DNA from: an uncultured bacterium
GTDB lineage: Bacteria > Patescibacteriota > Minisyncoccia > UBA6257 > GWB1-50-10
Reading direction: 5' to 3'
Length of the DNA: 64,000 nt
Assembly (NCBI GenBank): GCA_963713955.1
Contig: OY970216.1
Coordinates: 442,252-506,251, forward strand
Shown: positions 1 to 64,000 of the stretch, in pieces
How positions within the stretch are numbered: the first letter of the stretch is position 1
Layout: every line of letters begins with the position of its first letter
Program-made: the position numbers and the translations under genes
The notes under the pieces: generated by a model
What the model saw: only the letters and a program-made list of their open reading frames with translations
What the model was told of the DNA's origin: nothing
The model's database searches: none

Positions 1-8
1 TGAGGGTT

Positions 9-497
9 ATGGGCGTGACGAGTATAGCCGATAAAAAGCTCGAAAAACCCCTTGATATAGATATAGGGTTTGCCAGTAAATCTGATTTGAGCGTTTTTGG
101 CACACATGATGCTATTCAGGAGAAGCTGGAGTGGATTAATGAAAACATCGGTAAGGATGCTTATCAGCAAGTCATTGCGAATATCATTCTGGCTAAAGAG
201 GTGCTAAAAGAAGGTCACGCTTACAAGAGAGTGGAACACGGAGGTTTCGGAGGCGTTGGGGTGGAGAATTGGATTTTGGCCAATAGCGGTAATATGGTAG
301 AAGCGTTTAAAAGTTTTCGTGAAGCGGCTTACGAAGGCAGTTCAAAGATTCCATTTGAGGAGTTTAAGAAAAAATACAAACTCCTCAATGCTGGTATGAA
401 CATTAAGCATCTTTACCACGATAATTACATAGAGAATCTCAAACCAGAAGGTTACGAAGCGATGCTCGATACGATTGATAAGTATCTGGCTAAGTAA
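9..497 (+). CDS. hypothetical protein (start may lie upstream of window)
   Basis: 162-aa ORF at window edge; no recognisable motif. Confidence 0.35.
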   Translation: MGVTSIADKKLEKPLDIDIGFASKSDLSVFGTHDAIQEKLEWINENIGKDAYQQVIANIILAKEVLKEGHAYKRVEHGGFGGVGVENWILANSGNMVEAFKSFREAAYEGSSKIPFEEFKKKYKLLNAGMNIKHLYHDNYIENLKPEGYEAMLDTIDKYLAK

Positions 498-565
498 TTG
501 AGAAGTAACGGCAAAGGAAACCATTTTCCCCTGAAGAAGGATATTTGAGCGAATATCCTTTTTAA

Positions 566-781
566 TTTTACCGAGGGAAGGACACCTTCCTCTTGAACTG
601 GTTTGTTGAGGCGAATGAACAAATTCCCGAATTCCGACGCAGGAAATGGGAATTTAACAATGACTGAATCCCGAGCGGAGCGAGGTTGAGTTTGTTAAAT
701 TCCGTTCATTTCCCAGGAGGAACGAATTTGAATTTGTATGAGCCGAGACCTACGCCAGGGAGAGAGAAAGGTGTCCTTCCC
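566..781. repeat. ~215-bp element bounded by 12-bp perfect inverted repeat gaaggacacctt / aaggtgtccttc, directly upstream of hrcA promoter
   Basis: IR read in sequence at 566-581 and 761-781; no ORF >=60 aa inside. Confidence 0.4.
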
Positions 782-791
782 GAACCCTTCT

Positions 792-818
792 TTAGCGCTT
801 GACAACTCCGAGTGCTAA
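792..818 (+). promoter_or_regulatory. CIRCE operator (TTAGCGCTT-N9-GAGTGCTAA) overlapping sigma-70-like promoter (-35 TTGACA 799-804, -10 TATAAT 821-826)
   Basis: matches CIRCE consensus TTAGCACTC-N9-GAGTGCTAA with 2 mismatches; immediately upstream of hrcA. Confidence 0.65.
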
Positions 819-834
819 TCTATAATTGTCCTTA

Positions 835-1536
835 ATGCTCAAAGACAGGACGAAGGAAATATTGAAAACCGCAGTCGAGGGCTACATAAAAACTGGTAAA
901 CCCATAACCTCCGAAGGTCTCTATGAAGACCACGATTTCGGCATAAAGCCGGCCATGATCCGCTGGGAGTTGAACGATCTCGCCGAAGACGGCTATTTTT
1001 ATCAAAACCATCCTTCCGGCGGGAGGTTTCCGTCCGACAAAGCGTACCGATTTTTGGTTGAAGGGCTTCTGAAAGACGGGATAAAAGCCGATTATCCGGA
1101 GAGAGGGTATGAGGATGCCATTTTTAAATTTCTGAAAGGGGAGATTAATTCTTTCATAGAAGATGTTTCGAGTGAGCTTAAGTGCTTGAGCGTCGGTTAT
1201 GAAATCGGTAACGATGCATTGTGGAGCAGCGGTCTCCACGATCTGCTTTGTGGTTTGGATGTGGATGATAAGGAGGAATTGGTTGACGTGGTTGAGGATT
1301 TTGAAATGCTGCCGGCGAAGATAAAATCGGGATTCTGGAACGACGAAGAAACGTGGCCCAAGGTTTTCATAGGTAAGAACCCTTTCGTGCGGAGCAGGGA
1401 AGTATCCGTCGTGGCAAATTGCCTCAAGATCGGCGATGAGCATTTTCTCATCCTCGCCATAGGTCCGAAGCGGATGAATTACGCGAAACCCTTGAGTCTT
1501 TTTGAGACGTTGAATGAATCGGTCGAGAATAAATAA
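835..1536 (+). CDS. hrcA: heat-inducible transcription repressor HrcA (short form); probable start ATG 835 (ORF track TTG 826 overlaps the -10)
   Basis: first gene of hrcA-grpE-dnaK-dnaJ order; HrcA-like PSGGRFPSDKAYRFLVEGLL motif; CIRCE upstream. Confidence 0.6.
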   Translation: MLKDRTKEILKTAVEGYIKTGKPITSEGLYEDHDFGIKPAMIRWELNDLAEDGYFYQNHPSGGRFPSDKAYRFLVEGLLKDGIKADYPERGYEDAIFKFLKGEINSFIEDVSSELKCLSVGYEIGNDALWSSGLHDLLCGLDVDDKEELVDVVEDFEMLPAKIKSGFWNDEETWPKVFIGKNPFVRSREVSVVANCLKIGDEHFLILAIGPKRMNYAKPLSLFETLNESVENK

Positions 1537-1545
1537 AAGAAAACT

Positions 1546-2025
1546 ATGGAAGAAGATAATAAAAAGAACGAAGAAATAACCAAGCTTGAGAAGGAACGAG
1601 ACGAATACCTGGACGGGTGGAAACGGGCCAAGGCGGATCTCATAAATTATAAGAAGGAGGAAGCGGAGCGGATGGAGCAATTCGTGAAATTCAGCACTCG
1701 AGCCGTTGTCTCCGATCTGATAGCCGTTCTGGACAGTTTCGATTTGGGCCTCTCCATCATATCGGAAAGCGACCCGGCCCGAAAAGGGGTGATTCTCATC
1801 AAGAACCAGCTGGAAGACGTTCTTCGGCGGTACGGCTTGGAGAAAATGTCGGTGAGGCCGGGGGAAACGTTCGATCCCGCGGTCCACGAAGCGGTGAAGA
1901 GCATCGATTCGGAAGCTCCGCCGGGAACGGTCGCCGATGAGCTTTCTCCGGGCTATCGGCTCCAGGGAAAGGTCATACGCCCCGCGAGAGTAAACGTTTC
2001 AAAGCAAAAAGATCAAGGTCAATAA
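1546..2025 (+). CDS. grpE: nucleotide exchange factor GrpE
   Basis: GrpE-like coiled-coil plus C-terminal beta domain; precedes dnaK. Confidence 0.85.
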   Translation: MEEDNKKNEEITKLEKERDEYLDGWKRAKADLINYKKEEAERMEQFVKFSTRAVVSDLIAVLDSFDLGLSIISESDPARKGVILIKNQLEDVLRRYGLEKMSVRPGETFDPAVHEAVKSIDSEAPPGTVADELSPGYRLQGKVIRPARVNVSKQKDQGQ

Positions 2026-2047
2026 ACAATAAAAAATAATAAAACAT

Positions 2048-3919
2048 ATGAGTAAAATTTTAGGAATAGATCTGGGGACGACCAATTCGGCGATGGCCGT
2101 CATGGAAGGCGGCGAGCCCCAGGTTCTCGAGAATAGCGAAGGTTTACGGACGACTCCTTCCATAGTCGCCATGTCGAAATCCAATGAGAGACTGGTGGGA
2201 CTTCTGGCGAAGCGGCAATCCGTCGTGAATCCCAAGAATACCATCTACTCGGTTAAAAGACTGATGGGGCGCAAATTCACCGATCCGGAAGTGGAGCGGG
2301 ACAAGGCGTGGCTGCCGTATGAAATACGGGCTTCGCAAAACGGCGGCGTCGAAATCAAAATGGGGGATCGCTGGTATACCCCCGAGGAAATCTCGGCGAT
2401 GGTTCTCCAGAAATTGAAGGCCGATGCCGAGGCGAAAGTCGGCGGCAAGATCGACGAAGCGGTGGTAACCGTTCCGGCCTATTTCGACGACAGCCAGAGG
2501 CAGGCTACCAAGAACGCCGGCGAGATAGCCGGGTTTAAGGTACGGAGGATATTGAACGAGCCGACGGCAGCGGCACTGGCCTACGGGATGAACAAGCAGA
2601 AAAATGAGCGCATTGTCGTTTACGATTTCGGCGGTGGGACGTTCGACATTTCGATCCTCGAAGTGGGGGACGACACGGTCGAAGTCAAAGCGACGGGGGG
2701 TGATACCCATCTTGGCGGAGACGATTTCGACAAGAAGATCATGGAATATCTCGTGGCCGAATACAAGAAACAAGAAGGCATCGATTTGTCCAAGGACACC
2801 TTGGCTCTCCAGCGGTTGAAGGAAGCGGCCGAGCGTGCCAAGCACGAACTTTCGACGGTCACGGAAACGGAGATCAATTTGCCGTACGTCACTTCCGACG
2901 CGAGCGGCCCGAAGCATTTTCTCATGAAAATCACGAGAGCCAAATTGGAAGACTTGGTGAGAGACATGATTGACCGCTCGATTGAGCTCGTGAAAGACGC
3001 CGTCGAATCTCCCTCTCCCAAGGGGGCGGGAATGAAACTCTCGGATGTGAACGAGATTGTTTTGGTCGGCGGACAAACGAGGATGCCGGCGATACAGGAA
3101 GCCGTGAAGAATCTTTTCGGCAAAGAACCTCACAAGGGGATCAATCCGGATGAAGTTGTCGCCGTGGGTGCCGCCATTCAAGCCGGAATACTTCAGGGCG
3201 ACGTGAAGGACATATTGCTTTTGGACGTGACGCCCCTCACCTTGAGCATCGAGACCTTGGGCGGCGTTGCGACCCCGATGATTCCCAAAAACACCACGGT
3301 TCCTACCTCGAAGACGCAGACGTTCTCGACGGCAGCTGATAGTCAAACTTCCGTCGAAATACACGTTGGTCAGGGAGAACGGCCGATGATGGTTGATAAT
3401 AAGACGCTCGCGCGATTCATTCTGGACGGCATACCGCCGGCGCCGCGGGGTATGCCGCAGGTGGAGGTTACCTTTGACATAGATGCGAATGGGATTTTGA
3501 CTGTGTCGGCCAAGGATAAAGCGACGGGCAAAGAGCAATCGGTGAAAATCGAGGCGTCGACTGCCTTGAGCAAGGAAGAAATCGAGAAACTCAAGAAAGA
3601 AGCTGCGGAACATGCGGCTGAAGATCAGAAGAAAAAAGAGCTGGCGGAGGTGAGAAATCAAGCTGAGACCACCATTTATTCCGCCGAGAAGGCGCTCAAA
3701 GATGCCGGGGATAAGGTGTCGAATGAGATCAAAAATTCCGTCACGGAGAGGATTCAGAAGGTCAAGGAAGTGAAAGATGGGACGAATGCCGAGGCAATCA
3801 GGAACGCTTTGAGCGATCTTTCGACAGAACTTCAGAAAATAGGCGAGGCAATGTATAATAAGCAAGGAGACAAGCCGGAGAACAAACAAGATGGAACCGA
3901 GCCTGCAAATAGTCAGTGA
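2048..3919 (+). CDS. dnaK: molecular chaperone DnaK (Hsp70)
   Basis: [31 protein letters not shown]-type motifs. Confidence 0.97.
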
Positions 3920-4952
3920 GTCAAAGGAAGCGGAGGAAGACAAGAGCTGGTGGAAGTTGATATTCCTGGCTCTCTTGGGCGCGGGGGCGAACTGGGGAGC
4001 GTTTTATTACTTCGCTCGTTTCATGGCGGGATTGACTGCGCCGAGCTTTTGGCTGTTCGTTGCTCTTTTCGTTTTATCTCTCATCTTTGTCGTCCTCGAG
4101 ACGTTTTTCATCAAGAGTTTTTGGAGACTGTTCGTCACGGTCGCCGTGGGGACATTCGCGCCTCTTCTCGTTTTTTATCATGAATTCGGGAATGCAAACC
4201 AGAATTTCATGAGAATCCTGATCTTAGGTTTCATCGTCGGGTTTTATTTCGTGTTTTCGGGAATAAGAAGAGGACACCGGATGTTGGGAAACAGTCTCAA
4301 AGTACGTTTCTTTGAAGTGTCGAGGAGAATATTGCCTCGCGCGGCCTCCGGATTCCTCATCGCACTTGCGGTCGTCTTTTACCTGTCTTATTTTTCTTGG
4401 AATCTGGCTCCGCGTAATGCGGGCGAGATACTGGTCGACGGCATGATCCGCTCCGCGGAGCCGGTAGCCGGCATCGTCGTTCCGGGGCTCGCGATGAGCG
4501 GCGATGAAAAAATGGGGGATTTCCTGAAAAGCGTCGCCGAGAGCGAAGCCCAGAAGGTGAAGATTAACGTAACCGATCAGAATCAGGATATCATAGGAGA
4601 AACGTTCAATAGTTTGCCGCCTGATTATCAGGCTCAGGTGGTGAGCCAAATCACAGATCAGCTGGAAGCCGGTCTGAAGAGCAAATTTGCTGCCTTTGAT
4701 CCGAACCAGACGGTCTCGGAGTTCGCCTACATGGCCGCGAGTCAGTACTTCCTGAAATTTGAGTTTTGGCTGGGTCCGTATGCTCCCATCATTCTCGCAG
4801 CGATCTTATTTTTCGTGGCCAAGGGAGCGATGGCCCTGTTCTATTGGCTCATAGAACTTATGGCGTTCTTACTTCTGAAAATTTTCATTGTTTTTGGTTT
4901 TGCTTATACGACGCTGGAGACGAAAACGCGTGAATTTCTGCTCTTGTCGTAA
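3891..4952 (+). CDS. multi-pass membrane protein of unknown function inserted between dnaK and dnaJ
   Basis: 353-aa ORF with several hydrophobic helices; overlaps dnaK stop by 29 nt. Confidence 0.5.
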
Positions 4953-4980
4953 GCGACTTGTTTAGTTTATTTCTAACGGG

Positions 4981-6087
4981 ATGAAAGATTATTATAAAAT
5001 TTTGGGCGTTTCGAAGGACGCTCCCGATGAAGAGATCAAGAAAGCATACCGGAAGCTGGCCCATGAATATCATCCCGACCGCCCGGGCGGCAACGAAGCC
5101 AGATTCAAGGAAATAAACGAGGCTTACCAAGTTCTTTCCAATAAAGAGAAGAAGGCCCAGTACGACAGATTCGGCGAGGTTCCCGAGGGTGCGGCAGCGG
5201 GGTATGGCGGTGCGTGGAATCCGTTCGGGGAAGGCGGCTTCTCGGCCGGTTTCGGCGGCTTTGGAGCTCAGAACGGGTTCGGCGTCGATTTCGAGGACAT
5301 ATTCGAAGGCATATTTGGCGGGTCCGGCGGACAGAGGAGAAGAACGTACACCCAAGGATCGGACGTCGAGCTGGAAATCCAAATTACCCTCGAGGAAGCT
5401 TTCCGAGGGGTCGCGAGAGACATAAAATTCAAGACAAACGTTCTCTGCGACGTATGCGGAGGGGTGGGGTACGACCGGAGCAAGGGGACCAAGAAATGTG
5501 CGACCTGCGTCGGCAAGGGCGAAGTGAAAGTTGAGCGGAAGACTTTTTTCGGAAATTTTTCCCAGGTGAAGTTGTGTCCCGATTGCGGGGGAAGGGGTGA
5601 AATACCCAACGTCGTCTGCAAGAATTGCAAAGGGGAGGGGAAAGTTTTTTCCTCGAAGTCCGTTGCGGTCGACATAGCGCCCGGCATCGAGGACGGTCAG
5701 ATAGTCAAGGTGAGCGGCGGCGGCGAAGCGGGGAGTAAGGGCGGTGCGAGCGGCGATCTCTACATCGTGATCAGGATCACTCCCCATCCCGTTTTCACGA
5801 GGAAAAAGAGCGACCTCTACGTGACGAAGGACATCGATCTCGCTGAGGCTCTCCTCGGGAAAGAGATCGGGATGCACGACGTCGGCGGCGAAAAGTTCGG
5901 CGTCGTGATACCGACCGGCTTTTCGTTGAACGAAAAGATGAAAATCGCGAAGAGGGGCATGCCCAAGTTTGGGATGGGCAGCCGGGGTGATCTTTATGTG
6001 ACCTTCAATCTGAAGCTTCCGAAACATCTCTCGCCGCGAGCCAAGAAGATGATCGAGGAACTCGACGACGAGCTCAAAAATCAATGA
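4981..6087 (+). CDS. dnaJ: molecular chaperone DnaJ
   Basis: J domain (HPD), G/F-rich region, four CxxCxGxG zinc-finger repeats. Confidence 0.95.
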
Positions 6088-7214
6088 CTCTTGGAGAACG
6101 CAAAACCTGGAGCGTCGGAGATTTTATCGACCATTTAAACACCCTTCTCGGCGAGGAAGAGGCGGAGGTTACGGGGGAAGTTTGGGACTTGAAGAAGCAT
6201 CCGACGGGGTTTTATTTCGCGCTGAAGGACAAAGAGGGAGAAGGCCTTCTGCCCTGCTATCTGAATCCGTATCGGGCGAAGCTCTTCGGGTTCGGACTGG
6301 AAGACGGCTTGCTCGTCAAAGCGATCGGCGCACCCAGCGTTTACAAGCCGCGCGGTAATTTCAGTTTCGTCGTCGAAAGTCTCGAGCTCGTGGGAGAGGG
6401 ATCGCTCAAGAAAGCGTATGAACTTCTGAAAAGCAAGCTCGAGAAGGAGGGACTTTTCGCGAGAAAGCGGGAACTGCCGGAATTCATCTCTTCGATCGGA
6501 GTCATTACGTCGAAAACGGGAGCCGTCATCGACGATTTCAGAAAAAACCTGAAGAAGCTCGGATTCAAGATTTATCTCTATGATTCGCGCGTCGAGGGAA
6601 CGCAAGCCGTTCCTAACATCATTGCGGGGATCGATTATTTCAACGGGGACGCGGCCGACCACGTGGACATTCTCGTCGTCATCCGGGGCGGCGGCAGTTT
6701 GGAAGATCTCCAGGCATTTAACAACGAAGCGGTGGCAAGAAAGATATTTTCCTCCGGATTGCCGGTCCTCTGCGGCATCGGTCACGATCGAGACGTGCCG
6801 ATTGCGAGCCTCGTCTCAGATAAGGCGGTTTCCACGCCCTCCATGGCTGCCGAAGCAATGAACGCTTCGTGGGATGGACTGTTCCTCGATCTACCCGTCA
6901 TGTCGCACCGGCTTTCCTCTTCGTTCGCGGCAGCTTTCTCTCGCGGGATGAACGAACTCAATGCCCTCATAAGACCTTTATCCGGTCTTTTCTCCTCGAG
7001 GATGGAAAGCGTGAACGAAGAATTAAAAAACCTTTCGAAATACCTCGGGGCTGCCGATCCGATGAGGAATTTGAAACTCGGCTACAGCATCGTTTTCAAC
7101 CGAAGAGGGGAAGTCGTGAAAGATATCCAGTTTTTGAAAAAAGGTGATAGAATAAAGACCAAGCTTTATAAAGGATCGATTGAGAGTGAAATTTCGAGAA
7201 CCACGAACGAATAG
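6084..7214 (+). CDS. xseA: exodeoxyribonuclease VII large subunit
   Basis: OB-fold N-terminus, [11 protein letters not shown] and GIGHDRD motifs typical of XseA. Confidence 0.85.
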
Positions 7215-7424
7215 ATGACCGCCAAAAAGGAAAAAGGCAAAATAACGGAAGATCTCACGAAACTCAAGAAAATCGTGGAATGGTTTGAATCGCGCGAGGA
7301 GGTGGACGTCGAGGAAGGCTTGCGGAGAGTGAAGGAGGGATCGGAAATCGTGAAGCGCTTGCGATCGCGGATGAAGGAGGTTGAAAACGAGTTTGAAACG
7401 ATAAAGGAAGATCTCGAGCGGTAG
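7215..7424 (+). CDS. xseB: exodeoxyribonuclease VII small subunit
   Basis: 69-aa helical protein immediately after xseA; LEEIVxxLE-like pattern. Confidence 0.7.
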   Translation: MTAKKEKGKITEDLTKLKKIVEWFESREEVDVEEGLRRVKEGSEIVKRLRSRMKEVENEFETIKEDLER

Positions 7425-7552
7425 CATGCCCCGTAGGACAACTTCGAGGGGCATTGAGAAAGAGGTATTTCAAAACTACGGGAGAATCAGATTTAGCTAA
7501 AAGATTAAAGATCTACTGCATTAAACAATAACTTGAAGTTGTACTACAGGGT

Positions 7553-7903
7553 ATGGAAAACATTTCGATAGACAAGTTCAGGGAGATCGATCTTCGAGTG
7601 GCGAAGATAACGGCTGCCGAACGGATTGAGGGAACCGACAAACTTTTGCGCCTGGAGCTGGATTTGGGCCCTTCGACTGACTCAGGGGAGGCGAGAGAGA
7701 AAAGGCAGATAGTTTCTGGCATAGCCGAGCATTATACACCGGAATCCCTCGTCGGCAGGGAGATAATCGTGGTATTTAATTTGGAATCCAGAACGCTGAA
7801 GGGGGTGGAGAGTAACGGAATGCTCCTGGCTGCGTCCGGCGAGGATTTCATTTCCTTGCTTCAGCCGGATAAGGAAGTCCCGCCCGGAAGCCGGATACGT
7901 TAA
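7553..7903 (+). CDS. tRNA-binding protein (CsaA/Trbp111-like EMAP/OB domain)
   Basis: KLLRLELDLG...QIVSGI...NGMLLA pattern of MetRS C-terminal-like tRNA-binding domain. Confidence 0.7.
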   Translation: MENISIDKFREIDLRVAKITAAERIEGTDKLLRLELDLGPSTDSGEAREKRQIVSGIAEHYTPESLVGREIIVVFNLESRTLKGVESNGMLLAASGEDFISLLQPDKEVPPGSRIR

Positions 7904-7914
7904 CTGGAAGTCTT

Positions 7915-8952
7915 TCAGTTATGCTGCAGTATTTGCAATCCGTACATTTGGACCTGGGATACGGTAGCGCTGTTACCGAGATAAACAAGGAAGTAGGGTG
8001 AACCCCACGCGTTGCTGGTTTTGAGATAGATATAAGAAAAATAAGAGGCATTGCCGGTATTAGTTGAAACATTCGTGATATTTGAATCCCTGTCGTGGAT
8101 TTGAAATTGGCCATTGGCTCTATAAAAGAAGTTTATTTTATAAACGTTGTTCAATACAAAGGGTTGGGTCATAGCTCCCGTGTCTGTCCAGCTCCTTTGC
8201 GACTGATTCCCGCCTGTTGCATCGAATTCCAAAACTTGCCCATTAAAGCCATTTCCTGGCGAGGTTAAATTCCAAGTGAGATAACTCGGTGTGGGGTTAT
8301 CCCAGCCGGTAAAAGATTGTGCTCTATAAGTTGAGTTAATCATCAAGTTATTACTCCACAGTAAAGATAAGCTGCTCCCCACTTCATACGTTGAATCATC
8401 AAGCCCTCCATCCGTCGACACGACATCATTGCTTCCCCCATAGCCATATCGTTGGGATTCCATAGAGGCGGTTAATTCGTATTTCCCTCCGCTGGTGGTG
8501 TAGGTATAATAGAGGCCGGTCGATGATGAGTTTATGGGATCTATCGGGAGTTTCGATAGGGGAGATCCTGATGAAATGAGCGTCAGATTCACCGGTATCC
8601 AACCTGTGCCGTCCACCTTGGTGGAAGAAGCAGCTGGAACGCAATGATAGCTCCAGCCTGAAGGGAGAATGGGAAGAGACCATGATCCGCAGGTGGAAGA
8701 TGAATCCGGGAGGGAAACGTAGGTAGTCGATGCGGTTCCCAAGGGTTGGGTGAATTGATCCGCCGTGAAGAGAGATAAGGCGCTATTCAGAGCTGCGAGG
8801 TCTGAGAGGCGGGTGGAATCCCTTCCTTGAGCTATGAGTTGGGTTGGGTTCAGGACGAGAACCACGGCAGTCGCCAGAACGGCGAGAATTGCAATTACAA
8901 CGAGGAGTTCAATAAGTGTAAAACTGGCTCTATCGCGGAGATTCATTATCAC
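7915..8952 (-). CDS. type IV pilin-like protein (class III signal peptide, FTLIELLVVIAILAVLA) with conserved N-terminal module and divergent beta-rich C-terminal domain; paralog 1 of 3
   Basis: prepilin N-methylation motif; ~75% aa identity to N-terminal 170 aa of 34703..35887 and 58197..59432. Confidence 0.85.
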   Translation of the reverse strand: MIMNLRDRASFTLIELLVVIAILAVLATAVVLVLNPTQLIAQGRDSTRLSDLAALNSALSLFTADQFTQPLGTASTTYVSLPDSSSTCGSWSLPILPSGWSYHCVPAASSTKVDGTGWIPVNLTLISSGSPLSKLPIDPINSSSTGLYYTYTTSGGKYELTASMESQRYGYGGSNDVVSTDGGLDDSTYEVGSSLSLLWSNNLMINSTYRAQSFTGWDNPTPSYLTWNLTSPGNGFNGQVLEFDATGGNQSQRSWTDTGAMTQPFVLNNVYKINFFYRANGQFQIHDRDSNITNVSTNTGNASYFSYIYLKTSNAWGSPYFLVYLGNSATVSQVQMYGLQILQHN

Positions 8953-8971
8953 TTATTATAACAAAGTTTTG

Positions 8972-9053
8972 TGCCCGGGGTGGGACTCGAACCCACATGG
9001 GATAGACCCATACGATTTTGAGTCGTACGCGTAAACCATTCCGCCACCCGGGC
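8972..9053 (-). tRNA. tRNA-Leu (anticodon CAA), class II with long variable arm
   Basis: manual fold: acceptor GCCCGGG/CCCGGGC, D-arm GCGGAATGG, anticodon loop CUCAAAA, T-loop TTCGAGT. Confidence 0.8.
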
Positions 9054-9099
9054 AGATTGTTATTGAGAATAACATAGAAAAACGTTATAGTAAATACTG

Positions 9100-9903
9100 A
9101 TGGCTCGAATAATCGCCATTTTCAACGCGAAAGGCGGCGTCGGCAAAACGACGACCACCATCAATCTTGGGGCTTACCTTGCGATGCTCGGCAAGAAAAT
9201 TCTCCTTATTGATTTTGATCCGCAATACAATGCGACCATTGCCTTGGGCGTCCGGCATGGAACTGACGAGACCATCTATCACGCTCTCCTTGCCGGCGTC
9301 GGGCCCGAACGGACGATCAAGCAAACATATCTTGCGAATCTCGAAATAGTACCGGCCTCGGCAGATCTCGCGGGCGCCTTGGTCGAGCTCGTGGAGCTCC
9401 CGGAGCGGGAGTGGTATCTCAAAAATTTCTTGGAGAAAATCCGCGGTTGGTATGATTTCATTTTCATCGACCTCGGGCCGAGCTTGAATCTCCTCACGGT
9501 AAACGGCCTTGCCGCTTCCGATGAGGTGTTGGTTCCCATCCAGTGCGAATATCTAAGCTTGGAAGGATTGAGTCAGCTTCTCCAAACGATTGATTTAGTT
9601 AAAAACAATTTGGGGCACGACATACGGAGCGTGAGCGCGCTTCTCACCATGTACGACAAGCGGGAACGGTTGTCCCGCGAGATCGCGCGGGAAATACGGA
9701 AGCGGTTCCCGAACTACGTGTACGAAGTGGAAATCCCGAGATCTGTCGCTCTCGCGGAGGCGCCGAGCTTCCAGAAACCCATCATGCTTTACGCTCCGCA
9801 GAGCCCCGGCGCCCTAGCCTATGAGCGGCTGGCGCGGGAAATTTCAGAAGGGAAAATTTCCCCTTCTGAAACTGAGGAAAAGGAGGAAAAAGCAGCCTTT
9901 TGA
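9100..9903 (+). CDS. parA: chromosome partitioning ATPase ParA/Soj
   Basis: deviant Walker A KGGVGKTT. Confidence 0.9.
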   Translation: MARIIAIFNAKGGVGKTTTTINLGAYLAMLGKKILLIDFDPQYNATIALGVRHGTDETIYHALLAGVGPERTIKQTYLANLEIVPASADLAGALVELVELPEREWYLKNFLEKIRGWYDFIFIDLGPSLNLLTVNGLAASDEVLVPIQCEYLSLEGLSQLLQTIDLVKNNLGHDIRSVSALLTMYDKRERLSREIAREIRKRFPNYVYEVEIPRSVALAEAPSFQKPIMLYAPQSPGALAYERLAREISEGKISPSETEEKEEKAAF

Positions 9904-9914
9904 CCCCGCACCGA

Positions 9915-9951
9915 GCCAAGCCCCGTACTACAAATTGTAGTACAAGGGCAA
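9915..9951. repeat. palindromic element ccccGTACTACAAaTTGTAGTACaaggg flanked by AAG (repeat family F3, copy 1)
   Basis: perfect 9-1-9 palindrome; second copy nested at 51594-51623. Confidence 0.6.
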
Positions 9952-10382
9952 GCGCTGCAACGCCTCACGCTTCCGACGTTCCTGCCTAAATATGCTTGAT
10001 TGAAAATAATCGCAAGGACTTTTCCCGGTCTTCGATTCGCTTCACGGCGTTGGAAGCGAAGCACTTGATCTGGTGACGGGGTTTTGACATCGTCCGGTGA
10101 TATGCTATCATTCTTCTCGGAACGTACCGTTCTTGAGATATTGAGGGAGTGATCATATGCGGCCGCTTTGGTTGCGACTTTGGTGTCTTAGGAGTGGCGC
10201 GAACCACGTCTAGACGTTTTACTAAGGCGGAGGTTGAATCGAGTTTCAAGAGCTTATCTCTAACTGATACTGCGAGTTGCTCTTTTTTTATTTATTACTC
10301 TCGTAGTAAAATCGGTGGACAGGTTGGTTTCTTGAAGCTTCTATTCGCCTCCGTTTTAGTTTTGTTGTAATATTAAATTGAT

Positions 10383-11402
10383 ATGCCGATAGGAAGAGGA
10401 TTATCGTCTCTCATTCCGCCGAGGGAAGGAGGGAATGATGTCTCGGCGGAACAGCTTCAGAAAACCGACCGTCCACCCGCTCCAGCGGCGGGTAGCGGTC
10501 TTGACTCTCACCGCGATGCCTCCAAAACGTTTGGAGACCAAGCGCATCGCGGTTCCGAGACATTTTCTTCAGCTGTTCTGCCGAGACAAATGAGTGGAGT
10601 TGGTGGTAAGAAGCCGCAATCACGCGAAGCGGTTTTTCAAATTGAAACAAATAAGATCGTTCCGAATCCGTTCCAGCCGAGACGCGAATTCGAAGACGGC
10701 ACGCTCGACGAGCTCGCCGAATCGATAAAACAATTCGGCATCATCCAACCGCTCATCGTTTCGAAAGTGACCGAGGAAACGGAAACCGGAACGGACGTCT
10801 CGTACCAGCTCATCGCCGGCGAACGGCGGCTCCGAGCTGCGCAGAAACTTGGTCTGGAGCGAGTGCCGGTCATCGTGAGAGAGATTGAATATCCGGGACA
10901 CAAGCTTGAACTGGCGCTCATCGAGAATATCCAAAGGCGCGATTTGAATCCCATCGAAGAAGCCAAGGCCTATTCCCGTTTGCAAGACGAATTCGGTTTG
11001 ACGCAAAAGGAAATAGGGGTGCGAGTCGGGAAAAGCAGGGAAGTGGTGGCTAACAGTCTCCGGCTCCTTAATTTGCCGCGGGACATCCAGAAAGCCCTTG
11101 CGGAGAGCAAGATAAGCGAGTCCCAGGCGAGAGCACTCCTTTCCATTCCGAACGCTGCCGACCAGGAACGGACCTTCAGAGATATTCTCGATCAGAAATT
11201 GAGCGTCAGGAGCATTCGGAGCGAGATAAAAAAGCAGGAACGCCCCGAAGATCCGGAAGTCATTTTTTTGAAAAAGAAGCTCGAGGAACATCTCGGCATG
11301 CCTGTCAGGATCGTGGGACAGGGCGGGAAGGGAAAGATCGTGATCGATTTCTTTTCCAAGGAAGATATTAAGAATTTTATCGACAAGCTCGGCGGAGAGT
11401 AA
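10383..11402 (+). CDS. parB: chromosome partitioning protein ParB/Spo0J with ~70-aa low-complexity N-terminal extension
   Basis: RGLSSLIP N-terminal motif, LIAGERRLRAA ParB box, HTH. Confidence 0.85.
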   Translation: MPIGRGLSSLIPPREGGNDVSAEQLQKTDRPPAPAAGSGLDSHRDASKTFGDQAHRGSETFSSAVLPRQMSGVGGKKPQSREAVFQIETNKIVPNPFQPRREFEDGTLDELAESIKQFGIIQPLIVSKVTEETETGTDVSYQLIAGERRLRAAQKLGLERVPVIVREIEYPGHKLELALIENIQRRDLNPIEEAKAYSRLQDEFGLTQKEIGVRVGKSREVVANSLRLLNLPRDIQKALAESKISESQARALLSIPNAADQERTFRDILDQKLSVRSIRSEIKKQERPEDPEVIFLKKKLEEHLGMPVRIVGQGGKGKIVIDFFSKEDIKNFIDKLGGE

Positions 11403-11424
11403 TAACTCTTTGTTATAATTTACT

Positions 11425-11856
11425 GTGATGGAAATCAAACAATTCATCGCGGGGAGAGCTCTTATCGTCCATGACGGGAAAGTTCTCATTATCCGCGAAT
11501 CAACTAAATATAAAGGTGGCTCGAATATCGGGAAGTACGATTTTCCGGGAGGGAAAATAAAGCCGGGAGAAAGCTATCAGCAAGCGCTCGAGCGGGAATC
11601 GCTTGAGGAGTGCGGGTTGAAGATAAAGATAGGTAAACCATTCTTCGTAGCTGAGTGGTGGCCGGAGGTAGCGGCCGGAGAAGTACAAATAATCGGCATC
11701 TTCTTCGAATGTACCGCCGAGAGCGATCAGGTAACCTTGAGCAACGACCACGATGACTATCAATGGATCAATCCCGTCGATTATCGCAATTACGATATGA
11801 TCGAAGCGGATAAAAAGGCACTCGGGGTTTATCTTAAGGAGCAAGCATTAAAATAG
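11425..11856 (+). CDS. NUDIX hydrolase
   Basis: Nudix box GGKIKPGESYQQALERESLEECGL. Confidence 0.8.
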   Translation: MMEIKQFIAGRALIVHDGKVLIIRESTKYKGGSNIGKYDFPGGKIKPGESYQQALERESLEECGLKIKIGKPFFVAEWWPEVAAGEVQIIGIFFECTAESDQVTLSNDHDDYQWINPVDYRNYDMIEADKKALGVYLKEQALK

Positions 11857-12043
11857 CCATCGCTTTATCAAATATGAAATCAGTCATCATTTGCGGTAGT
11901 CGTCGTTTCAAGCCGGAACGGAAATAAGGGAATTTGCCAGTAGATTGAGAGAACTGGGAGTGGTTGTGTATGAGCCGTATCTTCACTGAAGCTTACCGAA
12001 CAGGCAGAACCTTCTGGGATTCCTAAACAAATAAATAAAACAA

Positions 12044-12121
12044 GGGCTCGGTAAGGCGAAAAAGTGGGTAAGACTTGGCCTAGCGGCCCGGAGCGCACAC
12101 TTTTTCGGCTTGCCGGGCCCC
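12044..12121. repeat. structured palindromic repeat, family F1 copy C (reverse orientation), between convergent genes
   Basis: ~78 bp; 10-bp stem CGAAAAAGTG/CACTTTTTCG plus inner hairpin; 3 copies in window. Confidence 0.7.
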
Positions 12122-12129
12122 GCAGTGTC

Positions 12130-13833
12130 TTACCTCAGGAACTTATAACTCACTTCCTTGGCACCAGGCACTCTCTTGATCTTCACGACAAGCGTTTCCA
12201 ATTTCCCCTGCGAGAGCGCCGGGCAGCGGAGAATCACCGTCGAGAAAGTCGAGCGGTGGTCCGTCTCGCTCGTGAGGTAAGTTATGTTTATTTTGGAGTT
12301 GGCGAAAACCTCGGTAATGTCTTTCAAGAATCCCGGCCGATCCAGATTGACGATTTTGAACTCCACTCCCTTCGGTGCAATCTTGCCGACGAGTTTCCGT
12401 TCATTCTCGTTGATCGCGCTTTTGACTTTTTTCTTGGCTTCACTCGTTTTCACGAATCGGAGCCACCCTTCCGAAGGTTTCTTTCCTTTTTGAGTGACTA
12501 TTTCCACGACGTCTCCCGATTTAAGTTCGTAATCCAAGGGCGTGATTTTGCCGTTCACGCGAGCGCCGACGCACGTGTCGCCGATTTGGGAATGAATGCG
12601 ATAAGCGAAGTCAACCGGCGTCGATCCGGCGGGAAGATCGATCACGTCGTTGTGGGGCGTGAAGACGAAAATCCGATCCTTAAAAAAGTCTACTTTCACC
12701 GAGTTCAGGAATTCTTTCTGATTCGGAAACGCTTTTTGCCAATTTTGGAGTTGTTTTACCCATGTCAATTCTTTTTTATTCTTGACGCCTCGCCACCCGG
12801 CGACCGATTTGGTCGATTTCTTTTCCTGCTCGTAAGCCCAGTGGGCGGCGATGCCGAGCTCGTTTTCCTCGTGCATTTCCTGAGTTTTGATTTGCACTTC
12901 CAGGATCTTGTTGTCCAGGCAGAAGACGGTGGTATGCAAGCTCCGGTAGCCGTTCGGCTTCGGCCGGGCGATGTAATCTTTGAAACGGCCAGTCATCGGC
13001 GGCCACAAACTGTGAATGACGCCGAGCGTCGCATAGCACTCTTCGACGGTTCCGACGATGATGCGGAGCGCCACGAGATCGTAAATTTCGCTCAAATTCA
13101 TGTTGTGACGCAGCAGTTTCTTGTACAAACTGTAGTATCGTTTGGCGCGAGCATCGATGTGGAGCGGATGGATGTTCTTTTCTTCCAACGTTTTCTCTAT
13201 GATCGGGACGACCTTCTTGACGTATTTCTGACGCTCTTCGAAGGTATCTTTCACCTCCTTGAGGAGCCATTGGTATTCTTCGGGGTGGATGTAAGGGAAA
13301 GCGAGATCCTCGAGTTCCCCGGAGAGTTTCTGCATGCCGAGGCGATAGGCGAGGGGGGCGTAGATTTCCGACGTTTCGAGGGCGAAGATTTTCTGGCGTT
13401 CCGGGAGCAGGAACTCAAGCGTCTGCATATTATGCAGGCGGTCGGCGAGCTTCACGATGAGAACGCGGAGATCTTCGCTGAAGGCAATGATGAAACGGCG
13501 CATATTCTCGGCGTCTTGATTCTGGGGATATTGGAGATTCTCGAGTTTCGTGAGCCCCTGGACCAGGAAGGCTATTTCCTCGCCGAAGTTTTTCTTGATC
13601 TCGTCGATCGTGACCGTGGTGTCTTCCACGACGTCGTGGAGGAGGGCGGCGGCAACGGATGCTTCGTCCAAATTCCATTCGCTTACGCTCCGCGCGACCG
13701 CGAGGGGATGAGTGATGTACGGTTCTCCGTTCATTCGCTTTTCTCCCTCGTGGGCTTTCTGTGCGAAGTCATAGGCTTTTTGGATCAAAGGAGAGTTTGT
13801 TTTTTCGACCCACTCTATTGACATATATTGCAA
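12130..13833 (-). CDS. rel: bifunctional (p)ppGpp synthetase/hydrolase Rel (HD, synthetase, TGS, ACT domains; short form)
   Basis: HD motif HDVVEDT, synthetase RIIVGTVEECY, TGS GDTCVGARVNGK. Confidence 0.9.
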   Translation of the reverse strand: MQYMSIEWVEKTNSPLIQKAYDFAQKAHEGEKRMNGEPYITHPLAVARSVSEWNLDEASVAAALLHDVVEDTTVTIDEIKKNFGEEIAFLVQGLTKLENLQYPQNQDAENMRRFIIAFSEDLRVLIVKLADRLHNMQTLEFLLPERQKIFALETSEIYAPLAYRLGMQKLSGELEDLAFPYIHPEEYQWLLKEVKDTFEERQKYVKKVVPIIEKTLEEKNIHPLHIDARAKRYYSLYKKLLRHNMNLSEIYDLVALRIIVGTVEECYATLGVIHSLWPPMTGRFKDYIARPKPNGYRSLHTTVFCLDNKILEVQIKTQEMHEENELGIAAHWAYEQEKKSTKSVAGWRGVKNKKELTWVKQLQNWQKAFPNQKEFLNSVKVDFFKDRIFVFTPHNDVIDLPAGSTPVDFAYRIHSQIGDTCVGARVNGKITPLDYELKSGDVVEIVTQKGKKPSEGWLRFVKTSEAKKKVKSAINENERKLVGKIAPKGVEFKIVNLDRPGFLKDITEVFANSKINITYLTSETDHRSTFSTVILRCPALSQGKLETLVVKIKRVPGAKEVSYKFLR

Positions 13834-13883
13834 ATTATAGCGTTTTTATGAAGAGTTGACAAATCCGCTTTCAAAAAATAAAA

Positions 13884-13910
13884 TTAGCGACAAAAGGTCA
13901 ACATTGCTAA
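13884..13910 (+). promoter_or_regulatory. degenerate CIRCE-like inverted repeat (TTAGCGACA-N9-CATTGCTAA) and promoter (-35 TTGACA 13853-13858) upstream of groES
   Basis: TTAGC...GCTAA arms with 9-nt spacer; position relative to groES. Confidence 0.35.
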
Positions 13911-13922
13911 TATAAATAAAAA

Positions 13923-14213
13923 ATGAACTTCAAGCCATTGTCCAATCATTTGTTCATAGAGCCGCAGGAAGAAGAAGCGGTCACGAAATCGGGCATCGTT
14001 CTGCCGGACACTGCGGAAAAGGAACGTCCGATCCGCGGCAAGGTATTGGCCGTCGGTCCCGGGAAGCTGAACGACAAGGGAGAAAGAATTCCCATGTCGG
14101 TAAAGGTCGGGGATATCGTCCTTTTCAAAAAATACGGCCCCGATGAAATAGAGATAGAAAACAAGAAGTACTTGGTCGGAGACGAGGATGACATCCTCGC
14201 GGTTATAGAATAA
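13923..14213 (+). CDS. groES: co-chaperonin GroES
   Basis: 96 aa, mobile-loop and Hsp10 fold signature. Confidence 0.95.
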   Translation: MNFKPLSNHLFIEPQEEEAVTKSGIVLPDTAEKERPIRGKVLAVGPGKLNDKGERIPMSVKVGDIVLFKKYGPDEIEIENKKYLVGDEDDILAVIE

Positions 14214-14221
14214 CTACGAAT

Positions 14222-15871
14222 ATGGCAAAACAAATATTATTCGACGAGAACGCACGTTCTTCGATGAAAAAAGGGATAGACAAACTGGCGAAGGCCGTCC
14301 GGATGACTTTAGGCCCGCGCGGCAGAGCGGCAGTCATAGAGAAAGGCTACGGCGCGCCGCAAGTCACGTTCGACGGCGTGACGGTCGCAAAGGAGATAGA
14401 ACTCCAGGATAAGTATGAGAATCTGGGTGCAGAGTTTTTGAAACAAGCCGCCGACAAGACCGATGAGCAGGTGGGAGACGGCACGACGACATCCGTCGTC
14501 TTGGCGCAGGCGATGATCGAGGAAGGCGAAAAAGCCATCAATGAAAAAGGATTTAACGTGATCCAGCTTGCCGAGGAATTGAAACGCGGGAGCGTTGCCG
14601 TCGTGAAGGCCCTGGAAAGTCAGAAAGAGGAAATAAACGACAACAAAAAGGTTGAGGAAGTGGCCACCCTTTCTTCCAAGGAGAAGGCGATCGGAAAGCT
14701 CATCGCCGAAGTCATGGCCAAGGTCGGGCGGGACGGCGTCGTGACGGTTGAAGACTCCAACACCATTGGCAATTCCTATGAAATTGTTGAAGGGATGCAG
14801 TTTGATCGTGGCTACATTTCCCCCTATATGATCACCAATCAGGAAAAAATGGAAGCGGTTTTGGAGGATCCCTATATTCTCGTGACGGACCGGAAGATTT
14901 CTTCGATCAACGATTTGCTGCCGCTTTTGGAAAAGATAATACAGAGCGGAAAGAAAGAACTCCTCATCATCGCGGACGACGTTGACGGAGAGGCGCTTGC
15001 GACCCTGGTGCTTAATAAGATCAGGGGCGTTTTCAGCGTCGTAGCGGTAAAATCCCCCGGCTTCGGCGACCGGAAAAAAGAAATGCTCCAAGACGTAACG
15101 ACGGTAACCGGCGCTGCGTTCATTTCGGAAGATTTGGGGAAGAAGATCGAAAATGTCGATTTGGGAGATTTGGGTCATGCGCGCCGGATCGTCGTTGACA
15201 AGGATAACACGACGATCGTCGGCGGGGCGGGCGACAAGTCGGCAATCGGCGAAAGGGTTAATCAAATCAAAGCGCAGATAAAGAAGACCGATTCCGATTT
15301 TGACAAAGAAAAGCTTCAAGAAAGGCTGGGGAAGCTTTCCGGTGGAGTAGCCGTAATAAAGGTAGGCGCCCCGACCGAATCGGCGCAGAAAGAACTGAAA
15401 CAGCGCGTTGACGACGCGGTGGCGGCAACACGCGCGGCAATGGAAGAAGGCATCGTCCCCGGCGGCGGCGTGGCGCTTTTCAACGTTGTGCCTTCAATAA
15501 CCCCGGAAAAAGTAGAAAGCGGCTCCGTCGGAGCGGCGGTTTACACAATATTGAGTCGTGCTCTCCAATCGCCAATCGCGGCTATCATTGAGAACAGCGG
15601 TGAGAGCGTCGCGAGTGTCACGGATAAACTGAAGGAAAATTGGCGGAAGGGAAACGCTTGGAATGGTTTCAACGCTTTCACGAATAAAGTTGAAGATCTA
15701 AAGTCCGCCGGCGTGATCGATCCCTTGAAAGTGACGAAAACCGCTTTTATGAATGCCGTGTCCGTCGCAGCCACCTATCTCACGATCGGCGCGGCTGTCA
15801 CGGACTTGCCCGAGAAGAAAGACAAAGGAACTCCCGGCATGGGCGATATGGGCATGGGCGGCGACTACTAA
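14222..15871 (+). CDS. groEL: chaperonin GroEL
   Basis: Hsp60 family, C-terminal GGM repeat. Confidence 0.97.
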   Translation: MAKQILFDENARSSMKKGIDKLAKAVRMTLGPRGRAAVIEKGYGAPQVTFDGVTVAKEIELQDKYENLGAEFLKQAADKTDEQVGDGTTTSVVLAQAMIEEGEKAINEKGFNVIQLAEELKRGSVAVVKALESQKEEINDNKKVEEVATLSSKEKAIGKLIAEVMAKVGRDGVVTVEDSNTIGNSYEIVEGMQFDRGYISPYMITNQEKMEAVLEDPYILVTDRKISSINDLLPLLEKIIQSGKKELLIIADDVDGEALATLVLNKIRGVFSVVAVKSPGFGDRKKEMLQDVTTVTGAAFISEDLGKKIENVDLGDLGHARRIVVDKDNTTIVGGAGDKSAIGERVNQIKAQIKKTDSDFDKEKLQERLGKLSGGVAVIKVGAPTESAQKELKQRVDDAVAATRAAMEEGIVPGGGVALFNVVPSITPEKVESGSVGAAVYTILSRALQSPIAAIIENSGESVASVTDKLKENWRKGNAWNGFNAFTNKVEDLKSAGVIDPLKVTKTAFMNAVSVAATYLTIGAAVTDLPEKKDKGTPGMGDMGMGGDY

Positions 15872-15897
15872 CTCTCTAGAAGCTTAATATCTAAGCA

Positions 15898-17571
15898 ATG
15901 GAAACTTGGCAAGAATACGAGCCAGATCTTACTCCCCATCATTGGACTTCTGAAGACAGGTTTTATCTAGAGCCCTTTGCCACGAACCCTGACGGCTTCA
16001 TTTCGGTCTTGAGGAACCTTCCTCCCGAGATCGCTGGTGCTCTCTGCTCAAGAGCCAGCCGCGCTTCGGGTTCTCTCCTCGAGGTATTTCTGAAGGAGTA
16101 CGTCTATCCCATCGTTAAGGGGGAGGATAAAGAACTTGCTGCTGAGCTCGAGAATACGGTGAAATTCCTGCGCGAACACGGCTTCAAGAAAATCTTAAAC
16201 AACCAACGCGCCCAGTCTTTTTACGCCAAATGGCTTTCGCAGTACGGCGATGATTCCATCGCCCAGATGACCGGAACCCACCTGATATTCTGGGGCATAT
16301 CCCAGGTGGCGATGAAATTTATAGAAGACCAGCGTATCGGCCTTGAACCAATCGAGAAATCCACGCGGTACGTCAATTTCGGGAGCAAAACCGACGGTCA
16401 TTATTTGTATTACGTTCCGAGGCCGGATTTGGAAAAAATCGGTCTCCTCGGCGAATACCAAAAAACTCTCGATAATCTCTTTGACACGTACGTCGAGCTT
16501 TTGCCGCCGCTCGTCGGATGGCTCAAAGAGAACTTCGACGAGAAGGATTCCATATTGGAGAAAAAGGCTTTCGATACGCTGCGGGGACTTTTGCCGATGG
16601 CGACCCTCGGCCAAGTCGCGTTCCGGGGGAACGCCCAGGCGTTCGAGTACCTCGTGAATCGGACCGCAAAGCACCACTTGGGCGAACTCCGGTGGATTTC
16701 GCGGGCGGTCAAGAAGGAGTTGGACGAGGAAATTCCATCGCTCCTCCTCAGGGTCAACGATGAGCCGGCGGCCGCCTATCAATCCTACTTGAGCGGAAGA
16801 CACGGTGCTGTGAGAAAATTCCTGAAGGAAAACGGTATCGACGTGCGAAAATCGCTCTCGGGGGAGCCTACCGTGAAGCTCGTTGAGTGGGACGACGCCG
16901 CCGAGTCGAAGATCATGTCGGGGATCGTTTTTGAGCATACGCACGGTGAGTGGAATAATATCCTGGAATCGGTGGAGAAGATGTCGGAAGAGAAAAGGAG
17001 AGAATTGATCGCGACTTACCTCAAAGACAGGAGTCAAAGATGGCATAAGGTAGGCCGGGCTTTCGAGAATTCGTACTTGAGGTTCGAGATAACCATGAAC
17101 ATCGGCGCGTACCGCGATTTGCATCGGCACCGGATGATGACGCAGGAACGGCAGCTCTTCTCGACCCATCATGGGTACGATGTTCCTCAAGAGATCATTG
17201 AATCTGACTTGAAGGACAGATTCACGTCGGCTCTCGATAAAGCGGGCGAGTTTTTCCTTAAGATTGAGTCTTTCGACGCCGGCCTCGCCCAATATGTCGT
17301 CCCTCTAGCTTACCGGATGAGATTTTTCCAATGGCAAAATTTCCGGCAGCTTTTTTGGGAGTCGGAACTTCGAACGATATCCCAGGGACACCCCGACTAC
17401 CGGCACATTGAGCAGGAGAAATACCGCTTGGTGAAAGAGAAATTCCCGCTTATATCAAGCTTCATGCTGGTTGACATGAACGAGTACGACGTCGCGAGGA
17501 GGGGAACAGAGGAAGAGATAAAAAAGAAAGAGGAGTTCTTGGTGGAAAAATTGAAGAAGAAAGTGCTATAG
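15898..17571 (+). CDS. thyX: tandem-domain ThyX-family protein (flavin-dependent thymidylate synthase-like); N-terminal domain degenerate
   Basis: C-terminal half carries RHRMMTQERQ...STHHGY and RFFQWQNFRQLFW motifs resembling the ThyX RHR...S.RY and YTRFFW motifs; N-terminal half retains STRY but lacks RHR. Confidence 0.55.
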   Translation: METWQEYEPDLTPHHWTSEDRFYLEPFATNPDGFISVLRNLPPEIAGALCSRASRASGSLLEVFLKEYVYPIVKGEDKELAAELENTVKFLREHGFKKILNNQRAQSFYAKWLSQYGDDSIAQMTGTHLIFWGISQVAMKFIEDQRIGLEPIEKSTRYVNFGSKTDGHYLYYVPRPDLEKIGLLGEYQKTLDNLFDTYVELLPPLVGWLKENFDEKDSILEKKAFDTLRGLLPMATLGQVAFRGNAQAFEYLVNRTAKHHLGELRWISRAVKKELDEEIPSLLLRVNDEPAAAYQSYLSGRHGAVRKFLKENGIDVRKSLSGEPTVKLVEWDDAAESKIMSGIVFEHTHGEWNNILESVEKMSEEKRRELIATYLKDRSQRWHKVGRAFENSYLRFEITMNIGAYRDLHRHRMMTQERQLFSTHHGYDVPQEIIESDLKDRFTSALDKAGEFFLKIESFDAGLAQYVVPLAYRMRFFQWQNFRQLFWESELRTISQGHPDYRHIEQEKYRLVKEKFPLISSFMLVDMNEYDVARRGTEEEIKKKEEFLVEKLKKKVL

Positions 17572-17588
17572 TATATCAATAAGAGGGT

Positions 17589-18035
17589 ATGAAAGTGCGC
17601 GATGTTATGATAGCGCCAGTCATAACGGTATCGCCGTGGACGACATATGAAGATACCGCGCTTTTGCTTTGTGCCCGCAACATCAGCGGCGTGCCGGTCG
17701 TGAACGACGAGGGCGAACTCGTAGGTATCGTATCGGAGAAAGATCTTTTCCGTGCCATGTATCCTCGCTACGAGGAATACATTTTGGAGCCGCATGCATT
17801 CTGCGATCGGGAACTTCAGGAGGAAGAAATCAAGACTGTCCGAAAGCAGCCGGTCGAAAAATATATGTCGAAGCAAGTGGTGACGATCGACGCCGATGCC
17901 CCCATCCTCCGGGCCGGCGGCCTTATGCTCGCGCGAGGCCTTCACCGGCTGCCCGTCATTGACAAAGGGAAACTTGTCGGCATCGTCACGCGGGAAGACA
18001 TTTACGGTACCATTCTCAAAAAACACTTGGGTTGA
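17589..18035 (+). CDS. CBS domain pair protein
   Basis: two CBS repeats (GVPVVNDEGELVGIVSEKD / RLPVIDKGKLVGIVTRED). Confidence 0.8.
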   Translation: MKVRDVMIAPVITVSPWTTYEDTALLLCARNISGVPVVNDEGELVGIVSEKDLFRAMYPRYEEYILEPHAFCDRELQEEEIKTVRKQPVEKYMSKQVVTIDADAPILRAGGLMLARGLHRLPVIDKGKLVGIVTREDIYGTILKKHLG

Positions 18036-18112
18036 CACGGAATGTATCAGTGAGGTAAATTAAACTCTGGTCCTTAAGAACCTTTTTGCAGACATTGTGA
18101 TGGATAGGTTTC

Positions 18113-19237
18113 TTTAGACAGTCACTCGACAAGTTTTCTCGTCGTTTTTTCATTCTCTCACACTGCTATCTTCTCTGCAAACACCGAAGGCGGCATCCTG
18201 AGAGCGGAGTGGATTCTTGTATGGTTGTACTCCCAAAGCGTTCGGTAGATCTCCGCCACAAGTTCCCCTAAGGATCTGAACCGATTAGGATCGCCAAGAT
18301 CCATTTTGAATTTTCCGTAGAAAGATTCTTGGTATCCGTTCTCCCACGGCGATCCGGGGCGTGAGCGGGAGATGGTGATGCCGTAGCGCTCAAGCATAGC
18401 GATGAACGCCTTCGCTTCGTATTCCCTCCCGTTGTCAGAATGGAAGATCACGGGTCGCGGGCAATGGAAGAGCGCGTTCGCCAGAGTTTGGATGGTGAGC
18501 GTCGATCCCTTCCGGGTCGCCACATGAACGCCCATCAGTTGCCTCGTAAACAGGTTAAGGATCGTTGATACGTACAGCTTCTTCCCGTGAAAGACAAGCT
18601 CCGTGAAATCCGTCGCCCAGACATGGTTCGCATATGATGGCATAATGCCGAGGAGGAGGTTCGGGAAGTGCCGTTCCGCCTTGGATTTCCTGTATTTTCT
18701 CCCATGCCTGCGGTAGGGCTTGATGCCGTAAATCCGCATGACCCGTTGCGCTCTCGGTCTGCCGATGCCGAGCGCAATCGCCAGTCGGCGTGAGCCGTAT
18801 GAGGGATGCTCGTGAAGCACCTCCTCCGTCCGGACCTTTAATGCCCAATCCTTCTTGTCCTGCGTTGCGACGTAATAGAGCGATGAGCGCGAGACACCCA
18901 TGGCGCGAGCCAGGGCGGATACGTTCCTTTCCCTGCTCAATTCTTTTTTTGGGTCTGGGACAGCTTGATCGTGAGTTCACCGATCACTTCGAAGAGTTCC
19001 TGATTCTGTTTCTTTAGGCGATTGATTTCTCCCCAGGAGGGAGCGCTCGTGGCACCGGCGCCGAGCCATCCATACACGGTTGTCTCGTGGACGCCTGCAT
19101 CTTTTGCCGCTTCTGCGACGGAGACGCCTTCTTCCTTCACGCGGCGGACAATCTCCGCTTTTACCTCTTTCGCTACCCGATATCCTTTTTTGTTAGCCAT
19201 GACACAATGGTAATTTGTTCCGACCTTTGTGTCTAAA
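18113..19237 (-). mobile_element. IS3-family insertion sequence (copy 1): orfA 18937..19200 (HTH) and orfB 18158..18940 (DDE integrase) on minus strand; ends approximate
   Basis: orfA/orfB overlap typical of -1 frameshift; DDE core HSDNGREY...PWENGYQESF; terminal TTTAGACA(G/C) at both ends. Confidence 0.8.
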
Positions 19238-19265
19238 TTTTCCTATCCGGAACATACTAAGAGTA

Positions 19266-19296
19266 GAGGTCGCAGGTTCAAGCCCTGCTGTCTGCA
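19266..19296 (+). pseudogene. tRNA-like 3' half (T-arm GCAGG-TTCAAGC-CCTGC plus acceptor TGTCTGC-A) immediately downstream of IS copy 1
   Basis: complementary acceptor 5' strand GCAGACA lies at 18088-18094 just upstream of the IS, which suggests an IS-split tRNA-like gene. Confidence 0.4.
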
Positions 19297-19505
19297 CGAC
19301 TCACGGGTAAAGGCAAGCCCTATCTCCTGAGGATTAAAATATACTCGCATCCCCATCCGGGATAAAAGGCGAGGTGCCCGGAGGATAGAGCTTAATATCC
19401 CGTGTGGCATGGTATCTTCCATGCCTTTTCCCATGCGTACGAAGGTGGCCTGTTCCTAATATAAGCCACCTTCTCTTCCTATTTGCTTTGTTGTATAATC
19501 GACAC

Positions 19506-20060
19506 ATGAATTTAGTGACAATATTAATACTCATTCTCGTTTTGGTCGTTCTGTGGCTCATTTTCGCCTTCAATGGCCTTGTGCGAAGGAGAAACCGCGT
19601 CCAAGAAGCGTGGTCCGACATAGAGGTCCAATTGAAAAGGAGGTACGATTTAATACCCAATCTCGTTGAAACGGTGAAGGGCTATGCGACACACGAAAAG
19701 ACAGTCTTGGAAAACGTGACAAACGCTCGGGTTGCGGCCATGGGCGCCGTCGACCCGAAGGCGAAACTCGCGGCGAATGACCAGCTTTCAAATACTTTGA
19801 AATCGCTTTTCGCGGTCGCCGAAAATTACCCGAATCTCAAGGCGAACGAGAATTTCTTGAAATTGCAGGATGAATTGACCGACACCGAAGACAAGATCCA
19901 GGCAGCGAGGAGATTCTACAATGCGAACGTCAGGGATTTCAACACGGCAATCGAAGTGTTCCCGACGAACCTGATCGCGGGCGCGTTCCATTTCACGAGG
20001 CGGGAACTTTTCGACGTGGATAATCCCGCGGAAAAGGAACCGGTCAAAGTTCAATTTTAG
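19506..20060 (+). CDS. lemA: LemA family protein (ORF track start 19404; probable start ATG 19506)
   Basis: N-terminal TM helix plus LemA motif; -10 TATAAT at 19493; canonical lemA-htpX pair. Confidence 0.8.
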   Translation: MNLVTILILILVLVVLWLIFAFNGLVRRRNRVQEAWSDIEVQLKRRYDLIPNLVETVKGYATHEKTVLENVTNARVAAMGAVDPKAKLAANDQLSNTLKSLFAVAENYPNLKANENFLKLQDELTDTEDKIQAARRFYNANVRDFNTAIEVFPTNLIAGAFHFTRRELFDVDNPAEKEPVKVQF

Positions 20061-20062
20061 GA

Positions 20063-20971
20063 ATGAAGACACTTTATACTGAAGCGTCATCCAATGTCAG
20101 GAAGACGTGGATTCTCCTCACGGGAGTTTTTGTTTTGATCATCGCTCTCGGGTGGATTTTCAGCCAGGTTTACGATTCGCCCGGCATTTTGGTCTTCGCC
20201 GTCATTTTGAGCATTGTTTTGAATGTTGTGAGCTACTGGTACTCCGACAAAATCGTTCTTGCAACGAGCGGCGCCAAGCAAATCCAAAAGCAGGAGAACC
20301 CGGAACTTTGGAGGATCGTCGAGAATCTCTCGATCGCCGCGGGCCTTCCGATGCCCAAGCTCTACGTCGTGCCGGTCGCGGCCCCCAACGCGTTCGCGAC
20401 GGGGCGCGATAAGGAACATGCGTCGGTCGCCGTGACGCAGGGTCTCCTTCAAATTATGAACAAGGACGAACTCGAAGGAGTTCTCGCCCACGAGCTGTCG
20501 CATGTGGGAAACAGGGATATGCTGGTTTCGACCGTCGTCGTCGTTCTCGTGGGGGTGATATCGGTCCTAGCTGATTGGTTTCTCCGGATGAGTTTCTGGG
20601 GCGGCAGGAGAAACGACCGGGAAGGAGAAGGAAATCTCTTGTTTTTTCTTGGTATCGTCGGAGCCATTCTCGCGCCGATTGCCGCAATGCTGATCCAACT
20701 TGCCATATCGAGGAAACGGGAGTCCTTGGCGGATGTTTCCGGAGCGCTTCTCACGCGCTATCCGCAAGGTTTGGCAAGCGCGCTGGAAAAGATAGAAAAA
20801 TATCCCTTCCCCACGGCAGGCGCGAGTTCGGCGACCGCCCACCTTTATTTCGCAAATCCTTTCAAAGCCGACGCGGGGAACTCCAAAAAGACTCCGTTTT
20901 TTGTTAAACTCTTTATGACCCATCCGCCCATCGAAGAGCGCATTAAGGTCTTGAGGCAGATGTCACTATGA
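20063..20971 (+). CDS. htpX: membrane zinc metalloprotease HtpX (M48)
   Basis: HELSHV zinc motif, TM helices. Confidence 0.9.
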   Translation: MKTLYTEASSNVRKTWILLTGVFVLIIALGWIFSQVYDSPGILVFAVILSIVLNVVSYWYSDKIVLATSGAKQIQKQENPELWRIVENLSIAAGLPMPKLYVVPVAAPNAFATGRDKEHASVAVTQGLLQIMNKDELEGVLAHELSHVGNRDMLVSTVVVVLVGVISVLADWFLRMSFWGGRRNDREGEGNLLFFLGIVGAILAPIAAMLIQLAISRKRESLADVSGALLTRYPQGLASALEKIEKYPFPTAGASSATAHLYFANPFKADAGNSKKTPFFVKLFMTHPPIEERIKVLRQMSL

Positions 20972-21660
20972 AATATAAATTCGGAAAAACGATCGTCATT
21001 GCCCTCGGAGGTTCGATTGTCTATCCCAAGGACATTGACATTTCTTTTCTCAAGAATTTCAAGAAGTTCATCGGGAAAGAAATCAAGAAGGGGAGAAAGT
21101 TCGTGATTGTCGTCGGGGGAGGACAACTCTGCCGACCCTTTCAAAGGGCGGCCGATGAAATCTCTTCTGTTACCGACGAAGACAAGGATTGGATCGGTAT
21201 CCATTCAACGCGCTTGAACGCCCAGCTTCTCCGGACCATTTTCAAGAAAGCGGCGGATCCCGTAGTTTTTGATAAGAGAAAGAAAATAAAGGTTCTGAAA
21301 CATCCCGTCACAGTGGCTTCCGGCTGGCGGCCGGGATGGTCGACTGACTTCGTTGCTGCCGCCATAGCGAAAGACCTGGGCACCGGAGAATTCGTGGTCG
21401 CCGGCAAGCCGGCGTTCGTTTATGATTCCGATCCGTCGCTCCACCGGCGGGCAAAACCGTTCCGTGAAATTGGTTGGAAGGATTATCGGCGGCTCATCCC
21501 CGAAAGATGGGTTCCCGGTTCCCACGCGCCCGTGGATCCCGTGGCCGCCAGGCTTTCACAGGGGGCCGACGTGAAAGCGATAGTGATAAACGGCCGTGAC
21601 ATCCGTAATTTCGGAAATCTCCTGGATGATAGGGAATTTGAAGGAACCGTGATAGGCTGA
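20968..21660 (+). CDS. amino-acid kinase family protein (archaeal-type UMP kinase / isopentenyl-phosphate kinase-like)
   Basis: IVIALGGS and VVGGG motifs. Confidence 0.5.
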   Translation: MKYKFGKTIVIALGGSIVYPKDIDISFLKNFKKFIGKEIKKGRKFVIVVGGGQLCRPFQRAADEISSVTDEDKDWIGIHSTRLNAQLLRTIFKKAADPVVFDKRKKIKVLKHPVTVASGWRPGWSTDFVAAAIAKDLGTGEFVVAGKPAFVYDSDPSLHRRAKPFREIGWKDYRRLIPERWVPGSHAPVDPVAARLSQGADVKAIVINGRDIRNFGNLLDDREFEGTVIG

Positions 21661-21687
21661 TCCCGGATTTTACGCGGCTCTGTCTCT

Positions 21688-22077
21688 ATGAAAAGAAAAG
21701 CGGATGAATACATAAAATTTACCCTTGTCCTCCTCGTTATCATATTGGCGGCGCTCCTCGTCGCTTTTATCAAAGAATATTCCGATTTGAGAAAAGCGGA
21801 AGTTCTGGGTCCCCGGGAGGCTTTCCTCGGCGCCGTAAGCCGCCATGGCCCCTTCACGGTGAATGATCTCGGTATAATTCAAGGGTGGATGACGTTCGAC
21901 TACGTGAACAAGCTTTTCGGCTTGCCGTCCAACTACCTCAAATCCAATCTCAACATCTCGGATCCCCATTATCCCAGGCTTCTTATCTACCGATACGCCG
22001 AGAAGAATAAGATGGGTCTGCAATCTTTTCTCAATGAGGTGAGAAACTCAATTCGCAGTTATCTCGCAAACAAATAG
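21688..22077 (+). CDS. hypothetical membrane-anchored protein
   Basis: N-terminal TM helix, no recognised domain. Confidence 0.45.
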   Translation: MKRKADEYIKFTLVLLVIILAALLVAFIKEYSDLRKAEVLGPREAFLGAVSRHGPFTVNDLGIIQGWMTFDYVNKLFGLPSNYLKSNLNISDPHYPRLLIYRYAEKNKMGLQSFLNEVRNSIRSYLANK

Positions 22078-22080
22078 ATA

Positions 22081-22680
22081 ATGGGATCAATACTGACTTT
22101 TCTTCTCTCTTATCTCCTTCTCTATAAGTACGCGGCACTTTTCTTGATAGTCTTCTCGTCGGCCATGATACTGCCCTTGCCGGTGACGGAGGTCATGCTC
22201 GCCGTGGGAGCGTTCGTCGGCCAAGGCTATTTCGACTTTATAATCTCCCTTACCGTCGCCCAAGTTGCCAACGTTTTGGGCGATCTCGTGGACTACGCGA
22301 TAGCCAGGAAATACGGTTATGGGGTTATCCATAAATTGAGACTAAATAGATCCCGTTTTTTTACAAAGTTGGAACAGGAAATGCAGGTGCACGCGAGATC
22401 GACCATTTTCGTGACTCGTTTCGCCGGAGGATTGGGACCCGTTGTCAATCTTCTCTCCGGAGCCATAGGGATATCTCTCCGAAAGTTCCTTGTTTACGAT
22501 TTTGCCGGTAACCTCGTTTACTACATCGCGGCGCTTTTGATCGGATACTGGGCCGGAAGTTATTGGGAGAACTTCTCGGAGCTCATGAGTCTCGTCGTGG
22601 GAATCTTAGTCGTCGTCGTCGTGATGATTGCTCTTTGGAGGATTTACAAAAGAATAAGATTGAACCACTCCAAACATTAG
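22081..22680 (+). CDS. DedA/SNARE-associated family membrane protein
   Basis: DedA-like topology and motifs. Confidence 0.75.
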   Translation: MGSILTFLLSYLLLYKYAALFLIVFSSAMILPLPVTEVMLAVGAFVGQGYFDFIISLTVAQVANVLGDLVDYAIARKYGYGVIHKLRLNRSRFFTKLEQEMQVHARSTIFVTRFAGGLGPVVNLLSGAIGISLRKFLVYDFAGNLVYYIAALLIGYWAGSYWENFSELMSLVVGILVVVVVMIALWRIYKRIRLNHSKH

Positions 22681-22683
22681 GAG

Positions 22684-22756
22684 ACCCGGCAAGCCGAAAA
22701 AGTGTGCGCTCCGGGGCGCTAGCCCAAGTCTTACCCACTTTTTCGCCTCACCGGGC
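22684..22756. repeat. structured palindromic repeat, family F1 copy A, between convergent genes
   Basis: cccggcaagccGAAAAAGTGtgcgctccgGGGCgctaGCCCaagtcttaccCACTTTTTCgcctcaccggg. Confidence 0.7.
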
Positions 22757-22770
22757 CTCCTGTGGTAGAT

Positions 22771-23583
22771 TTAATCCTTTGAAAGCGTCAAGAGAAGCGG
22801 GTCGTGGTCCGAGAGCGGGGGATCCAGGTATTCCGGTTCATATTTCACGACCCTCAAGCCCATTTTATCGATGTTTCTGACGAGCATGTAATCGTATCTT
22901 TTGGGGAAACGTATCCTGTTTCGCCAATTGTCGACGTACGCGTTGCCGGGCCGGTAGGTCGGTTGCATTCGCTCGCCGTCCTCGAGTTTTATCGGGCTCG
23001 AGAATCCCGTCGTTTTGAAAAGCTCGGTGAATTCGTCTTCTCTCATGAGATAATCCTCGTTGAAATCTCCGGCGATTATCGTCGGCAGTTGGTCGCCGTT
23101 CGTTTTCATGATCATTTTCGTCGTCTGGATGAGACGGATCTTCCGGTCGAAGAAAACGGTCTCATGATGCATGTGAGTGTTCACTATTTTGAGATTACCG
23201 AGAGGAGTCTTAACCGTCACTTCGAGAAATCCTTTTCGTCCGAACGCCTCCGTTATCGTCGAATTCAAGAAGCGACCATAAGGGACAAAGCGGCTGCTTA
23301 CGACGGGGAATTTGGAAAAAACGACCAGTCCGCCGGTTACGTCGAACAATTTGATGAAAAGGATGCGCCGGTGGTCTTTCGCGTCGCCGGCGATTTGATA
23401 TTTGTCCTTGAGTTTGTCGCGCAGAAAGGCACGGTTATAGATATCAAAAGATTCCTGAAGGCAGACGATGTCGGCATCCGAGTTCCGCAGATACTCTGCG
23501 ATGCCAGCTACCCTCTTTTTTCTGTCCTTGACGAACCAGAACGGCAAATCCCAAATATTGAAGGTGATAATCTTTATTTGCAC
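22771..23583 (-). CDS. endonuclease/exonuclease/phosphatase (EEP) family protein
   Basis: EEP fold motifs (ITFNIW...CLQE...D...HD). Confidence 0.75.
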   Translation of the reverse strand: MQIKIITFNIWDLPFWFVKDRKKRVAGIAEYLRNSDADIVCLQESFDIYNRAFLRDKLKDKYQIAGDAKDHRRILFIKLFDVTGGLVVFSKFPVVSSRFVPYGRFLNSTITEAFGRKGFLEVTVKTPLGNLKIVNTHMHHETVFFDRKIRLIQTTKMIMKTNGDQLPTIIAGDFNEDYLMREDEFTELFKTTGFSSPIKLEDGERMQPTYRPGNAYVDNWRNRIRFPKRYDYMLVRNIDKMGLRVVKYEPEYLDPPLSDHDPLLLTLSKD

Positions 23584-23654
23584 GTTACTCTATGGTAGAG
23601 AATACGCGCTGTTGAGTCAATCCGTTCCCGGTGATAGAATGGGTGTGCTCTCTT

Positions 23655-23739
23655 GGAGGGGTCGCATAGTGGCCTAGTGCGCGCGCTTGGAGAGCGCGTA
23701 TACCGCAAGGTATCGTGGGTTCGAATCCCACTCCCTCCG
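23655..23739 (+). tRNA. tRNA-Ser (anticodon GGA), class II
   Basis: manual fold; anticodon loop TTGGAGA; variable arm TATACCGCAAGGTATC resembles that of a bacterial tRNA-Ser(GGA); promoter TTGAGT..TAGAAT upstream. Confidence 0.8.
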
Positions 23740-23751
23740 CAAATCAAATAT

Positions 23752-24156
23752 TTAATTACTTTTAAGGTATCTTAGAAAAATATTCTTGATCTCTGTTCGA
23801 AAAGGAATGTTATCCAACACCGTGAGTGGTATCCATTCGAGATGATAAATGTTGTCGGGGGATTGCCGCTTTACCTCGGGACCGCCGAGCCTTGGCTCTC
23901 CCTTGAACGAATCAGCAATATAAAATGACTCGAGGGAGTCGTTGATTTTCAGAGAATCGATCTTCTTGCCTAAAATAATATCCAGTCCCGTTTCCTCCTT
24001 GATTTCGCGCACCGCGGTTTGCCCTTCGGTTTCTCCTGATTTCATTCCTCCGCCCGGCACGGCGTAGTATTCTTTCCCGTCCTTGAAGCGGTAGAGGAGA
24101 AGTATCCTGCCATGGTCGATGATGAATACGGCAACGCGGTGCCTCAGATGAGTCAT
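23752..24156 (-). CDS. NUDIX hydrolase
   Basis: Nudix box GGGMKSGETEGQTAVREIKEETGL. Confidence 0.8.
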   Translation of the reverse strand: MTHLRHRVAVFIIDHGRILLLYRFKDGKEYYAVPGGGMKSGETEGQTAVREIKEETGLDIILGKKIDSLKINDSLESFYIADSFKGEPRLGGPEVKRQSPDNIYHLEWIPLTVLDNIPFRTEIKNIFLRYLKSN

Positions 24157-24816
24157 TTATTGAGTCTCTTGTTCAATGATCGGACGCATTTCTTGAAAAG
24201 TATCGGCGAAATGAATCAGATTAAGATCTCGAAGGTCATGGATAAGAAAATCTTCTTTTAGGGGATTGTTTTTTAGCCAATCCAATAACCCATCCCAATA
24301 TTTTTTATCCGTACAGATGATCGGGACTGTGTCTACGATGTCTGTCTGCATGAGGACGGCATATTCAAAAAGCTCATTAAGAGTACCGTATCCACCGGGG
24401 TAAAAAATAAGAGCTTCGCTCTTTATTGCCATGAGAAAGCGCCGCACGAAAAGAAAGTGAAACGAAAGATCGTGGGTGAAGATAGGATCTTCTACTCTCT
24501 CTCCCTTGAGAAGAAGAGCTCTCAAAGCGATCGAGGGGGCTCCTACTTGCATCCCACCGGAATTTGCGGCGTGCATGATACCTGGGCCCCCGCCACTCAA
24601 TATCGCATAATTGTTTTTCCCGAATTCCGCTCCGAGATTCTTCGCTTGTTGGTAATAGATGCTTTCAGGGGTAATGCGATGAGATCCGAAAAAAGTGACT
24701 ATGGGTTTGTCGACACTATTGAGTAAGGCAAGACCATTGTTAATTTCCTCTCGGACTTTTTCGACGGTCCAATCGACATTTCCGAAGTATTCTTTATTCT
24801 TATGCAGTCTACTCAT
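24157..24816 (-). CDS. LOG family protein (cytokinin riboside 5'-monophosphate phosphoribohydrolase / TIGR00730-like)
   Basis: GGGPGIM and PGGYGTLNEL motifs. Confidence 0.8.
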   Translation of the reverse strand: MSRLHKNKEYFGNVDWTVEKVREEINNGLALLNSVDKPIVTFFGSHRITPESIYYQQAKNLGAEFGKNNYAILSGGGPGIMHAANSGGMQVGAPSIALRALLLKGERVEDPIFTHDLSFHFLFVRRFLMAIKSEALIFYPGGYGTLNELFEYAVLMQTDIVDTVPIICTDKKYWDGLLDWLKNNPLKEDFLIHDLRDLNLIHFADTFQEMRPIIEQETQ

Positions 24817-24843
24817 TTTATAACAAGTCTAGCATGAGTTCTG

Positions 24844-25422
24844 TTATTTGAGTTTTATCTCAATTCGCACGTCAATGCCCTCATCGCCAATCCTTTCGGT
24901 GCTGTTCAGCCACACTTTCTCCGGCACCGCTTTATATATGCGTCTTGGCCGCGAATCAAGGAAACGGCTCACGTCTCTCAAAGTTTTCTTCTTCCTCGTG
25001 TAGAGGAGATAAATCGCTCTCACCATCTCTTTAAGGTCGGTGACTACCGATGCCCGCGCTTGAACGTATACGCCTTCTCCCGTCCCTTCGGGCACGGTTG
25101 AATCATAGATCACGAGGAAAACGTCCGGCTTTTCGGTGATGTTCTTGCTGTGCTGGGCCGCGCGGGGCGAAACCCAATAAAAGGTGTAATTATTCTTATC
25201 GTAGGCGGAGTACACGGGGCTATTCCACGGCTTGCCTTCCGGAGTGACGGTCGCAATCGTGATATAGATTATTTTCTCTATGATCTCTTTCGCGCGTTTT
25301 ACCAATTCCTCCTGCATGCGATAATTGTATCTCTTTAAACTTATCCTATCCAGGGAGCAATCGATCACTGTTTGATCTTTGACAGCGTGAAGCGTCCGGT
25401 GTATTTTATTTTCAATCGGCAT
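24844..25422 (-). CDS. pyridoxamine 5'-phosphate oxidase-like FMN-binding split-barrel protein
   Basis: general-stress-protein-26-type fold motifs; probable ATG start at 25422. Confidence 0.55.
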   Translation of the reverse strand: MPIENKIHRTLHAVKDQTVIDCSLDRISLKRYNYRMQEELVKRAKEIIEKIIYITIATVTPEGKPWNSPVYSAYDKNNYTFYWVSPRAAQHSKNITEKPDVFLVIYDSTVPEGTGEGVYVQARASVVTDLKEMVRAIYLLYTRKKKTLRDVSRFLDSRPRRIYKAVPEKVWLNSTERIGDEGIDVRIEIKLK

Positions 25423-25427
25423 TCTCA

Positions 25428-25727
25428 ATGAAAAAATATTCCATCGGAAAATCGAGGATACACGGTAAGGGAATCATTCTCTCTAAAGATGTTAAGAAAA
25501 ACGAGGCCATTTTTGTTTTCAAGGGAAAGGATATTTATTATTCTGGGGGGATCTGGTGGAAAGAACCGGACTCGCTCCAAGTAGGGTATATCCACTGGAT
25601 AAAGCCACTGGCCGGCTCTCCCGGAGCGTATCTGAACCATTCGTGTAATCCGACTGCCGGCATCCGCGGCAACAGGATTATCGTCGCGATGCAGCCTCTC
25701 AAGAAGTGTAAAGACCCCCAAAGTTAA
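25428..25727 (+). pseudogene. SET-domain protein (lysine methyltransferase fold), C-terminally truncated at the IS copy 2 boundary
   Basis: GKGIILSKDVKKNEAIFVFKG N-SET region and NHSCNPT (NHSCxPN) motif; post-SET ELxxDY region absent; ORF runs into IS end. Confidence 0.6.
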
Positions 25728-26824
25728 GACACTTTTTCGACAAGTTTCTGGTAGCGATTCGAGAACAGTGCAGGCGGCATCCTGAGGGCGGAGTGGATTC
25801 TCCGGTGGTTGTAGTCCCAGACCAGGCGATGGATCTCGTAGACCAGCTCTCCCAGCGATTTGAACCTCTCCGGATCGCCCAGATCCACCTTGAACTGGGA
25901 GTAGAAGGACTCCTGGTAGCCGTTCTCCCATGGCGATGACTTCCTCGATCTCGATATCCTGACGCCGAGGTTCAAAAGAGCTCCGGTGAAGATCCTTGAG
26001 CCATACTCCCTTCCGTTGTCCGAGTGGAAGATGTTGGGTCTCGGATGATGTTCCGCCGCGGAGAAGAGTGCCTGGAGGACCAGAGGCACCGAGTGGGTAT
26101 TCATCACGGCCCAGCCCACGATCTCCCTCGCAAACAAATCCATCACGGTGGCGAGATACAGGAACTTCCCTTGGTACGGGATGTACGTGAAGTCCGCCAC
26201 CCAGATATCGTTCAATCCTTTGGGGAAGTTCTTCTGAAGGAGATTGGGATACAGGATACTCGAGAAGCCCGTTTTCCTTGGCCTTCTGCCCCTTCTCCGA
26301 TATGCCTTCATCCCGAAGAGCCTCATCACCCGTTGGGCTCTTTTTTTGTTGATCTTGAGCTCCAAAGCCACTCTTCTGAAGCCGTATGAAGGATGGTCTC
26401 TCAAGACTGATATGATCCTTTCCTTGAGCGACCAATCCTTGGGCGATTGTTTCGAGACATAGTAGAGGGAGGCGCGGGAGAGGCCGAGTTCACGGGCAAG
26501 TTCCCACTTCGTCTTCTTCTGCTTTTTGATCAACGCTTTTTTTGAGTGCGTGAGGAGGCCAGGGTGAGCTCGCCCACGAGGGCGAGGAGCTCTTCGTTCT
26601 GGCGCTTGAGGCGGACGAGTTCACCGATCGTGGGGGTGCCTTTCACGCCCCTTCCCAGCCAGTTGTATATGGTGGCGGGATTCAGACCGTGTTCCTTGGC
26701 GGCCTGGACGACCGGGATCCCTTCCTCCTTGATTCTCTTCAATATCTGCTCCTTCACCTCGGGAGCAGTGCGATATGTTTTCTTCATGACACAAGGGTAT
26801 ATTGACTTCGACCTTTGTGTCTAA
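25724..26824 (-). mobile_element. IS3-family insertion sequence (copy 2): orfA 26530..26787, orfB 25724..26533; ~50% aa identity to copy 1, so a distinct IS of the same family
   Basis: DDE motifs, orfA/orfB overlap; ends TTAAGACAC ... GTGTCTAA homologous to copy 1 ends. Confidence 0.8.
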
Positions 26825-26845
26825 TATATGGGGGTCAGGCCACTC

Positions 26846-26903
26846 CTTCGCTAAAGCTTCGGACGGGCACAGCGATACTGCGCTGATGCTGGCTGCCGAG
26901 AGT
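26846..26903. repeat. 58-bp direct repeat (family F4 copy a): ctccttcgctaaagcttcggacgggcacagcgatactgcgctga..tggctgccgag, a candidate att site
   Basis: 54/58 identity to 29722-29779, which overlaps the 3' end of tRNA-Gln. Confidence 0.65.
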
Positions 26904-27063
26904 CTATTCTCACCGGTATAGATTTATCCGCTTAAACTCTCACTTTTTATTTTATCACTCCGGTTCGAATTCCGGGCGGGTCGTCAAAAAAACAGAATCA
27001 CGTCTCAAGATGAATGCCTACGCGTTTTCAGTAAGGATATCTATTTTTTGATATAATTAACTT

Positions 27064-27354
27064 ATGAATAAAAAGGTATTATTAATTGTTTTAATAGTCG
27101 TGGTTTTGGCCCTAGCAGGGGGCGGTTACTACTATTGGAAAATAAAAATGCAAAAAGCCCCTGAGGCTTCAAAGCCCGCGGCGCAACAAGCAACGGAGGA
27201 TATTCAAAAAACAGTAACTGGTGTTGCAGCTGACGTTGGCAATAGCGTTTCGCCAAACGTAACAACGCCGATTGTCACTCCGACTCCACAAGACGCCAAT
27301 CCCTATAACAAAACCAATCCTTTTTCAAATTTAAAAACCAACCCTTTCCAATAA
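27064..27354 (+). CDS. small membrane-anchored protein with C-terminal TNPF repeats
   Basis: N-terminal TM helix; NPYNKTNPFSNLKTNPFQ tail; -10 TATAAT at 27050. Confidence 0.5.
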   Translation: MNKKVLLIVLIVVVLALAGGGYYYWKIKMQKAPEASKPAAQQATEDIQKTVTGVAADVGNSVSPNVTTPIVTPTPQDANPYNKTNPFSNLKTNPFQ

Positions 27355-27363
27355 ATAGAAACG

Positions 27364-29583
27364 ATGAATAAAAAAACTTTAAGCGTTCTCGTTATTATTT
27401 CCGGAATTTTAGTTTCTGGCGCAATAATCGGTTTTGCTAAGGCCCAAATAACAACGAATCAGTCGGTGCAAACTCAGCCACCGCAACCGCAGGAACAACA
27501 AACGCCAGAGAACATCCAATATCCCATAAAGGAATTGGGCAATTGCCAAAGCAAAGAAGATTGCAAGGTTTTTTGCGATGATTCCAAAAATTCCGATGCC
27601 TGTCTGGCTTTTGCCCAGCAAAATAATTTGATGAGTTCTGATGAAATAGTCACCGCCAAAAAATTTATGGATAACGGCATGGTCGGCCCGGGCGGCTGCA
27701 AGGGACAAACCGCATGCGATCAATACTGCGGCAACTCCGATCATTTGGAAGAATGCATCACTTTCGCCCAAAAAAATGGGATGATGTCAGCCCAGCAACT
27801 GCAAGATTCCCAAAAGGTTTTGGCGGCTATCAAGAACGGACTAAAACCTCCTGCTTGCGCCGGCCCTCAACAATGCAACGCATATTGCAGTAGCCCCGAC
27901 CATATGGAGGAGTGTATGACCTTTTCTTTGGCGGCTGGAATTGTACCGGACAATCAGAAAGCACAAATGCAAAAGACCTTGGATGCCATAAAACAAGGTG
28001 TAAAACCACCGGCTTGCCAACCAACCCCGCCGCCCGGTCAAATACAATCCAGCCAGTCCGGACAGAGTCTGCCGGCATGCGACACGTATTGCAGTAGCCC
28101 CGACCATATGGAGGAGTGTATGACCTTTTCTTTGGCGGCTGGTATGGTGTCGGACAATCAGAAGGCACAGGTACAGAAAACTTTGGATGCCATAAAGCAG
28201 GGCATCAAACCACCGGCTTGCCAACCTAACCCACCTGGCCAGTCCGGCAAACCCGGACAGCCTGGACAATCCAGTCAAACCAATCAATCCAGTCAATCTG
28301 GACAGGGACTGCAACCATGTGACCAATATTGCGCAGACCCCACTCACGTTGAAGAATGCGTGAAATTTTCCGTGGCAATGGGAAACATGACCGAACAGCA
28401 GGCGCAAACTGCCATAAAAAACGGCAACAAGGGTCCCGGCGGATGCATCGGTAAAGATGCCTGTGACGCTTTCTGTAATAATCCCGACAACCAAGAAACT
28501 TGTTTCAATTTTGCCAAAGACAACGGAATGGTCCCGCAAGACCAACTTCAACAAATGCAAGCTAGCCAGCAAAAGATGAAAGATTCTTTCAGTCAGATAC
28601 CTGCGGAGGTTCTAACTTGCATAACGAACTCGGCGGGTGCCGATGTAGTTGAGGAGATGAAAAGCGGTTCGTTTATACCCAGCCAAAGCGGTGAAGCCAT
28701 AAACCAGTGTTTTCGGAATTATGCTCCGCAGAACCAAGTACCGAATCAAAATCAGCCTGGACAGCCAGGGCAAGGCGGCCCGAATAATATGCCCGGAGAT
28801 TTAAGGGATTGCCTTCAATCTCAAGTTGGCGAAGATGGTCTGGCGAAAATTCAATCAGGAAATGTTGATGACCCCGTTTTAATGGAAAAAGCAAAAACTT
28901 GCTTTGATAAATACGGCCAGCCTGGTCAATCTAATCAACCGATGAATCCAGGACAGCCTAACCAGTCGGGACAATCCGGTTCAATGCAACCAATGATGCC
29001 CGGTGTTCAGTTTGCTTCGGGAACCGGTCCGAATGTGCCGTCATCTCCCCAGCAGGGAGTCATGTCGTCCGGAACCCAATTTGCTCCCCGTACAGGACCG
29101 AGTATGCCGCCGCCAAATTTTCAAAATAATTTTCCCGGCGGACCGGCAAGCGGCACAACTATTGTGGGACCAGGCGGTTGCAAGACTCCCCAAGAATGCG
29201 CGGCGTTCTGCGCTAGCAATCCTCAAATCTGCAACAATTTCCAGCCGCCATCTTCCGGGCAGCAGGGGCAAATGCAGCCGATGATGCCTCCGCAAGGAAT
29301 GAAGTCTGGCACAGAGTTCGCTTCCGGAACCAGTCCGAATATGCCACCGCAGGAAGGAATGCCCCTGAATCCGACAACGCCGCTCAATGAGACGAAATCT
29401 CCTCCCGGAGGAACGCAGCCTCAGTCCGGAACGCAAGAGATGATACCGCAAGGCGGAATGCAGCCATTCGTGTCTCCGCCTCCTCCGCCTGCGCCCGGAA
29501 CTACATCGACCACATCTGGCTTGCAGAACCAAGAATTCCTCGGGGCATTGATTGAATTGTTCCGGCCCGTATTCGGCCTCTAA
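27364..29583 (+). CDS. secreted cysteine-rich repeat protein: signal peptide, seven CX5CX3CX8C modules, Q/P-rich linkers, proline-rich C-terminus
   Basis: Sec signal MNKKTLSVLVIISGILVSGAIIGFAKAQ; modules such as GPGGCKGQTACDQYCGNSDHLEEC...FAQKNGMM; repeats 3 and 4 near-identical at DNA level. Confidence 0.75.
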   Translation: MNKKTLSVLVIISGILVSGAIIGFAKAQITTNQSVQTQPPQPQEQQTPENIQYPIKELGNCQSKEDCKVFCDDSKNSDACLAFAQQNNLMSSDEIVTAKKFMDNGMVGPGGCKGQTACDQYCGNSDHLEECITFAQKNGMMSAQQLQDSQKVLAAIKNGLKPPACAGPQQCNAYCSSPDHMEECMTFSLAAGIVPDNQKAQMQKTLDAIKQGVKPPACQPTPPPGQIQSSQSGQSLPACDTYCSSPDHMEECMTFSLAAGMVSDNQKAQVQKTLDAIKQGIKPPACQPNPPGQSGKPGQPGQSSQTNQSSQSGQGLQPCDQYCADPTHVEECVKFSVAMGNMTEQQAQTAIKNGNKGPGGCIGKDACDAFCNNPDNQETCFNFAKDNGMVPQDQLQQMQASQQKMKDSFSQIPAEVLTCITNSAGADVVEEMKSGSFIPSQSGEAINQCFRNYAPQNQVPNQNQPGQPGQGGPNNMPGDLRDCLQSQVGEDGLAKIQSGNVDDPVLMEKAKTCFDKYGQPGQSNQPMNPGQPNQSGQSGSMQPMMPGVQFASGTGPNVPSSPQQGVMSSGTQFAPRTGPSMPPPNFQNNFPGGPASGTTIVGPGGCKTPQECAAFCASNPQICNNFQPPSSGQQGQMQPMMPPQGMKSGTEFASGTSPNMPPQEGMPLNPTTPLNETKSPPGGTQPQSGTQEMIPQGGMQPFVSPPPPPAPGTTSTTSGLQNQEFLGALIELFRPVFGL

Positions 29584-29721
29584 ATATTTCTACTCGCGTT
29601 AGTTCGAATCCAGTCGGGTGAAAAGAGAACACCAATCCGAATTCTAAAAAGGTCACGGGTCTCGGATTAGAACTGATATTCAAAAAAGATAGAATTTAAG
29701 GCTCTCCGGTCTCGCTCCCTC

Positions 29722-29779
29722 CTTCGCTAAAGCTTCGGACGGGCACAGCGATACTGCGCTGACTGTGGCTGCCGGGCTT
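29722..29779. repeat. 58-bp direct repeat (family F4 copy b) overlapping the last 14 nt of tRNA-Gln
   Basis: see 26846-26903. Confidence 0.65.
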
Positions 29780-29839
29780 GGATTCGAACCAAGATACTGG
29801 GCTCCAAAGGCCCATGTCCTACCGTTAGACGACCCGGCA
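29766..29839 (-). tRNA. tRNA-Gln (anticodon TTG), CCA encoded
   Basis: manual fold: acceptor TGCCGGG/CCCGGCA, anticodon loop CTTTGGA, T-loop TTCGAAT. Confidence 0.8.
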
Positions 29840-29884
29840 ATAAAAACTTTTCATAATGGTATAATGGAGTAAACTAAATATCAA

Positions 29885-30571
29885 ATGAATCAGATTCTAC
29901 TTTCAATCTTTCTAAGTCCAGCTTTGAATTACATTCCTGAGATATTTTTCGGGCTGCTGATTTTATTCGCCGGAATACGGTATTACGCGAGGCTCAGGAG
30001 AGGGGACCTGGAAGGAATCAAGACAAGCCGATTCTTCGGGAAGCTCATTCTCGTCGCGATCGGCTTCAAAACCCTCTACGCGGCGCTTCTGACGTGGGGA
30101 CAATACGTTATCTGGAAATCGAGTACATTGGCATCGGCGCTCCTTTCGGAAGCGGTCGTGAAAGACAAAGCTGGCATTGCGGGAGCGTTTCCCAAACTTT
30201 TCGACGAGAAGGGCGGTTATTTCCTTTACTACTCCTTGAGCCACTTCTGGCTCGAATTCGGAATAACGCTCGTTCTCGGCCTGGCTTTCTATCTTCTCCT
30301 TATGTCGTTTCAAAAGAAGAACCCGCGGTTTCTCACGTTGGCTGATGCAAGGCTCGGACTTCTGGGCGGAATCACAGCTGGCTGGCCTGGCTTCGTCGTG
30401 TACCTTTTCGGCTTCGCCCTGATCTTTCTCCTCTATGGTCTTGTGAGGAAATTGGTACTGAAAGAAGAATACACCCCTATTACAGAGCCGCTTTTCATCG
30501 CGGCCTTCCTCGCCGCCGCCTTCGGCTTCTGGATTATAAACTTCTTGGGACTGTCAGCTCTAAGGATTTAG
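29885..30571 (+). CDS. polytopic membrane protein, possible A24 prepilin-peptidase-like
   Basis: LADARLGLLGGITAGW resembles the GDFKLLAALGAW catalytic-Asp region; weak. Confidence 0.35.
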   Translation: MNQILLSIFLSPALNYIPEIFFGLLILFAGIRYYARLRRGDLEGIKTSRFFGKLILVAIGFKTLYAALLTWGQYVIWKSSTLASALLSEAVVKDKAGIAGAFPKLFDEKGGYFLYYSLSHFWLEFGITLVLGLAFYLLLMSFQKKNPRFLTLADARLGLLGGITAGWPGFVVYLFGFALIFLLYGLVRKLVLKEEYTPITEPLFIAAFLAAAFGFWIINFLGLSALRI

Positions 30572-30584
30572 AAATCGCACTAAA

Positions 30585-30665
30585 GCTGACTCGGCAAGCC
30601 GAAAAAGTGTGCGCTCCGAGCCGCTAGGCCAAGTCTTACCCACTTTTTCGTCTCACCGAGTCAGC
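30585..30665. repeat. structured palindromic repeat, family F1 copy B, between convergent genes (overlaps dnaX stop)
   Basis: outer stem gctgactcgg/ccgagtcagc, inner stem AGCC-gcta-GGC covaries with copies A and C. Confidence 0.7.
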
Positions 30666-31786
30666 TATTTGCTATTAATTCCCTGGAGCCCTTCCACAAT
30701 TGCTACCTCGAGAGGAATCCTCGGGAACTGGCTGTAGCGCATTTCGCCGTAGGCATTGATGAGCACCTTGATAAGCCCCACGTGAGCTTGCTTGAAGTTT
30801 TTGGACTGGGCGACGAGTTTCTGAAGATGTTCCGGCATCATTTCTTTTTTGAAAACATTTTCCATGGGAGGGCTCGCCCGGAGGACGAGGATTCTCCGGA
30901 GGTATTGGATCACGTCCCGCAAAAACTGGCTCAAGCTGAACCCGCCGTCGGCTATCTCTGAGACGAACTTCAAAGCGCTCGCTTCGTCTCCCTTTACCAA
31001 AAACTCCGTAAACTTATCTATTTTGTCGAAATTAATTTTCCCGACGGCTTTCTCAATTTCCTCAACTTCTATGCTCTTGTCGCCGAGCGAAATCATCTGG
31101 TCGAGAAGCGACTCGGAATCCCGGAAACTGCCTTCCGCGTAGTCAGCGATGAGATCCAGGGCTTCATCGGAGATTTTCACTTTCTCCTCCTTCGTGATCT
31201 TCGTGAGCTTTTTCACGATTTCCTCGCGGGGGACGAGCTTGAAATAAAATTTCTGGGCGCGGGAAGCGATGGTCGCGGGGACTTTCTCTATTTCGGTCGT
31301 CGCGAGAATGATGATGATGTACGCCGGCGGCTCCTCCAGGGTTTTCAAAAGCGCGTTCCAGGCGTCCTTCGTCAACATGTGCGCTTCGTCGATGATGTAA
31401 ACTTTGAATCTCGCGGAAGCCGGAGCGGTCCGTATGGATTCCTTGAGATTCCGTATCTCGTCCACGCCGCGGTTCGACGCGCCGTCGATTTCGAGAACGT
31501 CGAGCGTTTTCCCCTCGTCTATCCCGAGACATGTGGGGCAGGCGTTGCACGGCTCTCCTTTTTTCTTGAATTCCGGGTCCTTCGCCCGCTTCTCGCAGTT
31601 CGCGATTTTCGCGATGAGCCTCGCCGACGTGGTCTTCCCCGTGCCGCGGGGGCCGGAGAAGATATAGGCGTGCGAAAGCCGGTCCTGCCGGGCTTCTTCC
31701 TTCAGGATTTTCACGATAGTCTCCTGGCCCAAGAGATCCTCGAATGTAGCTGGCCGGTATTTTCTATATATGGCGAGGTGGGGCAT
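30665..31786 (-). CDS. dnaX: DNA polymerase III subunit gamma/tau (short form)
   Basis: Walker A GPRGTGKTT, zinc module CNACPTC, clamp-loader motifs. Confidence 0.9.
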   Translation of the reverse strand: MPHLAIYRKYRPATFEDLLGQETIVKILKEEARQDRLSHAYIFSGPRGTGKTTSARLIAKIANCEKRAKDPEFKKKGEPCNACPTCLGIDEGKTLDVLEIDGASNRGVDEIRNLKESIRTAPASARFKVYIIDEAHMLTKDAWNALLKTLEEPPAYIIIILATTEIEKVPATIASRAQKFYFKLVPREEIVKKLTKITKEEKVKISDEALDLIADYAEGSFRDSESLLDQMISLGDKSIEVEEIEKAVGKINFDKIDKFTEFLVKGDEASALKFVSEIADGGFSLSQFLRDVIQYLRRILVLRASPPMENVFKKEMMPEHLQKLVAQSKNFKQAHVGLIKVLINAYGEMRYSQFPRIPLEVAIVEGLQGINSK

Positions 31787-31851
31787 GGATTAATTATACA
31801 AGGGATTAGGGTCTAGGGGTAGAGTATTTTATAATTAATCTGTGGGCCAAA

Positions 31852-32391
31852 ATGGCGATAATCTTGATACTTGTCGTTTTAATAACGGCGGGGTTCGTGC
31901 TACTATTTGAAGGAAGAGAAAACGATCTTGGGAACATGGGAAATCTAACGCTCAAAAGCTCGGCTTTCAAAGAAGGGGACACGATCCCGAGGAAATTCAC
32001 CTGCGATGGCGAGAACGTGAATCCGCTCTTGGAAATAAAGGATACGCCGACCGGCACGAAAAGCTTTGTCCTCATCGTGGACGATCCGGATGCCACGAAC
32101 GGCAAGACGTGGGACCATTGGGTCATGTGGAACATTGATCCGAAAACTCAGTACATCATGGAGGACAATCTGCCGTCGGGCGCCGTGCAAGGCATAAACA
32201 GCTGGAACAAAAATAAATACGGCGGACCGTGCCCGCCCCAGGGTGCGAAGCCGCACCGGTACATGTTCAAACTCTACGCACTCGATGCGGCGCTTGATCT
32301 TGCAACTTCTTCGACGGCAGCCGACGTGGAACGAGCGATGGCGAACCATGTTATCGAAAAAACAACCCTCATGGGGCTTTACGGGAGATAA
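31852..32391 (+). CDS. YbhB/YbcL (PEBP/Raf-kinase-inhibitor-like) family protein
   Basis: DDPDA...W.HW...GPCPPQG..HRY motifs. Confidence 0.8.
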   Translation: MAIILILVVLITAGFVLLFEGRENDLGNMGNLTLKSSAFKEGDTIPRKFTCDGENVNPLLEIKDTPTGTKSFVLIVDDPDATNGKTWDHWVMWNIDPKTQYIMEDNLPSGAVQGINSWNKNKYGGPCPPQGAKPHRYMFKLYALDAALDLATSSTAADVERAMANHVIEKTTLMGLYGR

Positions 32392-32422
32392 GTACCTCTG
32401 GACGCTCCACTCCCAGTTCAAG

Positions 32423-32749
32423 ATGAAATATTACGGGATTGCGGAATCCCGCGTGAAGCGCATCATCCGGTTCCCGACTCGATATGAAGAAGGGATCGTG
32501 CCGAATACCGTCGCCGTCATGCAGCCCGCCGGGACTAAGCGGTACTCGGAGATATGGGTGATGTATTCGCTTACGCGCGCCGACCAAGGCGGAAAATCAC
32601 GCGGACCAACGCGGAAACCATATTGGCCGGACAGAACCGGTTCTGGAAAGGCACTAAAAATAATAACGGTTTGGAGATACCCGGGCGTGAGTCCGAAGCG
32701 CGACCCGATACCGACCGAAGTTTTGAACGAAATAAAAAATCTACTGTGA
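32423..32749 (+). CDS. hypothetical protein (start uncertain; ORF track 32243 overlaps upstream gene)
   Basis: ORF only. Confidence 0.35.
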   Translation: MKYYGIAESRVKRIIRFPTRYEEGIVPNTVAVMQPAGTKRYSEIWVMYSLTRADQGGKSRGPTRKPYWPDRTGSGKALKIITVWRYPGVSPKRDPIPTEVLNEIKNLL

Positions 32750-32792
32750 TTTAAACGGAGGTGGTACAACCTGTTAGACCACCCTATGAAAA

Positions 32793-33332
32793 ATGAGAAA
32801 AATTCTCGACAGAAAGTTTTTTGAACAACCGACGCTTACGGTGGCGAGGGAACTTCTCGGGAAGTACCTGGTAAGAAAATGCCCTTCGACAAGCTCAGGG
32901 CGACGCTCGCGCGTCGTCACGGGGATGATAACTGAGGTCGAAGCATACGATGGATCAAATGATTTGGCTTCGCATGCTTCGCGGGGTCTCACGCCCCGGA
33001 CGAAGATCATGTTCGGTCCGGCGGGGCATTGGTACGTGTATTTTACGTACGGTATGCACTGGATGCTGAATATAGTGACAGGAAAAGTAGGTTATCCGGC
33101 AGCTGTTTTAATACGTGCCATGGAAGGAGTAAACGGACCAGCACGGATTACTAAATTTTTCAAAATCGACAAGAAATTCAACGGGAAGCCGGCCGACCGG
33201 CGAACTGGTCTCTGGATCGAGGATCGAGGCGTCAAAATCAGAGAATCCCGCGTAAAGAGAACTTCGCGTATCGGCGTCGATTACGCGGGTCCGGTCTGGT
33301 CGAAGAAAAAGTATCGATTCATGTTAAAATAA
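32793..33332 (+). CDS. DNA-3-methyladenine glycosylase (Mpg/AAG family)
   Basis: EVEAYDG...GPAGHWYVYFTYGMHWMLNIV motif block. Confidence 0.8.
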   Translation: MRKILDRKFFEQPTLTVARELLGKYLVRKCPSTSSGRRSRVVTGMITEVEAYDGSNDLASHASRGLTPRTKIMFGPAGHWYVYFTYGMHWMLNIVTGKVGYPAAVLIRAMEGVNGPARITKFFKIDKKFNGKPADRRTGLWIEDRGVKIRESRVKRTSRIGVDYAGPVWSKKKYRFMLK

Positions 33333-33345
33333 GAAAACCATACCC

Positions 33346-33906
33346 ATGCATCAAGAAGTTGAGATCAAAGCAAAAATCGAAGATCCCAAAGGTGTCGAGA
33401 GGAAACTGAGGAGGATTGGGAAATTCACGAGAGTGCGGAAGCAGGTTGATGAATACTTTGTTCCTCCCCAACAGGACTTTTTCAAGAAGAATCCTCCGAT
33501 CGAATATCTCCGCGTGAGATACGAAGGGGAGCGGAGCCACTTGAACTATTCTTTCCTGCATTTCAGGAAGGATGGATGGCTTGCCGTGACGGACGAATAC
33601 GAAACACTTGTCCAAAATCCGAGAACGGTTGGAGAGGTTTTGAAGAAAATAGGGATGATTCACAAAGTCACAGTCGAAAAGACCCGCAAGTATTTCGACT
33701 GCGGAAAGTTCGAGGTAGTATTGGACGAAGTGAGAAACTTAGGGAGCTTCGTTGAGGTTGAAGCGAAGAAAGTTTTCGGAAGCCTCGCCGAAACGAGAAA
33801 AGCTTGTATGGATTTTCTTGAAAACCTTAAAATCAAGTACGAAATGAATAATGACATGGGCTATCCCCGAATGCTCTACAAAAAACTGAAAAGCAGGAAC
33901 AGGTAA
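33346..33906 (+). CDS. CYTH-domain protein (class IV adenylate cyclase / triphosphatase-like)
   Basis: EVEIKAKI N-terminal and FVEVEAK C-terminal CYTH signatures. Confidence 0.65.
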   Translation: MHQEVEIKAKIEDPKGVERKLRRIGKFTRVRKQVDEYFVPPQQDFFKKNPPIEYLRVRYEGERSHLNYSFLHFRKDGWLAVTDEYETLVQNPRTVGEVLKKIGMIHKVTVEKTRKYFDCGKFEVVLDEVRNLGSFVEVEAKKVFGSLAETRKACMDFLENLKIKYEMNNDMGYPRMLYKKLKSRNR

Positions 33907-34021
33907 TGTTGGGGTGTTGTTGGATAACCTGGAAGACTTGTCAAACTAAAAAATTAATGTTATAAATAGCACCACAGTTTAGTTCGTTCACATTCAAATT
34001 TAAAAAAAGAAGGAGGTTCTC

Positions 34022-34639
34022 TTGAGCCTAAGTCTGATCTGGAAAGAAAAAACACCGCGAGAACGTGTGGTGATTGTTGCTGGAATGATAGCGGCGCTTA
34101 TCATGATCGTTCAGGCCTCCGTATATATCTGGCGTACGGGTTATGGCAGCGCACGACCAGTGTTCACGACATGGGTTTTGTTTTTCGTTGCCTCAAGTCT
34201 GAGCTTCTGGACATACCGATCCTCCAAGAAGCACAGCCTTATTGGCAACGTCGCCAATCTGGCAGATATGTTCATTTGCGGGGCAATTGTCATCGGTATC
34301 CTGATTTTCAGAAGTCATAATCTTCTCGGGAACCGGCTCGATGTTTATTGCATAGTTATCTCAGGAATAATTCTTCTTTTCTGGAGAATAACTGAGCATC
34401 ATGATTTGGCGAACATTCTATTGCAAATCGTCATGGCAACCGCTTACCTGCCGACGTTTGCCAAATTATGGTATGCAACGCAAAATACCGAGCCATTAGT
34501 GGTTTGGATCATGTCGTGGTTCGTGTCCGTCCTAGCCTTAATTCCAGCAATAGACAAGAAAGAGAAACTATCGATTGTCTATGCCACGCGAGGTTTAATT
34601 CTCGTATCAGTCGTTATTTGGCTGATTCTGAGGATTTAA
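34022..34639 (+). CDS. multi-pass membrane protein of unknown function
   Basis: hydrophobic profile; terminator hairpin 34642-34675 follows. Confidence 0.5.
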   Translation: MSLSLIWKEKTPRERVVIVAGMIAALIMIVQASVYIWRTGYGSARPVFTTWVLFFVASSLSFWTYRSSKKHSLIGNVANLADMFICGAIVIGILIFRSHNLLGNRLDVYCIVISGIILLFWRITEHHDLANILLQIVMATAYLPTFAKLWYATQNTEPLVVWIMSWFVSVLALIPAIDKKEKLSIVYATRGLILVSVVIWLILRI

Positions 34640-34702
34640 TAGGTCGTCTCTTAAAAAATGAGACGACCTTTTCCCTTTTCGGTATGTTATAATAAAGTGG
34701 AA

Positions 34703-35887
34703 ATGTCCATCCATTCTCGTTCTTCCTTCACCCTGATCGAGCTCCTGGTAGTCATCGCCATCCTTGCCGTCCTTGCAACCGCCGTCGTCTTGGTCTTGAA
34801 TCCCGCCCAGCTCTTAGCTCAAGGAAGAGATTCAACCAGGCTCTCTGATCTCTCTGCCTTGAATAGTGCCCTCTCCCTCTTCCAGGCAGATCAATATACC
34901 CAGTCCTTAGGGACTCCAAATACCCTCTACGTATCAGTTCCCGATACCACATCCACCTGTGCCAATCTGGGACTGTCTTCTCCTCCTATAGGATGGGCCT
35001 ATCACTGTGTTCCAAGCTCTTCCTCAACAAGAGTAGACGGAACAGGCTGGATTCCCGTGAATCTTACCCTCCTATCATCAGGATCCCCTTTATCCAAGCT
35101 CCCGATAGACCCTACGAATACCACTAGTTCTGGACTCTACTATACCTACGTATCAGGAGGCTCCTATGCCTTATCCAGTGCCTTGGAATCACAGAAATAC
35201 CTTGTATCCACCGCATCCCAAGACCAAGGCTATGATCCTGGGAGGTATGAGATCGGTTCTGACCTATCCCTTATTGGAAGGAGTGAAGGATTAGTAGGAT
35301 GGTGGCCCCTGGATGGAGACCCGGGGGACAGGAGTGGGAACGGGAACAATGGGACGTGGTATGGATCCATGATCGGAGGTTCTTACTATACGGGAGGGAA
35401 GATCAACCAGGCTGGGAACTTTAATGGGACGGATGATTATGTGAATGTTCCAACGAGCCCGTTATTACATCCCTTGAGCTACGTTACGGTTTCTGCCTGG
35501 GTAAATATGACATCGTCAACTGGCCCATTTGATGGAATCACTACTGATAACGGCAACGACTACTATTTGCAAGCACAATGGCCCAAGTGGCGTTTCTATG
35601 TCATTAACACCTCTAGTGTATATAAAGATGTCTTTTCGATAAATAACATTACGACTGGGCAGTGGTATTTTTTAACCGGTGTCTACGACGGATCGAACGT
35701 TTCCCTATATGTCAATGGCGTTCTACAAGCACAAAATCCTCAAACAGGGAACATACAAAATTCGGCCGGAAACATAACAATATCAACGGGTGGACGTCAT
35801 TTTTATGGAACGATCGACGACGTCCGCATCTACAACCGAGCATTGTCCGCGGCAGAGATTCAGGCGATTTATAATGCACAAAAGTAG
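34703..35887 (+). CDS. type IV pilin-like protein with C-terminal LamG/concanavalin-A-like lectin domain; paralog 2 of 3 (ORF track start 34658; probable ATG 34703)
   Basis: FTLIELLVVIAILAVLA prepilin motif; C-terminus ...DDVRIYNRALSAAEIQAIYNAQK typical of LamG_3 jelly-roll domains. Confidence 0.85.
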   Translation: MSIHSRSSFTLIELLVVIAILAVLATAVVLVLNPAQLLAQGRDSTRLSDLSALNSALSLFQADQYTQSLGTPNTLYVSVPDTTSTCANLGLSSPPIGWAYHCVPSSSSTRVDGTGWIPVNLTLLSSGSPLSKLPIDPTNTTSSGLYYTYVSGGSYALSSALESQKYLVSTASQDQGYDPGRYEIGSDLSLIGRSEGLVGWWPLDGDPGDRSGNGNNGTWYGSMIGGSYYTGGKINQAGNFNGTDDYVNVPTSPLLHPLSYVTVSAWVNMTSSTGPFDGITTDNGNDYYLQAQWPKWRFYVINTSSVYKDVFSINNITTGQWYFLTGVYDGSNVSLYVNGVLQAQNPQTGNIQNSAGNITISTGGRHFYGTIDDVRIYNRALSAAEIQAIYNAQK

Positions 35888-35900
35888 GGGATAAACCAGT

Positions 35901-37670
35901 ATGGCGAAAGAGAAAAAGCCTTCCACGTTGAAAAGGGTCATAGCGCTCTTGAAGGACCGGAAGAAAACGGTTTTGTTTTTGTTCGCCCTGATTGTCATTT
36001 CGCAGGGAGCCAACATCGTGGTGCCGTTCATCTTGCGGTTCCTCATCGACACTCTGACCGCTTACATCAAGGGCAGCGGTCCCTTGTCTTGGATCTCCCT
36101 CATCTATCCAGCGCTCGGGATACTCGTCGCGACCGTCGTCAGCAGTGCTCTCCAGTCAAGCTATAACTACCATCTTTTCAAACTTGTCACGAAGGTTGAA
36201 GACCGGATGCGGAGCATGGCGTTCGAAAAATACCTGGAACTCCATGCGCTTTTCCATCACGGATCCTCGAGCGGGCAGATCATCGGGCGCATCGAACGCG
36301 GGGGACTCGCCGTTTACGCCATTCTGAATGACATCATCGGTCAGAACCTTCTGCCGCCCCTCGTCGTTTTCGTGGGATCGTTCGCGGCTCTTCTCTACCA
36401 GAACTATTGGATCGGTCTCGCGGTTCTCATGCCGTTTCCGGTGTATTTCTTGGTAACGCGGAAACTCTCCAATCGGATTTACGAAATCGAGCAAAAAGCG
36501 AACGATGCCTTCGAAGATGTATCGAAAGAGCTCTACGACGTGGCCGGCAACGTTCTCACGGTGAAAAAATTCTCGGAGGAAAAGGCGGAAACCGAGAGCA
36601 ACAGGCGCCTCATGGGCGAAGCGCGTGACATCCAGTATGGCGCCGAGCGTCTGTGGGGGATTGTCGAGAACGTCCAGACTGCTATCGCGACCGTCGGGCG
36701 CGTAGCCGTTCTCATGCTGAGCGGCTGGTTCGTCTTGAATGGCACGGCAACCATCGGCGAGTTCGTTCTCTACGTCACGCTCCAAAATATGGCCTACGCA
36801 CCGCTTTCGCAGCTTTCGATCATCTTCCCGCGCCTGCGGAGGAACATCACCCGCGTCGACCGTCTTTTCATGATTCTCGATGAGTCGGTCGCCGTGAAAG
36901 ACAAGCCAGGCGCGATCGATTTGCCGCCGCTCCAAAAGAAAATCGAGTTCAAAAACGTTTCTTTTGCCTACCGGAGCGGCCGCGAATGGACGCTTAAAGA
37001 TATTAACCTTGCGGTACTCGCCGGCAAGACCATCGCGCTCGTCGGCCGCTCCGGGAGCGGTAAGACAACGTTCATCAACTTGCTGCTTCGTTCATTTGAC
37101 CCACAGAAAGGGAAGATACTCATCGACGGCATTGACGTGAGGGACGTGACGCAGGAAAGCCTCCATCGGCAGATTGCGGTCGTACCGCAGGAGGTTGACC
37201 TGTTCTCGCGGACCGTCTCCGAAAACATAGCATACGGGAGGCCGGACGTGACGAAAACTCAGATCGAAAACGCCGCGAAGACCGCCCTCGCGCATGATTT
37301 CATATTGAAATTGGAAAATGGGTACGGCACGGTGGTCGGCGAGCGGGGGATCAAGCTCTCGGGAGGCGAGCGCCAGCGGATCGGCATCGCCCGGGCGGTT
37401 CTCCGGGACCCGAGGATACTCATCCTCGACGAGGCCACGAGCCATCTCGACACGGAAAGCGAACAGCTCATCGCGAAGGCAACCGACGCGCTCATCAAAA
37501 ACAGGACATCGTTCATCATCGCGCACCGTCTTTCGACCATCCTTCACGCGGACATGATCGTCGTCTTCAAGGATAACCAAATAGAAGCCATGGGTAGACA
37601 CAAAGAGCTTTTGAGAAAGAGTCCGACGTATCGGCGGCTTTATGACTTACAGTTCGGCGAAGAAGAATAA
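35901..37670 (+). CDS. ABC transporter permease/ATP-binding protein (MsbA-like exporter)
   Basis: 6-TM domain plus Walker A GRSGSGKTT, LSGGERQR signature, Walker B ILILDEATS. Confidence 0.9.
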   Translation: MAKEKKPSTLKRVIALLKDRKKTVLFLFALIVISQGANIVVPFILRFLIDTLTAYIKGSGPLSWISLIYPALGILVATVVSSALQSSYNYHLFKLVTKVEDRMRSMAFEKYLELHALFHHGSSSGQIIGRIERGGLAVYAILNDIIGQNLLPPLVVFVGSFAALLYQNYWIGLAVLMPFPVYFLVTRKLSNRIYEIEQKANDAFEDVSKELYDVAGNVLTVKKFSEEKAETESNRRLMGEARDIQYGAERLWGIVENVQTAIATVGRVAVLMLSGWFVLNGTATIGEFVLYVTLQNMAYAPLSQLSIIFPRLRRNITRVDRLFMILDESVAVKDKPGAIDLPPLQKKIEFKNVSFAYRSGREWTLKDINLAVLAGKTIALVGRSGSGKTTFINLLLRSFDPQKGKILIDGIDVRDVTQESLHRQIAVVPQEVDLFSRTVSENIAYGRPDVTKTQIENAAKTALAHDFILKLENGYGTVVGERGIKLSGGERQRIGIARAVLRDPRILILDEATSHLDTESEQLIAKATDALIKNRTSFIIAHRLSTILHADMIVVFKDNQIEAMGRHKELLRKSPTYRRLYDLQFGEEE

Positions 37671-37673
37671 TCC

Positions 37674-38495
37674 ATGTATTCCTATTTCAACGGCACAATC
37701 GTACCTCTCAAAAACGTCAGCGTCGATCCTTACGACCTCGGATTTTTGAGAGGCTATGGAGTTTTCGATTTCATGCGCACGGCGAACGGCAAGCCGTTCC
37801 TCATCCGTGAACATTTCATCCGCCTCGAATGTTCGGCAAAATCATTGGGATTGAAATTGCCTTTCGGAGAAAGCGAATACGAAAAAATCATTGATAGGCT
37901 TTTGAAATTGAACGGTTTCAAGGAATCGACGGTGAGAACCGTCGTGACGGGCGGGATAAGTTCAGACGCTTTCTCGATTGGCAAAGAGACAATCCTCGTT
38001 TTGGTCGAAAAATTCAAGCCACTGCCGCGGGCGGTATACCGAAAAGGCGCGAAGGTGATCACGTTAGACTACCGGAGGCTGAATCCACGCGTAAAAGTCA
38101 CGAACTACATTGAAGCCATCAGAAACCAATCCAGGAAGAGAAAGGCCGGGGCGCTCGAGATCATTTACGTGCATAAGGGGAAGGTTTTTGAGTCTTCCAC
38201 GAGCAACGTGTTTATCGTTAAAAAGAAACAGGTGATAACGCCGAAGGAAGGAGTCTTGTTTGGGATCACGAGATACGCCGTCATGAAACTCGCAAAGAAG
38301 AACGGTCTCGGAATCGCCGAGAGAAGCGTTTCCGAGAAGGAACTCTATTCGGCCGATGAGGTTTTCTTGACGGCAACCAATAAAGGCGTCGTTCCCGTCA
38401 TTTCGGTGGACGGGGAAAAGATTGGCAATGGCAAGCCCGGCGAGGTAACGAAACTCCTCATGAAATTGCTTGACGATTTTATGAGGGCGAGATAG
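37674..38495 (+). CDS. class IV aminotransferase (branched-chain/D-amino-acid aminotransferase or ADC lyase-like)
   Basis: GYGVFDFMR...LIREHFIRL fold-type-IV motifs. Confidence 0.75.
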   Translation: MYSYFNGTIVPLKNVSVDPYDLGFLRGYGVFDFMRTANGKPFLIREHFIRLECSAKSLGLKLPFGESEYEKIIDRLLKLNGFKESTVRTVVTGGISSDAFSIGKETILVLVEKFKPLPRAVYRKGAKVITLDYRRLNPRVKVTNYIEAIRNQSRKRKAGALEIIYVHKGKVFESSTSNVFIVKKKQVITPKEGVLFGITRYAVMKLAKKNGLGIAERSVSEKELYSADEVFLTATNKGVVPVISVDGEKIGNGKPGEVTKLLMKLLDDFMRAR

Positions 38496-38971
38496 ATCTC
38501 GTAGGAAGCGAAGAAAAGGCCGCTGAAGAACAAATCGGAAATGAGGGTATTCCTGAAAAACGGGATTCCCATCGTGTAACTCTCGAAAAGCCCCAAAATC
38601 GTATGGGGATAGAGACCCCCGAAGAGCCACACTGCCGCATTGGTCACGAGGAAAAACAAGATCGAACCGGCGAGCGAAGAAAAAGCGACGCTCCCGACCG
38701 ATTTTATTTTCCTAAAGAAAAAACCGATAAGGCCGATGAGTGCGAAGCTGCCGTAAACGGCGGCCATGATGCCGGGGGCGTAGAATCCCAAGAGAAGATC
38801 GCTCAAAAACATCACGGCGAGCGGGATGACGACAGTGTATTTCTTCATCGGCAAGTAGAATCCCCCGAAAAGCGCCAAAGCTCCCACCGCCGCGAAATTG
38901 GGTGCATGAGGAATGATTCTTAAAACAAAAGCGAGCACCGCGAAAATGATTGTAAAAATAATCGGGCTCAT
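38345..38971 (-). CDS. multi-pass membrane protein (possibly ECF-type substrate-capture component); 3' end overlaps the convergent gene by ~150 nt
   Basis: 5-6 TM helices, IPHAPNFAAVGALALFGG motif. Confidence 0.4.
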   Translation of the reverse strand: MSPIIFTIIFAVLAFVLRIIPHAPNFAAVGALALFGGFYLPMKKYTVVIPLAVMFLSDLLLGFYAPGIMAAVYGSFALIGLIGFFFRKIKSVGSVAFSSLAGSILFFLVTNAAVWLFGGLYPHTILGLFESYTMGIPFFRNTLISDLFFSGLFFASYEIYLALIKSSSNFMRSFVTSPGLPLPIFSPSTEMTGTTPLLVAVKKTSSAE

Positions 38972-38974
38972 TTT

Positions 38975-39418
38975 TTATTCCTGTGATTTTATGAATTTCC
39001 ACTCGATGACATCGCCCGGCTGAACGATGTATTTGTCCGCTCCAAGGGGCGGCGCAATGTTGTTTACCCAATATTGCCAGTATTTCTCGCCGTCGCCGTT
39101 TTTCATTTGACCGATTTGAACCACGAGAACTCCCAAACTCCCGTAATTTTTTGTCTCAAGACCGATGCCGCTTTCCTTCGCTGCGTCGGTCAAGAGTTGA
39201 AGCATCGTTTCGTTCGGCGAAAGCGATCTTTCGAAAGTTTTAAGAGTTCCGTTGCCATAGTCGATCATCAAACTCGCGGAGAAGCCGGTACTTACCGTTT
39301 TTTGCTGCTGCACCACTTCCGATTTTCGTCCGTAATTAATAAAAGAACCGGCTGCGAAACCGACGACGAGAGATAAAATAATGAGAAGAGAAAGATTCTT
39401 TTTATTCATGTTATTCAT
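38975..39418 (-). CDS. DUF4430-like secreted/membrane-anchored protein
   Basis: N-terminal TM anchor; beta-rich domain with YIVQPGDVIEW. Confidence 0.35.
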   Translation of the reverse strand: MNNMNKKNLSLLIILSLVVGFAAGSFINYGRKSEVVQQQKTVSTGFSASLMIDYGNGTLKTFERSLSPNETMLQLLTDAAKESGIGLETKNYGSLGVLVVQIGQMKNGDGEKYWQYWVNNIAPPLGADKYIVQPGDVIEWKFIKSQE

Positions 39419-39580
39419 GTTTGCCCCGTCACCAGATCGAGCACTTCACTTTCAACGCTTAATCAATTTTGGACGGTATGAAAAATGACTTCTCTGTTGA
39501 AAGTGATAAGCGTTGCAGTGCTCGGCTCGGTGCGGGGTTTGACTATTATAAACCTTAAAATTAAAATTACCTAGCGACAC

Positions 39581-40375
39581 ATGGAAATCATCGAGGTAAC
39601 AAATCTTACGAAGAAATTTGGCGATTTCACCGCTGTGGATAACATTTCTTTTTCCGTCAAGCGGGGAGAGATATTCGCTTTTCTAGGGCCGAACGGCGCC
39701 GGCAAATCGACGACCATTAAAATGCTCACAACCATACTCCGCCCGACGGGCGGGAGCATTTTCCTCGACGGCCATGATCCTTCGAAGGACGCTCTCGGGG
39801 TCAGAAAATCATTCGGCATCGTGTTCCAGGATCCGAGTCTCGACGACGAACTCACGGCTTATGAGAACATCGAATTTCATGGTGTCCTCTACGGCGTTCC
39901 CCGGAATGTCGGGAAAGAGCGTACCGAACAGCTCTTGAAATTCGTGGAACTGTGGGATCGGCGGAACGATCTCGTCAAGAATTTTTCCGGCGGTATGAAA
40001 CGGAGGCTGGAGATTGCCCGCGGCTTTTTGCATCATCCGAAGATACTGTTCCTCGACGAGCCGACGCAAGGGCTGGATCCCCAGACGAGAAACCACATCT
40101 GGAGCTACATTGTAAATTTGAACAAGGAAGAGAAAATAACTATTTTCTTCACCACCCACTACATGGAAGAAGCGGAAAAGATGGCGGAGCGGGTGGATAT
40201 CATAGATCACGGCACGATAGTCGCCGAAGGAACACCGGAAGAGCTCAAGTCGAAAACCGGAACTGGATCGCTCGAAGAAGCATTCCTTTCTCTCACGGGT
40301 CACGGCATACGGGAAGAGAACGCCTCGGGTTCCGATCATATGAGAAGGCGAGCGAGAGCTTGGGGCCACCGGTAA
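39581..40375 (+). CDS. ABC transporter ATP-binding protein
   Basis: Walker A GPNGAGKST, signature FSGGMKRRL, Walker B LFLDEPT. Confidence 0.9.
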   Translation: MEIIEVTNLTKKFGDFTAVDNISFSVKRGEIFAFLGPNGAGKSTTIKMLTTILRPTGGSIFLDGHDPSKDALGVRKSFGIVFQDPSLDDELTAYENIEFHGVLYGVPRNVGKERTEQLLKFVELWDRRNDLVKNFSGGMKRRLEIARGFLHHPKILFLDEPTQGLDPQTRNHIWSYIVNLNKEEKITIFFTTHYMEEAEKMAERVDIIDHGTIVAEGTPEELKSKTGTGSLEEAFLSLTGHGIREENASGSDHMRRRARAWGHR

Positions 40376-40382
40376 AACTAAC

Positions 40383-41135
40383 ATGCAAGCGATTTACATC
40401 ATTTGGCTCCGGCAACTCAAGAGATACCTCCGTTCGAAACCGAGGATTATCGGTTCTTTGGGCCAACCTCTTTTGTTTCTCGTGGCTCTCGGTTTCGGTC
40501 TTGGACCGGTTTTCGAAAAAGCCGGCAACGGGAATTATCTCGAGTTTCTGGCACCAGGGGTCATCTCTATGGGAATTCTCTTCACGGCTATTTTTTCTGG
40601 CATCGAAATCATCTGGGATCGGCAGTTTGGATTCTTGAAGGAAATGATGGTAGCGCCAGTATCAAGACTCAAGATCATGATCGGAAGGACGCTCGGGGGA
40701 GCGACGGTCGCCATAATTCAGGGTATTGTCGTTTTCCTCCTTGCTTTTCTCGTGGGTTTTCGTCCCGAACACTTGAATGTTCTTAGTTTTCTCCTCGCCT
40801 TGGTTTTCATGTTTCTTATAGCTGTTCTCTTTACGGCTCTCGGGACGGCAATTGCTTCTCCCCTGGATGACATGCAGGGCTTCCAACTCATCATGAATTT
40901 CGTAGTCATGCCGCTTTTTTTCCTCTCGGGAGCTCTTTTCCCGGTAAATGATCTGCCGAGCGGGATTGCTCTCGTGGTAAAAATCGACCCTCTGTCGTAC
41001 GGCGTCGACGGGCTGCGCCACGCTTTCACGGGCATTTCCCAGTTTGGATGGGGTCTTGACTTCACGGTACTCGCGGTTGTGACGGCGCTCCTCGTCGCCC
41101 TCGGAAGCTATCTCTTTTCAAAAATACAGATTTAG
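40383..41135 (+). CDS. ABC-2 type transporter permease
   Basis: 6 TM helices downstream of ABC ATPase. Confidence 0.8.
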   Translation: MQAIYIIWLRQLKRYLRSKPRIIGSLGQPLLFLVALGFGLGPVFEKAGNGNYLEFLAPGVISMGILFTAIFSGIEIIWDRQFGFLKEMMVAPVSRLKIMIGRTLGGATVAIIQGIVVFLLAFLVGFRPEHLNVLSFLLALVFMFLIAVLFTALGTAIASPLDDMQGFQLIMNFVVMPLFFLSGALFPVNDLPSGIALVVKIDPLSYGVDGLRHAFTGISQFGWGLDFTVLAVVTALLVALGSYLFSKIQI

Positions 41136-41207
41136 AATTAAGCGGAGAGGGGGCAACAATGGTTTGCAAAAAAGTTGTCTATCGAGTAAAATATCGGTGG
41201 TCTTATC

Positions 41208-41963
41208 TTGTTTAAGATGAACATTGGAGATGCAATCTCATTGAAAGCCGAGCCGATATTCAACCTGGCTGGTTTTCAGATAACGAATACGCTCCTCTTG
41301 AGCTGTCTCGTAGTTCTGTTGTTCTTAATAATCGGTTTTTTCGCCAGGGGAAAAATCAAAGTTCTGCCGGGCAAATTCCAGGTTTTCTTTGAATCCTTGA
41401 CGGAGGAAATACTCGATCTTATGGAAAGCGTCCTCGGAGACAGGACTTTAGCGGAGAAATACCTTCCGCTTATCGCCTCTATCTTCTTCTTCATCATAAC
41501 GTCCAACTGGATCGGGCTCCTTCCGGGATTGAGTTCCATAGGGCTTAAGGAAGGCGTGAAGCCGATAATCCCGTTTCTGAGGTCTCCGGCAAGCGATCTG
41601 AACTTCACCCTGGCGCTTGCCTTGGCTTCCGTCATTGCGACGAACGCGATTGCCGTGAAATCTCTCGGCATAAAACTGCACCTCAAAAAGTTCTTCAATT
41701 TTCAAAACCCGATAAAGTTTTTCGTGGGAATTCTGGAGCTGATTTCCGAATTCGCCAAAATCATCTCTTTCTCTTTCAGGCTTTTCGGAAATGTTTTCGC
41801 CGGCGAGGTTCTTTTGATCATTGTGGGGGCGCTCGCTCCGTACTTCATCCCTATGCCCTTCATGATCATGGAACTCTTCGTTGGCTTCATCCAAGCTTTT
41901 ATATTCGCCATGCTGACCCTCGTTTTCATAGCGTCCGCAACTGCGGCACACGAGGAGCATTGA
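41208..41963 (+). CDS. atpB: F0F1 ATP synthase subunit a
   Basis: conserved R in LFGNVFAGE helix. Confidence 0.85.
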   Translation: MFKMNIGDAISLKAEPIFNLAGFQITNTLLLSCLVVLLFLIIGFFARGKIKVLPGKFQVFFESLTEEILDLMESVLGDRTLAEKYLPLIASIFFFIITSNWIGLLPGLSSIGLKEGVKPIIPFLRSPASDLNFTLALALASVIATNAIAVKSLGIKLHLKKFFNFQNPIKFFVGILELISEFAKIISFSFRLFGNVFAGEVLLIIVGALAPYFIPMPFMIMELFVGFIQAFIFAMLTLVFIASATAAHEEH

Positions 41964-42013
41964 ATAAAGGTCGAGATTAAAGATTAAGAATTTTGAATTA
42001 GAAATCAAACAAT

Positions 42014-42241
42014 ATGGACTTAGCAAGCATAAAAGTTGTCGCTACCGCCCTCACGATAGCAATCGGCGTGATAGCGCCGGCAATCGCCATAGGTAAGATA
42101 GGTTCCAATTCGGCTGAAGCCATAGGGAGAAATCCGGAGGCTGCGCCGAAAATCCAAACGGCCATGATCTTAGCCATCGCTTTCGCGGAAGCGCTCGCGA
42201 TTTACGCGCTCGTCATAGCGCTCATCGTAAAGTTCACGTAA
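42014..42241 (+). CDS. atpE: ATP synthase subunit c
   Basis: 75-aa hairpin proteolipid with conserved carboxylate (AFAEALAIY). Confidence 0.9.
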
Positions 42242-42244
42242 TCA

Positions 42245-42748
42245 ATGCAATCATTAGTTGAAAACTTCGGCATAGATTGGAGACTTTTGCTGAGCCAGTT
42301 CTTTAACTTCCTTGTGATTCTCGCAATATTCACTTTCCTGATCTACAAGCCGCTCTCAAAGAACATTGCCGAGAGAAGAAAAAAAATAAAAGAGGGATTA
42401 GACAAGGAGGAGGAAGCCTCAGAACGCTTGTCGGAAATCGCCGTCTTGGAAAAGGAAACCCTGAAGAAAGCCGAGGGTGAAGCCGTCGGCATTATATCCG
42501 GCGCTGAGGCAAGGGCCAAGGAACGCGAATCCGAGATTCTCCAGGAAGCCGAGGAGAAGAACAAGGAAATGCAGCGCAAGGCTCTCGAGGAAATCAACGA
42601 AGAGAAACAAGAGTCGCTCCGGAAAGCCGAAAAAGAAATAGCGTCCCTCGCCAAGGAAGTACTGGTAAAGGCCGTCAAGGTTAATCCGTCGGCCGTCGAC
42701 GAAGCGCTCTTGAAAAGAGTCACGGAAGAAACGGTGAAAGAGAAATGA
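42245..42748 (+). CDS. atpF: ATP synthase subunit b
   Basis: N-terminal TM then long charged helix. Confidence 0.8.
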   Translation: MQSLVENFGIDWRLLLSQFFNFLVILAIFTFLIYKPLSKNIAERRKKIKEGLDKEEEASERLSEIAVLEKETLKKAEGEAVGIISGAEARAKERESEILQEAEEKNKEMQRKALEEINEEKQESLRKAEKEIASLAKEVLVKAVKVNPSAVDEALLKRVTEETVKEK

Positions 42749-43137
42749 GGATACCGCCCCATTCATACGCAAAAGTTTTCTGGGAACTCACCAGAGGGGG
42801 ATCTCCCGAAGAGACGGAGAAAATAACCCGGAAGTTTATTTCCCTCGTTTCCAAGAACGGCGACCTCCCGTCGAAGAAGAAGATCCTCGAATCCGTCGAA
42901 AGATGTGCGAGAGACGCGAGCGGAAAGCGCCTACTGACTGTTGAAACCGCGAGAGCGATGCCAGACGATTTCTACGCCGACATGGTGAGGAAAATCGGGG
43001 GAGGCAGATACGACGTTCGCCGGGTCGTGAGTGAAAATCTTGTCGCCGGTGCGAAGTTATCCATCGACGAATCACGAGAGCTCGATCTTTCATTCGCTAC
43101 CGTTCTTAGAAATTTATTCGACAAGAAACAAAATTAA
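42745..43137 (+). CDS. atpH: ATP synthase subunit delta (short form)
   Basis: position between atpF and atpA; helical OSCP-like. Confidence 0.55.
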
Positions 43138-43138
43138 A

Positions 43139-44643
43139 ATGAGTTATGAAATAATAGAAAAGTTAAGAAAGGCACTCAGTGAGTATGATGACAAAGCCGA
43201 ATGGCAGGATATCGGACGGGTCATAGAAGTCGGCGACGGAGTCGCGAGAATTTCGGGACTCACAAATGTGAAGAGCCAAGAACTCATCACGGTAGAGACC
43301 GAGAGGGGGAACGTGCCCGCATTGGCTTTGAATCTGGAAGAGGGGACAATCGGGGCTCTCGTCCTTGGTTCTGACACCGGCATACGGAGCGGCAATGTCG
43401 TGAAGAGAACGAATCAGATATTGTCGATAGAAGTCGGGGAGGAAATGTTGGGAAGAGTCATCGATCCCTTAGGGAAGCCACTTGACGGAAGAGGGGAAAT
43501 TTTCAAAAACAAAGAGCATCGCCGCTATTTTTTGGAACGGAAAGCTCCGTCGGTCTTGGATCGGGAATCGGTAAAAGTCCCTCTCCATACCGGCATAAAA
43601 GCCGTCGACGCCATGATTCCGATCGGCCGCGGTCAGCGGGAACTTATCATTGGAGACCGTCAAACCGGTAAAACAGCTATCGCAGTCGATGCCATTATCA
43701 ATCAAAAGCAAGACAAGGGAAGAAAAATTCCCGTCTGTATCTACGTCGCGATAGGCCAGAAAGAATCGAAAGTCGCAGGACTTGTGAAAACGCTTGAAGA
43801 AAACGGCGCTCTGAAGTATTCGATCATCGTCGTTGCGGGCGCTTCGAGTCCAGCGGCCTTCTGGTATCTCGCTCCGTACGCCGGTTGCGCCATCGGCGAA
43901 TACTTTATGGATAAAGGCGATGATGCTCTCGTGATTTATGACGACCTTTCAAAACATGCATGGGGATACCGGCAAATTTCCCTTTTGCTTCGAAGGCCGC
44001 CGGGACGGGAAGCGTATCCGGGGGACGTTTTTTATCTCCACTCGAGGCTTTTGGAACGAGCCGCAAAACTCAACAAAGAGAAAGGTGGCGGATCATTGAC
44101 GGCACTCCCGATCATCGAAACCCAGCTTGGAGACATCTCCGCCTACATCCCGACGAACGTCATCTCGATAACCGATGGGCAAATTTACCTCGAATCCGAT
44201 CTTTTCTATCAAGGTGTGCGGCCGGCTATTAACGCCGGACTTTCCGTCTCGCGCGTTGGATCTTCCGCTCAAACGAAAGCCATGAAAAAAGTTGCCGGAA
44301 AACTCCGCTTGGAGCTCGCTCAATTCCGGGAACTCGCGGCCTTCGTTCAATTCGCCTCGGAAGTTGACGAAGCGACCAAGAAAAGGATACGGCGGGGAGA
44401 AATATTGACCGAAATATTAAAACAGGACGACTTGAAACCGGTGCCTTTCGAGGAGGAAGTGGTTCTGATCTACGCCGCAACGAACGGTTATTTCGACGAG
44501 TTGAAAAAAGAGGAGGTCGGAACGAAAACCGAGGAACTCCTGACCTATCTCAAGGATGTACATACGGAGACGCTCCAAAAAATATCGACGTCGGGGGAAA
44601 TAAACCAAGAAACCGAGGGATCGCTCAAAAAAGCGCTTGATTC

Positions 44644-44656
<13 letters not shown>
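43139..44656 (+). CDS. atpA: ATP synthase subunit alpha (ORF track start 43031; probable ATG 43139)
   Basis: Walker A GDRQTGKT. Confidence 0.95.
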
Positions 44657-46968
<2,312 letters not shown>

Positions 46969-46969
<1 letters not shown>

Positions 46970-47220
46970 TGATGTATGTCAAGGTAGATTCATTGAAGGG
47001 AATTTTATTCGAATCGGAAATCAAGAGTCTCACGGTTATGACAACGACGGGCGAAATCACCGTCTTGCCGAACCATCGCCCCCTTATCACTTCCCTAAAG
47101 CCCTGCGCAGCGAGGGCAGTCGACGGAAACGGCGACGAAAAGTTTTTCGAGGTGAAGTCCGGCTTCCTCGAAGTCAAAAAGTCCAAAGACGGGACATTTC
47201 TGACTCTCCTCGTTGACTAA
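46969..47220 (+). CDS. atpC: ATP synthase subunit epsilon (beta-sandwich domain only)
   Basis: 83 aa, position after atpD. Confidence 0.75.
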
Positions 47221-47638
47221 ACGAATGAAGAAAATCGTCCCATTGAATTTATCACGAGAGCACTACACAGCGAAAGGCACACTGTTGTGGTGTTTTGACG
47301 ATAGATTCACCGAAGCCCTTGAGAAATTCAAAGCGCTAACCCCTAATATCCATTTCGATGATATTAGGTTGGCTAGCGGGGGGTTGAAAAGATTAGCCTC
47401 TCCAGAAAAAGAATCTGACAGGGAAGCTATCCTGGAGGAGATTTTCAAATCGGTAAAATTGCATCATAGTGATACAGTTTTCATAATGGCCCACAACGAG
47501 TGTGGGGACTTCGACGGAAACACCGATGTGAATTTCTACCTGGGAGAACTGAAGAAAGCCGAGAGGGTTATCAAAGAACGGTTTAACGTTAAAATTGTTA
47601 AATTGTTCGTAGATTTTGACGGGGTTTATAAAGTTTAG
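47213..47638 (+). CDS. hypothetical protein translationally coupled to the end of the atp operon
   Basis: 8-nt overlap with atpC; terminator 47666-47701 follows. Confidence 0.5.
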   Translation: MTKRMKKIVPLNLSREHYTAKGTLLWCFDDRFTEALEKFKALTPNIHFDDIRLASGGLKRLASPEKESDREAILEEIFKSVKLHHSDTVFIMAHNECGDFDGNTDVNFYLGELKKAERVIKERFNVKIVKLFVDFDGVYKV

Positions 47639-47665
47639 TTAGTAGTTAATAAGACATCATTTTAG

Positions 47666-47701
47666 CCGCAGGATTGCTTTTCCTGCGGTTTCGTCTTTTT
47701 T
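47666..47701 (+). terminator. rho-independent terminator (gccgcagg...cctgcggt + T-run)
   Basis: GC stem plus TTTTTT. Confidence 0.6.
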
Positions 47702-47745
47702 GAATCTAGGCCATATTTTTACAAGGGAGCCCACTTGGGTATAGA

Positions 47746-49464
47746 ATGGGGGTAATGTCGAAAGATACTGATCTTATCAAAGAGAAGGTTGATATAGTCG
47801 ATTTCCTCAAGCAATACCTGACTCTTACTCCGACCGGCAAGAATTTCAAAGCGCTCTGCCCGTTCCATCAGGAAAAAACGCCTTCTTTTTTCATTTCTCC
47901 GGAACGGAAAATCTGGCATTGCTTCGGGTGCGGACTCGGGGGTGACGTCATCAAGTTCGCGATGCTCTACGAGCATATCGAGTTCCCCGAAGCCTTGAAG
48001 CTTCTCGCCGAGAAAGCCGGCCTCCAGATACAAACCATGAGTCCCTCTGAGCAGCGGGAATTTGGGATACTGTATGACATAAACGCCGCCGCGGCTAAGT
48101 TCTATCGGGATGCGCTCATGAAAAACGGGAGAGTGATAGACTACCTGAAAAACCGCGGGTTGAAAAGCGAAACCATCGATGAATTCGATCTCGGATACGC
48201 CCCGGGAGGGGAGGAACTCACGAAGTTCCTTATGAAGAACGGATATGCCGTGAACGATATCGTAAGGGCGGGGTTAGCGCAGAAAAACGTAAGAGGTTTG
48301 TACAAGGATAAGTTTTATGAACGAATCATGTTCCCGATAGCGAACCAAATAGGGAAGATTGTGGCTTTCACGGGAAGAACCGTCCCGGACGCTTCCGGCA
48401 ACGATCCGAAGGATGCTCCAAAGTATCTGAATTCCCCGGAAACGATCATCTTCAACAAATCGAAAATACTTTACGGCTTTGACAAATCCAAGCAGTTCGT
48501 AAGCGAGGCAAAAACCGTCGTCATCGTCGAAGGCCAGATGGATCTCCTTATGGTGTGGCAATCAGGCGTGAAAAACGCGGTTGCGGTTTCCGGCACGGGG
48601 CTCACCGAAGAACACTTGCTCCGGCTCCGGAGATTCGCCGACACGGTCATGGTCAGCTTCGACAAGGACGAGGCGGGGATCAAGGCGCTCGAAAGAAGTT
48701 TGGAACACTTCCATAATTTCGATTTCCATATCAAAGTCATCGACCTCGGCGGCTTCAAGGATCCGGCCGACGCGTGCAAGGCGAATCCCGATTTCATGAA
48801 AACAGCCTTGAGCTGGGCGAAACCTGCCCTTTCATATCTCATGAACGCTTATTTTTCAGACACCTCATACCAGGGCGGCGATATCCCGGTCAAAAAGAGA
48901 ATCTTACGGCACGTATTGGCTCAAATAAACACCGTGAAGAGTGCCGTTGAAAGAGGCATCTGGATCAGGGAAGCGTCGGAGCTTTCGGGCATACCGGAAA
49001 ACGATCTGAGGCAAGAACTGAGAAACATGGACTCCGGAGAACCGGAAAGTCTCGGTTCGAATTTCTCGAGCGAAACCGAAAAATCCGACCAGAGGGAAGA
49101 AATAGCAAGAAAGCTTACGGTCATCGCTTTGACAAGGGAAGACTTCCTTGATACATTGAAAGGCGAAATAGCCCTCCTGCCGGATAATTTCAGGAAAATC
49201 GTAGAAGGAGGAAAAGATGCCGAGGATGCGGCTCTCTTGGAACTTGAATCTTCCTACCTCACGAGTTCCCGCGACGAAAAGACTATAAAGAAGGAGTTCG
49301 ACGACCTTCTCAAAAAGTTGAAAATACTCTCCCTCAAGGAATCGAAATCTTCCCTCAAGAAGGCCCTCAGGGAAGCCGAGAACGGGGGAAGCGAAGAAAA
49401 GGTATCGGAGATCCTCGGCAAATTCTCGGATGAAAGCAAAAAACTAAACGACCTCTCCCGATGA
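47746..49464 (+). CDS. dnaG: DNA primase
   Basis: zinc ribbon [17 protein letters not shown] domain. Confidence 0.95.
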
Positions 49465-50660
49465 CCAAATCCAAAACCAAAAAATCTCAAAAAAAGAACA
49501 AGCGACCTCTCCGGAAGGTCGCTTCGAAAAAACCCAAAAAGACGGCAAAGCAAGCTATCAGGAAGGAAAAGAAGATCATCGTTCCGCCCGAGTACGAAGA
49601 AGCACTGGAAGAACTCGTGAAAAGGGGGAGAGGAAGAGAGTTCCTGACGGATGCGGAAGTTCTGAACTATTTCCCGGACATAGAAAAGAACCTCCCGTTC
49701 CTTGAGAGGGTTTACGCGCGGCTCGAAAAAGAGGGGATTAAAATCAAGGAATCCGGGCCGGTCATAAAAAATCTTAACCTCGAGGAAGTTTCCGCCAACG
49801 AGCTCAAGGAAGCAACCAAAGTCGAAACCGACTTGCCGGACGCCGTTCAGATGTACCTCAAGGAAATCGGGAAGACCGCGCTTCTCACGTCCGCCGAAGA
49901 AAAAGAACTCGCTAAACGCATCGAAAAAGGCGACGAATCCGCCAGGAAAAGACTGATACAAGCCAATTTGAGACTCGTAGTTTCCATCGCAAAGCGATAT
50001 GCCAATCGGAGCCAGCGCTTGAGCATTCTCGATCTCATTCAAGAGGGGAACATCGGTCTTTCCCGCGCCGTCGACAAATTCGACTACACGAAAGGATTCA
50101 AATTTTCCACGTACGCCACGTGGTGGATCCGCCAAGCCGTGACGAGAGCTCTGGCCGACTATTCAAGGACCATACGAATACCGGTCCACATGGTTGAAAC
50201 CATAACCAAATACACCCAGACGAAAAGGCAGCTCATGCAAGAATTGGGCCGGGAACCCCTGCCTGAAGAGATCGCTTCCGAAATGGGGATGGACGTCAAG
50301 AAAATCCACTATATCCAGAAAATTTCGCAGGAGGTGATGTCTCTCGAAGCGCCGATCGGGGACGGCGAGGATGATCTCACGCTTTCCGATTTCATCAAAG
50401 ACGAACAAAGTTTGAGCCCCGACGAGATGGCGAACCAGGCACTCTTGAAAGACCAGATACGTGAAATTCTGGCTGATTTGACTGAACGCGAGCAAAGAAT
50501 ACTCGCCATGCGATTCGGTCTCGACGACAACATTCCTCATACGCTCGAGGAGGTCGGGAAAGAATTCGGCGTAACCCGGGAACGCATCCGGCAAATCGAA
50601 GCCAAGGCTCTGGATCGAATCCGGAACCACGAAAAATCAAAGAAACTGGAAGGGTACTGA
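49461..50660 (+). CDS. rpoD: RNA polymerase sigma-70 factor RpoD
   Basis: regions 1.2-4.2; region 2 includes YATWWIRQA. Confidence 0.95.
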
Positions 50661-50670
50661 AAATGCTCGC

Positions 50671-50740
50671 CAGGTACTCCTTCCTCAGGCAGTCTCCGGG
50701 GCGACGCCCAAGTCTTAGCCTTCGGAAGGAGTGCCTGCCT
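50671..50740. repeat. structured repeat family F2 copy 1 (caggtactccttcctcaggcagtctccggggcgacgcccaagtcttagccttcggaaggagtgcctg)
   Basis: 3 copies (50671, 51547, 59745 rc); shares core ctccgGGGC...GCCCaagtctta with F1. Confidence 0.65.
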
Positions 50741-50830
50741 TGCGGCAGACAAACCGGACTCCACACGGTTTTATATCAGAAGCAAAATTTCTCTGTTGTA
50801 AAAAAGAATTTACTGTGATATAATTGAAAC

Positions 50831-50905
50831 ATTGCTTTGGCCTAATAGAGGTCAAGTTTTTACGGGGTCCTACTGAAAACACCAGAGGACCCTTCGCATT
50901 TTTTG
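50831..50905 (+). ncRNA. candidate small RNA: promoter (-35 TTGTAA 50796, -10 TATAAT 50819) to intrinsic terminator (gggtcct...aggaccc + ATTTTTTG)
   Basis: promoter and terminator ~75 nt apart with no ORF. Confidence 0.3.
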
Positions 50906-50976
50906 TCGGGCTGCCGAGATCATATCTGCTTAACCTCGCACGACTCGGGACGAATATATAAAACCTCTAACTTCTG

Positions 50977-51047
50977 TCGGAGTGGGGAGAATCGAACTCC
51001 CGCTACATGCACCCCATGCATGCGTACTGCCACTATACGACACTCCG
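50977..51047 (-). tRNA. tRNA-Pro (anticodon GGG)
   Basis: manual fold: acceptor CGGAGTG/CACTCCG, anticodon loop ATGGGGT, T-loop TTCGATT. Confidence 0.75.
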
Positions 51048-51136
51048 AGCGCTGTTACATTTACTCCGTAGTATCGCGAAGCGATTACTGCAGGGCTACA
51101 GCCCGAATAGTAGAAGTATAAGCTATTCGATTGAAA

Positions 51137-51161
51137 TTAAAAACACCCTATCGGGAGGGTG
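51137..51161 (-). terminator. rho-independent terminator downstream of rpmB
   Basis: caccctcccgatagggtg hairpin followed by TTTTT on minus strand. Confidence 0.55.
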
Positions 51162-51354
51162 CTTTCTTTTTTCCTTTACTGATCGTCTTAAGACACCTGA
51201 CGCAGATCAGAACCCTTTTTCCCGGAATAATGTTCCTTACGAGTTTCAAGTTCGCCTTCTTCTTTTGCGAAGAGGTAGGGTTGTAATGGCTCCGGAGCAT
51301 CACCCGAGTATTCCCCGCCGTATACGATTTCCCGCAAATGTAGCACTGCCGCAT
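51148..51354 (-). CDS. rpmB: 50S ribosomal protein L28
   Basis: CYICGKSYTAGNTR..SH and RVLICVRCLKTISKGK align to the L28 family. Confidence 0.8.
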   Translation of the reverse strand: MRQCYICGKSYTAGNTRVMLRSHYNPTSSQKKKANLKLVRNIIPGKRVLICVRCLKTISKGKKKAPSR

Positions 51355-51546
51355 GCCCTGTAGTACAACTTCGAATTTACTTGTTCGAATGGTAAACTTT
51401 CATTTCTCGACCGTAAATTTCTCCATGATGAGATACATCTCTAGTTTCTGAGCAATTATATGCCCGAGACACTATCGAAGTTGTCCTACGGGGCATGGTC
51501 TGTAGATTATCAAAACAACATACTTATGTCAATAAATTTGCGCTCA

Positions 51547-51649
51547 CCTGGTACTCCTGCTCAGGCAGTCTCCGGGGCGACGTCCAAGCCCCGTACTACA
51601 ACTTCGTTGTAGTGCAGGGCAAGTCTTAGCCTTCGCAGAAGTACCAGGC
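51547..51649. repeat. repeat family F2 copy 2 carrying a nested F3 palindrome (51594-51623) inserted at CAAG
   Basis: identical to F2 copies 1 and 3 apart from the 30-bp insertion ccccgtactacaacttcgttgtagtgcaggg. Confidence 0.65.
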
Positions 51650-51686
51650 TCGCCCTTCAAGAAGAAGTGCTTTAGTCTTCTTCGTT

Positions 51687-52358
51687 TTATCCGACAGTGG
51701 TCTGCTTGTACGTTTTTGCGTTGAAGTCGAATTGATAAAAATTAGGACTATCGGGAGAGCCTACCTCGAGGATAATGCTCGTCGTCCCCGGATCAATCTT
51801 GAAATTCACGGCGCCGTCAACTGAACTTTGGGGCGGCATGGCCTTGAAAGCTCCGACGACGTTGTCGGCAACGGTATTGCTCCCCGTCGGATTGAATATT
51901 TGAATGAGGTTTCCCATGTCGACCGCGCTGTAGCTTGAAGCGGAATCGGTGAAAACCTTGACTGCAACTGCAAGGGTGCCATCCGTCATTTCCGACACTT
52001 TGCTCACGAGTATCGTGAGATCTGTTTGGGGTTCGAGATCAGCGCTGGAACTCGCGTTGAACAAGATGTTCGACGCTATGGAGATCGCCGCACTGGTCGC
52101 TTGGCTTCCCGTTGTGGTGCTTCCCGTTTGCGTTCCGTTTGCCGAGCTTCCGGTCGTAGTCGGCTCGCTCCCGGAATTCCCCGTCGTCGTCACGACGCTC
52201 AAGGGAGAAGACGTGCTCCCGGGAAGAACGTTCTGCGTTCCATTGTTTCCAATAATATTCTCGATCCCGCTTATCTTATTGAAAAGAAAATAAAAACCGA
52301 GGAGCATTACGACAATGACGACCGCGAAGAGCAGGTAAATGTTTCTTATGTTTCTCAT
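51687..52358 (-). CDS. secreted/membrane-anchored Thr/Ser-rich protein of unknown function
   Basis: N-terminal TM/signal anchor, T/S/G-rich low-complexity segment. Confidence 0.5.
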   Translation of the reverse strand: MRNIRNIYLLFAVVIVVMLLGFYFLFNKISGIENIIGNNGTQNVLPGSTSSPLSVVTTTGNSGSEPTTTGSSANGTQTGSTTTGSQATSAAISIASNILFNASSSADLEPQTDLTILVSKVSEMTDGTLAVAVKVFTDSASSYSAVDMGNLIQIFNPTGSNTVADNVVGAFKAMPPQSSVDGAVNFKIDPGTTSIILEVGSPDSPNFYQFDFNAKTYKQTTVG

Positions 52359-52404
52359 GTTATAATTATAGCAAATCTGTTGTACTTTGTAGTAGAATCG
52401 AACT

Positions 52405-53037
52405 ATGGCAATAACGATATTTGGGATAATCGTATTGATACTTTCCGCCGTTTTTCACGAAGTATCGCATGGTTTCATCGCCGACAAACTCGGCGACCCG
52501 ACAGCACGCCTCTCCGGCCGCTTGACCATGAATCCCCTAAAGCATTTAGATCCTTTCGGATCGGTGATCTTACCGATCCTTCTCTCGCTCATACCCGGCG
52601 GAATCATATTCGGCTGGGCGAAACCGGTTCCGTACAATCCTTACAACCTGAAGGATCCCGAAAAAGGGGCAGCTGAGATAGCTGCAGCGGGACCCTTGAG
52701 CAATCTCCTTCTCGCACTCGTCTTCGGAATCGTCTTCCGATTGACCACGGGATTTGAGAACGGCATCCTATTCAACCTGAACCAGTTGTCGGGAATCATA
52801 GTCATGATAAACGTGATCCTGGGAGTTTTTAATCTCGTGCCGATACCGCCCTTGGACGGCGCGAAGGTTTTGACGGTATTCATCCCCGAGAGTGCCCGCG
52901 GCATCAAAAAATTCTTGTATGAAAGGAATCCCTACGGATGGATCATACTCATCGCCTTCATATTTTTCGGCATATCGATCATCTACCCGATCATTTCCTT
53001 CGTATTCAGGATCTTCACCGGCGTCCCCCTTTACTAA
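52405..53037 (+). CDS. M50 family (site-2 protease-like) membrane metalloprotease
   Basis: HEVSHG (HExxH) in a TM helix. Confidence 0.8.
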   Translation: MAITIFGIIVLILSAVFHEVSHGFIADKLGDPTARLSGRLTMNPLKHLDPFGSVILPILLSLIPGGIIFGWAKPVPYNPYNLKDPEKGAAEIAAAGPLSNLLLALVFGIVFRLTTGFENGILFNLNQLSGIIVMINVILGVFNLVPIPPLDGAKVLTVFIPESARGIKKFLYERNPYGWIILIAFIFFGISIIYPIISFVFRIFTGVPLY

Positions 53038-53129
53038 CCATCAATTAAAGAAACTTGTGATGAGCGAGGATCGGTAAGCCTCGCTCTGGTTGACAATTCC
53101 ACTGTTTCCCCTTACCATATCTACTCGTA

Positions 53130-53540
53130 ATGCCCACGGTAAATCAACTCATCAAAAAAGGCAGATCGACCGTCAAGAAGAAAGCGAAGACTCCGGCATT
53201 GGAGTTTTATTTCAATTACTTGAAAAACAGGCCCGTCGATTCTCCGTCGCCCTTCAAGCGGGGTGTATGTCTCAAAGTTTTCACGACAACGCCGAAAAAA
53301 CCGAACTCGGCCTTGAGGAAAGTCGCGAGAGTGCGACTTACGAACGGCATGGAAGTCACGGCGTATATCCCGGGAGAAGGGCACAATCTTCAGGAACACT
53401 CGGTAGTCGTCGTGAGAGGCGGCAGGGTGAAGGACCTGCCGGGCGTGCGGTATCACGTCGTGAGAGGCGTACTCGACACGCAGGGAGTGGAAGCCAGGAA
53501 GCAACAGCGATCCAAATACGGAGCCAAGAAACCAAAATGA
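53130..53540 (+). CDS. rpsL: 30S ribosomal protein S12 (with ~13-aa insertion after residue ~24)
   Basis: PTVNQL..., [22 protein letters not shown]. Confidence 0.95.
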
Positions 53541-54007
53541 GGAGAAAAGGATTCAAAAAAAGAGAACACGCCGCCGACAGCGCTTATGCGAGAGTTGACA
53601 TGGGCAGATTCATTAACTATTTGATGGAGGGCGGCAAAAAAACGGTAGCCGAGAAGGTTTTTTATGGCGCACTTCGCGAAATAGAAAAAACGACCAAGGA
53701 AGATCCCGTGAAGATTTTTGAGAAAGCCGTTGAGAATGCAACTCCTCTCCTCGAGGTAACCTCAAAAAGGATAGGTGGCGCCAACTACCAGATTCCGCGA
53801 GAGGTGAGGAATGAAAGAAAATTTTTCCTTGCGACGCACTGGATCATAGACGCGGCAAGGAAGAAAAAAGGCAAACCGATGGCTGAGAAGCTGGCGGAAG
53901 AAATCGTGGCCGCCTCCAAGAATGAGGGGGCAGCTATAAAAAAGAAACAAGACACGCACCGGATGGCAGAGGCGAACCGCGCGTTCGCAAGCTACTTGAG
54001 GGGTTAA
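53537..54007 (+). CDS. rpsG: 30S ribosomal protein S7 (start ATG 53537 overlaps rpsL stop)
   Basis: S7 family block ...[16 protein letters not shown]... Confidence 0.9.
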
Positions 54008-54008
54008 T

Positions 54009-54138
54009 CCCTCACCCTTCGAGGATAAGCAATTATCCGGAAGCGGAAGGAGAATTAATCATGAAAATGAAAAGTTTATCAAACAACAGTCGCTCAGATT
54101 ATAAGGATCACTTTTTGATGATCCTCGAAGGGTGAGGG
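54009..54138 (+). promoter_or_regulatory. 18-bp perfect inverted repeat (ccctcacccttcgaggat / atcctcgaagggtgaggg) enclosing a 24-codon mini-ORF (54061..54135, own GGAGG RBS); right arm contains the fusA Shine-Dalgarno
   Basis: read directly; mini-ORF stop TGA lies 3 nt before the fusA ATG. Confidence 0.6.
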
Positions 54139-56244
54139 ATGCCGAGACAATACCCACTGGAAAAAGTAAGGGATATCGGCATTATTGCCCACATCGATGC
54201 GGGCAAGACCACGACGTCGGAGCGCGTCCTTTTTTACACCGGCGTTTCGCACAAAATAGGCGAGGTGCACGAAGGTGACACGATAATGGATTGGATGGAA
54301 CAAGAACGGGAGCGGGGCATAACGATAACTTCCGCGGCGACGACCTGCTTTTGGATCCCCACGTACGCCAAGGGAAATAAAGCGGACGAACACCGGATAA
54401 ATCTCATAGACACCCCTGGCCACATAGACTTCACCGTTGAAGTCAAAAGATCTCTCAGGGTTCTTGACGGAGCCGTTGTCGTCTTCGACGGCGTCGCCGG
54501 CGTAGAACCTCAGTCGGAAACAAACTGGCATTACGCCGACGAATATAAAGTTCCGAGAATCTGCTTCATAAACAAACTGGATCGCATGGGAGCCAGCTTC
54601 GATTTCAGCTTCAACTCCATAATGGAGCGCCTGACGCCGAACGCCATAGCCATACAACTACCCCTAGGCCTTGAATCGGCTTTTGAAGGAGTGATCGATT
54701 TGTTGAACATGAAAGCCATAAGATTCGAAGGCGAGCACGGAGAAAAAGTAATCGAAGGCGAGATTCCGGAAAACATGCGGGAAGAAGCCAAGAAAAAAAG
54801 GCATGAATTGATAGAAAAAATAGTAGAGAAAGACGACGGACTCATGGCACTTTATTTGGAGGGGAAAGAACCGGACATTGCTTCGCTTAAAAGGACACTC
54901 CGAACCGAAACGATAGCCAACCGCCTCGTGCCGGTTTTTTGCGGGTCGGCCTTGCAGAATAAGGGCGTTCAGTTGATCTTGGACGCAGTGGTCGATTACC
55001 TCCCGTCCCCGATCGACATGCCACCCATAAAAGGAATAAATCCCTCGACTGGCATGGAAGAAGAACGGCATCCTCTTGACGACGAACCGCTCGCCGGCCT
55101 CGCTTTCAAAATTGCTGCCGATCCTTTCGTCGGATCTCTCACGTACTTCAGGGTTTATGCCGGAACGATAAAACGAGGAAGCTATGTCCTGAACGCGACG
55201 AAAAACTCACAGGAAAGGATCGGGAGGTTGGTCAGAATGCACGCTAATCACCGGGAAGAGGTAGAGGAGTTGTACGCGGGCGATTTGGGCGCCATCGTCG
55301 GCCTCAAGAACACGACGACGGGCGATAGCTTGACCGATCCGGAACATCCGATCATACTCGAAAAAATAATTTTCCCAGAGCCGGTCATTTCAGTACGAAT
55401 CGAACCAAAGACGAAAGCTGATCAAGAAAAAATGGGCATCGCCTTACACCGCCTCTCGGAAGAAGACCCTACCTTCAAGGTTTCCGGCGACGAAGAAACC
55501 GGCGAAACCATTATTGCCGGCATGGGAGAACTCCACCTGGAAATCATAGTCGACCGGATGAAAAGGGAATTCGGCGTCGAGGCAAGCGTCGGCCGTCCAC
55601 AGGTTGCCTACAAAGAAACAATAAAAGGAGAGGCGGAGGCGGAGGGGAAATACATACGGCAATCGGGCGGACGTGGCCAATACGGACATGTCTGGCTCAA
55701 AGCCGAGGCACTGGAGAGGGGAGAGGGCTTTGAATTTGTCGATTCGATAAAGGGCGGCGTGATCCCGCAAGAATTTATTCCTGCCGTCGAAAAGGGGGTA
55801 CGGGAAGCTCTCGAGAGAGGAATCCTCGCGGGGTATCCCGTGATCGATCTCAAAGTGACTCTCTTCGACGGTTCGTACCACGAAGTCGATTCGTCGGAAT
55901 TCGCTTTCAAGATAGCCGGCTCAATGGCTCTCCAAGAAGCCGCAAAAAGAGCGAAGCTCGTTCTCCTCGAACCGATCATGAAGGTTCAAGTCATCGTTCC
56001 ACCCGATTTCTTGGGCGACGTGACGGGCGATTTGAGTTCAAAGAGGGGAAAAATCAAAGCGATGGGCGAGCGCGGCACGGTGCGGGTGATAGACGCAAAC
56101 GTCCCCCTAGCCGAAATGTTCGGCTACTCGACGAGTTTGAGATCGATGACTCAGGGAAGGGGATCTTTCAACATGGAATTCTCGCACTATGAAGAAATAC
56201 CCCAAAGCGTAGCGCAAACCATAATAGAAGGAAGAAAAAAATGA
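54139..56244 (+). CDS. fusA: elongation factor G
   Basis: GTPase G1-G5 motifs, EF-G domains II-V. Confidence 0.97.
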
Positions 56245-56322
56245 GGAGTTGACTGTTTTAAGGAAACTGTTCTACAATATAAAAAATGGTCTTTAGGTCG
56301 AAATAAAAAGAACAAAAAAACA

Positions 56323-57522
56323 ATGGCAGAAAAAGAAAAATTCGTCAGGAGCAAACCCCATGTGAACGTTGGAACCATCGGGCATGTTGACCACGGCAAA
56401 ACAACTTTGACCGCAGCAATCACGCACGTTCTCCACATGAAGGGGTTGGCCAAGAAAGAAGAGGGAGTTGATCAAATCGACAACGCCCCCGAAGAAAAAG
56501 CTCGCGGTATCACGATTGCGCTCCACCACTCCGAATATGAGTCGGAGAAGCGCCACTACGCCCACATCGACGCGCCGGGACATGCGGATTACATAAAGAA
56601 CATGATCACCGGTGCCGCCCAGATGGATGGTGCAATTTTGGTCGTATCGGCGGCGGACGGTCCGATGCCGCAAACAAGGGAGCACATTTTGCTCGCTTAC
56701 CAGGTCGGAGTTCCGAAAATAATCGTTTTTCTGAACAAGGTTGATATGGTTGATGATCCGGAACTCATCGATCTCGTCGAATCAGAGGTCCGCGAACTTC
56801 TGAAGAAATATCATTTTGACGGCGATGCGACACCGGTAATTCGCGGGTCAGCCTTGAAAGCGCTCGAAACGAAGTCCGCCGACGACGAAGCGGCCAAGCC
56901 GATATTGGAATTGGTCAAAGCCCTCGATGATTACATTCCCGAGCCGGTGAGGGATACGGATAAACCGTTCCTTATGCCCATCGAAGACATCTTTTCGATA
57001 GAAGGCCGCGGAACGGTCGTCACGGGCAGAGTTGAACGGGGGATGGTCAAGGTAAACGACGAAGTTGAAGTCATAGGACTCAAGCCGACCCAAAAAACAG
57101 TTATAACCGGCATAGAAATGTTCCAAAAAACTCTCGACGAGGGGCAGGCAGGGGATAACGTGGGAGTGCTCCTTCGGGGTTTAAAGAAAGAAGACGTGGA
57201 GCGGGGCCAGGTCATCGCGAAACCCGGCAGCGTCACGCCGCACACCGAATTCACGGCGGAAGTTTACGTCTTAAGCAAAGAGGAAGGCGGAAGACACACG
57301 CCGTTCTTCAAAGGATATAAACCGCAGTTCTACATAAGAACCACCGATGTCACCGGCGAAGTGACGTTGCCGGAAGGAATGGAAATGGTGATGCCGGGGG
57401 ATACCGTGAACATCACGATCAAGCTCATTGCGCCGGTTGCCCTCGAAGAGAAACAGCGGTTCGCCATCAGGGAGGGCGGCAAGACGGTTGGTGCCGGCGT
57501 GGTAACCAAGATCATTAAATAA
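56323..57522 (+). CDS. tuf: elongation factor Tu
   Basis: [19 protein letters not shown] motifs. Confidence 0.98.
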
Positions 57523-57548
57523 CCTGCGACGAAGGGGAGAAAAATCTC

Positions 57549-57881
57549 ATGCCCAAAAAAGAAGCAGACCTCCAAAAAGACAAACTGAGAATAAAGATAA
57601 AAGCTTACGATTCGAAACTGATCGATAATTCGGTACGTCAGATAATCGAGACGATAAAAAGACAGGGCGGTGACGTACGAGGTCCCATACCGCTTCCGAC
57701 TGAATTCAAGAAATATGCAGTGAATCGTTCCACCTTCGTTCACAAGAAATCGGGAGAGCAATTTGAACTCAGAATCCACAAGCGGCTCCTCGACATCGTG
57801 AATCCGGAGCAAAAAATCATCGAGTCACTGACGGATCTCAATCTCCCCTCGGGAGTGGATGTGGAAATAAAGATGGAGTAA
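57549..57881 (+). CDS. rpsJ: 30S ribosomal protein S10
   Basis: S10 family; followed by intrinsic terminator 57902-57928. Confidence 0.9.
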   Translation: MPKKEADLQKDKLRIKIKAYDSKLIDNSVRQIIETIKRQGGDVRGPIPLPTEFKKYAVNRSTFVHKKSGEQFELRIHKRLLDIVNPEQKIIESLTDLNLPSGVDVEIKME

Positions 57882-57901
57882 GCAAGAGCAACCACCAAAA
57901 A

Positions 57902-57928
57902 CACCGCTCATTTGAGCGGTGTTTTTGG
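57902..57928 (+). terminator. rho-independent terminator after rpsJ (caccgctcatttgagcggtg + TTTTT)
   Basis: perfect 8-bp stem plus T-run. Confidence 0.65.
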
Positions 57929-57959
57929 TTTTCTTCAATGTGAATCTGAGAAAGCAGCT

Positions 57960-58166
57960 GGAATCCCTTTTCACTAAAACCCTCAGTTGTTAAAATCCTC
58001 CTCGCTCTTCATCGGAATAAAGTCGCACAATAGCGAACTCAACCTTGGTTTCATTAATGAAACCAGCGGGATTCAAACATTCGCTATTGTGCTCATTCCT
58101 TCCTCATCGCTCGGGGATTTATAAACAACCTCGGGCAAACCGTTCAAAGGGATTCCAGCTGCTTCT
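57960..58166. repeat. ~207-bp MITE-like element with 21-bp terminal inverted repeats (gaaagcagctggaatcccttt / aaagggattccagctgcttct) and nested palindromes (gcacaatagcgaa...GGTTTCATTAATGAAACC...ttcgctattgtgc)
   Basis: read directly; lies between the rpsJ terminator and the pilin-lectin gene promoter. Confidence 0.55.
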
Positions 58167-58196
58167 TTTCTCTTGTCTTGTAGTATAATTAACCTA

Positions 58197-59432
58197 ATGA
58201 ATCTCAGAGGTAGAGAATCCTTCACCCTGATCGAGCTCCTGGTCGTGATTGCGATCCTTGCCGTCCTTGCGGTGGCCGTCGTCTTGGTCTTGAACCCTGC
58301 CCAGCTCCTGGCTCAAGGAAGAGATTCGACTCGTTTGTCTGATCTTTCCGCTCTGAATAGCGCCCTCTCCCTCTTCCAGGCAGATCAATATACCCAGTCC
58401 TTAGGGACTCCGAATACCCTCTACATATCAGTCCCTGACAATGCCTCCTCCTCCTGTGGTTCCTTAGGCCTCCCAACTCCTCCCCCAGGATGGGCCTATC
58501 ACTGTGTTCCCCAAGCTTCTTCCACGAAGGTAGATGGTTCCGGCTGGATTCCCGTGAATCTGACCCAAATCTCATCAGGAAGTCCCTTATCCAAGCTTCC
58601 GATAGACCCTGCCAATTCTTCCTCCTCAGGACTCTACTATACCTATACGCTCTCCAGCAACGGGAAGTATGAATTGACCTCAGAATTGGAGTCCCAGAAA
58701 TACGTTCCTACCATGGCCCAGGATGGAGGTTCCTATGACGGTCTCTACCAGATTGGTTCCCAGGTGGATATCACTCCTCCCTTCCGGAGCTCTGGACTCA
58801 TGGGGTATTGGCCGTTCGACGAGGGGAGTGGGACCACGGCATACAATTCCTCGGGGAATAATAACAATGGGAGCTGGAGCGGGGCGACGCCGTATTATAC
58901 AGCCAGCGCGAAGGTGGGAGCGTACGCTGGGAATTTCAATGGGAGCAATGATATCGTTACCTTACCGACAGGCAGCACTCAATTAGAGACACCCAGCATA
59001 ACTGTTTCTGCTTGGATTAATTTTACGGCCGCTACGAGTAGTAACTATGATATCTTTCAGAAGAAGCGTCCCTATGGCAATTACCGCGGCTACGAACTTT
59101 ATATAAACCTCAGCAATCAAGCACAATTTGATATCGGAAATGGCTCAGCGTATATTACGGGTCCGTCATCCTCAGTTTCTAAGAATACATGGACTTTTAT
59201 TGTAGGAAGCTATGATGGCAATAACATCAACATATATGTCAATGGAACCCTAAAATCTACTGTAGCGAATAATACCGGTATTAGTTATTCTGGGGGTAGT
59301 AGTCCGGGGACATATATAGGCACTGACAGTGGTAATGCTAATTACTTTACCGGCTTCATGGACGACGTCCGCATCTACAACAGGGCATTATCCGCCGCGG
59401 AGGTCCAGGCGATCTATAATGCACAGAAATAG
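58197..59432 (+). CDS. type IV pilin-like protein with C-terminal LamG-like lectin domain; paralog 3 of 3, located inside the S10 operon (ORF track TTG 58173; probable ATG 58197)
   Basis: ~88% nt identity to paralog 2 over the first ~500 bp and the last ~70 bp; divergent middle. Confidence 0.85.
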   Translation: MNLRGRESFTLIELLVVIAILAVLAVAVVLVLNPAQLLAQGRDSTRLSDLSALNSALSLFQADQYTQSLGTPNTLYISVPDNASSSCGSLGLPTPPPGWAYHCVPQASSTKVDGSGWIPVNLTQISSGSPLSKLPIDPANSSSSGLYYTYTLSSNGKYELTSELESQKYVPTMAQDGGSYDGLYQIGSQVDITPPFRSSGLMGYWPFDEGSGTTAYNSSGNNNNGSWSGATPYYTASAKVGAYAGNFNGSNDIVTLPTGSTQLETPSITVSAWINFTAATSSNYDIFQKKRPYGNYRGYELYINLSNQAQFDIGNGSAYITGPSSSVSKNTWTFIVGSYDGNNINIYVNGTLKSTVANNTGISYSGGSSPGTYIGTDSGNANYFTGFMDDVRIYNRALSAAEVQAIYNAQK

Positions 59433-59744
59433 AAGGTAAAGCACCAAATCCCAAGCACCAAATCCCAAATAATACCCCAATGTTCGAATTTCAAATTTAA
59501 GTATTTATTTGTTATTTGGAATTTGGATCTTGGAATTTCACTGCTTCGGTTAACCGAAGCGGTCTCATTAATGAAACCACCTCTACAAACATTAGGCTCG
59601 AGCTTAATCTTTGTAAAACGAGAGCTTACAATATTCCTACTTCCAAAGAGAAGCAGCCCAAGGTTTCCTTGAACGTTTTTCCGGAAGGCGTTTGAGTCCC
59701 AGTCGTTTATTTCTTTTAGGAGGTGGGATGATTCCAAAGAGCGA

Positions 59745-59812
59745 GGCAGGTACTCCTTCCGAAGGCTAAGACTTGGGCGTCGCCCCGGAGACTGCCTGAG
59801 GAAGGAGTACCT
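59745..59812. repeat. repeat family F2 copy 3 (reverse orientation) upstream of rplC promoter
   Basis: near-identical to 50671-50740. Confidence 0.65.
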
Positions 59813-59850
59813 GACGAGTAAGAAGAAATCATCTCGCCGACGCCCCTTTG

Positions 59851-59880
59851 TTGACAAAAAAAGCCCTTTTAGCTAATATA
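59851..59880 (+). promoter_or_regulatory. sigma-70-like promoter for rplC and downstream genes (-35 TTGACA 59851, -10 TAATAT 59875)
   Basis: consensus hexamers with 18-nt spacing. Confidence 0.45.
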
Positions 59881-59949
59881 AAGGCCAAAGAGACAGGTAG
59901 CCAGAAAATAAACCGGGCTAGGGTCTCGGTTCTTTTTTTGGATAAAAAT

Positions 59950-60375
59950 ATGGTGAAAATCACCGGCATAAAACTCAAAATGTCGCAGGTATGGAAGGGA
60001 GACGAAGTGATCGCTGTCACGCCGGTTAAAGTTTCCGAGGAAAGCGCCCTCGGAGAGGTGAAAGAAGGAGAAAAAGTCAAAGTAAGCGGTGCAAGCAAGG
60101 GAAGAGGATTTCAAGGGGTGGTGAAAAGACACGGATTTCACGGCGGGCCCAAGAGCCATGGACAAAAAGACCGCTTGCGGGCGCCGGGCTCGATAGGTCC
60201 CACCGCGCCCCAGAGAACCATCAAGGGAAGAAGAATGGCGGGCCACATGGGAACAAGGAAAGTAACGGTCAAGAATTTGGAAATCATCGGAATCAAAAGC
60301 GACGAAAAGACGCTTCTTGTGAAGGGCGCCGTGCCGGGTCCGGTAGGCGGGAAAATTGAGATAACCAAACAATAA
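59950..60375 (+). CDS. rplC: 50S ribosomal protein L3 (short; ORF track start 59848; probable ATG 59950)
   Basis: GRGFQGVVKRHGFHGGPKSHG... Confidence 0.85.
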   Translation: MVKITGIKLKMSQVWKGDEVIAVTPVKVSEESALGEVKEGEKVKVSGASKGRGFQGVVKRHGFHGGPKSHGQKDRLRAPGSIGPTAPQRTIKGRRMAGHMGTRKVTVKNLEIIGIKSDEKTLLVKGAVPGPVGGKIEITKQ

Positions 60376-60381
60376 ACAGCG

Positions 60382-61017
60382 ATGAAAACCGAACTTTTCG
60401 ACAAAACAAACAAAAAAGTCGGAACCATTGATTTGCCCGACAAACTATTCGGAGTCAAATGGAATGCCGATCTTGTGCACCAGGCTTTTTCTGCTTTCAC
60501 CGCCAACCAAAGAAAACCGTGGGCTCATACAAAAGATCGGTCGGAAGTCTCGGGTGGCGGCAAGAAACCGTGGAGGCAAAAGCACACAGGACGATCCCGG
60601 CACGGGAGCACGCGCTCACCGCTTTGGAAGGGAGGTGGTGTCACCTTCGGTCCCATGAAAACCAAGGACTATTCCAAGAAAATCAACACGAAAATGAAAC
60701 GGCTTGCTTTGTTTTCAGTTCTCTCCAAAAAACTCAGCGATGGAAACCTGAAAATCATCGAAAAACTGGAATTGGAAAAACCGAAAACGAAGGAAGCGGC
60801 GGGAATACTCAAAAACTTTTTCGCCAAGCCGGAAAGCACCCTCCTGGTGGTGATTCCAGAGAATAAAAACTCGCGTCTCGCGTTCCGAAACATACCAAAG
60901 ATCGAGGTCGCAACGCCGGGTTCGCTCAATATTTATGAATGCCTTGCGAGTCGAAACATCTTTTTCGAAAAGAGTGCCGTCGACGCGTTCGTGAAAAAAT
61001 ACGAGTCTGAAAAATAA
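60382..61017 (+). CDS. rplD: 50S ribosomal protein L4
   Basis: L4 family, position. Confidence 0.9.
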   Translation: MKTELFDKTNKKVGTIDLPDKLFGVKWNADLVHQAFSAFTANQRKPWAHTKDRSEVSGGGKKPWRQKHTGRSRHGSTRSPLWKGGGVTFGPMKTKDYSKKINTKMKRLALFSVLSKKLSDGNLKIIEKLELEKPKTKEAAGILKNFFAKPESTLLVVIPENKNSRLAFRNIPKIEVATPGSLNIYECLASRNIFFEKSAVDAFVKKYESEK

Positions 61018-61022
61018 TTTCC

Positions 61023-61397
61023 ATGGCTTTTCTGAAAATCAAAAAACAAAAAATGCCCGCGATGGCCGAAACGAAAAAGGAAGAAAGTCAAAAGACGGAG
61101 ACGAAAATACCATCAGTCAAGCACTTCACGAGAAACATACTCGTGAAACCGTGGATAACGGAAAAATCGACCGATCTCGGCTCCCAGAACAAATACATGT
61201 TCCTCGTTAAGGGGAATGCCACGAAACCGCTCATCAGGGAGAACATCTCAAGGAGATACAACGTGAACGTCCTTGGCGTTGACGTCGTGAACATTAAGGG
61301 CAAGATGAAACACTTCAGAAATCAGGCCGCGAGGAAGTCGGGGCTCAAAAAAGCCATTATAACCTTGAAAAAAGGCGATAAGATTGAAATTCAATGA
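61023..61397 (+). CDS. rplW: 50S ribosomal protein L23 (start uncertain)
   Basis: L23 family, position. Confidence 0.8.
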   Translation: MAFLKIKKQKMPAMAETKKEESQKTETKIPSVKHFTRNILVKPWITEKSTDLGSQNKYMFLVKGNATKPLIRENISRRYNVNVLGVDVVNIKGKMKHFRNQAARKSGLKKAIITLKKGDKIEIQ

Positions 61398-62218
61398 TCA
61401 AGAAATTAAAACCCAGAACGCCATCGATGCGATCCATGACGGTAGTGGATTACAACGCCATTTCCGGCGCGAAACCATACAAAAATCTTACGAAGAGACT
61501 CAGGAAAAACGCAGGACGGAACAATCAAGGAAGGATCTCGGTCAGACATCAAGGAGGAGGTAACAAGATAATCTACCGGATCGTGGACTTCAAGCAATCC
61601 AAAATGGGCGTCCCCGGCAAGGTTGAAACCATAGAATACGATCCGTACCGAACCGCTTTCATAGCCCGTATCCTCTATGCCGACGGCGAAAGAAGCTATA
61701 TCTTGGCGCCCCACGGATTAAAAATAGGAGACAGAATCACGGCGGGACCCGACGTTGCGATAGAACCGGGAAATCGAACAGCGCTCCAACGAATACCGGT
61801 TGGCTCCTTCGTCCACAACGTTGAGATTCAGCCGGGGAGCGGGGGACGGTTCGGGAGATCCGCAGGAACATCCGTGCAAATCGTGGCGCATGAGGACGGA
61901 TACACACACCTCAAAATGCCGTCGGGAGAAATAAGAAAAATTCAATGGAATGCGTACGCTTCAATTGGACAAATGTCCAATCCAGAATATAATTTGGTAT
62001 CCAGCGGTAAAGCCGGACGCTCCCGATGGCTCAACATCCGACCAACCGTGAGAGGCTCCGCTATGAATCCAAGAGACCATCCGTACGGCGGAGGCGAAGG
62101 GAAGCAGCCGCGCGGCACGAAGAGACCGAAAACAAAGTGGGGCAAGATAACCGGGGGCCACAAAACGAGGAGGAAAAAGAGGTATTCGAACCATTTAATC
62201 GTCAAGAGAAGGAAATAA
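61394..62218 (+). CDS. rplB: 50S ribosomal protein L2
   Basis: L2 family motifs (GGG..KP..RG..MNP.DHPHGGGEG). Confidence 0.95.
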
Positions 62219-62223
62219 CCACT

Positions 62224-62547
62224 ATGTCACGCTCAAGCAAAAAGGGTCCGTTCGTCGATCCTAAACTTCTGAAAAAAATATCCAAACTGAAGCCGGGAAA
62301 CGCCGGGGCCATCAAAACATGGTCAAGGGATTCGGAAATCTCTCCGGAGATGGTTGGTTTCACGTTTCTGGTTCACAACGGCAAAGATTTCATAGAAGTT
62401 CATACCAGCGAAGAAATGGTCGGTCACCGACTGGGCGAGTTCTCCCTGACGAGAAAGTTCATAAAGCACGGAGGCAAAATGCAGCGAGACCTTGAAAAAA
62501 CATCAGGAACGCCCGCTTCTCCGGCGGGAGGAGTCGCCCAAAAGTAA
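62224..62547 (+). CDS. rpsS: 30S ribosomal protein S19
   Basis: [11 protein letters not shown]... S19 family. Confidence 0.9.
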
Positions 62548-62556
62548 TCTAAACAC

Positions 62557-63090
62557 ATGGCGACAGACGGATCCGAAATAAAAGTCAAGTTTAATTATCT
62601 GAGAATTCCTCCTCGGAAGGTTCGTTTCGTAGCCGATTTGATAAGGGGTCTGCCAGTCGAGGAGGCCGAGGCGAAGCTCCTCATAAACCCACGGAGACCG
62701 AAGGAAAACCTCGTGAAACTTTTGCGGTCAGCCGTCGCTGCTGCCAAGAATAACCACAACGTTGAAGCCGCAAAACTTTTCGTAAAAGAAATAAGGGTTG
62801 ACGGAGGCCCTATGTTCAAACGATGGACGACGCGGGCGAGGGGAGGCGTGGATCCGATACAAAAGAAGACCAGTCACGTAACTTTGGTTTTAGGGGTCTC
62901 GGAAAAAATATCAGAGAGCAGGTTCAACATCGTAAAACCGAAAAAGGAGAAGAAGAACAAGAAAGAAAACGAAGAAAAAGAGCCCACGATCAAAACGGAA
63001 CCCGTAAAGGAAATGAAAGAAACCGACAAAAAGAAACCTTCAAGCGAGGCCGGCACTTTCAAGAAAATGTTCAGAAGAAAAGCAATATAA
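62557..63090 (+). CDS. rplV: 50S ribosomal protein L22 with Lys-rich C-terminal extension
   Basis: L22 family core plus KKEKKNKKENEEKE tail. Confidence 0.85.
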   Translation: MATDGSEIKVKFNYLRIPPRKVRFVADLIRGLPVEEAEAKLLINPRRPKENLVKLLRSAVAAAKNNHNVEAAKLFVKEIRVDGGPMFKRWTTRARGGVDPIQKKTSHVTLVLGVSEKISESRFNIVKPKKEKKNKKENEEKEPTIKTEPVKEMKETDKKKPSSEAGTFKKMFRRKAI

Positions 63091-63092
63091 AA

Positions 63093-63767
63093 ATGGCGCA
63101 AAAAATAAAACCAAACGCATACCGGCTAGGCATCACGATTCCTTGGTCATCCAAGTGGTTTTTTAAGAAATCGCTGAAATTTTTCTTGGAAGAAGATCAC
63201 CTGATACGGCGGGTGATAAACAAAGAGATCCTTCAGTCCGGGATCGCCGGAGTAGAAATAGAAAGAACCGGCGAAAACATAAGAATCACCGTGAAATCAT
63301 CGAAACCGGGACTCATTATCGGCAGAGGCGGCAAGGGAGTGGAAGAGCTGAAAAACAAAATATACAAGGAAATAAAAAAATTGAGGAGAAAAAATAAGGT
63401 TACCCAGACGCCGGCCCTCAACATAAACATAGAAGAACTTAGAAGATTCGACGTCTCGGCCCAGGTAACGGCGCAGCAGCTGGCTTACGACATAGAAAAG
63501 AGGTTGCCGTACCGCCGAGTCATGAAAAAGGGGCTGGAAGCGATTATGCAAAATAGGGAAGTCAAGGGCGCAAAAATAAAAATGGGCGGGCGATTGGACG
63601 GCGCTGAGATATCGAGAAGCGACTCCATGCTGAAGGGCAAAATGCCCCTTTCGAGCCTCAGATCCAACATTGATTACGGTGAAGCGGTGGCTTACAACAC
63701 GTATGGGACGGTAGGGGTGAAAGTCTGGATCTATAAGGGAGAAATTTTCGACGAAAATAAAAAATAA
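63093..63767 (+). CDS. rpsC: 30S ribosomal protein S3
   Basis: MAQKIKPNAYRLGI..., KH domain. Confidence 0.9.
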   Translation: MAQKIKPNAYRLGITIPWSSKWFFKKSLKFFLEEDHLIRRVINKEILQSGIAGVEIERTGENIRITVKSSKPGLIIGRGGKGVEELKNKIYKEIKKLRRKNKVTQTPALNINIEELRRFDVSAQVTAQQLAYDIEKRLPYRRVMKKGLEAIMQNREVKGAKIKMGGRLDGAEISRSDSMLKGKMPLSSLRSNIDYGEAVAYNTYGTVGVKVWIYKGEIFDENKK

Positions 63768-64000
63768 ATGCTCTTACAACCCAAAAAACAAAAACACAGG
63801 AAGCAGCAAAAAGGCAGATCCAAGAAGAGGATCACGGAAACTCGGGGGCTCGATCTTAGTTTCGGCGCATTCGGTCTTCAGTCCCGGGAAATGGCTTGGA
63901 TAACCGCCCAACAAATCGAAGCCGCAAGGAAATCGATAACGCACGCCCTGAAGAAAGGCGGCAAGCTCTGGATAAGGATTTTCCCCGATAAGCCCGTAAC
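63768..64000 (+). CDS. rplP: 50S ribosomal protein L16 (3' end beyond window)
   Basis: [17 protein letters not shown]... L16 N-terminus. Confidence 0.85.

Follow-up and report, generated by a model that had tools for sequence, protein, structure and literature searches.

A widespread hairpin element of Patescibacteria with a fixed tip and a free stem

What kind of element is the structured repeat that closes the gap between two convergent genes in this patescibacterial genome? In the window, by which we mean the whole stretch of 64,000 nucleotides that was analysed, a sequence-only reading had noticed three such repeats at convergent gene ends, had taken compensatory changes in their stems as the mark of a selected secondary structure and had named a bidirectional terminator, a REP-like element and a small RNA as candidates. 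Patescibacteria make up a large share of bacterial diversity, and their transcription signals, regulatory RNAs and repeats are, to our knowledge, almost entirely uncharacterised. We find that the three repeats are true copies of a widespread hairpin element of Patescibacteria (the candidate phyla radiation). The searchable literature yielded no description of such an element, which is apparently undescribed to date, and it is unusual among interspersed palindromes in its fixed tip and free stem, its strand-specific wobble bias and its in-frame copies in essential genes.

A relaxed motif search combined with a filter-free model scan enumerates five copies in the window (Table 1), of which A, B and C belong to type 1 and D and E to type 2. 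The first three were found where they had been placed before, and the outer arms and inner hairpins quoted for them proved correct; copies D and E are absent from the earlier list. Throughout, R is the strand that reads GGGUAAGAC...GGAGCGC and F is its complement. Searching the window for the cores CGAAAAAGTGTGCGCTCCG and CAAGTCTTACCCACTTTTTCG gives exactly three matches to each, against 0.01 expected from shuffles, and all six strands of copies A to C fold better than shuffled sequences (z -2.9 to -7.0). The folding energy of these copies is -48 to -54 kcal/mol on R and -37 to -41 kcal/mol on F; R folds better because several positions that are G.U on R are C.A on F. The inner hairpins read GGGC/GCCC at 22.7 kb, GGCC/GGCC at 12 kb and AGCC/GGCC at 30.6 kb, the last of which becomes GGCC/GGCU on the opposite strand, closed by a G.U wobble.

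Table 1. Positions of the element copies in the window, and of the subfamily with DnaA-box-like flanks at other loci
Feature	Position	Strand	Remarks
Copy A, full hairpin	12044..12120	+ (R sense on +)	104 bits
Copy A, stem arms	12057-12066 and 12098-12107
Copy A, apical module	12067-12097
Copy B, full hairpin (feature under study)	22679..22761	- (R sense on -)	101 bits
Copy B, apical module	22705..22735	-	GGUAAGA / CUUGGGC-UAGC-GCCCCGG / AGCGCA
Copy B, 10-bp A/U-rich stem, 5' arm	22695..22704		CGAAAAAGTG; source of the A-tract
Copy B, 10-bp stem, 3' arm	22736..22745		CACTTTTTCG; T5/U5 tract right after the core helix, either strand
Copy C, full hairpin	30584..30666	- (R sense on -)	98 bits
Copy C, stem arms	30600-30609 and 30641-30650
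Copy C, apical module	30610-30640
Copy D, second subtype	59747..59813	+	core GGCUAAGACUUGGGC-GUC-GCCCCGGAGACUGCC
Copy E, second subtype	50671..50737	-	near-identical to copy D
DnaA-box subfamily	L093 2138-2216; L101 3865-3943; L111 1305-1383; L099 1830-1908; L173 3553-3631

The ORFs around copies A to C bear out that each lies between convergent gene ends. Copy A fills the gap between a Nudix gene and a RelA/SpoT gene, copy B that between DedA and an endonuclease/exonuclease/phosphatase (EEP) gene, and copy C that between a hypothetical protein and DnaX, with stop codons 0-13 nt from the hairpins in every case except Nudix (188 nt). The RelA/SpoT stop (12130-12132) is 9 nt from the hairpin of copy A, and read in the relA sense this hairpin is followed by TTGTTTTATTTATTTGTTT. 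At copy B, the DedA stop (22678-22680) overlaps with the hairpin base and the EEP stop (22771-22773) is 10 nt away; the DnaX stop (30665-30667) lies within the base of the copy C hairpin, and the + strand ORF upstream of this copy ends at 30571. Copy D has a LamG/pilin-like gene on one side and the promoter region of rplC-rplD on the other, and copy E begins 10 nt after the rpoD stop (50658-50660). The genes are bacterial, an archaeal origin being rejected on the evidence of ParB, RelA and DnaX; the closest named homologues of RelA are those of Candidatus Jorgensenbacteria and Paceibacterota, which places the window in a Patescibacteria genome.

Some features of these neighbourhoods deserve mention in their own right. 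A shadow ORF of 585 aa on the + strand (12064-13821) lies opposite relA (12130-13833, - strand) and is longer than the real gene, and naive longest-ORF calling assigns the wrong strand there. Near copy D, a strong promoter-like site (59851-59879; TTGACA, 17 nt, TAATAT) is followed by a hairpin with a T-run of about 9 (59912-59939) ahead of the rplC start at 59950; the stretch 59851-59939 may represent a leader or attenuator that serves the ribosomal protein operon. An A+T-rich hairpin (59443-59541; 31% G+C), weakly scored by the model on both strands, directly follows the LamG/pilin-like gene, which ends at 59432, and may be that gene's own terminator.

How far does the element reach beyond this genome? 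A first scan with the 10-bp stem as query, over one genome per species, returned 14 further copies that share the apical module, all from MAGs assigned to Patescibacteria/Minisyncoccia or bearing no label beyond 'bacterium'. These 14 relatives served to build a covariance model, which recovered diverged copies in which the 10-bp stem is replaced and the tip is kept, among them a fourth copy in the window, and a metagenome scan with the tip alone gave at least 120 loci, on contigs whose names indicate groundwater, peat and sediment. The viral contigs scanned for the core gave 0 matches. Against Rfam 15 at the gathering threshold only 4 tRNAs reach the threshold and no family matches the element, and cmscan at E up to 10 adds only spurious miRNA-hairpin matches. 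The same 10-bp stem, CGAAAAAGTG/CACTTTTTCG, also occurs exactly in two other abundant repeat families of unrelated MAGs (contigs L003-L090; JAHYYS01 HRGM_Genome_1129 and CAWJXH01 Chloroflexia MFD01299), whose centres are GCTTGTCAATT...AATTGACAAGC and ATGATTTTGCGGGC...GCCCGCAAAATCAT and which have conserved flanks of their own.

What all copies have in common is not the stem but the tip. The conserved unit is an asymmetric apical module of ~33 nt, GGGUAAGA-CUUGGSC-NAGC-GSCCCGG-AGCGCC, set on a hairpin that measures 80-100 nt per copy. It comprises helix 1 (GGU/GCC, with a closing U.G wobble), an internal loop AAGA/AGC and an apical helix CU(U)GGSC/GSCC(C)GG of 6-7 bp. Type 1 is capped by an NAGC loop; type 2 has a GUC loop, the 3' strand AGACACCC and, below, a GAA/UGA loop (tandem G.A), which in copy D flanks the core together with a 14-bp stem. 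The basal stem of 15-25 bp takes almost any sequence and is complementary within each copy: in an ungapped register 72-97% of pairs form over 23 consecutive positions, compared with 40-50% when the 3' arms of other copies are used. The 10-bp stem that had been put forward as common to all is indeed shared by copies A to C but is a feature of their subfamily, not the heart of the element, and the outer arms of these copies are diverged forms of the subfamily-wide arms GYGAGNCYCGG...CCGRGNCTCRC. By hand comparison the internal loop fits none of the K-turn, loop E and hammerhead motifs.

The case for a selected secondary structure, made earlier from three copies, is now strongly supported by 109-128, and the additional copies do covary. 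In alignment A3 (109 copies) 90.2% of cells are paired, against 73.0% in shuffles, and the covariation score is 0.416, against 0.110 in shuffles and 0.075-0.118 with slid partners. Of 128 copies, 83 have C-G and 41 have G-C at the apical pair that had been singled out before, a free position in the search pattern; of the others, 2 show a wobble and 2 a mismatch. The core U.G is present in 105 of 109 copies, at a position outside the constraint of the search pattern. That pattern does, however, account for part of the tip's invariance among the metagenome copies. In the genome set, which was selected on the stem, GGUAAGA and GGAGCGC are nearly invariant and the apical helix and loop vary with compensation; the positions of the apical module of copy B are invariant or covarying across the 109-128 copies. 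Copies A to C are nearly identical within the window, so that these three could not by themselves prove selection. The independent loci, more than 120 in number, come from many samples and assemblers and have stems that are fully diverged and yet complementary; as, in addition, so few core matches are expected from shuffles, we consider chance, the neutral drift of a recent duplication and an assembly artefact to be ruled out.

In which surroundings do the copies lie? We assembled 123 non-redundant copies for this purpose, the simple ORF calls being the weak point of the set. An ORF of at least 80 aa ends -8 to +34 nt from the hairpin in 72 of the 123. Such an end is present on F in 54 copies and on R in 31, of which 13 have one on both strands, and 51 copies have none; at random positions of these loci the background is ~10% and ~8% per strand. 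Most copies are within ~10 nt of a stop codon, in either orientation, and the commonest layout is a gene, its stop, ~7 nt, the hairpin, ~80 nt and the next gene on the same strand. The convergent setting of copies A to C does not characterise the family, as only 13 of 123 copies lie between convergent gene ends. Recurrent neighbours are housekeeping genes (among them LepA/EF-G, GyrB, UvrB, DnaX, ribosomal protein L9, ComEC and a VirD4-like ATPase), and when the neighbouring ORFs were clustered no transposase, reverse transcriptase or nuclease stood out.

About 15% of the copies (19) are found within long ORFs, with at least 60 codons on each side, and their hosts include MnmA (mnmA), RarA (rarA), ValRS (valS), Tgt (tgt) and UvrC (uvrC); the five window copies all lie outside such in-frame coding locations. 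In the translations of these genes conserved protein motifs run on in the same frame on both sides of the element. MnmA carries it at two different insertion sites, and in RarA it immediately precedes the Walker B motif, the tip facing one way in some copies and the other way in others. Alignment of MnmA to PDB 2DER and of RarA to PDB 3PVS shows the element as an extra in-frame loop.

Contigs of relatives, retrieved via RelA homologues, show that the element is dynamic among closely related lineages, in which copies are gained and lost. In two relatives with RelA proteins 83% and 80% identical, EEP and DedA overlap by 4 nt and the site of copy B is empty. In a relative whose RelA is 85% identical, CTTACCGAGCTC lies 9 nt after relA and matches one arm of copy A; only this 12-nt arm is present and the downstream sequence is similar, so we regard it as the remnant of a largely deleted copy A. 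The contigs L213-L215 (42 kb) contain no core motif, against five copies in the 64 kb of the window. At L212 4936-5105, between peptidase M48 and LemA, the basal and 10-bp stems are intact and ~100 nt of other sequence replace the apical module; the two genes adjoin with a 5-nt gap in L213. Between loci L093 and L101 the tip is flipped relative to related arms. The same rarA and mnmA insertion points recur across diverged species, which indicates that some copies are old. The idea that the element entered terminator hairpins already in place, which would account for the variable arms, was rejected: the empty site of copy B, where the genes overlap, has no hairpin, and the outer arms of copies A to C derive from those of their subfamily.

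Two further observations concern the loci themselves. A contig of another assembly with an identical DnaX ends inside copy C (L211 4115-4166), and the repeat appears to break short-read assemblies. One subfamily (Table 1, last row) is flanked on both sides, at ~30-45 nt, by direct repeats of the DnaA-box-like GTTATCCACA, the same sequence at every locus, and has extended imperfect inverted repeats as well. A DnaA-box-like 8-mer occurs within 300 nt of 13 of the 123 copies, against a background of 0.06 per kb. A location at oriC found no support, since the neighbours are TyrRS/ClpP, TrmB and VKOR/UvrB, not dnaA.

Does the element end transcripts? In copies A to C the core helix is closed by GUG/CAC and passes directly into UUUUU on both strands, perfect A5 and U5 tracts bracketing it. 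As the arms are palindromic, A-rich on the 5' side and T-rich on the 3' side, either strand would give a hairpin and then U4-6, and on the strength of these tracts copies A to C are best read as putative two-way Rho-independent terminators between convergent genes. Family-wide, at stem positions 4-8 by the core, A:T (54-73) outweighs T:A (2-16). A and T tracts of at least 4 accompany 37 of 64 gene-end copies (58%) compared with 3 of 19 in-gene copies (16%; Fisher p = 0.0015), a distribution that fits selection favouring termination where genes end and opposing it within them. The bidirectional terminator of the sequence-only reading thus finds support for the window subfamily, from its A5-hairpin-U5 anatomy and its gene-end context. 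A simple terminator scan did not call the sites of copies A to C, because the hairpin is long and interrupted and its loop and stem are beyond the limits of the scanner. Within the extended lower stem the U-tract pairs with the A-tract, which may weaken termination. A strong T-run outside the full hairpin, on either strand, is present in only 30 of 123 copies. At 11500-31400 of the window, 25 terminator-like sites were found, against 25.9 expected from shuffles, which gives no sign of an enrichment of canonical intrinsic terminators in this genome.

The two strands of the element are not equivalent. Basal-stem G.U pairs number 231 on R and 74 on F (~3:1), with 78 copies having more wobbles on R and 20 more on F. 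The bias appears in every gene-context class, in all three subfamilies and on both GC-skew strands; an artefact of one subfamily or of one replication strand does not account for it. In the orthologous pair L094/L206, a copy antisense to mnmA, 5 of 5 stem differences (counted by eye) are GC<->GU on R. The bias suggests that something recognises R when it is single-stranded and folded, regardless of the adjacent genes. The reader could be a DNA transaction confined to one strand (mobilisation or the loading of a factor, for instance) or an RNA-binding factor that would act on R-sense read-through or antisense transcripts.

Could the element then be a strand-specific single-stranded DNA element, whose GGGTAAGAC... 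strand folds when unwound and is bound by a protein (a HUH/RAYT-like enzyme copying the element, or a helicase-loading or priming factor), with effects on transcription being incidental? The wobble bias follows the orientation of the tip and not gene direction or GC-skew strand, the L094/L206 differences all spare pairing on R, the R strand has no promoter, and both the subfamily with DnaA-box-like flanks and the core flipped between L093 and L101 would suit such an element. However, no HUH/RAYT-like or other candidate gene was seen among the neighbours, G.T is tolerated less well in DNA hairpins than G.U in RNA, and the better-folding strand is more often the C-rich one (52 of 79 loci, p = 0.007). 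The C-rich strand is less exposed as single-stranded DNA, and this asymmetry mildly disfavours exposure of R on the lagging-strand template. On balance we think this explanation unlikely. An alternative is a host-selected, cis-acting RNA module that is not mobile and whose copies persist because they are useful. Its tip would bind an RNA-binding protein or an RNase that sets mRNA 3' ends or stability, or that keeps antisense transcription out of the 3' end of the gene. The conserved core U.G wobbles, the stems still paired at the old insertion points shared in rarA and mnmA, and the recurrence after the conserved genes LepA/EF-G, GyrB, UvrB and DnaX agree with such a role. Yet a sequence-specific RNA site is expected to face one way, and the element does not, the adjacent gene being on the opposite strand in 54 cases and on the same strand in 31; moreover, copies within coding sequences in both orientations, together with empty sites, look like insertion. 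This too we judge rather improbable.

That each copy is a small-RNA gene in its own right, equipped with a promoter and a terminator, is very unlikely, even though a stable hairpin of 80-100 nt with a conserved tip superficially resembles 4.5S/SRP RNA. No peak of a TANNNT signal is seen at any fixed offset upstream on either strand of 118 copies, and a promoter scan called no promoter-like site next to copies A to C; from both tests we infer that the copies are transcribed only within other transcripts. The bases of the hairpins overlap stop codons, the copies have mixed orientations to genes, some lie in-frame inside coding sequences, and five occur in 64 kb, so the small RNA was set aside. 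The REP-like element is the best fit of the three original candidates, the repeat being multi-copy, interspersed, palindromic, variably present among relatives and in-frame in some genes.

We therefore propose that the element is a REP/RPE-like interspersed palindrome, that its window subfamily serves as a bidirectional terminator and that its tip is a putative recognition site for a trans-acting factor, a reading to which we give a probability of roughly 0.55. According to this model, the basal stem drifts in sequence and is kept complementary. In the window subfamily, in which A5 on the 5' side and U5 on the 3' side bracket the core helix, a transcript of either strand would present a hairpin and then a U-tract, and copies A to C would also provide the convergent genes with hairpins at their 3' ends. 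No part of the element is more conserved than the tip, including U.G wobbles that are one change away from G-C, and termination requires no particular tip sequence. The invariant tip, presumably dispensable for termination, would most likely be the recognition site of the trans-acting factor, whose identity may be the element-copying machinery or an RNA- or ssDNA-binding protein. The model has its difficulties. A plain bidirectional terminator does not predict the excess of G.U on R, basal stems that remain paired in old, vertically inherited copies are not expected of decaying selfish DNA, and no transposase or other mobility gene was seen near any copy, nor do target-site duplications flank copies A to C.

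What would a new class of tip imply? We speculate, as a tentative and somewhat doubtful extension of the palindrome model, that the tip is a nucleic-acid module of a new kind, recognised in trans on just one of the strands and adopted by the host. Its marks would be the GGU/GCC helix with its U.G pair and the UAAGA/AGC internal loop, of which the UAAGA presumably fits the U-N-N-R-A pattern of a T-loop. If this were true, the element could act directionally, for example by halting antisense transcription where genes end or by loading a factor onto folded DNA, and it would define a Patescibacteria-specific RNA- or ssDNA-protein system of a new class, beyond selfish DNA. More broadly, the element is a candidate for how the compact genomes of Patescibacteria end transcription, and it provides a second, independent case of a palindromic repeat in-frame in essential genes of a reduced symbiont lineage. 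Its conserved tip is a concrete bait for a partner protein. In practical terms, the element creates spurious ORFs and adds 15-30 residues to conserved proteins.

How does the element compare with known systems? REP/BIME and REPIN sequences occur in Enterobacteria and Pseudomonas, where RAYT transposases mobilise them; REP elements can attenuate transcription and shield the mRNA upstream of them, and a single DNA strand is the target of their mobilisation. The likeness lies in short interspersed palindromes at gene 3' ends and between convergent genes, with hairpins in the transcripts. A REP sequence, however, has 20-40 nt, a conserved stem and a GTAG head, whereas the element has 80-100 nt, a conserved tip and a free stem (alignments A2 and A3), and also occurs in-frame inside genes; no RAYT (IS200-like Y1 transposase) gene was found among the ORFs within 2 kb of the 123 copies. 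MITEs (Correia, ERIC, BOX) are likewise small, non-coding, multi-copy hairpins able to affect neighbouring transcripts, but copies A to C lack conserved terminal inverted repeats and target-site duplications: no direct repeats flank them, and no parent insertion sequence was found. In an integron attC the outer R''/R' boxes (GTTRRRY) are conserved, the centre is variable and the sites form cassette arrays; the element reverses this plan, with a conserved centre and variable arms, and the window copies are 8-30 kb apart among housekeeping genes.

The SRP (4.5S) RNA offers a further comparison, in that domain IV of the E. coli molecule presumably shares the GGU/GCC helix with its U.G wobble, next to a loop with the 3' strand AGC(A). 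The element differs from it in lacking a GNRA tetraloop, in being multi-copy and in lying inside genes, and cmscan gave no match to the SRP family even at E up to 10; we take the resemblance as a lead and not as a relationship. With bidirectional Rho-independent terminators the element shares an A-tract, a G+C-rich hairpin and a U-tract on both strands, between convergent genes. Its hairpin is 2-3 times longer, though, with a conserved asymmetric internal loop and the U-tract buried in the stem, and one tip sequence is common to at least 120 sites in many species. The Rickettsia palindromic elements (RPE), reportedly described by Ogata et al. in 2000, resemble it in being palindromic repeats of ~100 bp in a reduced, host-dependent lineage, both intergenic and in-frame in conserved protein genes as extra surface loops. 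RPE are conserved along their whole length, whereas in the present element conservation is limited to the tip and the stem covaries; the host phylum is unrelated and the sequence probably so, and the A-/U-tract layout and the position right after stops are features of the element and not of RPE. Although in architecture and sequence apparently a member of none of these groups, the element would function like REP/BIME and bidirectional terminators, and in genomes it behaves like the Rickettsia palindromic elements.

Follow-up and report, generated by a model that had tools for sequence, protein, structure and literature searches.

A 2.9-kb segment carrying a two-gene operon lies against the 3′ end of tRNA-Gln in a Patescibacterium with an 805-kb genome, enclosed by two direct repeats (R1 and R2) that include this tRNA end. 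We tentatively interpret R1 and R2 as the attL and attR of a Campbell-type integration, by which the segment would have been recombined into the tRNA-Gln end, and we regard the locus as an ordinary tRNA-linked islet in a decayed state. Little has been mapped of the mobile elements and integration sites of the Patescibacteria (CPR), whose tiny genomes come mostly from metagenomes, and the single tRNA-Gln gene beside dnaX is a recurrent site of insertion and rearrangement in one clade.

Results

The features of the locus are given below by their position in the window, that is, the whole 64-kb stretch of DNA that was analysed.

24844..25428, minus strand: PNPOx-like gene; native DNA downstream of tRNA-Gln
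25428..25706, plus strand: probable SET-domain gene, 5′ fragment cut by the IS; weak PF00856 match
25707..26842, minus strand: IS3-family insertion sequence, copy 2 (orfA 26530-26787, orfB 25724-26533; HTH_Tnp_1 and rve)
26843..26898, plus strand: R1, distal repeat copy; its 44 nt as in R2 are followed by 3 mismatched nt and by 9 nt that reproduce the tRNA-Gln 3′ end (reverse complement)
26845..26862, plus strand: hairpin core CCTTCGCTAAAGCTTCGG in R1; lower stem broken by the IS end at 26842; covariance model (CM) score 27.5 bits
27064..27354, plus strand: operon gene 1, 96-aa protein with an N-terminal TM helix and C-terminal NPF/NPY repeats
27364..29583, plus strand: 739-aa secreted protein with a signal/anchor, about six Cys-rich modules and a Gln/Pro/Gly-rich tail
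29719..29774, plus strand: R2, tRNA-proximal repeat copy; ends in the 9 nt CGGCAGCCA, which form the 3′ end of the live tRNA-Gln
29721..29738, plus strand: hairpin core in R2; lower stem 29717-29720 with 29739-29742, 3/4 positions paired; CM score 37.2 bits
29766..29839, minus strand: tRNA-Gln(TTG), CCA encoded (ARAGORN; Rfam RF00005, 61 bits)

The two repeats are identical at 44/44 positions in their outer part (26843-26886 and 29719-29762), differ at three adjacent positions (TGC at 26887-89, CTG at 29763-65) and agree again at 9/9 positions (26890-98 and 29766-74, TGGCTGCCG), beyond which identity drops to about 50%. TGGCTGCCG represents the final 9 nt of tRNA-Gln(TTG), CCA included. This pattern matched twice in the window and never in 100 shuffles; a repeat search of the window extended it to 72 nt at 86% identity, and R1 runs on as a degenerate T-arm-like stretch up to 26914. 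A first-pass annotation of this DNA had placed a 58-bp repeat at 26846-26903 and 29722-29779 with a 14-nt overlap with tRNA-Gln. The repeat exists, but it is shifted by 3 nt and the 58-bp span is only about 90% identical, and by the tRNA limits of ARAGORN and Rfam the overlap shrinks to 9 exact nt (or 10/11 over the 3′ acceptor strand, discriminator and CCA), which leaves 47 of the 56 repeated bases beyond the tRNA. On its inner side, the repeat ends at the T-arm/acceptor boundary of tRNA-Gln. Two T-loop-like fragments that had been noted just inside the repeats turned out to be background: the window contains 8 copies of GTTCGAAT where 5.1 are expected, which is chance level, no partial tRNA match was found at E ≤ 10, and local alignments to the tRNA 3′ half did not rise above background.

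An independent Logan contig (L105) matches 28113-29762 at 100% and stops exactly where the 44-nt identity ends, the outcome expected from a true two-copy repeat. The same sequence is present in run ERR10755942. The 44-nt block constitutes the trailer of tRNA-Gln, which is not conserved among the genus relatives, none of which carries the trailer repeat. Which copy is native is ambiguous from these sequences, since the trailer of relative L100 (CCA-GCATCA) matches R1 and the native trailer of the distant genome L003, AGTCAACGCA, is closer to R2. The 31- and 26-nt cores of the repeat had no match in viral or metagenome contigs, which yielded neither an attP-bearing element nor a second strain. 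Likewise, the 56-nt unit was not dispersed in the window or in the viral and metagenome collections; the dispersed copies that would have spoken against the island of the first-pass annotation were not seen there.

As that annotation described, the repeats bracket two genes, which encode a 96-aa membrane protein and a 739-aa Cys-rich secreted protein. The latter matched no Pfam or NCBIfam family and has 727 homologues; orthologues of the 96-aa protein (66-76% identical) always directly precede the large gene elsewhere, and the operon is conserved as a unit across hundreds of Patescibacteria. It was free of flanking repeats and of a linked integrase in nine other contexts, direct repeats sought around it in three other genomes were not found, and neither viral contigs nor GenBank phages contained a relative of it. 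The compositional skew that had been suggested as a check was seen in GC3 (0.38 and 0.49 for the two genes versus a window median of ~0.60, with 0.38 the window minimum), but the overall GC of the island is not distinct; the nearest homologues of the operon genes are in lower-GC genomes. The earlier observation that no integrase remains was upheld, in that the island holds no recombinase, both of its genes lack a recombinase domain, and the ORFs tested in the 64-kb window (most of those of 180 aa or more) gave no Phage_integrase or Resolvase match and no Y1 transposase.

IS3 copy 2, correctly located directly outside the left repeat by the first-pass annotation, scores 215 bits against NCBIfam transpos_IS3, has inverted repeats that both begin with TG, and abuts R1 exactly (26842|26843). 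No target-site duplication accompanies it. Since the IS cuts the outer repeat in the lower stem of the hairpin, the repeat was once longer by some amount, and the missing target duplication together with the truncated SET gene and R1 hairpin argues that adjacent DNA was deleted. The 5′ gene fragment does end at the IS, as had been proposed, but support for its SET identity is weak: PF00856 matches over profile positions 1-75 of 105 with E = 0.004 and a score of 17.9 bits, short of the 22.4-bit cutoff. Another IS3 copy lies 7.6 kb off (18096-19254), is about 75% identical and is likewise without a target duplication. A composite transposon was rejected, given a single adjacent IS, a second copy of only ~75% identity and the absence of target duplications. 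Removing each IS in silico restored no tRNA.

Five genus-level relatives (L001, L081, L087, L097 and L100) keep dnaX, a 228-aa gene and tRNA-Gln, and their DNA similarity to the window ends at 29764-29768, which is the tRNA 3′ end. The DNA downstream of tRNA-Gln is different in each of the five, and none has the operon within 10 kb of this tRNA. With regard to the empty site that the first-pass annotation had suggested looking for, these five do have tRNA-Gln minus the operon, but their DnaX proteins are 83-86% identical to that of the window, too distant for a true empty site for the R1/R2 repeat. A DnaX tree places the window in a nested position, as the sister of L100, which makes a single gain more parsimonious than several losses. 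Furthermore, a PNPOx orthologue (78% identity) lies 2.7 kb from tRNA-Gln in L087, so the operon of the window sits between the tRNA and native DNA.

The same tRNA has received other DNA. In L087 we found a 170-bp insert in which the tRNA-Gln 3′ end is directly repeated over 18 nt; the displaced native end and trailer match the intact tRNA-Gln end of its sister L097 at 92%, and the two form a clean occupied/empty pair at one tRNA. The insert (152 bp) has no similarity to the island ends, and thus different DNAs were inserted. In two distant genomes (L003 and L059) a GIY-YIG element of ~335 bp sits in the tRNA-Gln 3′ end, between 12- and 15-nt repeats that copy the host's own tRNA end. All of these integrase-type insertions (L087, L003 and L059) likewise stop at the T-arm/acceptor boundary, and they establish tRNA-Gln as a recurrent insertion site. 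A tblastn search of the window with both GIY-YIG proteins gave no remnant of such an element (nothing below E = 0.2).

The outer 20 nt of the repeat form a covarying hairpin, N4-CC-UUC-GC-UAAA-GC-U(A/U)C-GG-N4', which L003, L059 and 45 unrelated IMG/VR contigs also contain. Its core is invariant over contigs of 30-71% GC, and its lower stem covaries. The covariance model recovered just two copies in the 64 kb, those in R1 and R2, and no copy in the genus relatives; the score falls from 37 bits (R2) to 27 bits (R1), where the stem is cut at 26842|26843. In both copies the repeat continues for 36 nt past the hairpin and takes in the tRNA 3′ end. The repeat folded on either strand is not unusually stable (z −1.4 to +0.3), so the hairpin is recognisable as structured through comparative data alone. 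It had no match in Rfam or in GenBank phages, its sequence string did not occur in the papers searched, and the neighbours of the hairpin in the 45 contigs share no protein family. A different hairpin repeat family, of 85-100 nt, occurs three times in the window.

Discussion

In the integration that we tentatively propose, the incoming DNA would have brought its own copy of the tRNA-Gln 3′ end and trailer, so that the tRNA (with R2) stayed whole and R1, the other copy of the 3′ end, came to lie 2.9 kb from it. What is left would be a non-autonomous element with a conserved surface-protein operon and no recombinase, and because the recombinase is absent, it could move solely via an integrase encoded elsewhere that acts on the repeats. 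Later, the IS3-family element would have entered R1 at its outer edge, in the hairpin base, and then deleted neighbouring DNA, erasing the outer flank; such a deletion would account for both the absent target duplication and the half SET gene. We infer in this way an external origin of the segment, site-specific rather than homologous recombination, and this order of events.

A displaced copy of a tRNA tail bracketing a segment is the usual scar of insertion at a tRNA gene, and the uneven identity along the repeat fits a recombination junction rather than the uniform decay of an old duplicate. In tRNA att sites the block of identity normally lies inside the tRNA; identity that lies mostly in the trailer (44+ nt, with 9-11 nt of tRNA) is therefore atypical and weakens the att reading. 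The occurrence of the conserved operon elsewhere without repeats or integrases weakens its reading as mobile cargo. The integration proposed in the first-pass annotation is thus partly supported: the tRNA and a direct copy of its 3′ end do occupy opposite ends of the segment, as attL and attR would, but the repeat is mostly trailer and a duplication fits the geometry as well.

Such a duplication would have imported nothing. The operon would already have stood beside tRNA-Gln, a 2.9-kb unit running from the left spacer through the operon and right spacer into the trailer and the final 11 nt of the tRNA gene would have been doubled in tandem, and the IS3 element would have deleted nearly all of the left copy, whose remainder is the 56 nt of R1. 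Trimmed by the IS in this manner, a tandem duplication fits equally well as integration. The order R1, junction at 26899, spacer, operon, spacer, R2 and tRNA is that of the right-hand part of a duplication, the deletion beside the IS and the identity that is unbroken up to it (implying a repeat once longer) are as expected, the conserved operon is probably a native gene pair, and no recombinase is present. However, a fresh duplicate should be identical, whereas 4 differences fall within the 14 nt beside the junction next to 44 perfect nt, and R1 agrees with L100 at 4/4 of the differing positions, which would require the live tRNA copy, not the relic, to have changed. Considering also that the five relatives lack the operon at tRNA-Gln and that its GC3 is low for the genome, we hold a duplication to be somewhat unlikely.

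Integration could also have proceeded without a site-specific enzyme: a very close relative would have supplied the DNA in circular or looped form, with the operon beside this tRNA-Gln trailer, and RecA would have crossed it over in the shared 56+ nt. A repeat that is long and mostly outside the tRNA, the lack of a recombinase, and a 44-nt perfect block in a species-variable trailer, which would make the donor nearly conspecific, all agree with homologous insertion of this Campbell type. We nevertheless find it improbable: a stretch of about 60 nt is short for RecA to recombine efficiently, the repeat has its inner edge at the T-arm/acceptor boundary as in L087, L003 and L059, and a donor with the operon already adjoining the trailer merely moves the question back. 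It is highly improbable that R1 and R2 are two landings of a dispersed hairpin-bearing repeat (REP- or MITE-like) and that the DNA between them is not a unit. The wide distribution of the 20-nt hairpin and the threefold occurrence of the other hairpin family in the window speak for such a repeat, but R1 and R2 are the only hits of the model in the 64 kb, with none in the genus relatives, both copies share the tRNA 3′ end and the 36 nt past the hairpin, and the complete unit did not occur in the viral and metagenome collections.

Islander maps genomic islands integrated at tRNA and tmRNA genes (PMC4383910). The segment resembles these islands in that one end carries an intact tRNA and the opposite end a candidate direct copy of the tRNA 3′ end, in a synteny break at the tRNA 3′ end and in lineage-specific content; it differs in being small (2.9 kb), in having no integrase, in a displaced fragment with 9-11 nt of tRNA and a repeat that is mostly trailer, and in holding a conserved lineage operon in place of typical accessory cargo. 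CIMEs are decayed ICEs or IMEs that keep attL and attR and have lost their integration and transfer genes (PMC5704250). Direct repeats at a tRNA 3′ end and the absence of recombination and transfer genes are common to both, but the segment has no signs of ICE/IME ancestry and no conjugation or mobilisation remnants, its repeats are candidate att sites, it has no tandem partner element (the IS may have deleted one), and its host is a Patescibacterium, in which conjugative elements are not established. The ssrA islands of Dehalococcoides involve a 20-bp ssrA repeat, a linked serine recombinase (DsiB) and many tandem units, some without an integration module, inserted repeatedly at one single-copy RNA gene (PMC3146451). 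Small genomes, direct repeats of an RNA-gene 3′ end and a plastic downstream region are found in both systems; in contrast, the single unit of the window is at a tRNA, lacks a recombinase and has its repeat mostly outside the gene.

Even a conserved surface-protein operon, then, can be repositioned at tRNA-Gln, and the plasticity of this site matters for the reading of synteny and for 'core' gene calls in Patescibacteria genomes. The locus is also a concrete place to seek excision and insertion in population data.

The covarying hairpin may matter more: it is short and exactly conserved, absent from Rfam, and found at tRNA-Gln ends as well as in environmental contigs of very diverse kinds. We know of no description of the GIY-YIG tRNA-Gln mini-element of L003 and L059, which targets the tRNA-Gln 3′ end, has short direct repeats of the tRNA end and carries the 18-20-nt hairpin motif by the tRNA end (19/20 identical). 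There, inverted copies of the hairpin surround a GIY-YIG ORF and 0.3 kb is enclosed, whereas in the window the hairpin occurs in one orientation without such an ORF, stands the other way round with respect to the tRNA and 26 nt away from it, and 2.9 kb is enclosed. Speculatively, the repeat could be an active terminus rather than a passive scar, belonging to a hairpin-marked class of mobile DNA, so far undescribed, that uses the hairpin as its recognition element and targets the 3′ end of tRNA-Gln, the GIY-YIG mini-elements being autonomous and the 2.9-kb unit a non-autonomous form that moves the surface-protein operon between Patescibacteria; we think this quite improbable.

IS1397 and ISKpn1, both of the IS3 family, insert into palindromic REP/PU hairpins. 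The IS of the window is likewise an IS3-family element within the stem of a conserved intergenic hairpin, but it sits at the stem base rather than in the loop, has no target duplication and represents one case. IS200/IS605-like elements and PATEs, which rely on a Y1 transposase in cis or in trans, have at each end a subterminal imperfect hairpin, the two in direct orientation; direct hairpins occur in the window, but here identity runs for 36 nt to one side of both.

Two copies of the tRNA-Gln 3' end

Two direct repeats, R1 on the distal side and R2 next to the live tRNA-Gln, flank a pair of genes. The 44 nt at 26843-26886 and 29719-29762 were all identical, followed by three mismatched bases (TGC in R1, CTG in R2) and nine identical bases, TGGCTGCCG (26890-26898 and 29766-29774). 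The 44-nt pattern matched exactly twice in 64 kb with up to three mismatches allowed, and it was never found in 100 dinucleotide-preserving shuffles.

Features around the repeats
25707-26842: IS3-family element (copy 2), HTH_Tnp_1 and rve, 215 bits against NCBIfam transpos_IS3
26843-26898: R1, then a 165-nt spacer
27064-27354: 96-aa gene
27364-29583: 739-aa gene, then a 135-nt spacer
29719-29774: R2
29766-29839, minus strand: tRNA-Gln(TTG), CCA encoded (ARAGORN and Rfam)

Given this placement of the tRNA, the nine shared bases are the reverse complement of CGGCAGCCA, the tRNA end. In the tRNA sense, R2 reads ...GGTTCGAATCCAAG-CCCGGCAG-CCA-CAG-TCAGCGCAG... and R1 reads ...GGTGAGAATAGACT-CTCGGCAG-CCA-GCA-TCAGCGCAG... 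The entire 3' acceptor strand is present in R1 with one C-to-T change, which can still pair as G-U, and the discriminator and CCA are also kept; R1 matches the T-arm at 8 of 14 positions and is at background further in. All lines of evidence identify R1 as a second copy of the tRNA-Gln 3' end and trailer, parted from the live copy by the two genes. The direct repeat with a tRNA 3' end described in the first-pass annotation thus exists, but its coordinates were 3 nt off, its overlap with the tRNA is 9-11 nt instead of 14, and the two T-loop-like fragments reported just inward of the two copies were indistinguishable from chance.

The ~20 nt next to the CCA (TCAGCGCAGTATCG) resemble the native tRNA-Gln trailers of three other genomes (L006, L003 and L100), with TCA(A/G)C..AG TATCG common to all of them; the first ~20 nt after the CCA therefore look like an ordinary trailer. 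In addition, an independent Logan contig matched 28113-29762 at 100% and stopped exactly where the 44-nt identity ends, as a true two-copy repeat would cause, so that an assembly error behind the repeat is unlikely.

A conserved operon lies between the repeats

Both genes expected there, for a small membrane protein and a 739-aa Cys-rich secreted protein, were present. The 96-aa protein has a membrane helix at its N-terminus, and the 739-aa protein combines an anchor or signal at the N-terminus with about six Cys-rich modules and a tail rich in Gln, Pro and Gly; neither had a Pfam or NCBIfam family above threshold or a solved relative. The larger protein has 727 homologues at E<=0.001 (among them P0010-P0129); this large family occurs across the Patescibacteria and has no Pfam, NCBIfam or PDB relative, and its members are always preceded by a ~90-aa membrane protein ending in NPF repeats. 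The gene of the 739-aa protein also contains repeated internal 204-bp modules (27873-28031 and 28077-28235). Since the same small gene stood before the large gene in every context examined (L093/94, L095, L096, L101-104, L107-L111), the pair is a conserved operon. These contexts elsewhere had no synteny in common, no flanking direct repeats and no linked recombinase, and searches of IMG/VR contigs and GenBank phages gave no relative. The N-terminal 450 residues of the large protein were 62-73% identical even to distant lineages, and a 74% match to L093 is thus not by itself evidence of recent transfer.

The evidence for a foreign origin of the operon is mixed. GC3 was 0.38 and 0.49, at the low end of the window (median ~0.60), the codon usage of the small gene was the most deviant among 53 window genes, and the closest operon homologues came from genomes of 40-45% GC. 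Against a foreign origin stand the unremarkable overall GC, the many homologues of the large protein, the conserved gene pair in other contexts that lack flanking repeats and linked recombinases, and the failure to find relatives on viral contigs or in phages. Downstream of the operon, at a distance of ~1.7 kb in two family-level relatives (L095, 6616-10871; L111, 10001-13990) and of 2.3 kb in the window (27064-32391), lies a PEBP-family (PBP) gene. This proximity may be left over from an ancestral linkage, in which case it would speak for an operon native to the vicinity of the locus, or it may be due to chance.

The operon is absent beside tRNA-Gln in relatives

For this Patescibacterium, the nearest genomes compared were 83-86% identical to the window in DnaX and 61-66% in the neighbouring 228-aa protein. 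The block of MPG, PBP, dnaX, 228-aa gene and tRNA-Gln(TTG) was kept in all five species-level relatives (L001, L081-86, L087-92, L097-99 and L100), and their DNA similarity to the window stopped at 29764-29768, the tRNA 3' end. The operon, which lies between PNPOx and tRNA-Gln in the window, occurred within 10 kb of tRNA-Gln in none of the five; the DNA downstream of tRNA-Gln differed in each species, each with its own selection from an overlapping pool of small genes (PNPOx, NUDIX, Exo_endo_phos, PEMT, RsgA, OmdA, GIY-YIG). The window PNPOx was 78% identical to that of L087 and is thus native DNA. In a neighbour-joining tree of DnaX, the window grouped with L100 inside the clade, and a single operon gain would therefore be favoured over several losses, although branches were short and the window appeared more divergent in the 228-aa protein. 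L001 (11900-12586) and L100 (4032-4724) have, immediately upstream of tRNA-Gln and on its strand, a ~230-aa ORF whose N-terminus weakly matches an HTH (Sleeping-Beauty or resolvase type); the ORF overlaps the tRNA 5' end in L001 and is absent from the window.

An IS3 element adjoins R1

The IS3-family copy placed just outside the repeats was confirmed, its right end touching R1 at 26842|26843. It has inverted repeats (TGTAAAGACCCCC... and TGGCCTGACCCCC...) and no 3-4-bp target duplication in its flanks (..gaag| and |ctcc..). On its far side, a 93-codon gene fragment does abut the element, but the match to a SET domain was weak (E=0.004, below threshold). Given the lack of a target duplication and the half gene on its far side, copy 2 most likely deleted adjacent DNA.

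IS3 copy 1 (18096-19254) is ~75% identical to copy 2 and likewise lacks a target duplication. Its right flank (19255-19300) resembles a tRNA T-arm and 3' acceptor strand (GCAGG TTCAAGC CCTGC TGTCTGC A), and its left flank (18088-18095) ends in the exact complement GCAGACA; ARAGORN found no tRNA after in silico removal of copy 1.

Insertions at tRNA-Gln recur in other genomes

Among the comparisons, those within other genomes gave the strongest support for integration at tRNA-Gln. In L087, 18 nt of the tRNA-Gln 3' end (GAATCCCTGCTCCCCAGC) occur twice, 170 bp apart (9896-9913 and 9726-9743). In the sister species L097, the intact tRNA-Gln 3' end with its native trailer (9832-9913) was 92% identical to the distal copy and the following DNA of L087 (9664-9743); the proximal copy of L087 forms a new end with CCA. 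L087 and L097 make an occupied/empty pair, the insert being gene-less.

Furthermore, in two distant genomes, L003 (Liptonbacteria) and L059, the tRNA-Gln 3' end contains a ~335-bp insert that codes for a GIY-YIG protein of 98-101 aa (Pfam, E=1e-15). The two proteins are 74% identical, though the DnaX proteins of their hosts are far apart. The inserts are flanked by direct repeats (12 and 15 nt) of each host's own tRNA end and bounded by inverted copies of a hairpin motif, and look like a mobile GIY-YIG mini-element homing to tRNA-Gln. Insertion with duplication of the tRNA-Gln 3' end, starting in the T-arm/acceptor region and running outward, thus recurs, and the inner edge of the window repeat lies at the same place as the inner edges of these duplications.

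A widespread hairpin is embedded in the repeat

The outer 20 nt of the repeat (TCCTTCGCTAAAGCTTCGGA, plus strand) were 19/20 identical to the L003/L059 motif, which lies 2 nt past the tRNA-Gln end and forms the terminal inverted repeat of the GIY-YIG element; the window copy points the opposite way with respect to the tRNA.

Hairpin core CCTTCGCTAAAGCTWCGG (18 nt) and GIY-YIG elements
Window: core at 26845-26862 and 29721-29738
L003: hairpin at 17954-17973; element at 17952-18297
L059: hairpin at 12511-12530; element at 12155-12532 (minus strand)
IMG/VR: core in L119-L163 (45 loci)

The core had 51 exact matches in 45 IMG/VR contigs of 30-71% GC, and a composition-matched permutation had none. 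The hairpin consists of a lower stem, CC/GG, a 3x3 internal loop, GC/GC and a UAAA loop, and the core is often followed by CAAGCC. Covariation was seen in the four base pairs next to the core, which had played no part in its selection: 48 cells were changed on both sides compared to 19 +/- 6 in shuffles, none of 500 shuffles reached 48, and slid controls were far lower. The core behaves as a genuine element of wide occurrence. Most copies of the motif lie between genes, without orientation bias towards neighbouring genes or a neighbouring protein in common among the bearing contigs; we found no Rfam family, no copy in cultured-phage records and no paper containing the sequence.

A covariance model from which the window sequences were left out gave 37.2 bits for R2 and 27.5 bits for R1 and found nothing else significant in the window or in genus relatives; within this stretch, the hairpin is therefore not dispersed as a repeat. 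R1 scores 10 bits lower because the left strand of its lower stem is replaced by the IS end at 26842; the outer repeat boundary is therefore set by the IS, and the original repeat exceeded 56 nt. This conserved hairpin is a more surprising result than the islet itself.

Origin of the repeats

The first-pass annotation had read the repeats as attL/attR, a reading that is partly supported. We rank such integration first, at somewhat less than an even chance: incoming DNA with its own tRNA-end/trailer copy would have integrated at tRNA-Gln, leaving R1 and R2. In its favour are the uneven profile of identity, the lack of the operon here in relatives, the low GC3 and the insertions at tRNA-Gln elsewhere. 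The mostly non-tRNA repeat and a conserved, non-accessory cargo count against it, as does the lack of a recombinase: as the annotation had noted, no integrase was found in the island, and neither tyrosine nor serine recombinases were detected there or in the window ORFs tested (most ORFs >=180 aa). Tandem duplication of the 2.9-kb unit with later IS trimming would account equally well for the geometry and the IS damage but leaves unexplained both the clustered differences and why R1, not R2, agrees with L100; we consider it unlikely, though the nearest competitor. RecA-mediated Campbell insertion from a near-conspecific donor is improbable, and two independent copies of a small hairpin repeat more improbable still.

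As in Islander-type tRNA islands, whose ends are marked by a regenerated target and a displaced fragment (PMC4383910), an intact tRNA-Gln and a putative displaced fragment of it lie at the ends of this locus, but it lacks the integrase required of such islands. It is like a cis-mobilizable element (PMC5704250) in lacking integration genes, and resembles the recombinase-less units of Dehalococcoides ssrA islands (PMC3146451). The locus is not a proven Islander-type island or cis-mobilizable element, and the repeats are only putative att sites. An IS3 composite transposon and a GIY-YIG mini-element were both rejected. Overall, the locus is a fairly ordinary tRNA-linked islet, small and decayed, whose host is unusual.

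Other repeats in the window

The rest of the window is housekeeping (dnaK, parAB, groEL, thyX, dnaX, ATP synthase genes, rpoD and ribosomal protein genes). There are also three intergenic copies, 81-96% identical (12045-12128, minus strand; 22674-22782; 30588-30687), of an element 85-100 nt long that has a 26-bp inverted repeat, looks MITE- or REP-like and had no Rfam match at gathering threshold. One copy lies between the 228-aa gene and dnaX, where the spacer of relatives is only ~43-114 nt. Additionally, two type-IV-pilin-like paralogues (N_methyl and Laminin_G_3; 34658-35887 and 58173-59432), 23.5 kb apart, share DNA stretches of 74-86% identity, and a third, partial copy lies in inverted orientation at 8705-8948.

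Follow-up and report, generated by a model that had tools for sequence, protein, structure and literature searches.

Tandem four-cysteine modules, predicted to be helical, in a secreted protein of a CPR bacterium, encoded beside a small membrane protein

The stretch of DNA analysed, a 64-kb contig segment referred to here as the window, includes a long open reading frame on the forward strand that had been proposed in a first-pass annotation and was borne out. It encodes a protein of 739 amino acids (aa), and the features assigned to it and to the adjacent gene are listed in Table 1. The protein includes 32 Cys residues, against 0–3 in most open reading frames of the window, and Cys makes up 7% of the region spanning aa 60–400. 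By inspection, the N-terminus consists of MNKK followed by a hydrophobic stretch and then AKA/Q, corresponding to an n-region, an h-region and an AxA site, and the twin-arginine motif is absent. The N-terminus is therefore Sec-like, in agreement with the signal peptide claimed earlier. Homologues keep the same kind of N-terminus (...ANAQT), and in the full-length AF2 model the signal-peptide region has a pLDDT below 50.

Table 1. Features of the two-gene locus. Nucleotide positions are those of the window.
Feature	Residues (aa)	Position (nt)	Strand	Basis
Partner gene, 96-aa single-pass membrane protein		27064..27354	+	Homologue upstream in 77/84 loci
Main ORF, secreted Cys4-module protein, 739 aa		27364..29583 (stop codon included)	+	Module pattern and homologues
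Sec-type signal peptide, putative cleavage AKA/Q	1–27	27364..27444	+	Read by eye from sequence
Module 1, C61-x5-C67-x3-C71-x8-C80, three predicted helices	56–106	27529..27681	+	Motif and AF2
Module 2, C112/C118/C122/C131	107–159	27682..27840	+	Motif and AF2
Module 3, C165/C171/C175/C184	160–212	27841..27999	+	Motif and AF2
Module 4, C218-x20-C239-x3-C243-x8-C252, disordered insert after Cys1	213–280	28000..28203	+	Motif and AF2
Module 5, C286-x32-C319-x3-C323-x8-C332, Q/S/G/P-rich insert	281–355	28204..28428	+	Motif and AF2
Module 6, C361/C367/C371/C380, long third helix	356–410	28429..28593	+	Motif and AF2
Central helical domain, units C419-x29-C449 and C483-x29-C513	411–520	28594..28923	+	Cys pattern and AF2
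Disordered Q/P/G/M-rich linker, two GT/VQFA..TGP motifs	521–600	28924..29163	+	AF2 and motif
Module 7, GPGGC606-x5-C612-x3-C616-x6-C623, truncated two-helix version	601–626	29164..29241	+	Motif and AF2
Disordered Pro/Gln/Met-rich tail	627–739	29242..29580	+	AF2

The partner gene stops 9 nt short of the main open reading frame and is preceded by a TATAAT box at 27051–27056. Its product has MNKK and a transmembrane (TM) helix, and its C-terminus carries a conserved NPYNKTNPFSNLKTNPFQ motif. A homologue, a protein of ~90 residues, was found directly upstream of the large gene in 77 of 84 related loci, and the alignment of the partner proteins (A2) has an invariant N-P..N-P..K.N-P-F tail. Beyond this gene, no conserved neighbour was found at the 84 loci. 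Pfam matches of the partner to PilO and SpoIIIAH fell below the curated cut-offs and covered the N-terminal TM/linker region (aa 3–72), and both assignments were rejected. The neighbours in the window (a 228-aa membrane protein, DnaX, PEBP and PNPOx) were also discarded as functional context, as they are not conserved beside the family.

The first-pass annotation described seven units with the spacing C-x5-C-x3-C-x8-C. Seven modules are indeed present, but the exact spacing holds in only four, which begin at aa 61, 112, 165 and 361. The strict motif averages 0.002 occurrences per shuffled protein, and the pattern is therefore not due to chance. In the modules starting at C218 and C286, C-x3-C-x8-C is retained, but Cys1 and Cys2 are separated by Q/S/G/P-rich stretches of 20 and 32 residues, respectively. 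In the AF2 model, the pLDDT falls below 50 at aa 228–231 in the insert of module 4, and aa 294–315 of module 5, whose insert includes a 9-nt tandem repeat at 28267–28298, are predicted to be disordered. The seventh module (C606, C-x5-C-x3-C-x6-C) lacks the F(A/S)xxNGM segment that had been said to follow every unit; its pLDDT is 79–88, and homologues typically have one x6 module in that place. Two units described as near-identical at the DNA level, with copies at 27873–28031 and 28077–28235 that overlap modules 3 and 4, are similar but share only 86% DNA and 87.5% protein identity. The QPGQ/PGQP linkers are present as described, and the motif GT[QE]FA[SP][GR]T[GS]P was found three times, at aa 547, 570 and 649.

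A second type of repeat, overlooked in the first-pass annotation, is located in the middle of the protein and consists of the two units C419-x29-C449 and C483-x29-C513. The first is conserved family-wide (alignment A6). The possibility that this two-Cys unit is a degenerate form of the Cys4 module was rejected (hhalign probability 1.6%). The protein ends with a Pro run and a short amphipathic/hydrophobic helix (EFLGALIELFRPVFGL; helix predicted by AF2 at aa 727–732), and the same arrangement of a Pro run and then a short hydrophobic or amphipathic segment ends ~45 of 60 inspected homologues, commonly in the form ...PPPP(S)SSFLQGxQxLLANVLxAF[RK]. No known sorting signal is present in the 739-aa protein, and the helix at its C-terminus has neither the length nor the hydrophobicity of a classical transmembrane anchor.

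The protein had been thought to have no recognised homologue. However, 727 close homologues were found at E<=1e-3, and a single-module profile (A3, with the query as first sequence) retrieved no fewer than 1,849 clusters (50% identity), for 1,017 of which the match was at E<=1e-30; none of these homologues and clusters is annotated. These numbers indicate that the 739-aa protein is real and under selection. A search for the module in other CPR genomes, as had been advised, identified the family in at least 235 species genomes, and the 80 listed all belong to CPR lineages or are unclassified MAGs. A second copy was not found within the window.

Many homologues have the same architecture as the query, with which they share 42–74% identity. 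The module consensus, G-P-G-G-C-x5-C-[DE]-x-[YF]-C-x8-C-x2-F-[AGS], recurs with a pitch of ~52 aa downstream of a signal peptide, and the query conforms to it. All four Cys are aligned in 1,934 of 2,022 module instances, the remainder being alignment truncations and one real substitution, and paired loss of Cys was not seen among the 2,022. Other residues near the Cys are also conserved, namely D/E following Cys2, H/N at the fourth position ahead of Cys4, and EE preceding Cys4. Homologues carry 6–8 modules (mode 7), the spacing between the first three modules is exactly 51 and 53 residues in 104 of 121 proteins, and the mean column identity of alignment A1 is 66%. Some relatives carry additions, including short C-x6-C loops, Kazal-like inserts (P0139, E=4.5e-7; P0035, E=6.7e-5; and two or more others) and, in three distant members, a Laminin_G_3 lectin-like domain after 9–10 modules.

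The AF2 model of modules 1–3 (pLDDT 91.7, pTM 0.77) is all-alpha, with three helices predicted in each module (in module 1, model residues 14–22, 24–36 and 42–53, where model residue 1 is aa 51). In the full-length model, ~aa 50–520 are ordered with a pLDDT above 90 outside the inserts, module 6 has helices at aa 364–371, 374–386 and 392–410, and the central domain has a pLDDT of ~90 apart from aa 458–473. The remainder is predicted to be disordered, and low-complexity sequence without predicted order accounts for about one third of the protein. Within a module, helix 1 is predicted to carry Cys2 and Cys3, separated by one turn, and helix 2 to carry Cys4, with Cys1 in the loop leading into helix 1. 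The high pTM of the three-module chain points to defined contacts between modules and, as there is no linker and the 51/53-residue pitch is fixed, the array probably behaves as a stiff rod rather than as beads on a string.

When the full 739 aa were scanned against Pfam and NCBIfam, nothing was returned at E<=10 other than two spurious sub-threshold matches (SEP and TusD). Against PDB sequences, the sole match of the three-module profile was a spurious one to triosephosphate isomerase (E=0.037), the single-module profile had no match, and the central-unit profile gave nothing below E=0.49. Foldseek on the predicted structures, a check that had been recommended, found nothing at E<0.3 in PDB or BFVD; the best hits were an unrelated helical protein for the three-module model in PDB (E 4.1), a designed PPR for the full-length model in PDB (E 0.37, TM<=0.14), and a viral fold in BFVD (E 1.3). 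The earlier view that the pattern matches no known disulfide-rich or metal-binding domain thus held in these searches, and the zinc-ribbon or EGF-like assignment that would have overturned it did not emerge, as the predicted fold is all-alpha and no model was matched. The full CX5CX3CX8C pattern was not found in the literature, where the matches to CX5CX3C were in defensins and SPASM Fe-S motifs, which are unrelated. Nothing relevant was found on secreted cysteine-rich proteins of CPR bacteria, on surface proteins of Parcubacteria or on CPR disulfide systems. Judged from sequence and predicted fold, the module is a previously undescribed four-Cys three-helix unit that defines a large, CPR-only family unnamed in databases.

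The reading tentatively preferred, at somewhat short of an even chance, is that the protein is a Sec-exported, disulfide-stapled helical rod that acts with a small membrane partner on the surface of a Paceibacteria-type CPR cell, as a scaffold or the stalk of an adhesin. Its ordered part (~aa 50–520) would comprise six ~52-residue three-helix modules followed by the two-unit helical domain. After export, the four invariant Cys of each module would form two disulfides within the module, most plausibly C1-C3 and C2-C4, though this connectivity is a guess because it was read from helix geometry and paired Cys loss does not occur in natural variants. The disulfides would staple the small bundles, and the linkerless succession of modules would make the rod stiff.

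Disulfides are favoured over metal for several reasons. The two-Cys C-x29-C units cannot alone form a metal site; relatives bear C-x6-C loops and Kazal-like inserts, and Kazal domains require three disulfides; and the three pilin-like proteins of the window each keep a single C-x15-C pair. These three proteins are exported, and each has exactly one such pair in a window that is otherwise poor in Cys. Genes for DsbA or VKOR were not identified among the few open reading frames scanned in the 64-kb window. Many CPR bacteria inhabit anoxic groundwater, which counts against the disulfide reading, and in anoxic habitats reduced thiols would persist, as required if the four Cys of each module instead formed a tetrathiolate Zn(II)/Cu(I)/Ni/Fe(II) site. 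A surface protein with seven such sites could bind metal for capture, buffering or transfer, and might supply ABC-3 (ZnuBC-type) importers or act as a buffer for the output of a CDF exporter. This explanation is unlikely, though it draws on several features of the family. The Cys are conserved in every module, acidic and His/Asn residues are conserved around them, and the predicted layout of a loop, an i/i+4 pair on a helix and a neighbouring helix could make a tetrahedral site. However, a helical CX3C is an unusual Zn ligand pair, metal-binding families gave no match in Pfam or NCBIfam, PDB sequences and folds gave no genuine match of any kind, and the other Cys of the family, in isolated pairs and Kazal-like inserts, are typical of disulfides. 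The position-specific conservation of modules and their fixed number also suggest an architectural role rather than a metal sponge.

The genetic context of the family bears on the same question. In three loci (L011, L015 and L024), genes for an ABC ATPase and an ABC-3 permease (E=8e-54), the small gene and the large gene follow one another on one strand, and a ZnuA-type binding-protein gene is absent from the ~2–3.6 kb fetched upstream. An ABC-3 transporter is found 2.5 kb away in L078, and a Cation_efflux (CDF) gene begins 17 nt downstream in L001 and L002. However, transporter adjacency amounts to ~5 of 84 loci in ~3–4 independent lineages, where ~1 would be expected by chance (an estimate that assumes ~900 genes per genome), and the link is therefore weak. 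That a few related loci adjoin metal transporters, as metal binding predicts, was nevertheless counted against the stalk reading. The stronger form of the metal proposal, in which the Cys4 module is an unrecognised extracellular tetrathiolate Zn/Cu/Fe(II) domain and the two-gene cassette a CPR-specific surface device for metal capture or buffering, is improbable. If true, the cassette would substitute for or feed ABC-3 (Znu/Mnt-type) uptake in bacteria with minimal genomes.

A still smaller chance, close to negligible, is given to a redox-active thiol protein whose Cys clusters would transfer electrons or disulfides extracellularly, for example as a thiol-disulfide buffer or Fe-S carrier. The Cys density of aa 60–400 is consistent with such a role, as is the fact that some published Fe-S motifs (SPASM) contain CX5CX3C. 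However, the CXXC motif, which has zero occurrences anywhere in the 739-aa protein, and a thioredoxin-like fold are both absent, the prediction being all-alpha, and there are no redox genes in the neighbourhood. CPR bacteria are, moreover, generally fermentative. The Sec route, without a twin-arginine motif, speaks against any cofactor that is loaded before export, Fe-S clusters included, since pre-assembled clusters would not be exportable by a Sec-type rather than Tat-type signal.

For a stapled rod, a place at the cell surface is favoured because three distant members bear a Laminin_G_3 domain after their modules, because two pilin-like proteins of the window bear the same head domain, and because the tail is Pro/Gln-rich and disordered. 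The two window proteins in question resemble type IV pilins. The putative adhesin or matrix function that had been considered plausible gains some support from the Laminin_G_3 and Kazal-like relatives, the tail and the conserved membrane partner. The disordered C-terminal third, with its mini-module and terminal amphipathic helix, may cross or attach to the envelope, and the small membrane protein, presumably co-transcribed and bearing a conserved NPF-rich tail outside the cell, may be the docking or anchoring partner. The short, polar C-terminal helix and the lack of a known sorting signal were counted against this reading. The rod could thus be a spacer, a stalk or a scaffold of the envelope, and in some relatives it would display binding heads, which would give it an adhesin-like role.

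Alternatively, the helical rod could polymerise into an S-layer-like coat or extracellular matrix rather than act as an individual stalk or adhesin. CPR cells have been reported to have a surface layer, and the literature search found no paper that identifies its protein. The family occurs widely across CPR lineages of the Parcubacteria type, has a single copy in the 64-kb window and is strongly conserved at all module positions within a fixed architecture, all of which would suit a lattice. However, disordered low-complexity sequence on the scale predicted here is atypical of S-layer lattices, lectin-like head fusions better suit a display stalk, and no similarity to S-layer families was found in Pfam or by Foldseek against PDB. 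A lattice is accordingly considered quite unlikely, slightly more so than metal binding in its general form.

CPR/Patescibacteria make up a large share of bacterial diversity and are, as far as known, attached to or dependent on other cells, and most of their surface proteins are unannotated. The size of the family, its confident but unmatched predicted fold, its fixed architecture and its dedicated membrane partner are reasons to give it a domain-family entry. The family also offers a specific candidate for the structures of envelope or attachment that have been observed on CPR cells. If the Cys bind metal instead, they would represent a new class of extracellular metal site.

Among known systems, Kazal-type domains (PF00050/PF07648) have no match in the 739-aa protein and are represented by inserts in some relatives only. 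Nor does the protein resemble Fe-S proteins of the ferredoxin or SPASM type, since its Sec-like N-terminus has no RR and neither Pfam nor NCBIfam gave a match. Like the Cys4 module, zinc ribbons and EGF-like repeats are small Cys-defined units that can occur in tandem. However, the paired CXXC (or CXXH) knuckles and beta-hairpin fold of zinc ribbons and treble clefs are absent from the protein, which AF2 predicts to be all-alpha, and EGF-like repeats have six Cys rather than four, are beta-rich rather than helical and gave no Pfam match at E<=10. The copper storage proteins Csp1 and Csp3 have 13–18 Cys lining one long four-helix bundle, with Tat export, Csp1 being exported. Their helical bundle, with helix-borne Cys that include CX3C spacings and are directed towards a common core, recalls the predicted modules of the protein, which differs in its four Cys per small three-helix unit and its Sec signal and has no sequence or fold match to them. 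Twin CX3C/CX9C proteins (small Tim, CHCH/Cox17) are mitochondrial and single-copy with symmetric CXnC on both helices, and their Cys when reduced can bind Zn or Cu. The module similarly has a one-turn Cys pair on a helix facing a Cys on the neighbouring helix, but it has a single CX3C, a loop Cys1 and a lone Cys4 on helix 2, and belongs to a sevenfold repeat exported by a bacterium.

Two further parallels are with secreted helical repeats. Helicobacter Hcp proteins are secreted, all-alpha solenoids of Sel1-like repeats, in which two-helix units of ~36 residues each have one disulfide (C-x7-C type). They too are bacterial secreted helical repeats with Cys in each repeat, but the unit here is a three-helix one of 51–53 aa with four Cys (x5/x3/x8), and there is no Sel1 (PF08238) match. 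In Staphylococcus aureus, the GA/FIVAR units of Ebh and the protein A/GA type are found in secreted surface proteins, where consecutive three-helix units of ~50–70 residues with little or no linker form an elongated stalk. A low-complexity wall-spanning region is C-terminal, some units or added domains bind ligands, and the bundles are Cys-free. The CPR protein has no Pfam (GA, FIVAR or B-domain), PDB profile or Foldseek match to them, and differs in its four invariant Cys per unit, the lack of LPXTG and its dedicated small membrane partner gene. The resemblance is thus architectural only, and lies in the tandem three-helix units, six of them consecutive, of a secreted protein.

Most of the 76 ORFs predicted in the window encode proteins with 0–3 cysteines, with none in many, and the 739 aa protein, which contains 32, is therefore an extreme outlier. 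The first-pass annotation had described seven modules with the spacing C-x5-C-x3-C-x8-C. Seven four-cysteine (Cys4) modules were found, but the literal spacing was present in only four, two others carrying inserts and the seventh having x6 in place of x8 (table); the strict motif occurred on average 0.002 times in shuffled versions of the protein. QPGQ-type linkers and the repeated GT[QE]FA motif, also reported previously, were both present, the latter in three copies of GT[QE]FA..T[GS]P, and a second, two-cysteine repeat type that had been missed was detected (table). By inspection, the N-terminus (MNKK, a hydrophobic stretch, then AKA followed by Q) reads as a Sec signal peptide, and no twin-arginine motif was seen in it.

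Features of the cassette, its surroundings and related loci
Feature	Position	Strand	Remarks
Main ORF	27364..29583	+	739 aa
Exact C-x5-C-x3-C-x8-C modules	aa 61, 112, 165, 361 (starts)		
Modules with inserts	C218, C286		C-x3-C-x8-C kept; Cys1–Cys2 inserts of 20 and 32 Q/S/G/P-rich residues, respectively
Seventh module	C606		C-x5-C-x3-C-x6-C
Second repeat type	C419-x29-C449, C483-x29-C513		
Similar unit pair	27873-28031, 28077-28235		86% DNA and 87.5% protein identity
Small partner gene	27064..27354	+	96 aa; stops 9 nt before main ORF
TATAAT box	27051..27063 stretch		perfect; ends 7 nt ahead of partner-gene ATG
tRNA-like stretch	29584..29625		right after main ORF stop codon (…gttagttcgaatccagtcgggtg…)
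tRNA-Gln(TTG)	29766..29839	-	within 300-nt gap just downstream of main ORF
Multi-pass membrane protein	29885..30571	+	228 aa; no Pfam match
IS3-family element	25724..26787	-	HTH_Tnp_1 orfA, rve-integrase orfB
IS3-family element	18158..19200	-	HTH_Tnp_1 orfA, rve-integrase orfB
Type IV pilin-like gene	7915..8952	-	
Type IV pilin-like gene	34658..35887	+	
Type IV pilin-like gene	58173..59432	+	
ABC ATPase and ABC-3 permease	L011:1995-3500		
ABC ATPase and ABC-3 permease	L015:2015-3528		
ABC ATPase and ABC-3 permease	L024:1401-2931		
CDF cation-efflux gene	L001:6761-8128		

The protein had been thought to lack a recognised homologue, which needs correction, as 727 homologues of the whole protein were found (E≤1e-3). 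None of the 727 has a Pfam domain, nearly all that are named are "hypothetical protein", and organism labels, where given, are CPR (Paceibacterota, Nomura-, Jorgensen-, Yanofsky-, Magasanik-, Nealson- and Portnoybacteria). A 54-position profile of a single module, searched against 1.84 billion representative proteins, matched 1,849 clusters at E≤1e-3, of which 1,017 reached E≤1e-30, in proteins of 377–1,555 aa with up to 13 matched stretches each. The family was present in at least 235 genomes in a scan of species representatives; the 80 listed, among them the complete Wolfebacteria genome CP011209.1, are all CPR/Patescibacteria lineages or unclassified MAGs by label.

The architecture is conserved, with 6–8 modules (mode 7) in the 120 closest homologues. 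A signal peptide is followed by six modules, the fourth and/or fifth often with a 20–69-residue insert after Cys1. One or two C-x29/30-C units come next; a low-complexity linker then leads to a single x6 mini-module, and the protein closes with a tail rich in Pro and Gln. The pitch across the first three modules is exactly 51 and 53 residues in 104 of 121 proteins. The module consensus is G-P-G-G-C-K-G-K-E-E-C-[DE]-A-[YF]-C-x-N-P-[DE]-[HN]-M-E-E-C-I-N-F-A-E-E-N-G-L-M-S-E-E-E-L-x2-A-K-K-x-L-A-A-I-K-K-G, and all four cysteines are invariant over 2,022 module instances, the exceptions being truncated alignments and a single substitution. In about 45 of 60 homologues inspected, the C-terminus consists of a run of prolines and then a short hydrophobic/amphipathic stretch, for which ...PPPP(S)SSFLQGxQxLLANVLxAF[RK] is a common sequence.

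An AF2 model of residues 51–214, built with 58 homologues, was all-alpha (pLDDT 91.7, pTM 0.77), each module forming three helices. Cys1 is located ahead of helix 1, which carries both Cys2 and Cys3 at a separation of four residues, and Cys4 is in the middle of helix 2. In the full-length model (pLDDT 70, pTM 0.55), residues 50–520, inserts excepted, and module 7 were ordered, and residues 521–600 and 627–729 were disordered. By hhalign, the central two-cysteine unit was unrelated to the Cys4 module. The earlier statement that the module matches no known disulfide-rich or metal-binding domain held: Pfam and NCBIfam scans of the protein gave no meaningful match, profiles of three modules, one module and the central unit matched no solved structure by sequence, and Foldseek found no similar solved or viral structure. 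The exact cysteine pattern was also not found in the literature searched.

In 77 of the 84 related loci, the position directly upstream is occupied by a homologue of the small partner, a protein with a TM helix at its N-terminus and a conserved NPYNKTNPFSNLKTNPFQ motif at its C-terminus. No other neighbour is conserved among these loci; the 228 aa membrane protein has no counterpart beside the family in other genomes. No Shine-Dalgarno sequence was visible ahead of the partner gene or the main ORF (spacer AATAGAAACG), and the operon mRNA may be leaderless. Glutamine makes up 12.9% of the 739 aa protein, and a tRNA-Gln(TTG) gene lies just downstream. The tRNA-like stretch resembles a T-arm/3' fragment of another tRNA, with no ARAGORN call. 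In both IS3-family elements, orfA and orfB overlap by 4 nt in the usual frameshift layout; the copies are diverged and non-identical, and one lies ~280 nt upstream of the cassette.

Among 48 long family representatives surveyed with Pfam, three carry Laminin_G_3 (E about 1e-25) after 9–10 modules, about four have Kazal-like inserts, and the remainder have no Pfam domain. The Laminin_G_3 head is shared with the window's paralogous pilin-like proteins, two of which end in this lectin-like domain (E about 1e-30); an N_methyl motif is present in all three, which share their N-terminal sequence over about 150 aa and keep one C-x15-C pair each. A subfamily of distant members with 9–10 modules and Laminin_G_3 (P0143, P0218, P0242) has an extra ~150 aa N-terminal domain (…FKKDPSSxLFTLTIxDPxGIxxFSL…) and a distinct Cys-rich C-terminus (…CSSYFSSVPxCxYxGxPxSQNYxYCKQCYP[DE]R); neither terminal piece has a match in Pfam.

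On the best-supported reading, the 739 aa protein is exported by Sec and forms an all-alpha rod whose repeating unit, a new Cys4 module of three helices, is most likely stapled by two disulfides. Alternatively, the four-cysteine sites might bind metal, as the constellation is perfectly conserved, acidic and His/Asn residues surround the cysteines, the habitat is anoxic, and metal transporters are occasionally adjacent. In related loci L011, L015 and L024, a ZnuC-like ABC ATPase and an ABC-3 metal permease (PF00950, E=8e-54) are followed directly by the cassette on the same strand, and no ZnuA-type binding-protein gene was seen in the ~2–3.6 kb upstream examined; the same transporter is nearby in L078, and a CDF cation-efflux gene is downstream of the cassette in L001 and L002. 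By a rough estimate this adjacency exceeds chance, but the association is weak; a functional link of the cassette to metal transport is possible. Disulfides are favoured over metal because strictly two-cysteine units occur in the protein itself, Kazal-like inserts and C-x6-C loops are seen in relatives, cysteine pairs are conserved in further exported proteins of this cysteine-poor organism, and export apparently takes the Sec route. The rod would act as a scaffold or stalk on the cell surface, working with the small membrane partner, and would be adhesin-like in relatives bearing lectin heads.

Surface proteins made of tandem helical repeats and stapled by cysteines are a known broad kind, with the Ebh GA/FIVAR rods and the Hcp/Sel1 proteins as the closest analogues. 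What is undescribed is the Cys4 module, its fold (to the sensitivity of Foldseek), the family, and the cassette of two genes.

Follow-up and report, generated by a model that had tools for sequence, protein, structure and literature searches.

How does one small genome come to carry pilin-like genes that begin alike and end differently? The question is raised by three genes, here called P1, P2 and P3, in a 64-kb stretch of DNA (the window, that is, the whole stretch that was analysed) from a bacterium belonging to the Patescibacteria (Parcubacteria/Paceibacteria-like) with a genome of ~0.8 Mb. An initial annotation had described them as a mosaic family of three with swapped C-terminal lectin domains. 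As set out below, they quite probably belong to a modular type IV pilin family that is large and dispersed, and in which a constant module is homogenised by gene conversion and unique lectin-type domains are displayed on the pilus.

Three modular pilin genes with their own -10 boxes

The three open reading frames claimed at 7915-8952 (-), 34703-35887 (+) and 58197-59432 (+) are all present. Their parts, with the gene starts used here, are as follows.

34703-35887, + strand: P2, modular type IV pilin gene, 394 aa (open reading frame; leader, pilin module and LamG module)
34688-34693, + strand: putative P2 -10 box TGTTATAAT of the extended -10 type, read from the sequence, 9 nt upstream of the ATG
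34703-34726, + strand: P2 class III leader MSIHSRSS, with cleavage between Ser-1 and Phe+1 predicted from the motif
34727-35287, + strand: P2 pilin module, with alpha-1 helix (model residues 11-63), Glu+5, globular beta-sheet part and conserved Cys86 and Cys102
34868-34917, + strand: P2 tract of 50 nt perfectly identical to P3, within the 81%-identical 5' block
35288-35809, + strand: P2 LamG (concanavalin A-like) core, supported by Pfam, Foldseek and comparison with paralogues and homologues
35810-35887, + strand: P2 conserved C-terminal tail TIDDVRIYNRALSAAEIQAIYNAQK and stop codon, last beta-strand and terminal helix of the LamG fold
58197-59432, + strand: P3, modular type IV pilin, 411 aa (open reading frame, Pfam; identical to database protein P0010)
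58184-58189, + strand: P3 -10 box TATAAT, 7 nt upstream of the ATG, from direct sequence search
58197-58220, + strand: P3 leader
58221-58802, + strand: P3 pilin module
58803-59354, + strand: P3 LamG core
59355-59432, + strand: P3 tail
7915-8946, - strand: P1, modular type IV pilin, 343 aa (open reading frame, Pfam; 100% identical to database protein P0121)
8955-8960, - strand: P1 -10 box TGTTATAAT, 8 nt upstream of ATG 8946, immediately following tRNA-Leu (8971-9053)
8923-8946, - strand: P1 leader
8389-8922, - strand: P1 pilin module
7915-8388, - strand: P1 C-terminal domain, rare and without a Pfam model, predicted to be a CBM4/22/29-like beta-jelly roll

The P1 reading frame does extend to 8952 as annotated, but its true start is probably ATG 8946, in line with the 343 aa of P0121 and the TATAAT box 8 nt upstream. 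The longest reading frames of P2 and P3 begin at 34658 and 58173, respectively. For P2, the -10 box 9 nt before the ATG favours a start at 34703, which is the likely one, over 34658, and the same spacing would imply a leaderless or near-leaderless mRNA if the box functions as such. With a TATAAT box 7-9 nt before each ATG, P1, P2 and P3 each appear to form their own transcription unit. These perfect boxes were found by direct search; a scan with the two-hexamer promoter consensus called no promoter upstream of the pilin genes. A terminator was located after rpsJ, and Rfam at gathering level returned four tRNAs and nothing else in the window.

Together the pilin genes make up ~5% of the window and lie dispersed among housekeeping genes. 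Their neighbours there (S10, L3, an ABC transporter, a membrane protein, a tRNA-binding protein and ParA) were adjacent at 0 of 78 related loci, so the positions of the pilin genes are not conserved, as judged from 2.5-kb flanks.

A class III leader and a pilin module of ~190 residues are shared

The class III prepilin signal claimed for all three proteins is present, with the leaders MSIHSRSS (P2), MNLRDRAS and MNLRGRES each ending in Ser and followed directly by FTLIELLVVIAILAVLA. Each protein passes the Pfam N_methyl model (PF07963; 29.1, 30.9 and 26.8 bits for the three, cut-off 21.2; E = 6.6e-07 for P2) as well as TIGR02532 (20.5-21.7 bits, cut-off 16.3). The Ser at position -1, pointed out earlier as a departure from the canonical Gly, is indeed found in all three, but it is the majority state of the family: of the 118 homologues that carry the motif, Ser occupies this position in 68, Gly in 26 and Ala in 24. 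Prepilin peptidases tolerate small residues at -1, and the missing canonical Gly therefore weakens the assignment to the type IV pilins only slightly.

Similarity among the three proteins is far above chance (E = 1e-113 and 1e-52). They do share an N-terminal module, although the ~170 aa first allotted to it are too few, as it reaches mature residue ~185-195 (~190 aa). In the AF2 model of P2 (pLDDT 92.8, pTM 0.88), a 53-residue alpha-1 helix is followed by a beta domain and a jelly roll; helices at residues 11-32 and 34-63 and the beta-strands after them, with pLDDT above 90, form a predicted lollipop fold. In a sequence search of the PDB, matches fell on the alpha-1 helix of PilA, GspG and geopilin, and the best NCBIfam matches of the N-terminus were GspG, GspH and GspJ, all far under cut-off. 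Pilins made up solely of the pilin module (~180-200 aa) are present on other contigs and in other genomes. Among the 20 larger window ORFs scanned, none encodes pilus machinery, prepilin peptidase and assembly genes included, so that assembly into a pilus is predicted from family membership only.

P2 and P3 end in LamG domains and P1 in a predicted CBM-like jelly roll

That P2 and P3 end in LamG-like jelly rolls was borne out by Pfam, AF2 (for P2) and Foldseek alike. Pfam Laminin_G_3 (PF13385, cut-off 27.6) matched P2 with 104.2 bits (E = 9.1e-30) and P3 with 110.3 bits (E = 1e-31), in both cases over the full model (1-151), and the AF2 model of P2 places ~15 strands within residues 197-377. 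The top Foldseek matches of P2 (E = 1e-12, probability 1.00) were domain 4 of AbnA (5hon, a carbohydrate complex; target-normalised TM 0.77) and lectin-like domains of clostridial neurotoxin receptor-binding fragments. Carbohydrate binding by the LamG domains is predicted from family, fold, the 5hon complex and the precedent of PilC (PMC9934059). The profile of TafC, a haloarchaeal Tat-fimbria subunit (NF052521), was rejected, with 29 and 51.5 bits against a cut-off of 410 and matches to the LamG part only.

The LamG core of P2 is unique, sharing at most 41% identity with any paralogue and at most 38% with any of 108 homologues compared from other contigs; none of the LamG cores found has a relative above 51% identity anywhere. 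The tail behind it is strongly conserved. Across 120 homologues, conservation amounts to 0.73 in alpha-1, 0.63 in the globular part, 0.39 in the core and 0.77 in the tail. The conserved 3' block described earlier exists insofar as P2 and P3 share 85.3% identity over their final 75 nt and match at 22 of their last 24 residues, but it is mainly a family-wide LamG motif: the consensus IDDVRIYNRALSAAEIxAIYNATK is kept in nearly all of the 120 homologues, which come from many contigs and MAGs, and pieces of it also occur in the non-pilin LamG proteins 5hon and 4qvs, which argues mainly for purifying selection. The P2 and P3 tails show a marginal excess of synonymous similarity (p about 0.02 for 22 codons), and since the P2 tail is 64-81% identical at the nucleotide level to tails in other MAGs, the 85% shared with P3 is only marginally above this. 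We regard the conserved last 24 residues as a probable structural hallmark of this LamG family and, in the main, not as a recombination anchor.

For P1, the initial annotation had given an unrelated beta-rich C-terminal domain. Its sequence is indeed unrelated, but its fold is predicted to be a jelly roll of CBM type, CBM4/22-like in a structure model of moderate confidence (mean pLDDT 70). Pfam gave no match for P1 beyond the leader. A word-index search with the C-terminal domain returned no match and an exhaustive HMMER search 16 representatives only, and BLASTP of the domain against P0145, a CBM_4_9 pilin, detected no similarity.

The family is large and multi-copy

A family of three genes proved too small. 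The 804,691-bp contig on which the three genes lie carries at least 12 LamG pilin paralogues, a number that P1 raises to at least 13. More than 3,100 homologues were found, and those with an organism name belong to Patescibacteria, Parcubacteria, Wolfebacteria or Jorgensenbacteria. Related MAGs are multi-copy as well, for example DAIEHA01 with 10 loci. In other genomes the pilin module is also fused to other CBM-type domains, such as CBM_4_9 in P0145, and the modules found grafted on the scaffold (LamG, CBM_4_9 in P0145 and the CBM-like fold of P1) are all of carbohydrate-binding type.

Paralogues exchange the 5' module by recombination

The identity of ~88% reported for the 5' block of P2 and P3 was too high, as BLASTN gives 80.9% over 430 nt. 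Sliding windows in this block peak at 97%, and the perfect 50-nt tract at 34868-34917 may be what is left of a gene-conversion tract. The variable core, on the other hand, was described correctly, with ~45% nucleotide identity between P2 and P3, which makes it effectively unalignable. At sites with identical amino acids, P2 and P3 share 66% of codons in the pilin module versus 39% in the core (p = 2e-4), and 68% in the tail; in comparisons with P1 the value is 38%. Between P1 and either P2 or P3, identity over the 5' block is 71-72%, and their synonymous sites are saturated throughout. Synonymous divergence (dS) between P2 and P3 in the 5' block and pilin module is ~0.8, and that exchange is thus old.

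The paralogues elsewhere point to further exchanges. Compared with its paralogue P0007, P2 is 94-100% identical in the pilin module (100% in two of four blocks, 97% and 94% in the remaining ones) and 17% identical in the LamG core, and its pilin module is 96-100% identical to that of P0004 on another contig. Along the pilin module the nearest neighbour switches block by block, with P0003 being first P3-like and then P2-like. The PHI statistic was 0.451 versus 0.603 +/- 0.017, a value reached in 0 of 2000 permutations, with 51% of informative site pairs incompatible, in a run on amino acids, where convergent substitution can inflate the value. Evidence for mosaicism in this genome is at the amino-acid level except for the three window genes, which were compared as DNA; paralogues from a related MAG served as a nucleotide-level replicate. 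In this MAG, DAIEHA01, loci L045 and L046 share 97-100% nucleotide identity from -36 to +630 (~660 nt), with unrelated flanks and core. Past the tract, identity falls sharply to ~35%, and the 3' tails are 53-60% identical. The orthologue L031 is ~80% identical uniformly. Between two related MAGs, L035 and L033 are ~88% identical in the pilin module and ~38% in the core at the nucleotide level.

These comparisons give good support to recombination of the pilin module and to the replacement of LamG cores behind the conserved module, for example in P2/P0007 and L035/L033. The exchanges seen took place on evolutionary time scales. Of the earlier proposal of gene conversion or cassette exchange, the mosaic family whose paralogues exchange the 5' module by recombination holds up, but a programmed cassette system is unsupported.

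Other readings of the locus

Could the pattern arise by plain duplication and divergence, with purifying selection on module and tail and a fast or diversifying LamG core, and without any recombination? The same conservation profile over all 120 homologues and the saturated synonymous sites between P1 and P2 or P3 would fit, but this reading is very improbable and already contradicted by the neighbours that shift along the module together with the PHI result, by the heterogeneity of synonymous sites between blocks of a single gene pair, by the sharp identity step and unrelated flanks of L045/L046 as opposed to the uniform L031, and by P2/P0007 with two identical pilin-module blocks and divergent cores. 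At the other extreme, a programmed system of antigenic or adhesin variation by cassette exchange, like that of Neisseria pilE/pilS, would have one expressed locus rewritten often from donor copies, with the 5' and 3' blocks as anchors. The succession of conserved 5' block, variable core and conserved 3' block resembles it, as do the excess of synonymous identity in both flanks of P2 and P3, the very recent L045/L046 tract in a related genome and possible scars in paralogues (P0002 with part of its leader duplicated, P0040 with its tail cut short, and P0235, a 106-aa 5' fragment). We nevertheless consider it improbable. P1, P2 and P3 are all full-length, each with leader, start codon and its own TATAAT box, and searches of the 64-kb window (tblastn with 13 paralogues, blastn with the three genes) found no promoterless, truncated or silent copies. 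The 3' block is kept in homologues of many other contigs and MAGs, and the dS of ~0.8 in the 5' block speaks against frequent exchange between P2 and P3. The L045/L046 tract covers the 5' part only and leaves tails of 53-60% identity, so two anchors are unnecessary. A target of a diversity-generating retroelement was likewise rejected: the window holds no second copy of any part of a LamG core, and the variation covers the whole domain, indels included. No reverse transcriptase was found among the subset of window ORFs scanned.

A different objection concerns function, namely that the proteins are Com/T2SS-like pseudopilins or surface-anchored proteins rather than pilus adhesins, with LamG domains that bind protein or act as enzymes. 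The concanavalin A-like superfamily does hold protein-binding LamG domains and catalytic members (glucanases), the best N-terminal NCBIfam matches, far below cut-off, are to GspG, GspH and GspJ, and the window ORFs scanned contain no pilus machinery. Against this stand the full alpha-1 plus beta-domain pilin module with Glu+5 in the P2 model, the pilin-module-only proteins elsewhere, as expected of filament subunits, the carbohydrate-binding type of all grafted modules found, and the well conserved type IV pili of Patescibacteria, which serve host binding (PMC11623550). We judge this objection unlikely to be correct.

A probable constant scaffold for many binding modules

Under the preferred reading, a dispersed family of conversion-homogenised modular pilins, each gene encodes a class III leader of eight residues, the last of them Ser, which would be removed by prepilin peptidase, a pilin module of ~190 aa in which an alpha-1 helix (Phe+1, Glu+5) precedes a disulfide-bonded beta domain, and a C-terminal beta-sandwich of carbohydrate-binding type, LamG/ConA-like in P2 and P3 and predicted to be CBM4/22-like in P1. 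The constant module would admit every paralogue into one type IV pilus, and the grafted domain would be shown on the filament, at its tip (an assumption) or surface, as a lectin-type adhesin for glycans of host cells or surfaces. On the evolutionary side, the comparisons show ectopic gene conversion between the dispersed copies that repeatedly homogenises leader and pilin module, in tracts running from the start codon into the first conserved LamG motifs. The LamG cores stay unique and are replaced now and then. The outcome would be at least 13 binding modules on a single constant scaffold.

Patescibacteria are thought to live attached to host cells. At least 13 pilins with differing lectin-type modules in a 0.8-Mb genome point to pilus glycan recognition as a major investment, and the family members are concrete candidates for host-specificity determinants. 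A more far-reaching reading, which we put forward tentatively and think rather unlikely, is that ultra-small bacteria of the Paceibacteria type maintain a combinatorial adhesin library, in which ongoing ectopic conversion shuffles one pilin scaffold onto a vast pan-genomic pool of LamG/CBM domains, maybe actively within populations. If true, strains could adjust the choice of host glycans bound by their pili, and the library would be a host-range determinant comparable to the swapping of phage receptor-binding proteins.

Comparison with known systems

Among characterised proteins, the genes resemble Streptococcus sanguinis PilC, which likewise combines a class III signal, a pilin module and a C-terminal beta-sandwich of the ConA-like/LamG superfamily, and whose ConA-like lectin module binds glycans (Shahin et al. 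2023, PMC9934059). The role expected here is accordingly the same as for PilC, pilus-presented glycan-binding adhesion, although the PDB sequence search at E<=1 gave no match to PilC. PilC differs in its unusually short pilin moiety and an extra Ig-like module, and it is a single-copy protein that acts at the tip together with PilA, whereas the present genes have a full 190-aa pilin module and form a family with at least 13 recombining members. Within the same superphylum, PilX1 and PilX2 of Nanosynbacter lyticus TM7x are large pilins with a C-terminal accessory domain for which structure searches show a resemblance to lectins or CBMs; such lectin-like minor pilins of Saccharibacteria have been implicated in host binding, and PilX1/PilX2 in binding host cell-wall glycans (PMC11623550). 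In contrast to the scattered genes described here, with LamG or CBM-like modules and a large paralogous family, PilX1 and PilX2 are single genes within pilus loci, and PilX2 has a beta-propeller (PMC11623550).

With Neisseria pilE/pilS, the family shares multi-copy type IV pilin genes, non-reciprocal recombination and conserved segments around variable ones. Neisseria rewrites a single expressed locus from silent cassettes that have no promoter and are truncated at the 5' end, and what moves there is the variable part. Here, by contrast, the copies in the window are complete with promoter, and the tracts documented best transfer the constant 5' module, which amounts to concerted evolution.

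The domain architecture of P2 and P3 is identical to the combination of IPR012902 with PF13385 (Laminin_G_3), which stands among the 15 commonest modular pilin architectures in the list of Raynaud et al. (2021, PMC8179133); CPR bacteria supply several of the representative proteins in that list. The source is a database census of architectures and does not appear to treat multi-copy families per genome, mosaicism or gene conversion. Because the architecture of pilin plus PF13385 is already published and common, the genes belong to a known kind, and with the architecture catalogued, the value of this locus lies not in a new kind of system but in the evolutionary pattern at the level of the family.

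Three pilin genes with a shared module, two of them with LamG ends

P1, P2 and P3 are members of a large family. Its pilin module is in concerted evolution via gene conversion, and each binding module, with putative lectin activity and putative location at the pilus tip, stays unique and is replaced at times. The mosaic family described in the initial annotation is real, and the interpretation offered there proved about half right. All three open reading frames exist as claimed, and they and their adjoining features are:

7915-8952, minus strand: pilin gene P1
8955-8960, minus strand: TATAAT of P1
8971-9053, minus strand: tRNA-Leu(caa); P1 begins 25 nt after it
34688-34693: TATAAT of P2
34703-35887, plus strand: pilin gene P2, with a membrane protein gene on one side and an ABC transporter on the other
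57549-60375: region of P3 with its neighbours rpsJ (S10) and rplC (L3)
57894-57929: strong terminator after rpsJ, 16-bp stem
58184-58189: TATAAT of P3
58197-59432, plus strand: pilin gene P3

In each gene the leader comprises 8 hydrophilic residues, Ser last, followed by FTLIELLVVIAILAVLA. Ser at position -1, earlier set against a canonical Gly, was indeed seen in all three but is normal for this pilin family. Pfam searches confirmed the proposed class III signal and the LamG ends of P2 and P3: N_methyl was passed by P1, P2 and P3, and Laminin_G_3 matched over the full model in P2 (E 9e-30) and P3 (E 1e-31), while the search of P1 returned no domain C-terminal of the leader. The common N-terminal module is present and extends in protein alignment to about mature residue 190, not ~170 aa. 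The most likely start codons are ATG 8946 for P1 and 34703 for P2, the latter in place of the upstream ATG 34658 of the P2 database entry; in both genes the shorter start has a perfect TATAAT 8-9 nt 5' of it, and with these starts their leaders agree in length.

The AF2 model of P2 (pLDDT 92.8, pTM 0.88) consists of a 53-residue alpha-1 helix and a beta domain with conserved Cys86 and Cys102 in the N-terminal half, and of a jelly roll of ~15 strands in the C-terminal half, in which the conserved tail forms the closing beta-strand and helix. Foldseek matched this C-terminal half to AbnA domain 4 (5hon) and to clostridial neurotoxin lectin-like domains at E ~1e-12.

The P2 protein has a 100% identity match in the public collection, on an 804,691-bp contig with 11 or more other pilin-LamG paralogues, so that P1, P2 and P3 sample a family with 13 members or more and are not the three-gene family first proposed. 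More than 3,100 homologues were found at E<=1e-5, those with names belonging to Patescibacteria, Parcubacteria, Wolfebacteria or Jorgensenbacteria, and related MAGs are multi-copy too (e.g. DAIEHA01 with 10 loci).

Pilin modules are converted between copies and LamG cores stay unique

P2 and P3 showed the predicted pattern of a conserved 5' part, a variable core and a conserved 3' part, with nucleotide identities of 80.9% over 430 nt, ~45%, and 85.3% over the last 75 nt, respectively. The 5' value is lower than the ~88% given previously; local windows reach 97%, and the 50 nt at 34868-34917 match perfectly. The 5' block of P1 is 71-72% identical to P2 or P3.

Comparison of paralogues from the source genome in amino-acid blocks revealed that the nearest neighbour of a paralogue shifts along the pilin module. 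In block b, P0003 resembles P3 (93% identity), and in block c it is 100% identical to P2; P0009 is P2-like over ~100 residues and divergent after. Identity between P2 and P0007 is 100% in two of four module blocks and 97% and 94% in the remaining two, vs 17% in the LamG core. Pairwise identities of paralogue cores were 17-41%, and no core had a relative above 51% among 108 compared homologues from other contigs. The PHI statistic was 0.451 vs a permuted 0.603 +/- 0.017 (70 informative amino-acid sites; 0/2000 permutations as low), and 51% of informative site pairs were incompatible with one tree. Where P2 and P3 agree in the encoded amino acid, their codons were identical at 66% of pilin-module sites vs 39% of core sites (Fisher p=2e-4), the saturation baseline from comparisons with P1 being 38%; Nei-Gojobori pS was 0.48 in the module vs 0.82 in the core.

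DAIEHA01 provided an independent replicate at the DNA level. Its loci L045 and L046 match at 97-100% from -36 nt relative to the mature N-terminus to ~+630, whereas their LamG cores and upstream and downstream flanks are all unrelated, and L045 shows uniform ~80% identity across the gene to its orthologue L031 in another MAG. The tract is a clean case of ectopic conversion that takes in leader, pilin module and first LamG motifs. Between L035 and L033, from two related MAGs, the module is ~88% and the core ~38% identical, indicating that the core was replaced; L029/L028, like L045/L031, are plain orthologue pairs. On other contigs, P0004 and P0013 join a P2-type or P0008-type module to unrelated cores.

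Of the gene conversion or cassette exchange originally suggested, conversion holds for the pilin module. A programmed cassette mechanism is unsupported, and silent cassettes were not found: none of the three copies in the window lacks a leader, an ATG or a -10 box of its own, and no partial pilin copies occur there. A diversity-generating retroelement (DGR) was likewise unsupported for the pilin genes in the window. Among the paralogues elsewhere on the source contig, P0002 has a second truncated leader and an FTLIELLVV fragment 5' of the real leader, P0040 has lost the conserved tail, apparently through a frameshift, and P0235 is a 5' fragment of 106 aa; P0150, on another contig of another assembly, is a near-identical, frameshifted P2 copy. 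Scars of recombination, pseudogene formation or errors of assembly may account for these oddities.

The tail that makes up the 3' block, IDDVRIYNRALSAAEIxAIYNA(T/Q)K, occurs in nearly all of 120 homologues examined and has segments that align to the non-pilin LamG structures 5hon and 4qvs. Conservation within the family peaks in this tail and in alpha-1 (0.77 in the tail vs 0.39 in the core). This near-universality and the partial presence in non-pilin LamG domains argue mainly for structural constraint. Tails from other MAGs with amino-acid identity of at least 17/24 matched that of P2 at 64-81% of nucleotides and 42% of codons, and the P2-P3 tails at 85% and 68% (p=0.023, n=22), a weak indication of some recombination input to this pair; the L045/L046 tract was not anchored in the tail.

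Genomic setting and repeats around P3

The pilin genes are dispersed, not clustered, in a window with dnaK, dnaJ, groEL, ATP synthase, dnaG, rpoD, an EF-G/EF-Tu/S10 cluster and parA/parB, and the 20 large ORFs scanned included no pilus machinery. P3 interrupts the otherwise contiguous cluster EF-G, EF-Tu, S10, L3, L4, L23, L2; none of the related loci, checked with 2.5-kb flanks, had a pilin adjoining S10 or L3. L046 lies directly 3' of an apparent tRNA gene, recognised from sequence, and since P1 also adjoins a tRNA end, placement of pilin copies beside tRNA genes may recur.

Of the 33 perfect TATAAT hexamers in the window, 10 sit 5-9 nt before the start codon of ORFs of 80 aa or longer, among them P1, P2, P3 and dnaX. 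These ten include the boxes upstream of:

835-1536
30665-31786, minus strand
51687-52358, minus strand

Judging by this spacing, leaderless or near-leaderless transcription may be common in the genome. The ThyX-domain ORF 15898-17571 (557 aa; better-scoring of two matched Thy1 stretches, residues 351-517) and the S7 ORF 53090-54007 (305 aa; S7 domain confined to 150-297) either have long N-terminal extensions or were called too far.

Just 5' of the P3 -10 box lies an inverted repeat of ~213 nt (57952-58164), which folds as RNA at -88.3 kcal/mol (z = -10.35) and had no match in an Rfam search. Its palindromic centre, GGTTTCATTAATGAAACC, recurs once at 59561-59578, 130 nt 3' of P3 (2 matches in all vs 0.05 expected). 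P3 may be bracketed here by a MITE-like element or an insertion scar. Directly after the P3 stop codon, AAGCACCAAATCCC is perfectly duplicated in tandem (2 x 14 nt, 59439-59466), followed by an AT-rich stretch containing short palindromes.

Comparison with known systems

A limited literature search found no description of multi-copy mosaic LamG-pilin families in Patescibacteria. As modular type IV pilins with predicted lectin-type modules, P1, P2 and P3 are of a kind already known. The experimentally characterised analogue is S. sanguinis PilC, whose ConA-like lectin module binds sialylated glycans and glycosaminoglycans and whose tip location was modelled (PMC9934059). Host binding by Saccharibacteria is thought by its investigators to involve minor pilins of lectin-like type and glycans of the host cell wall, both of which have been implicated in it (PMC11623550).
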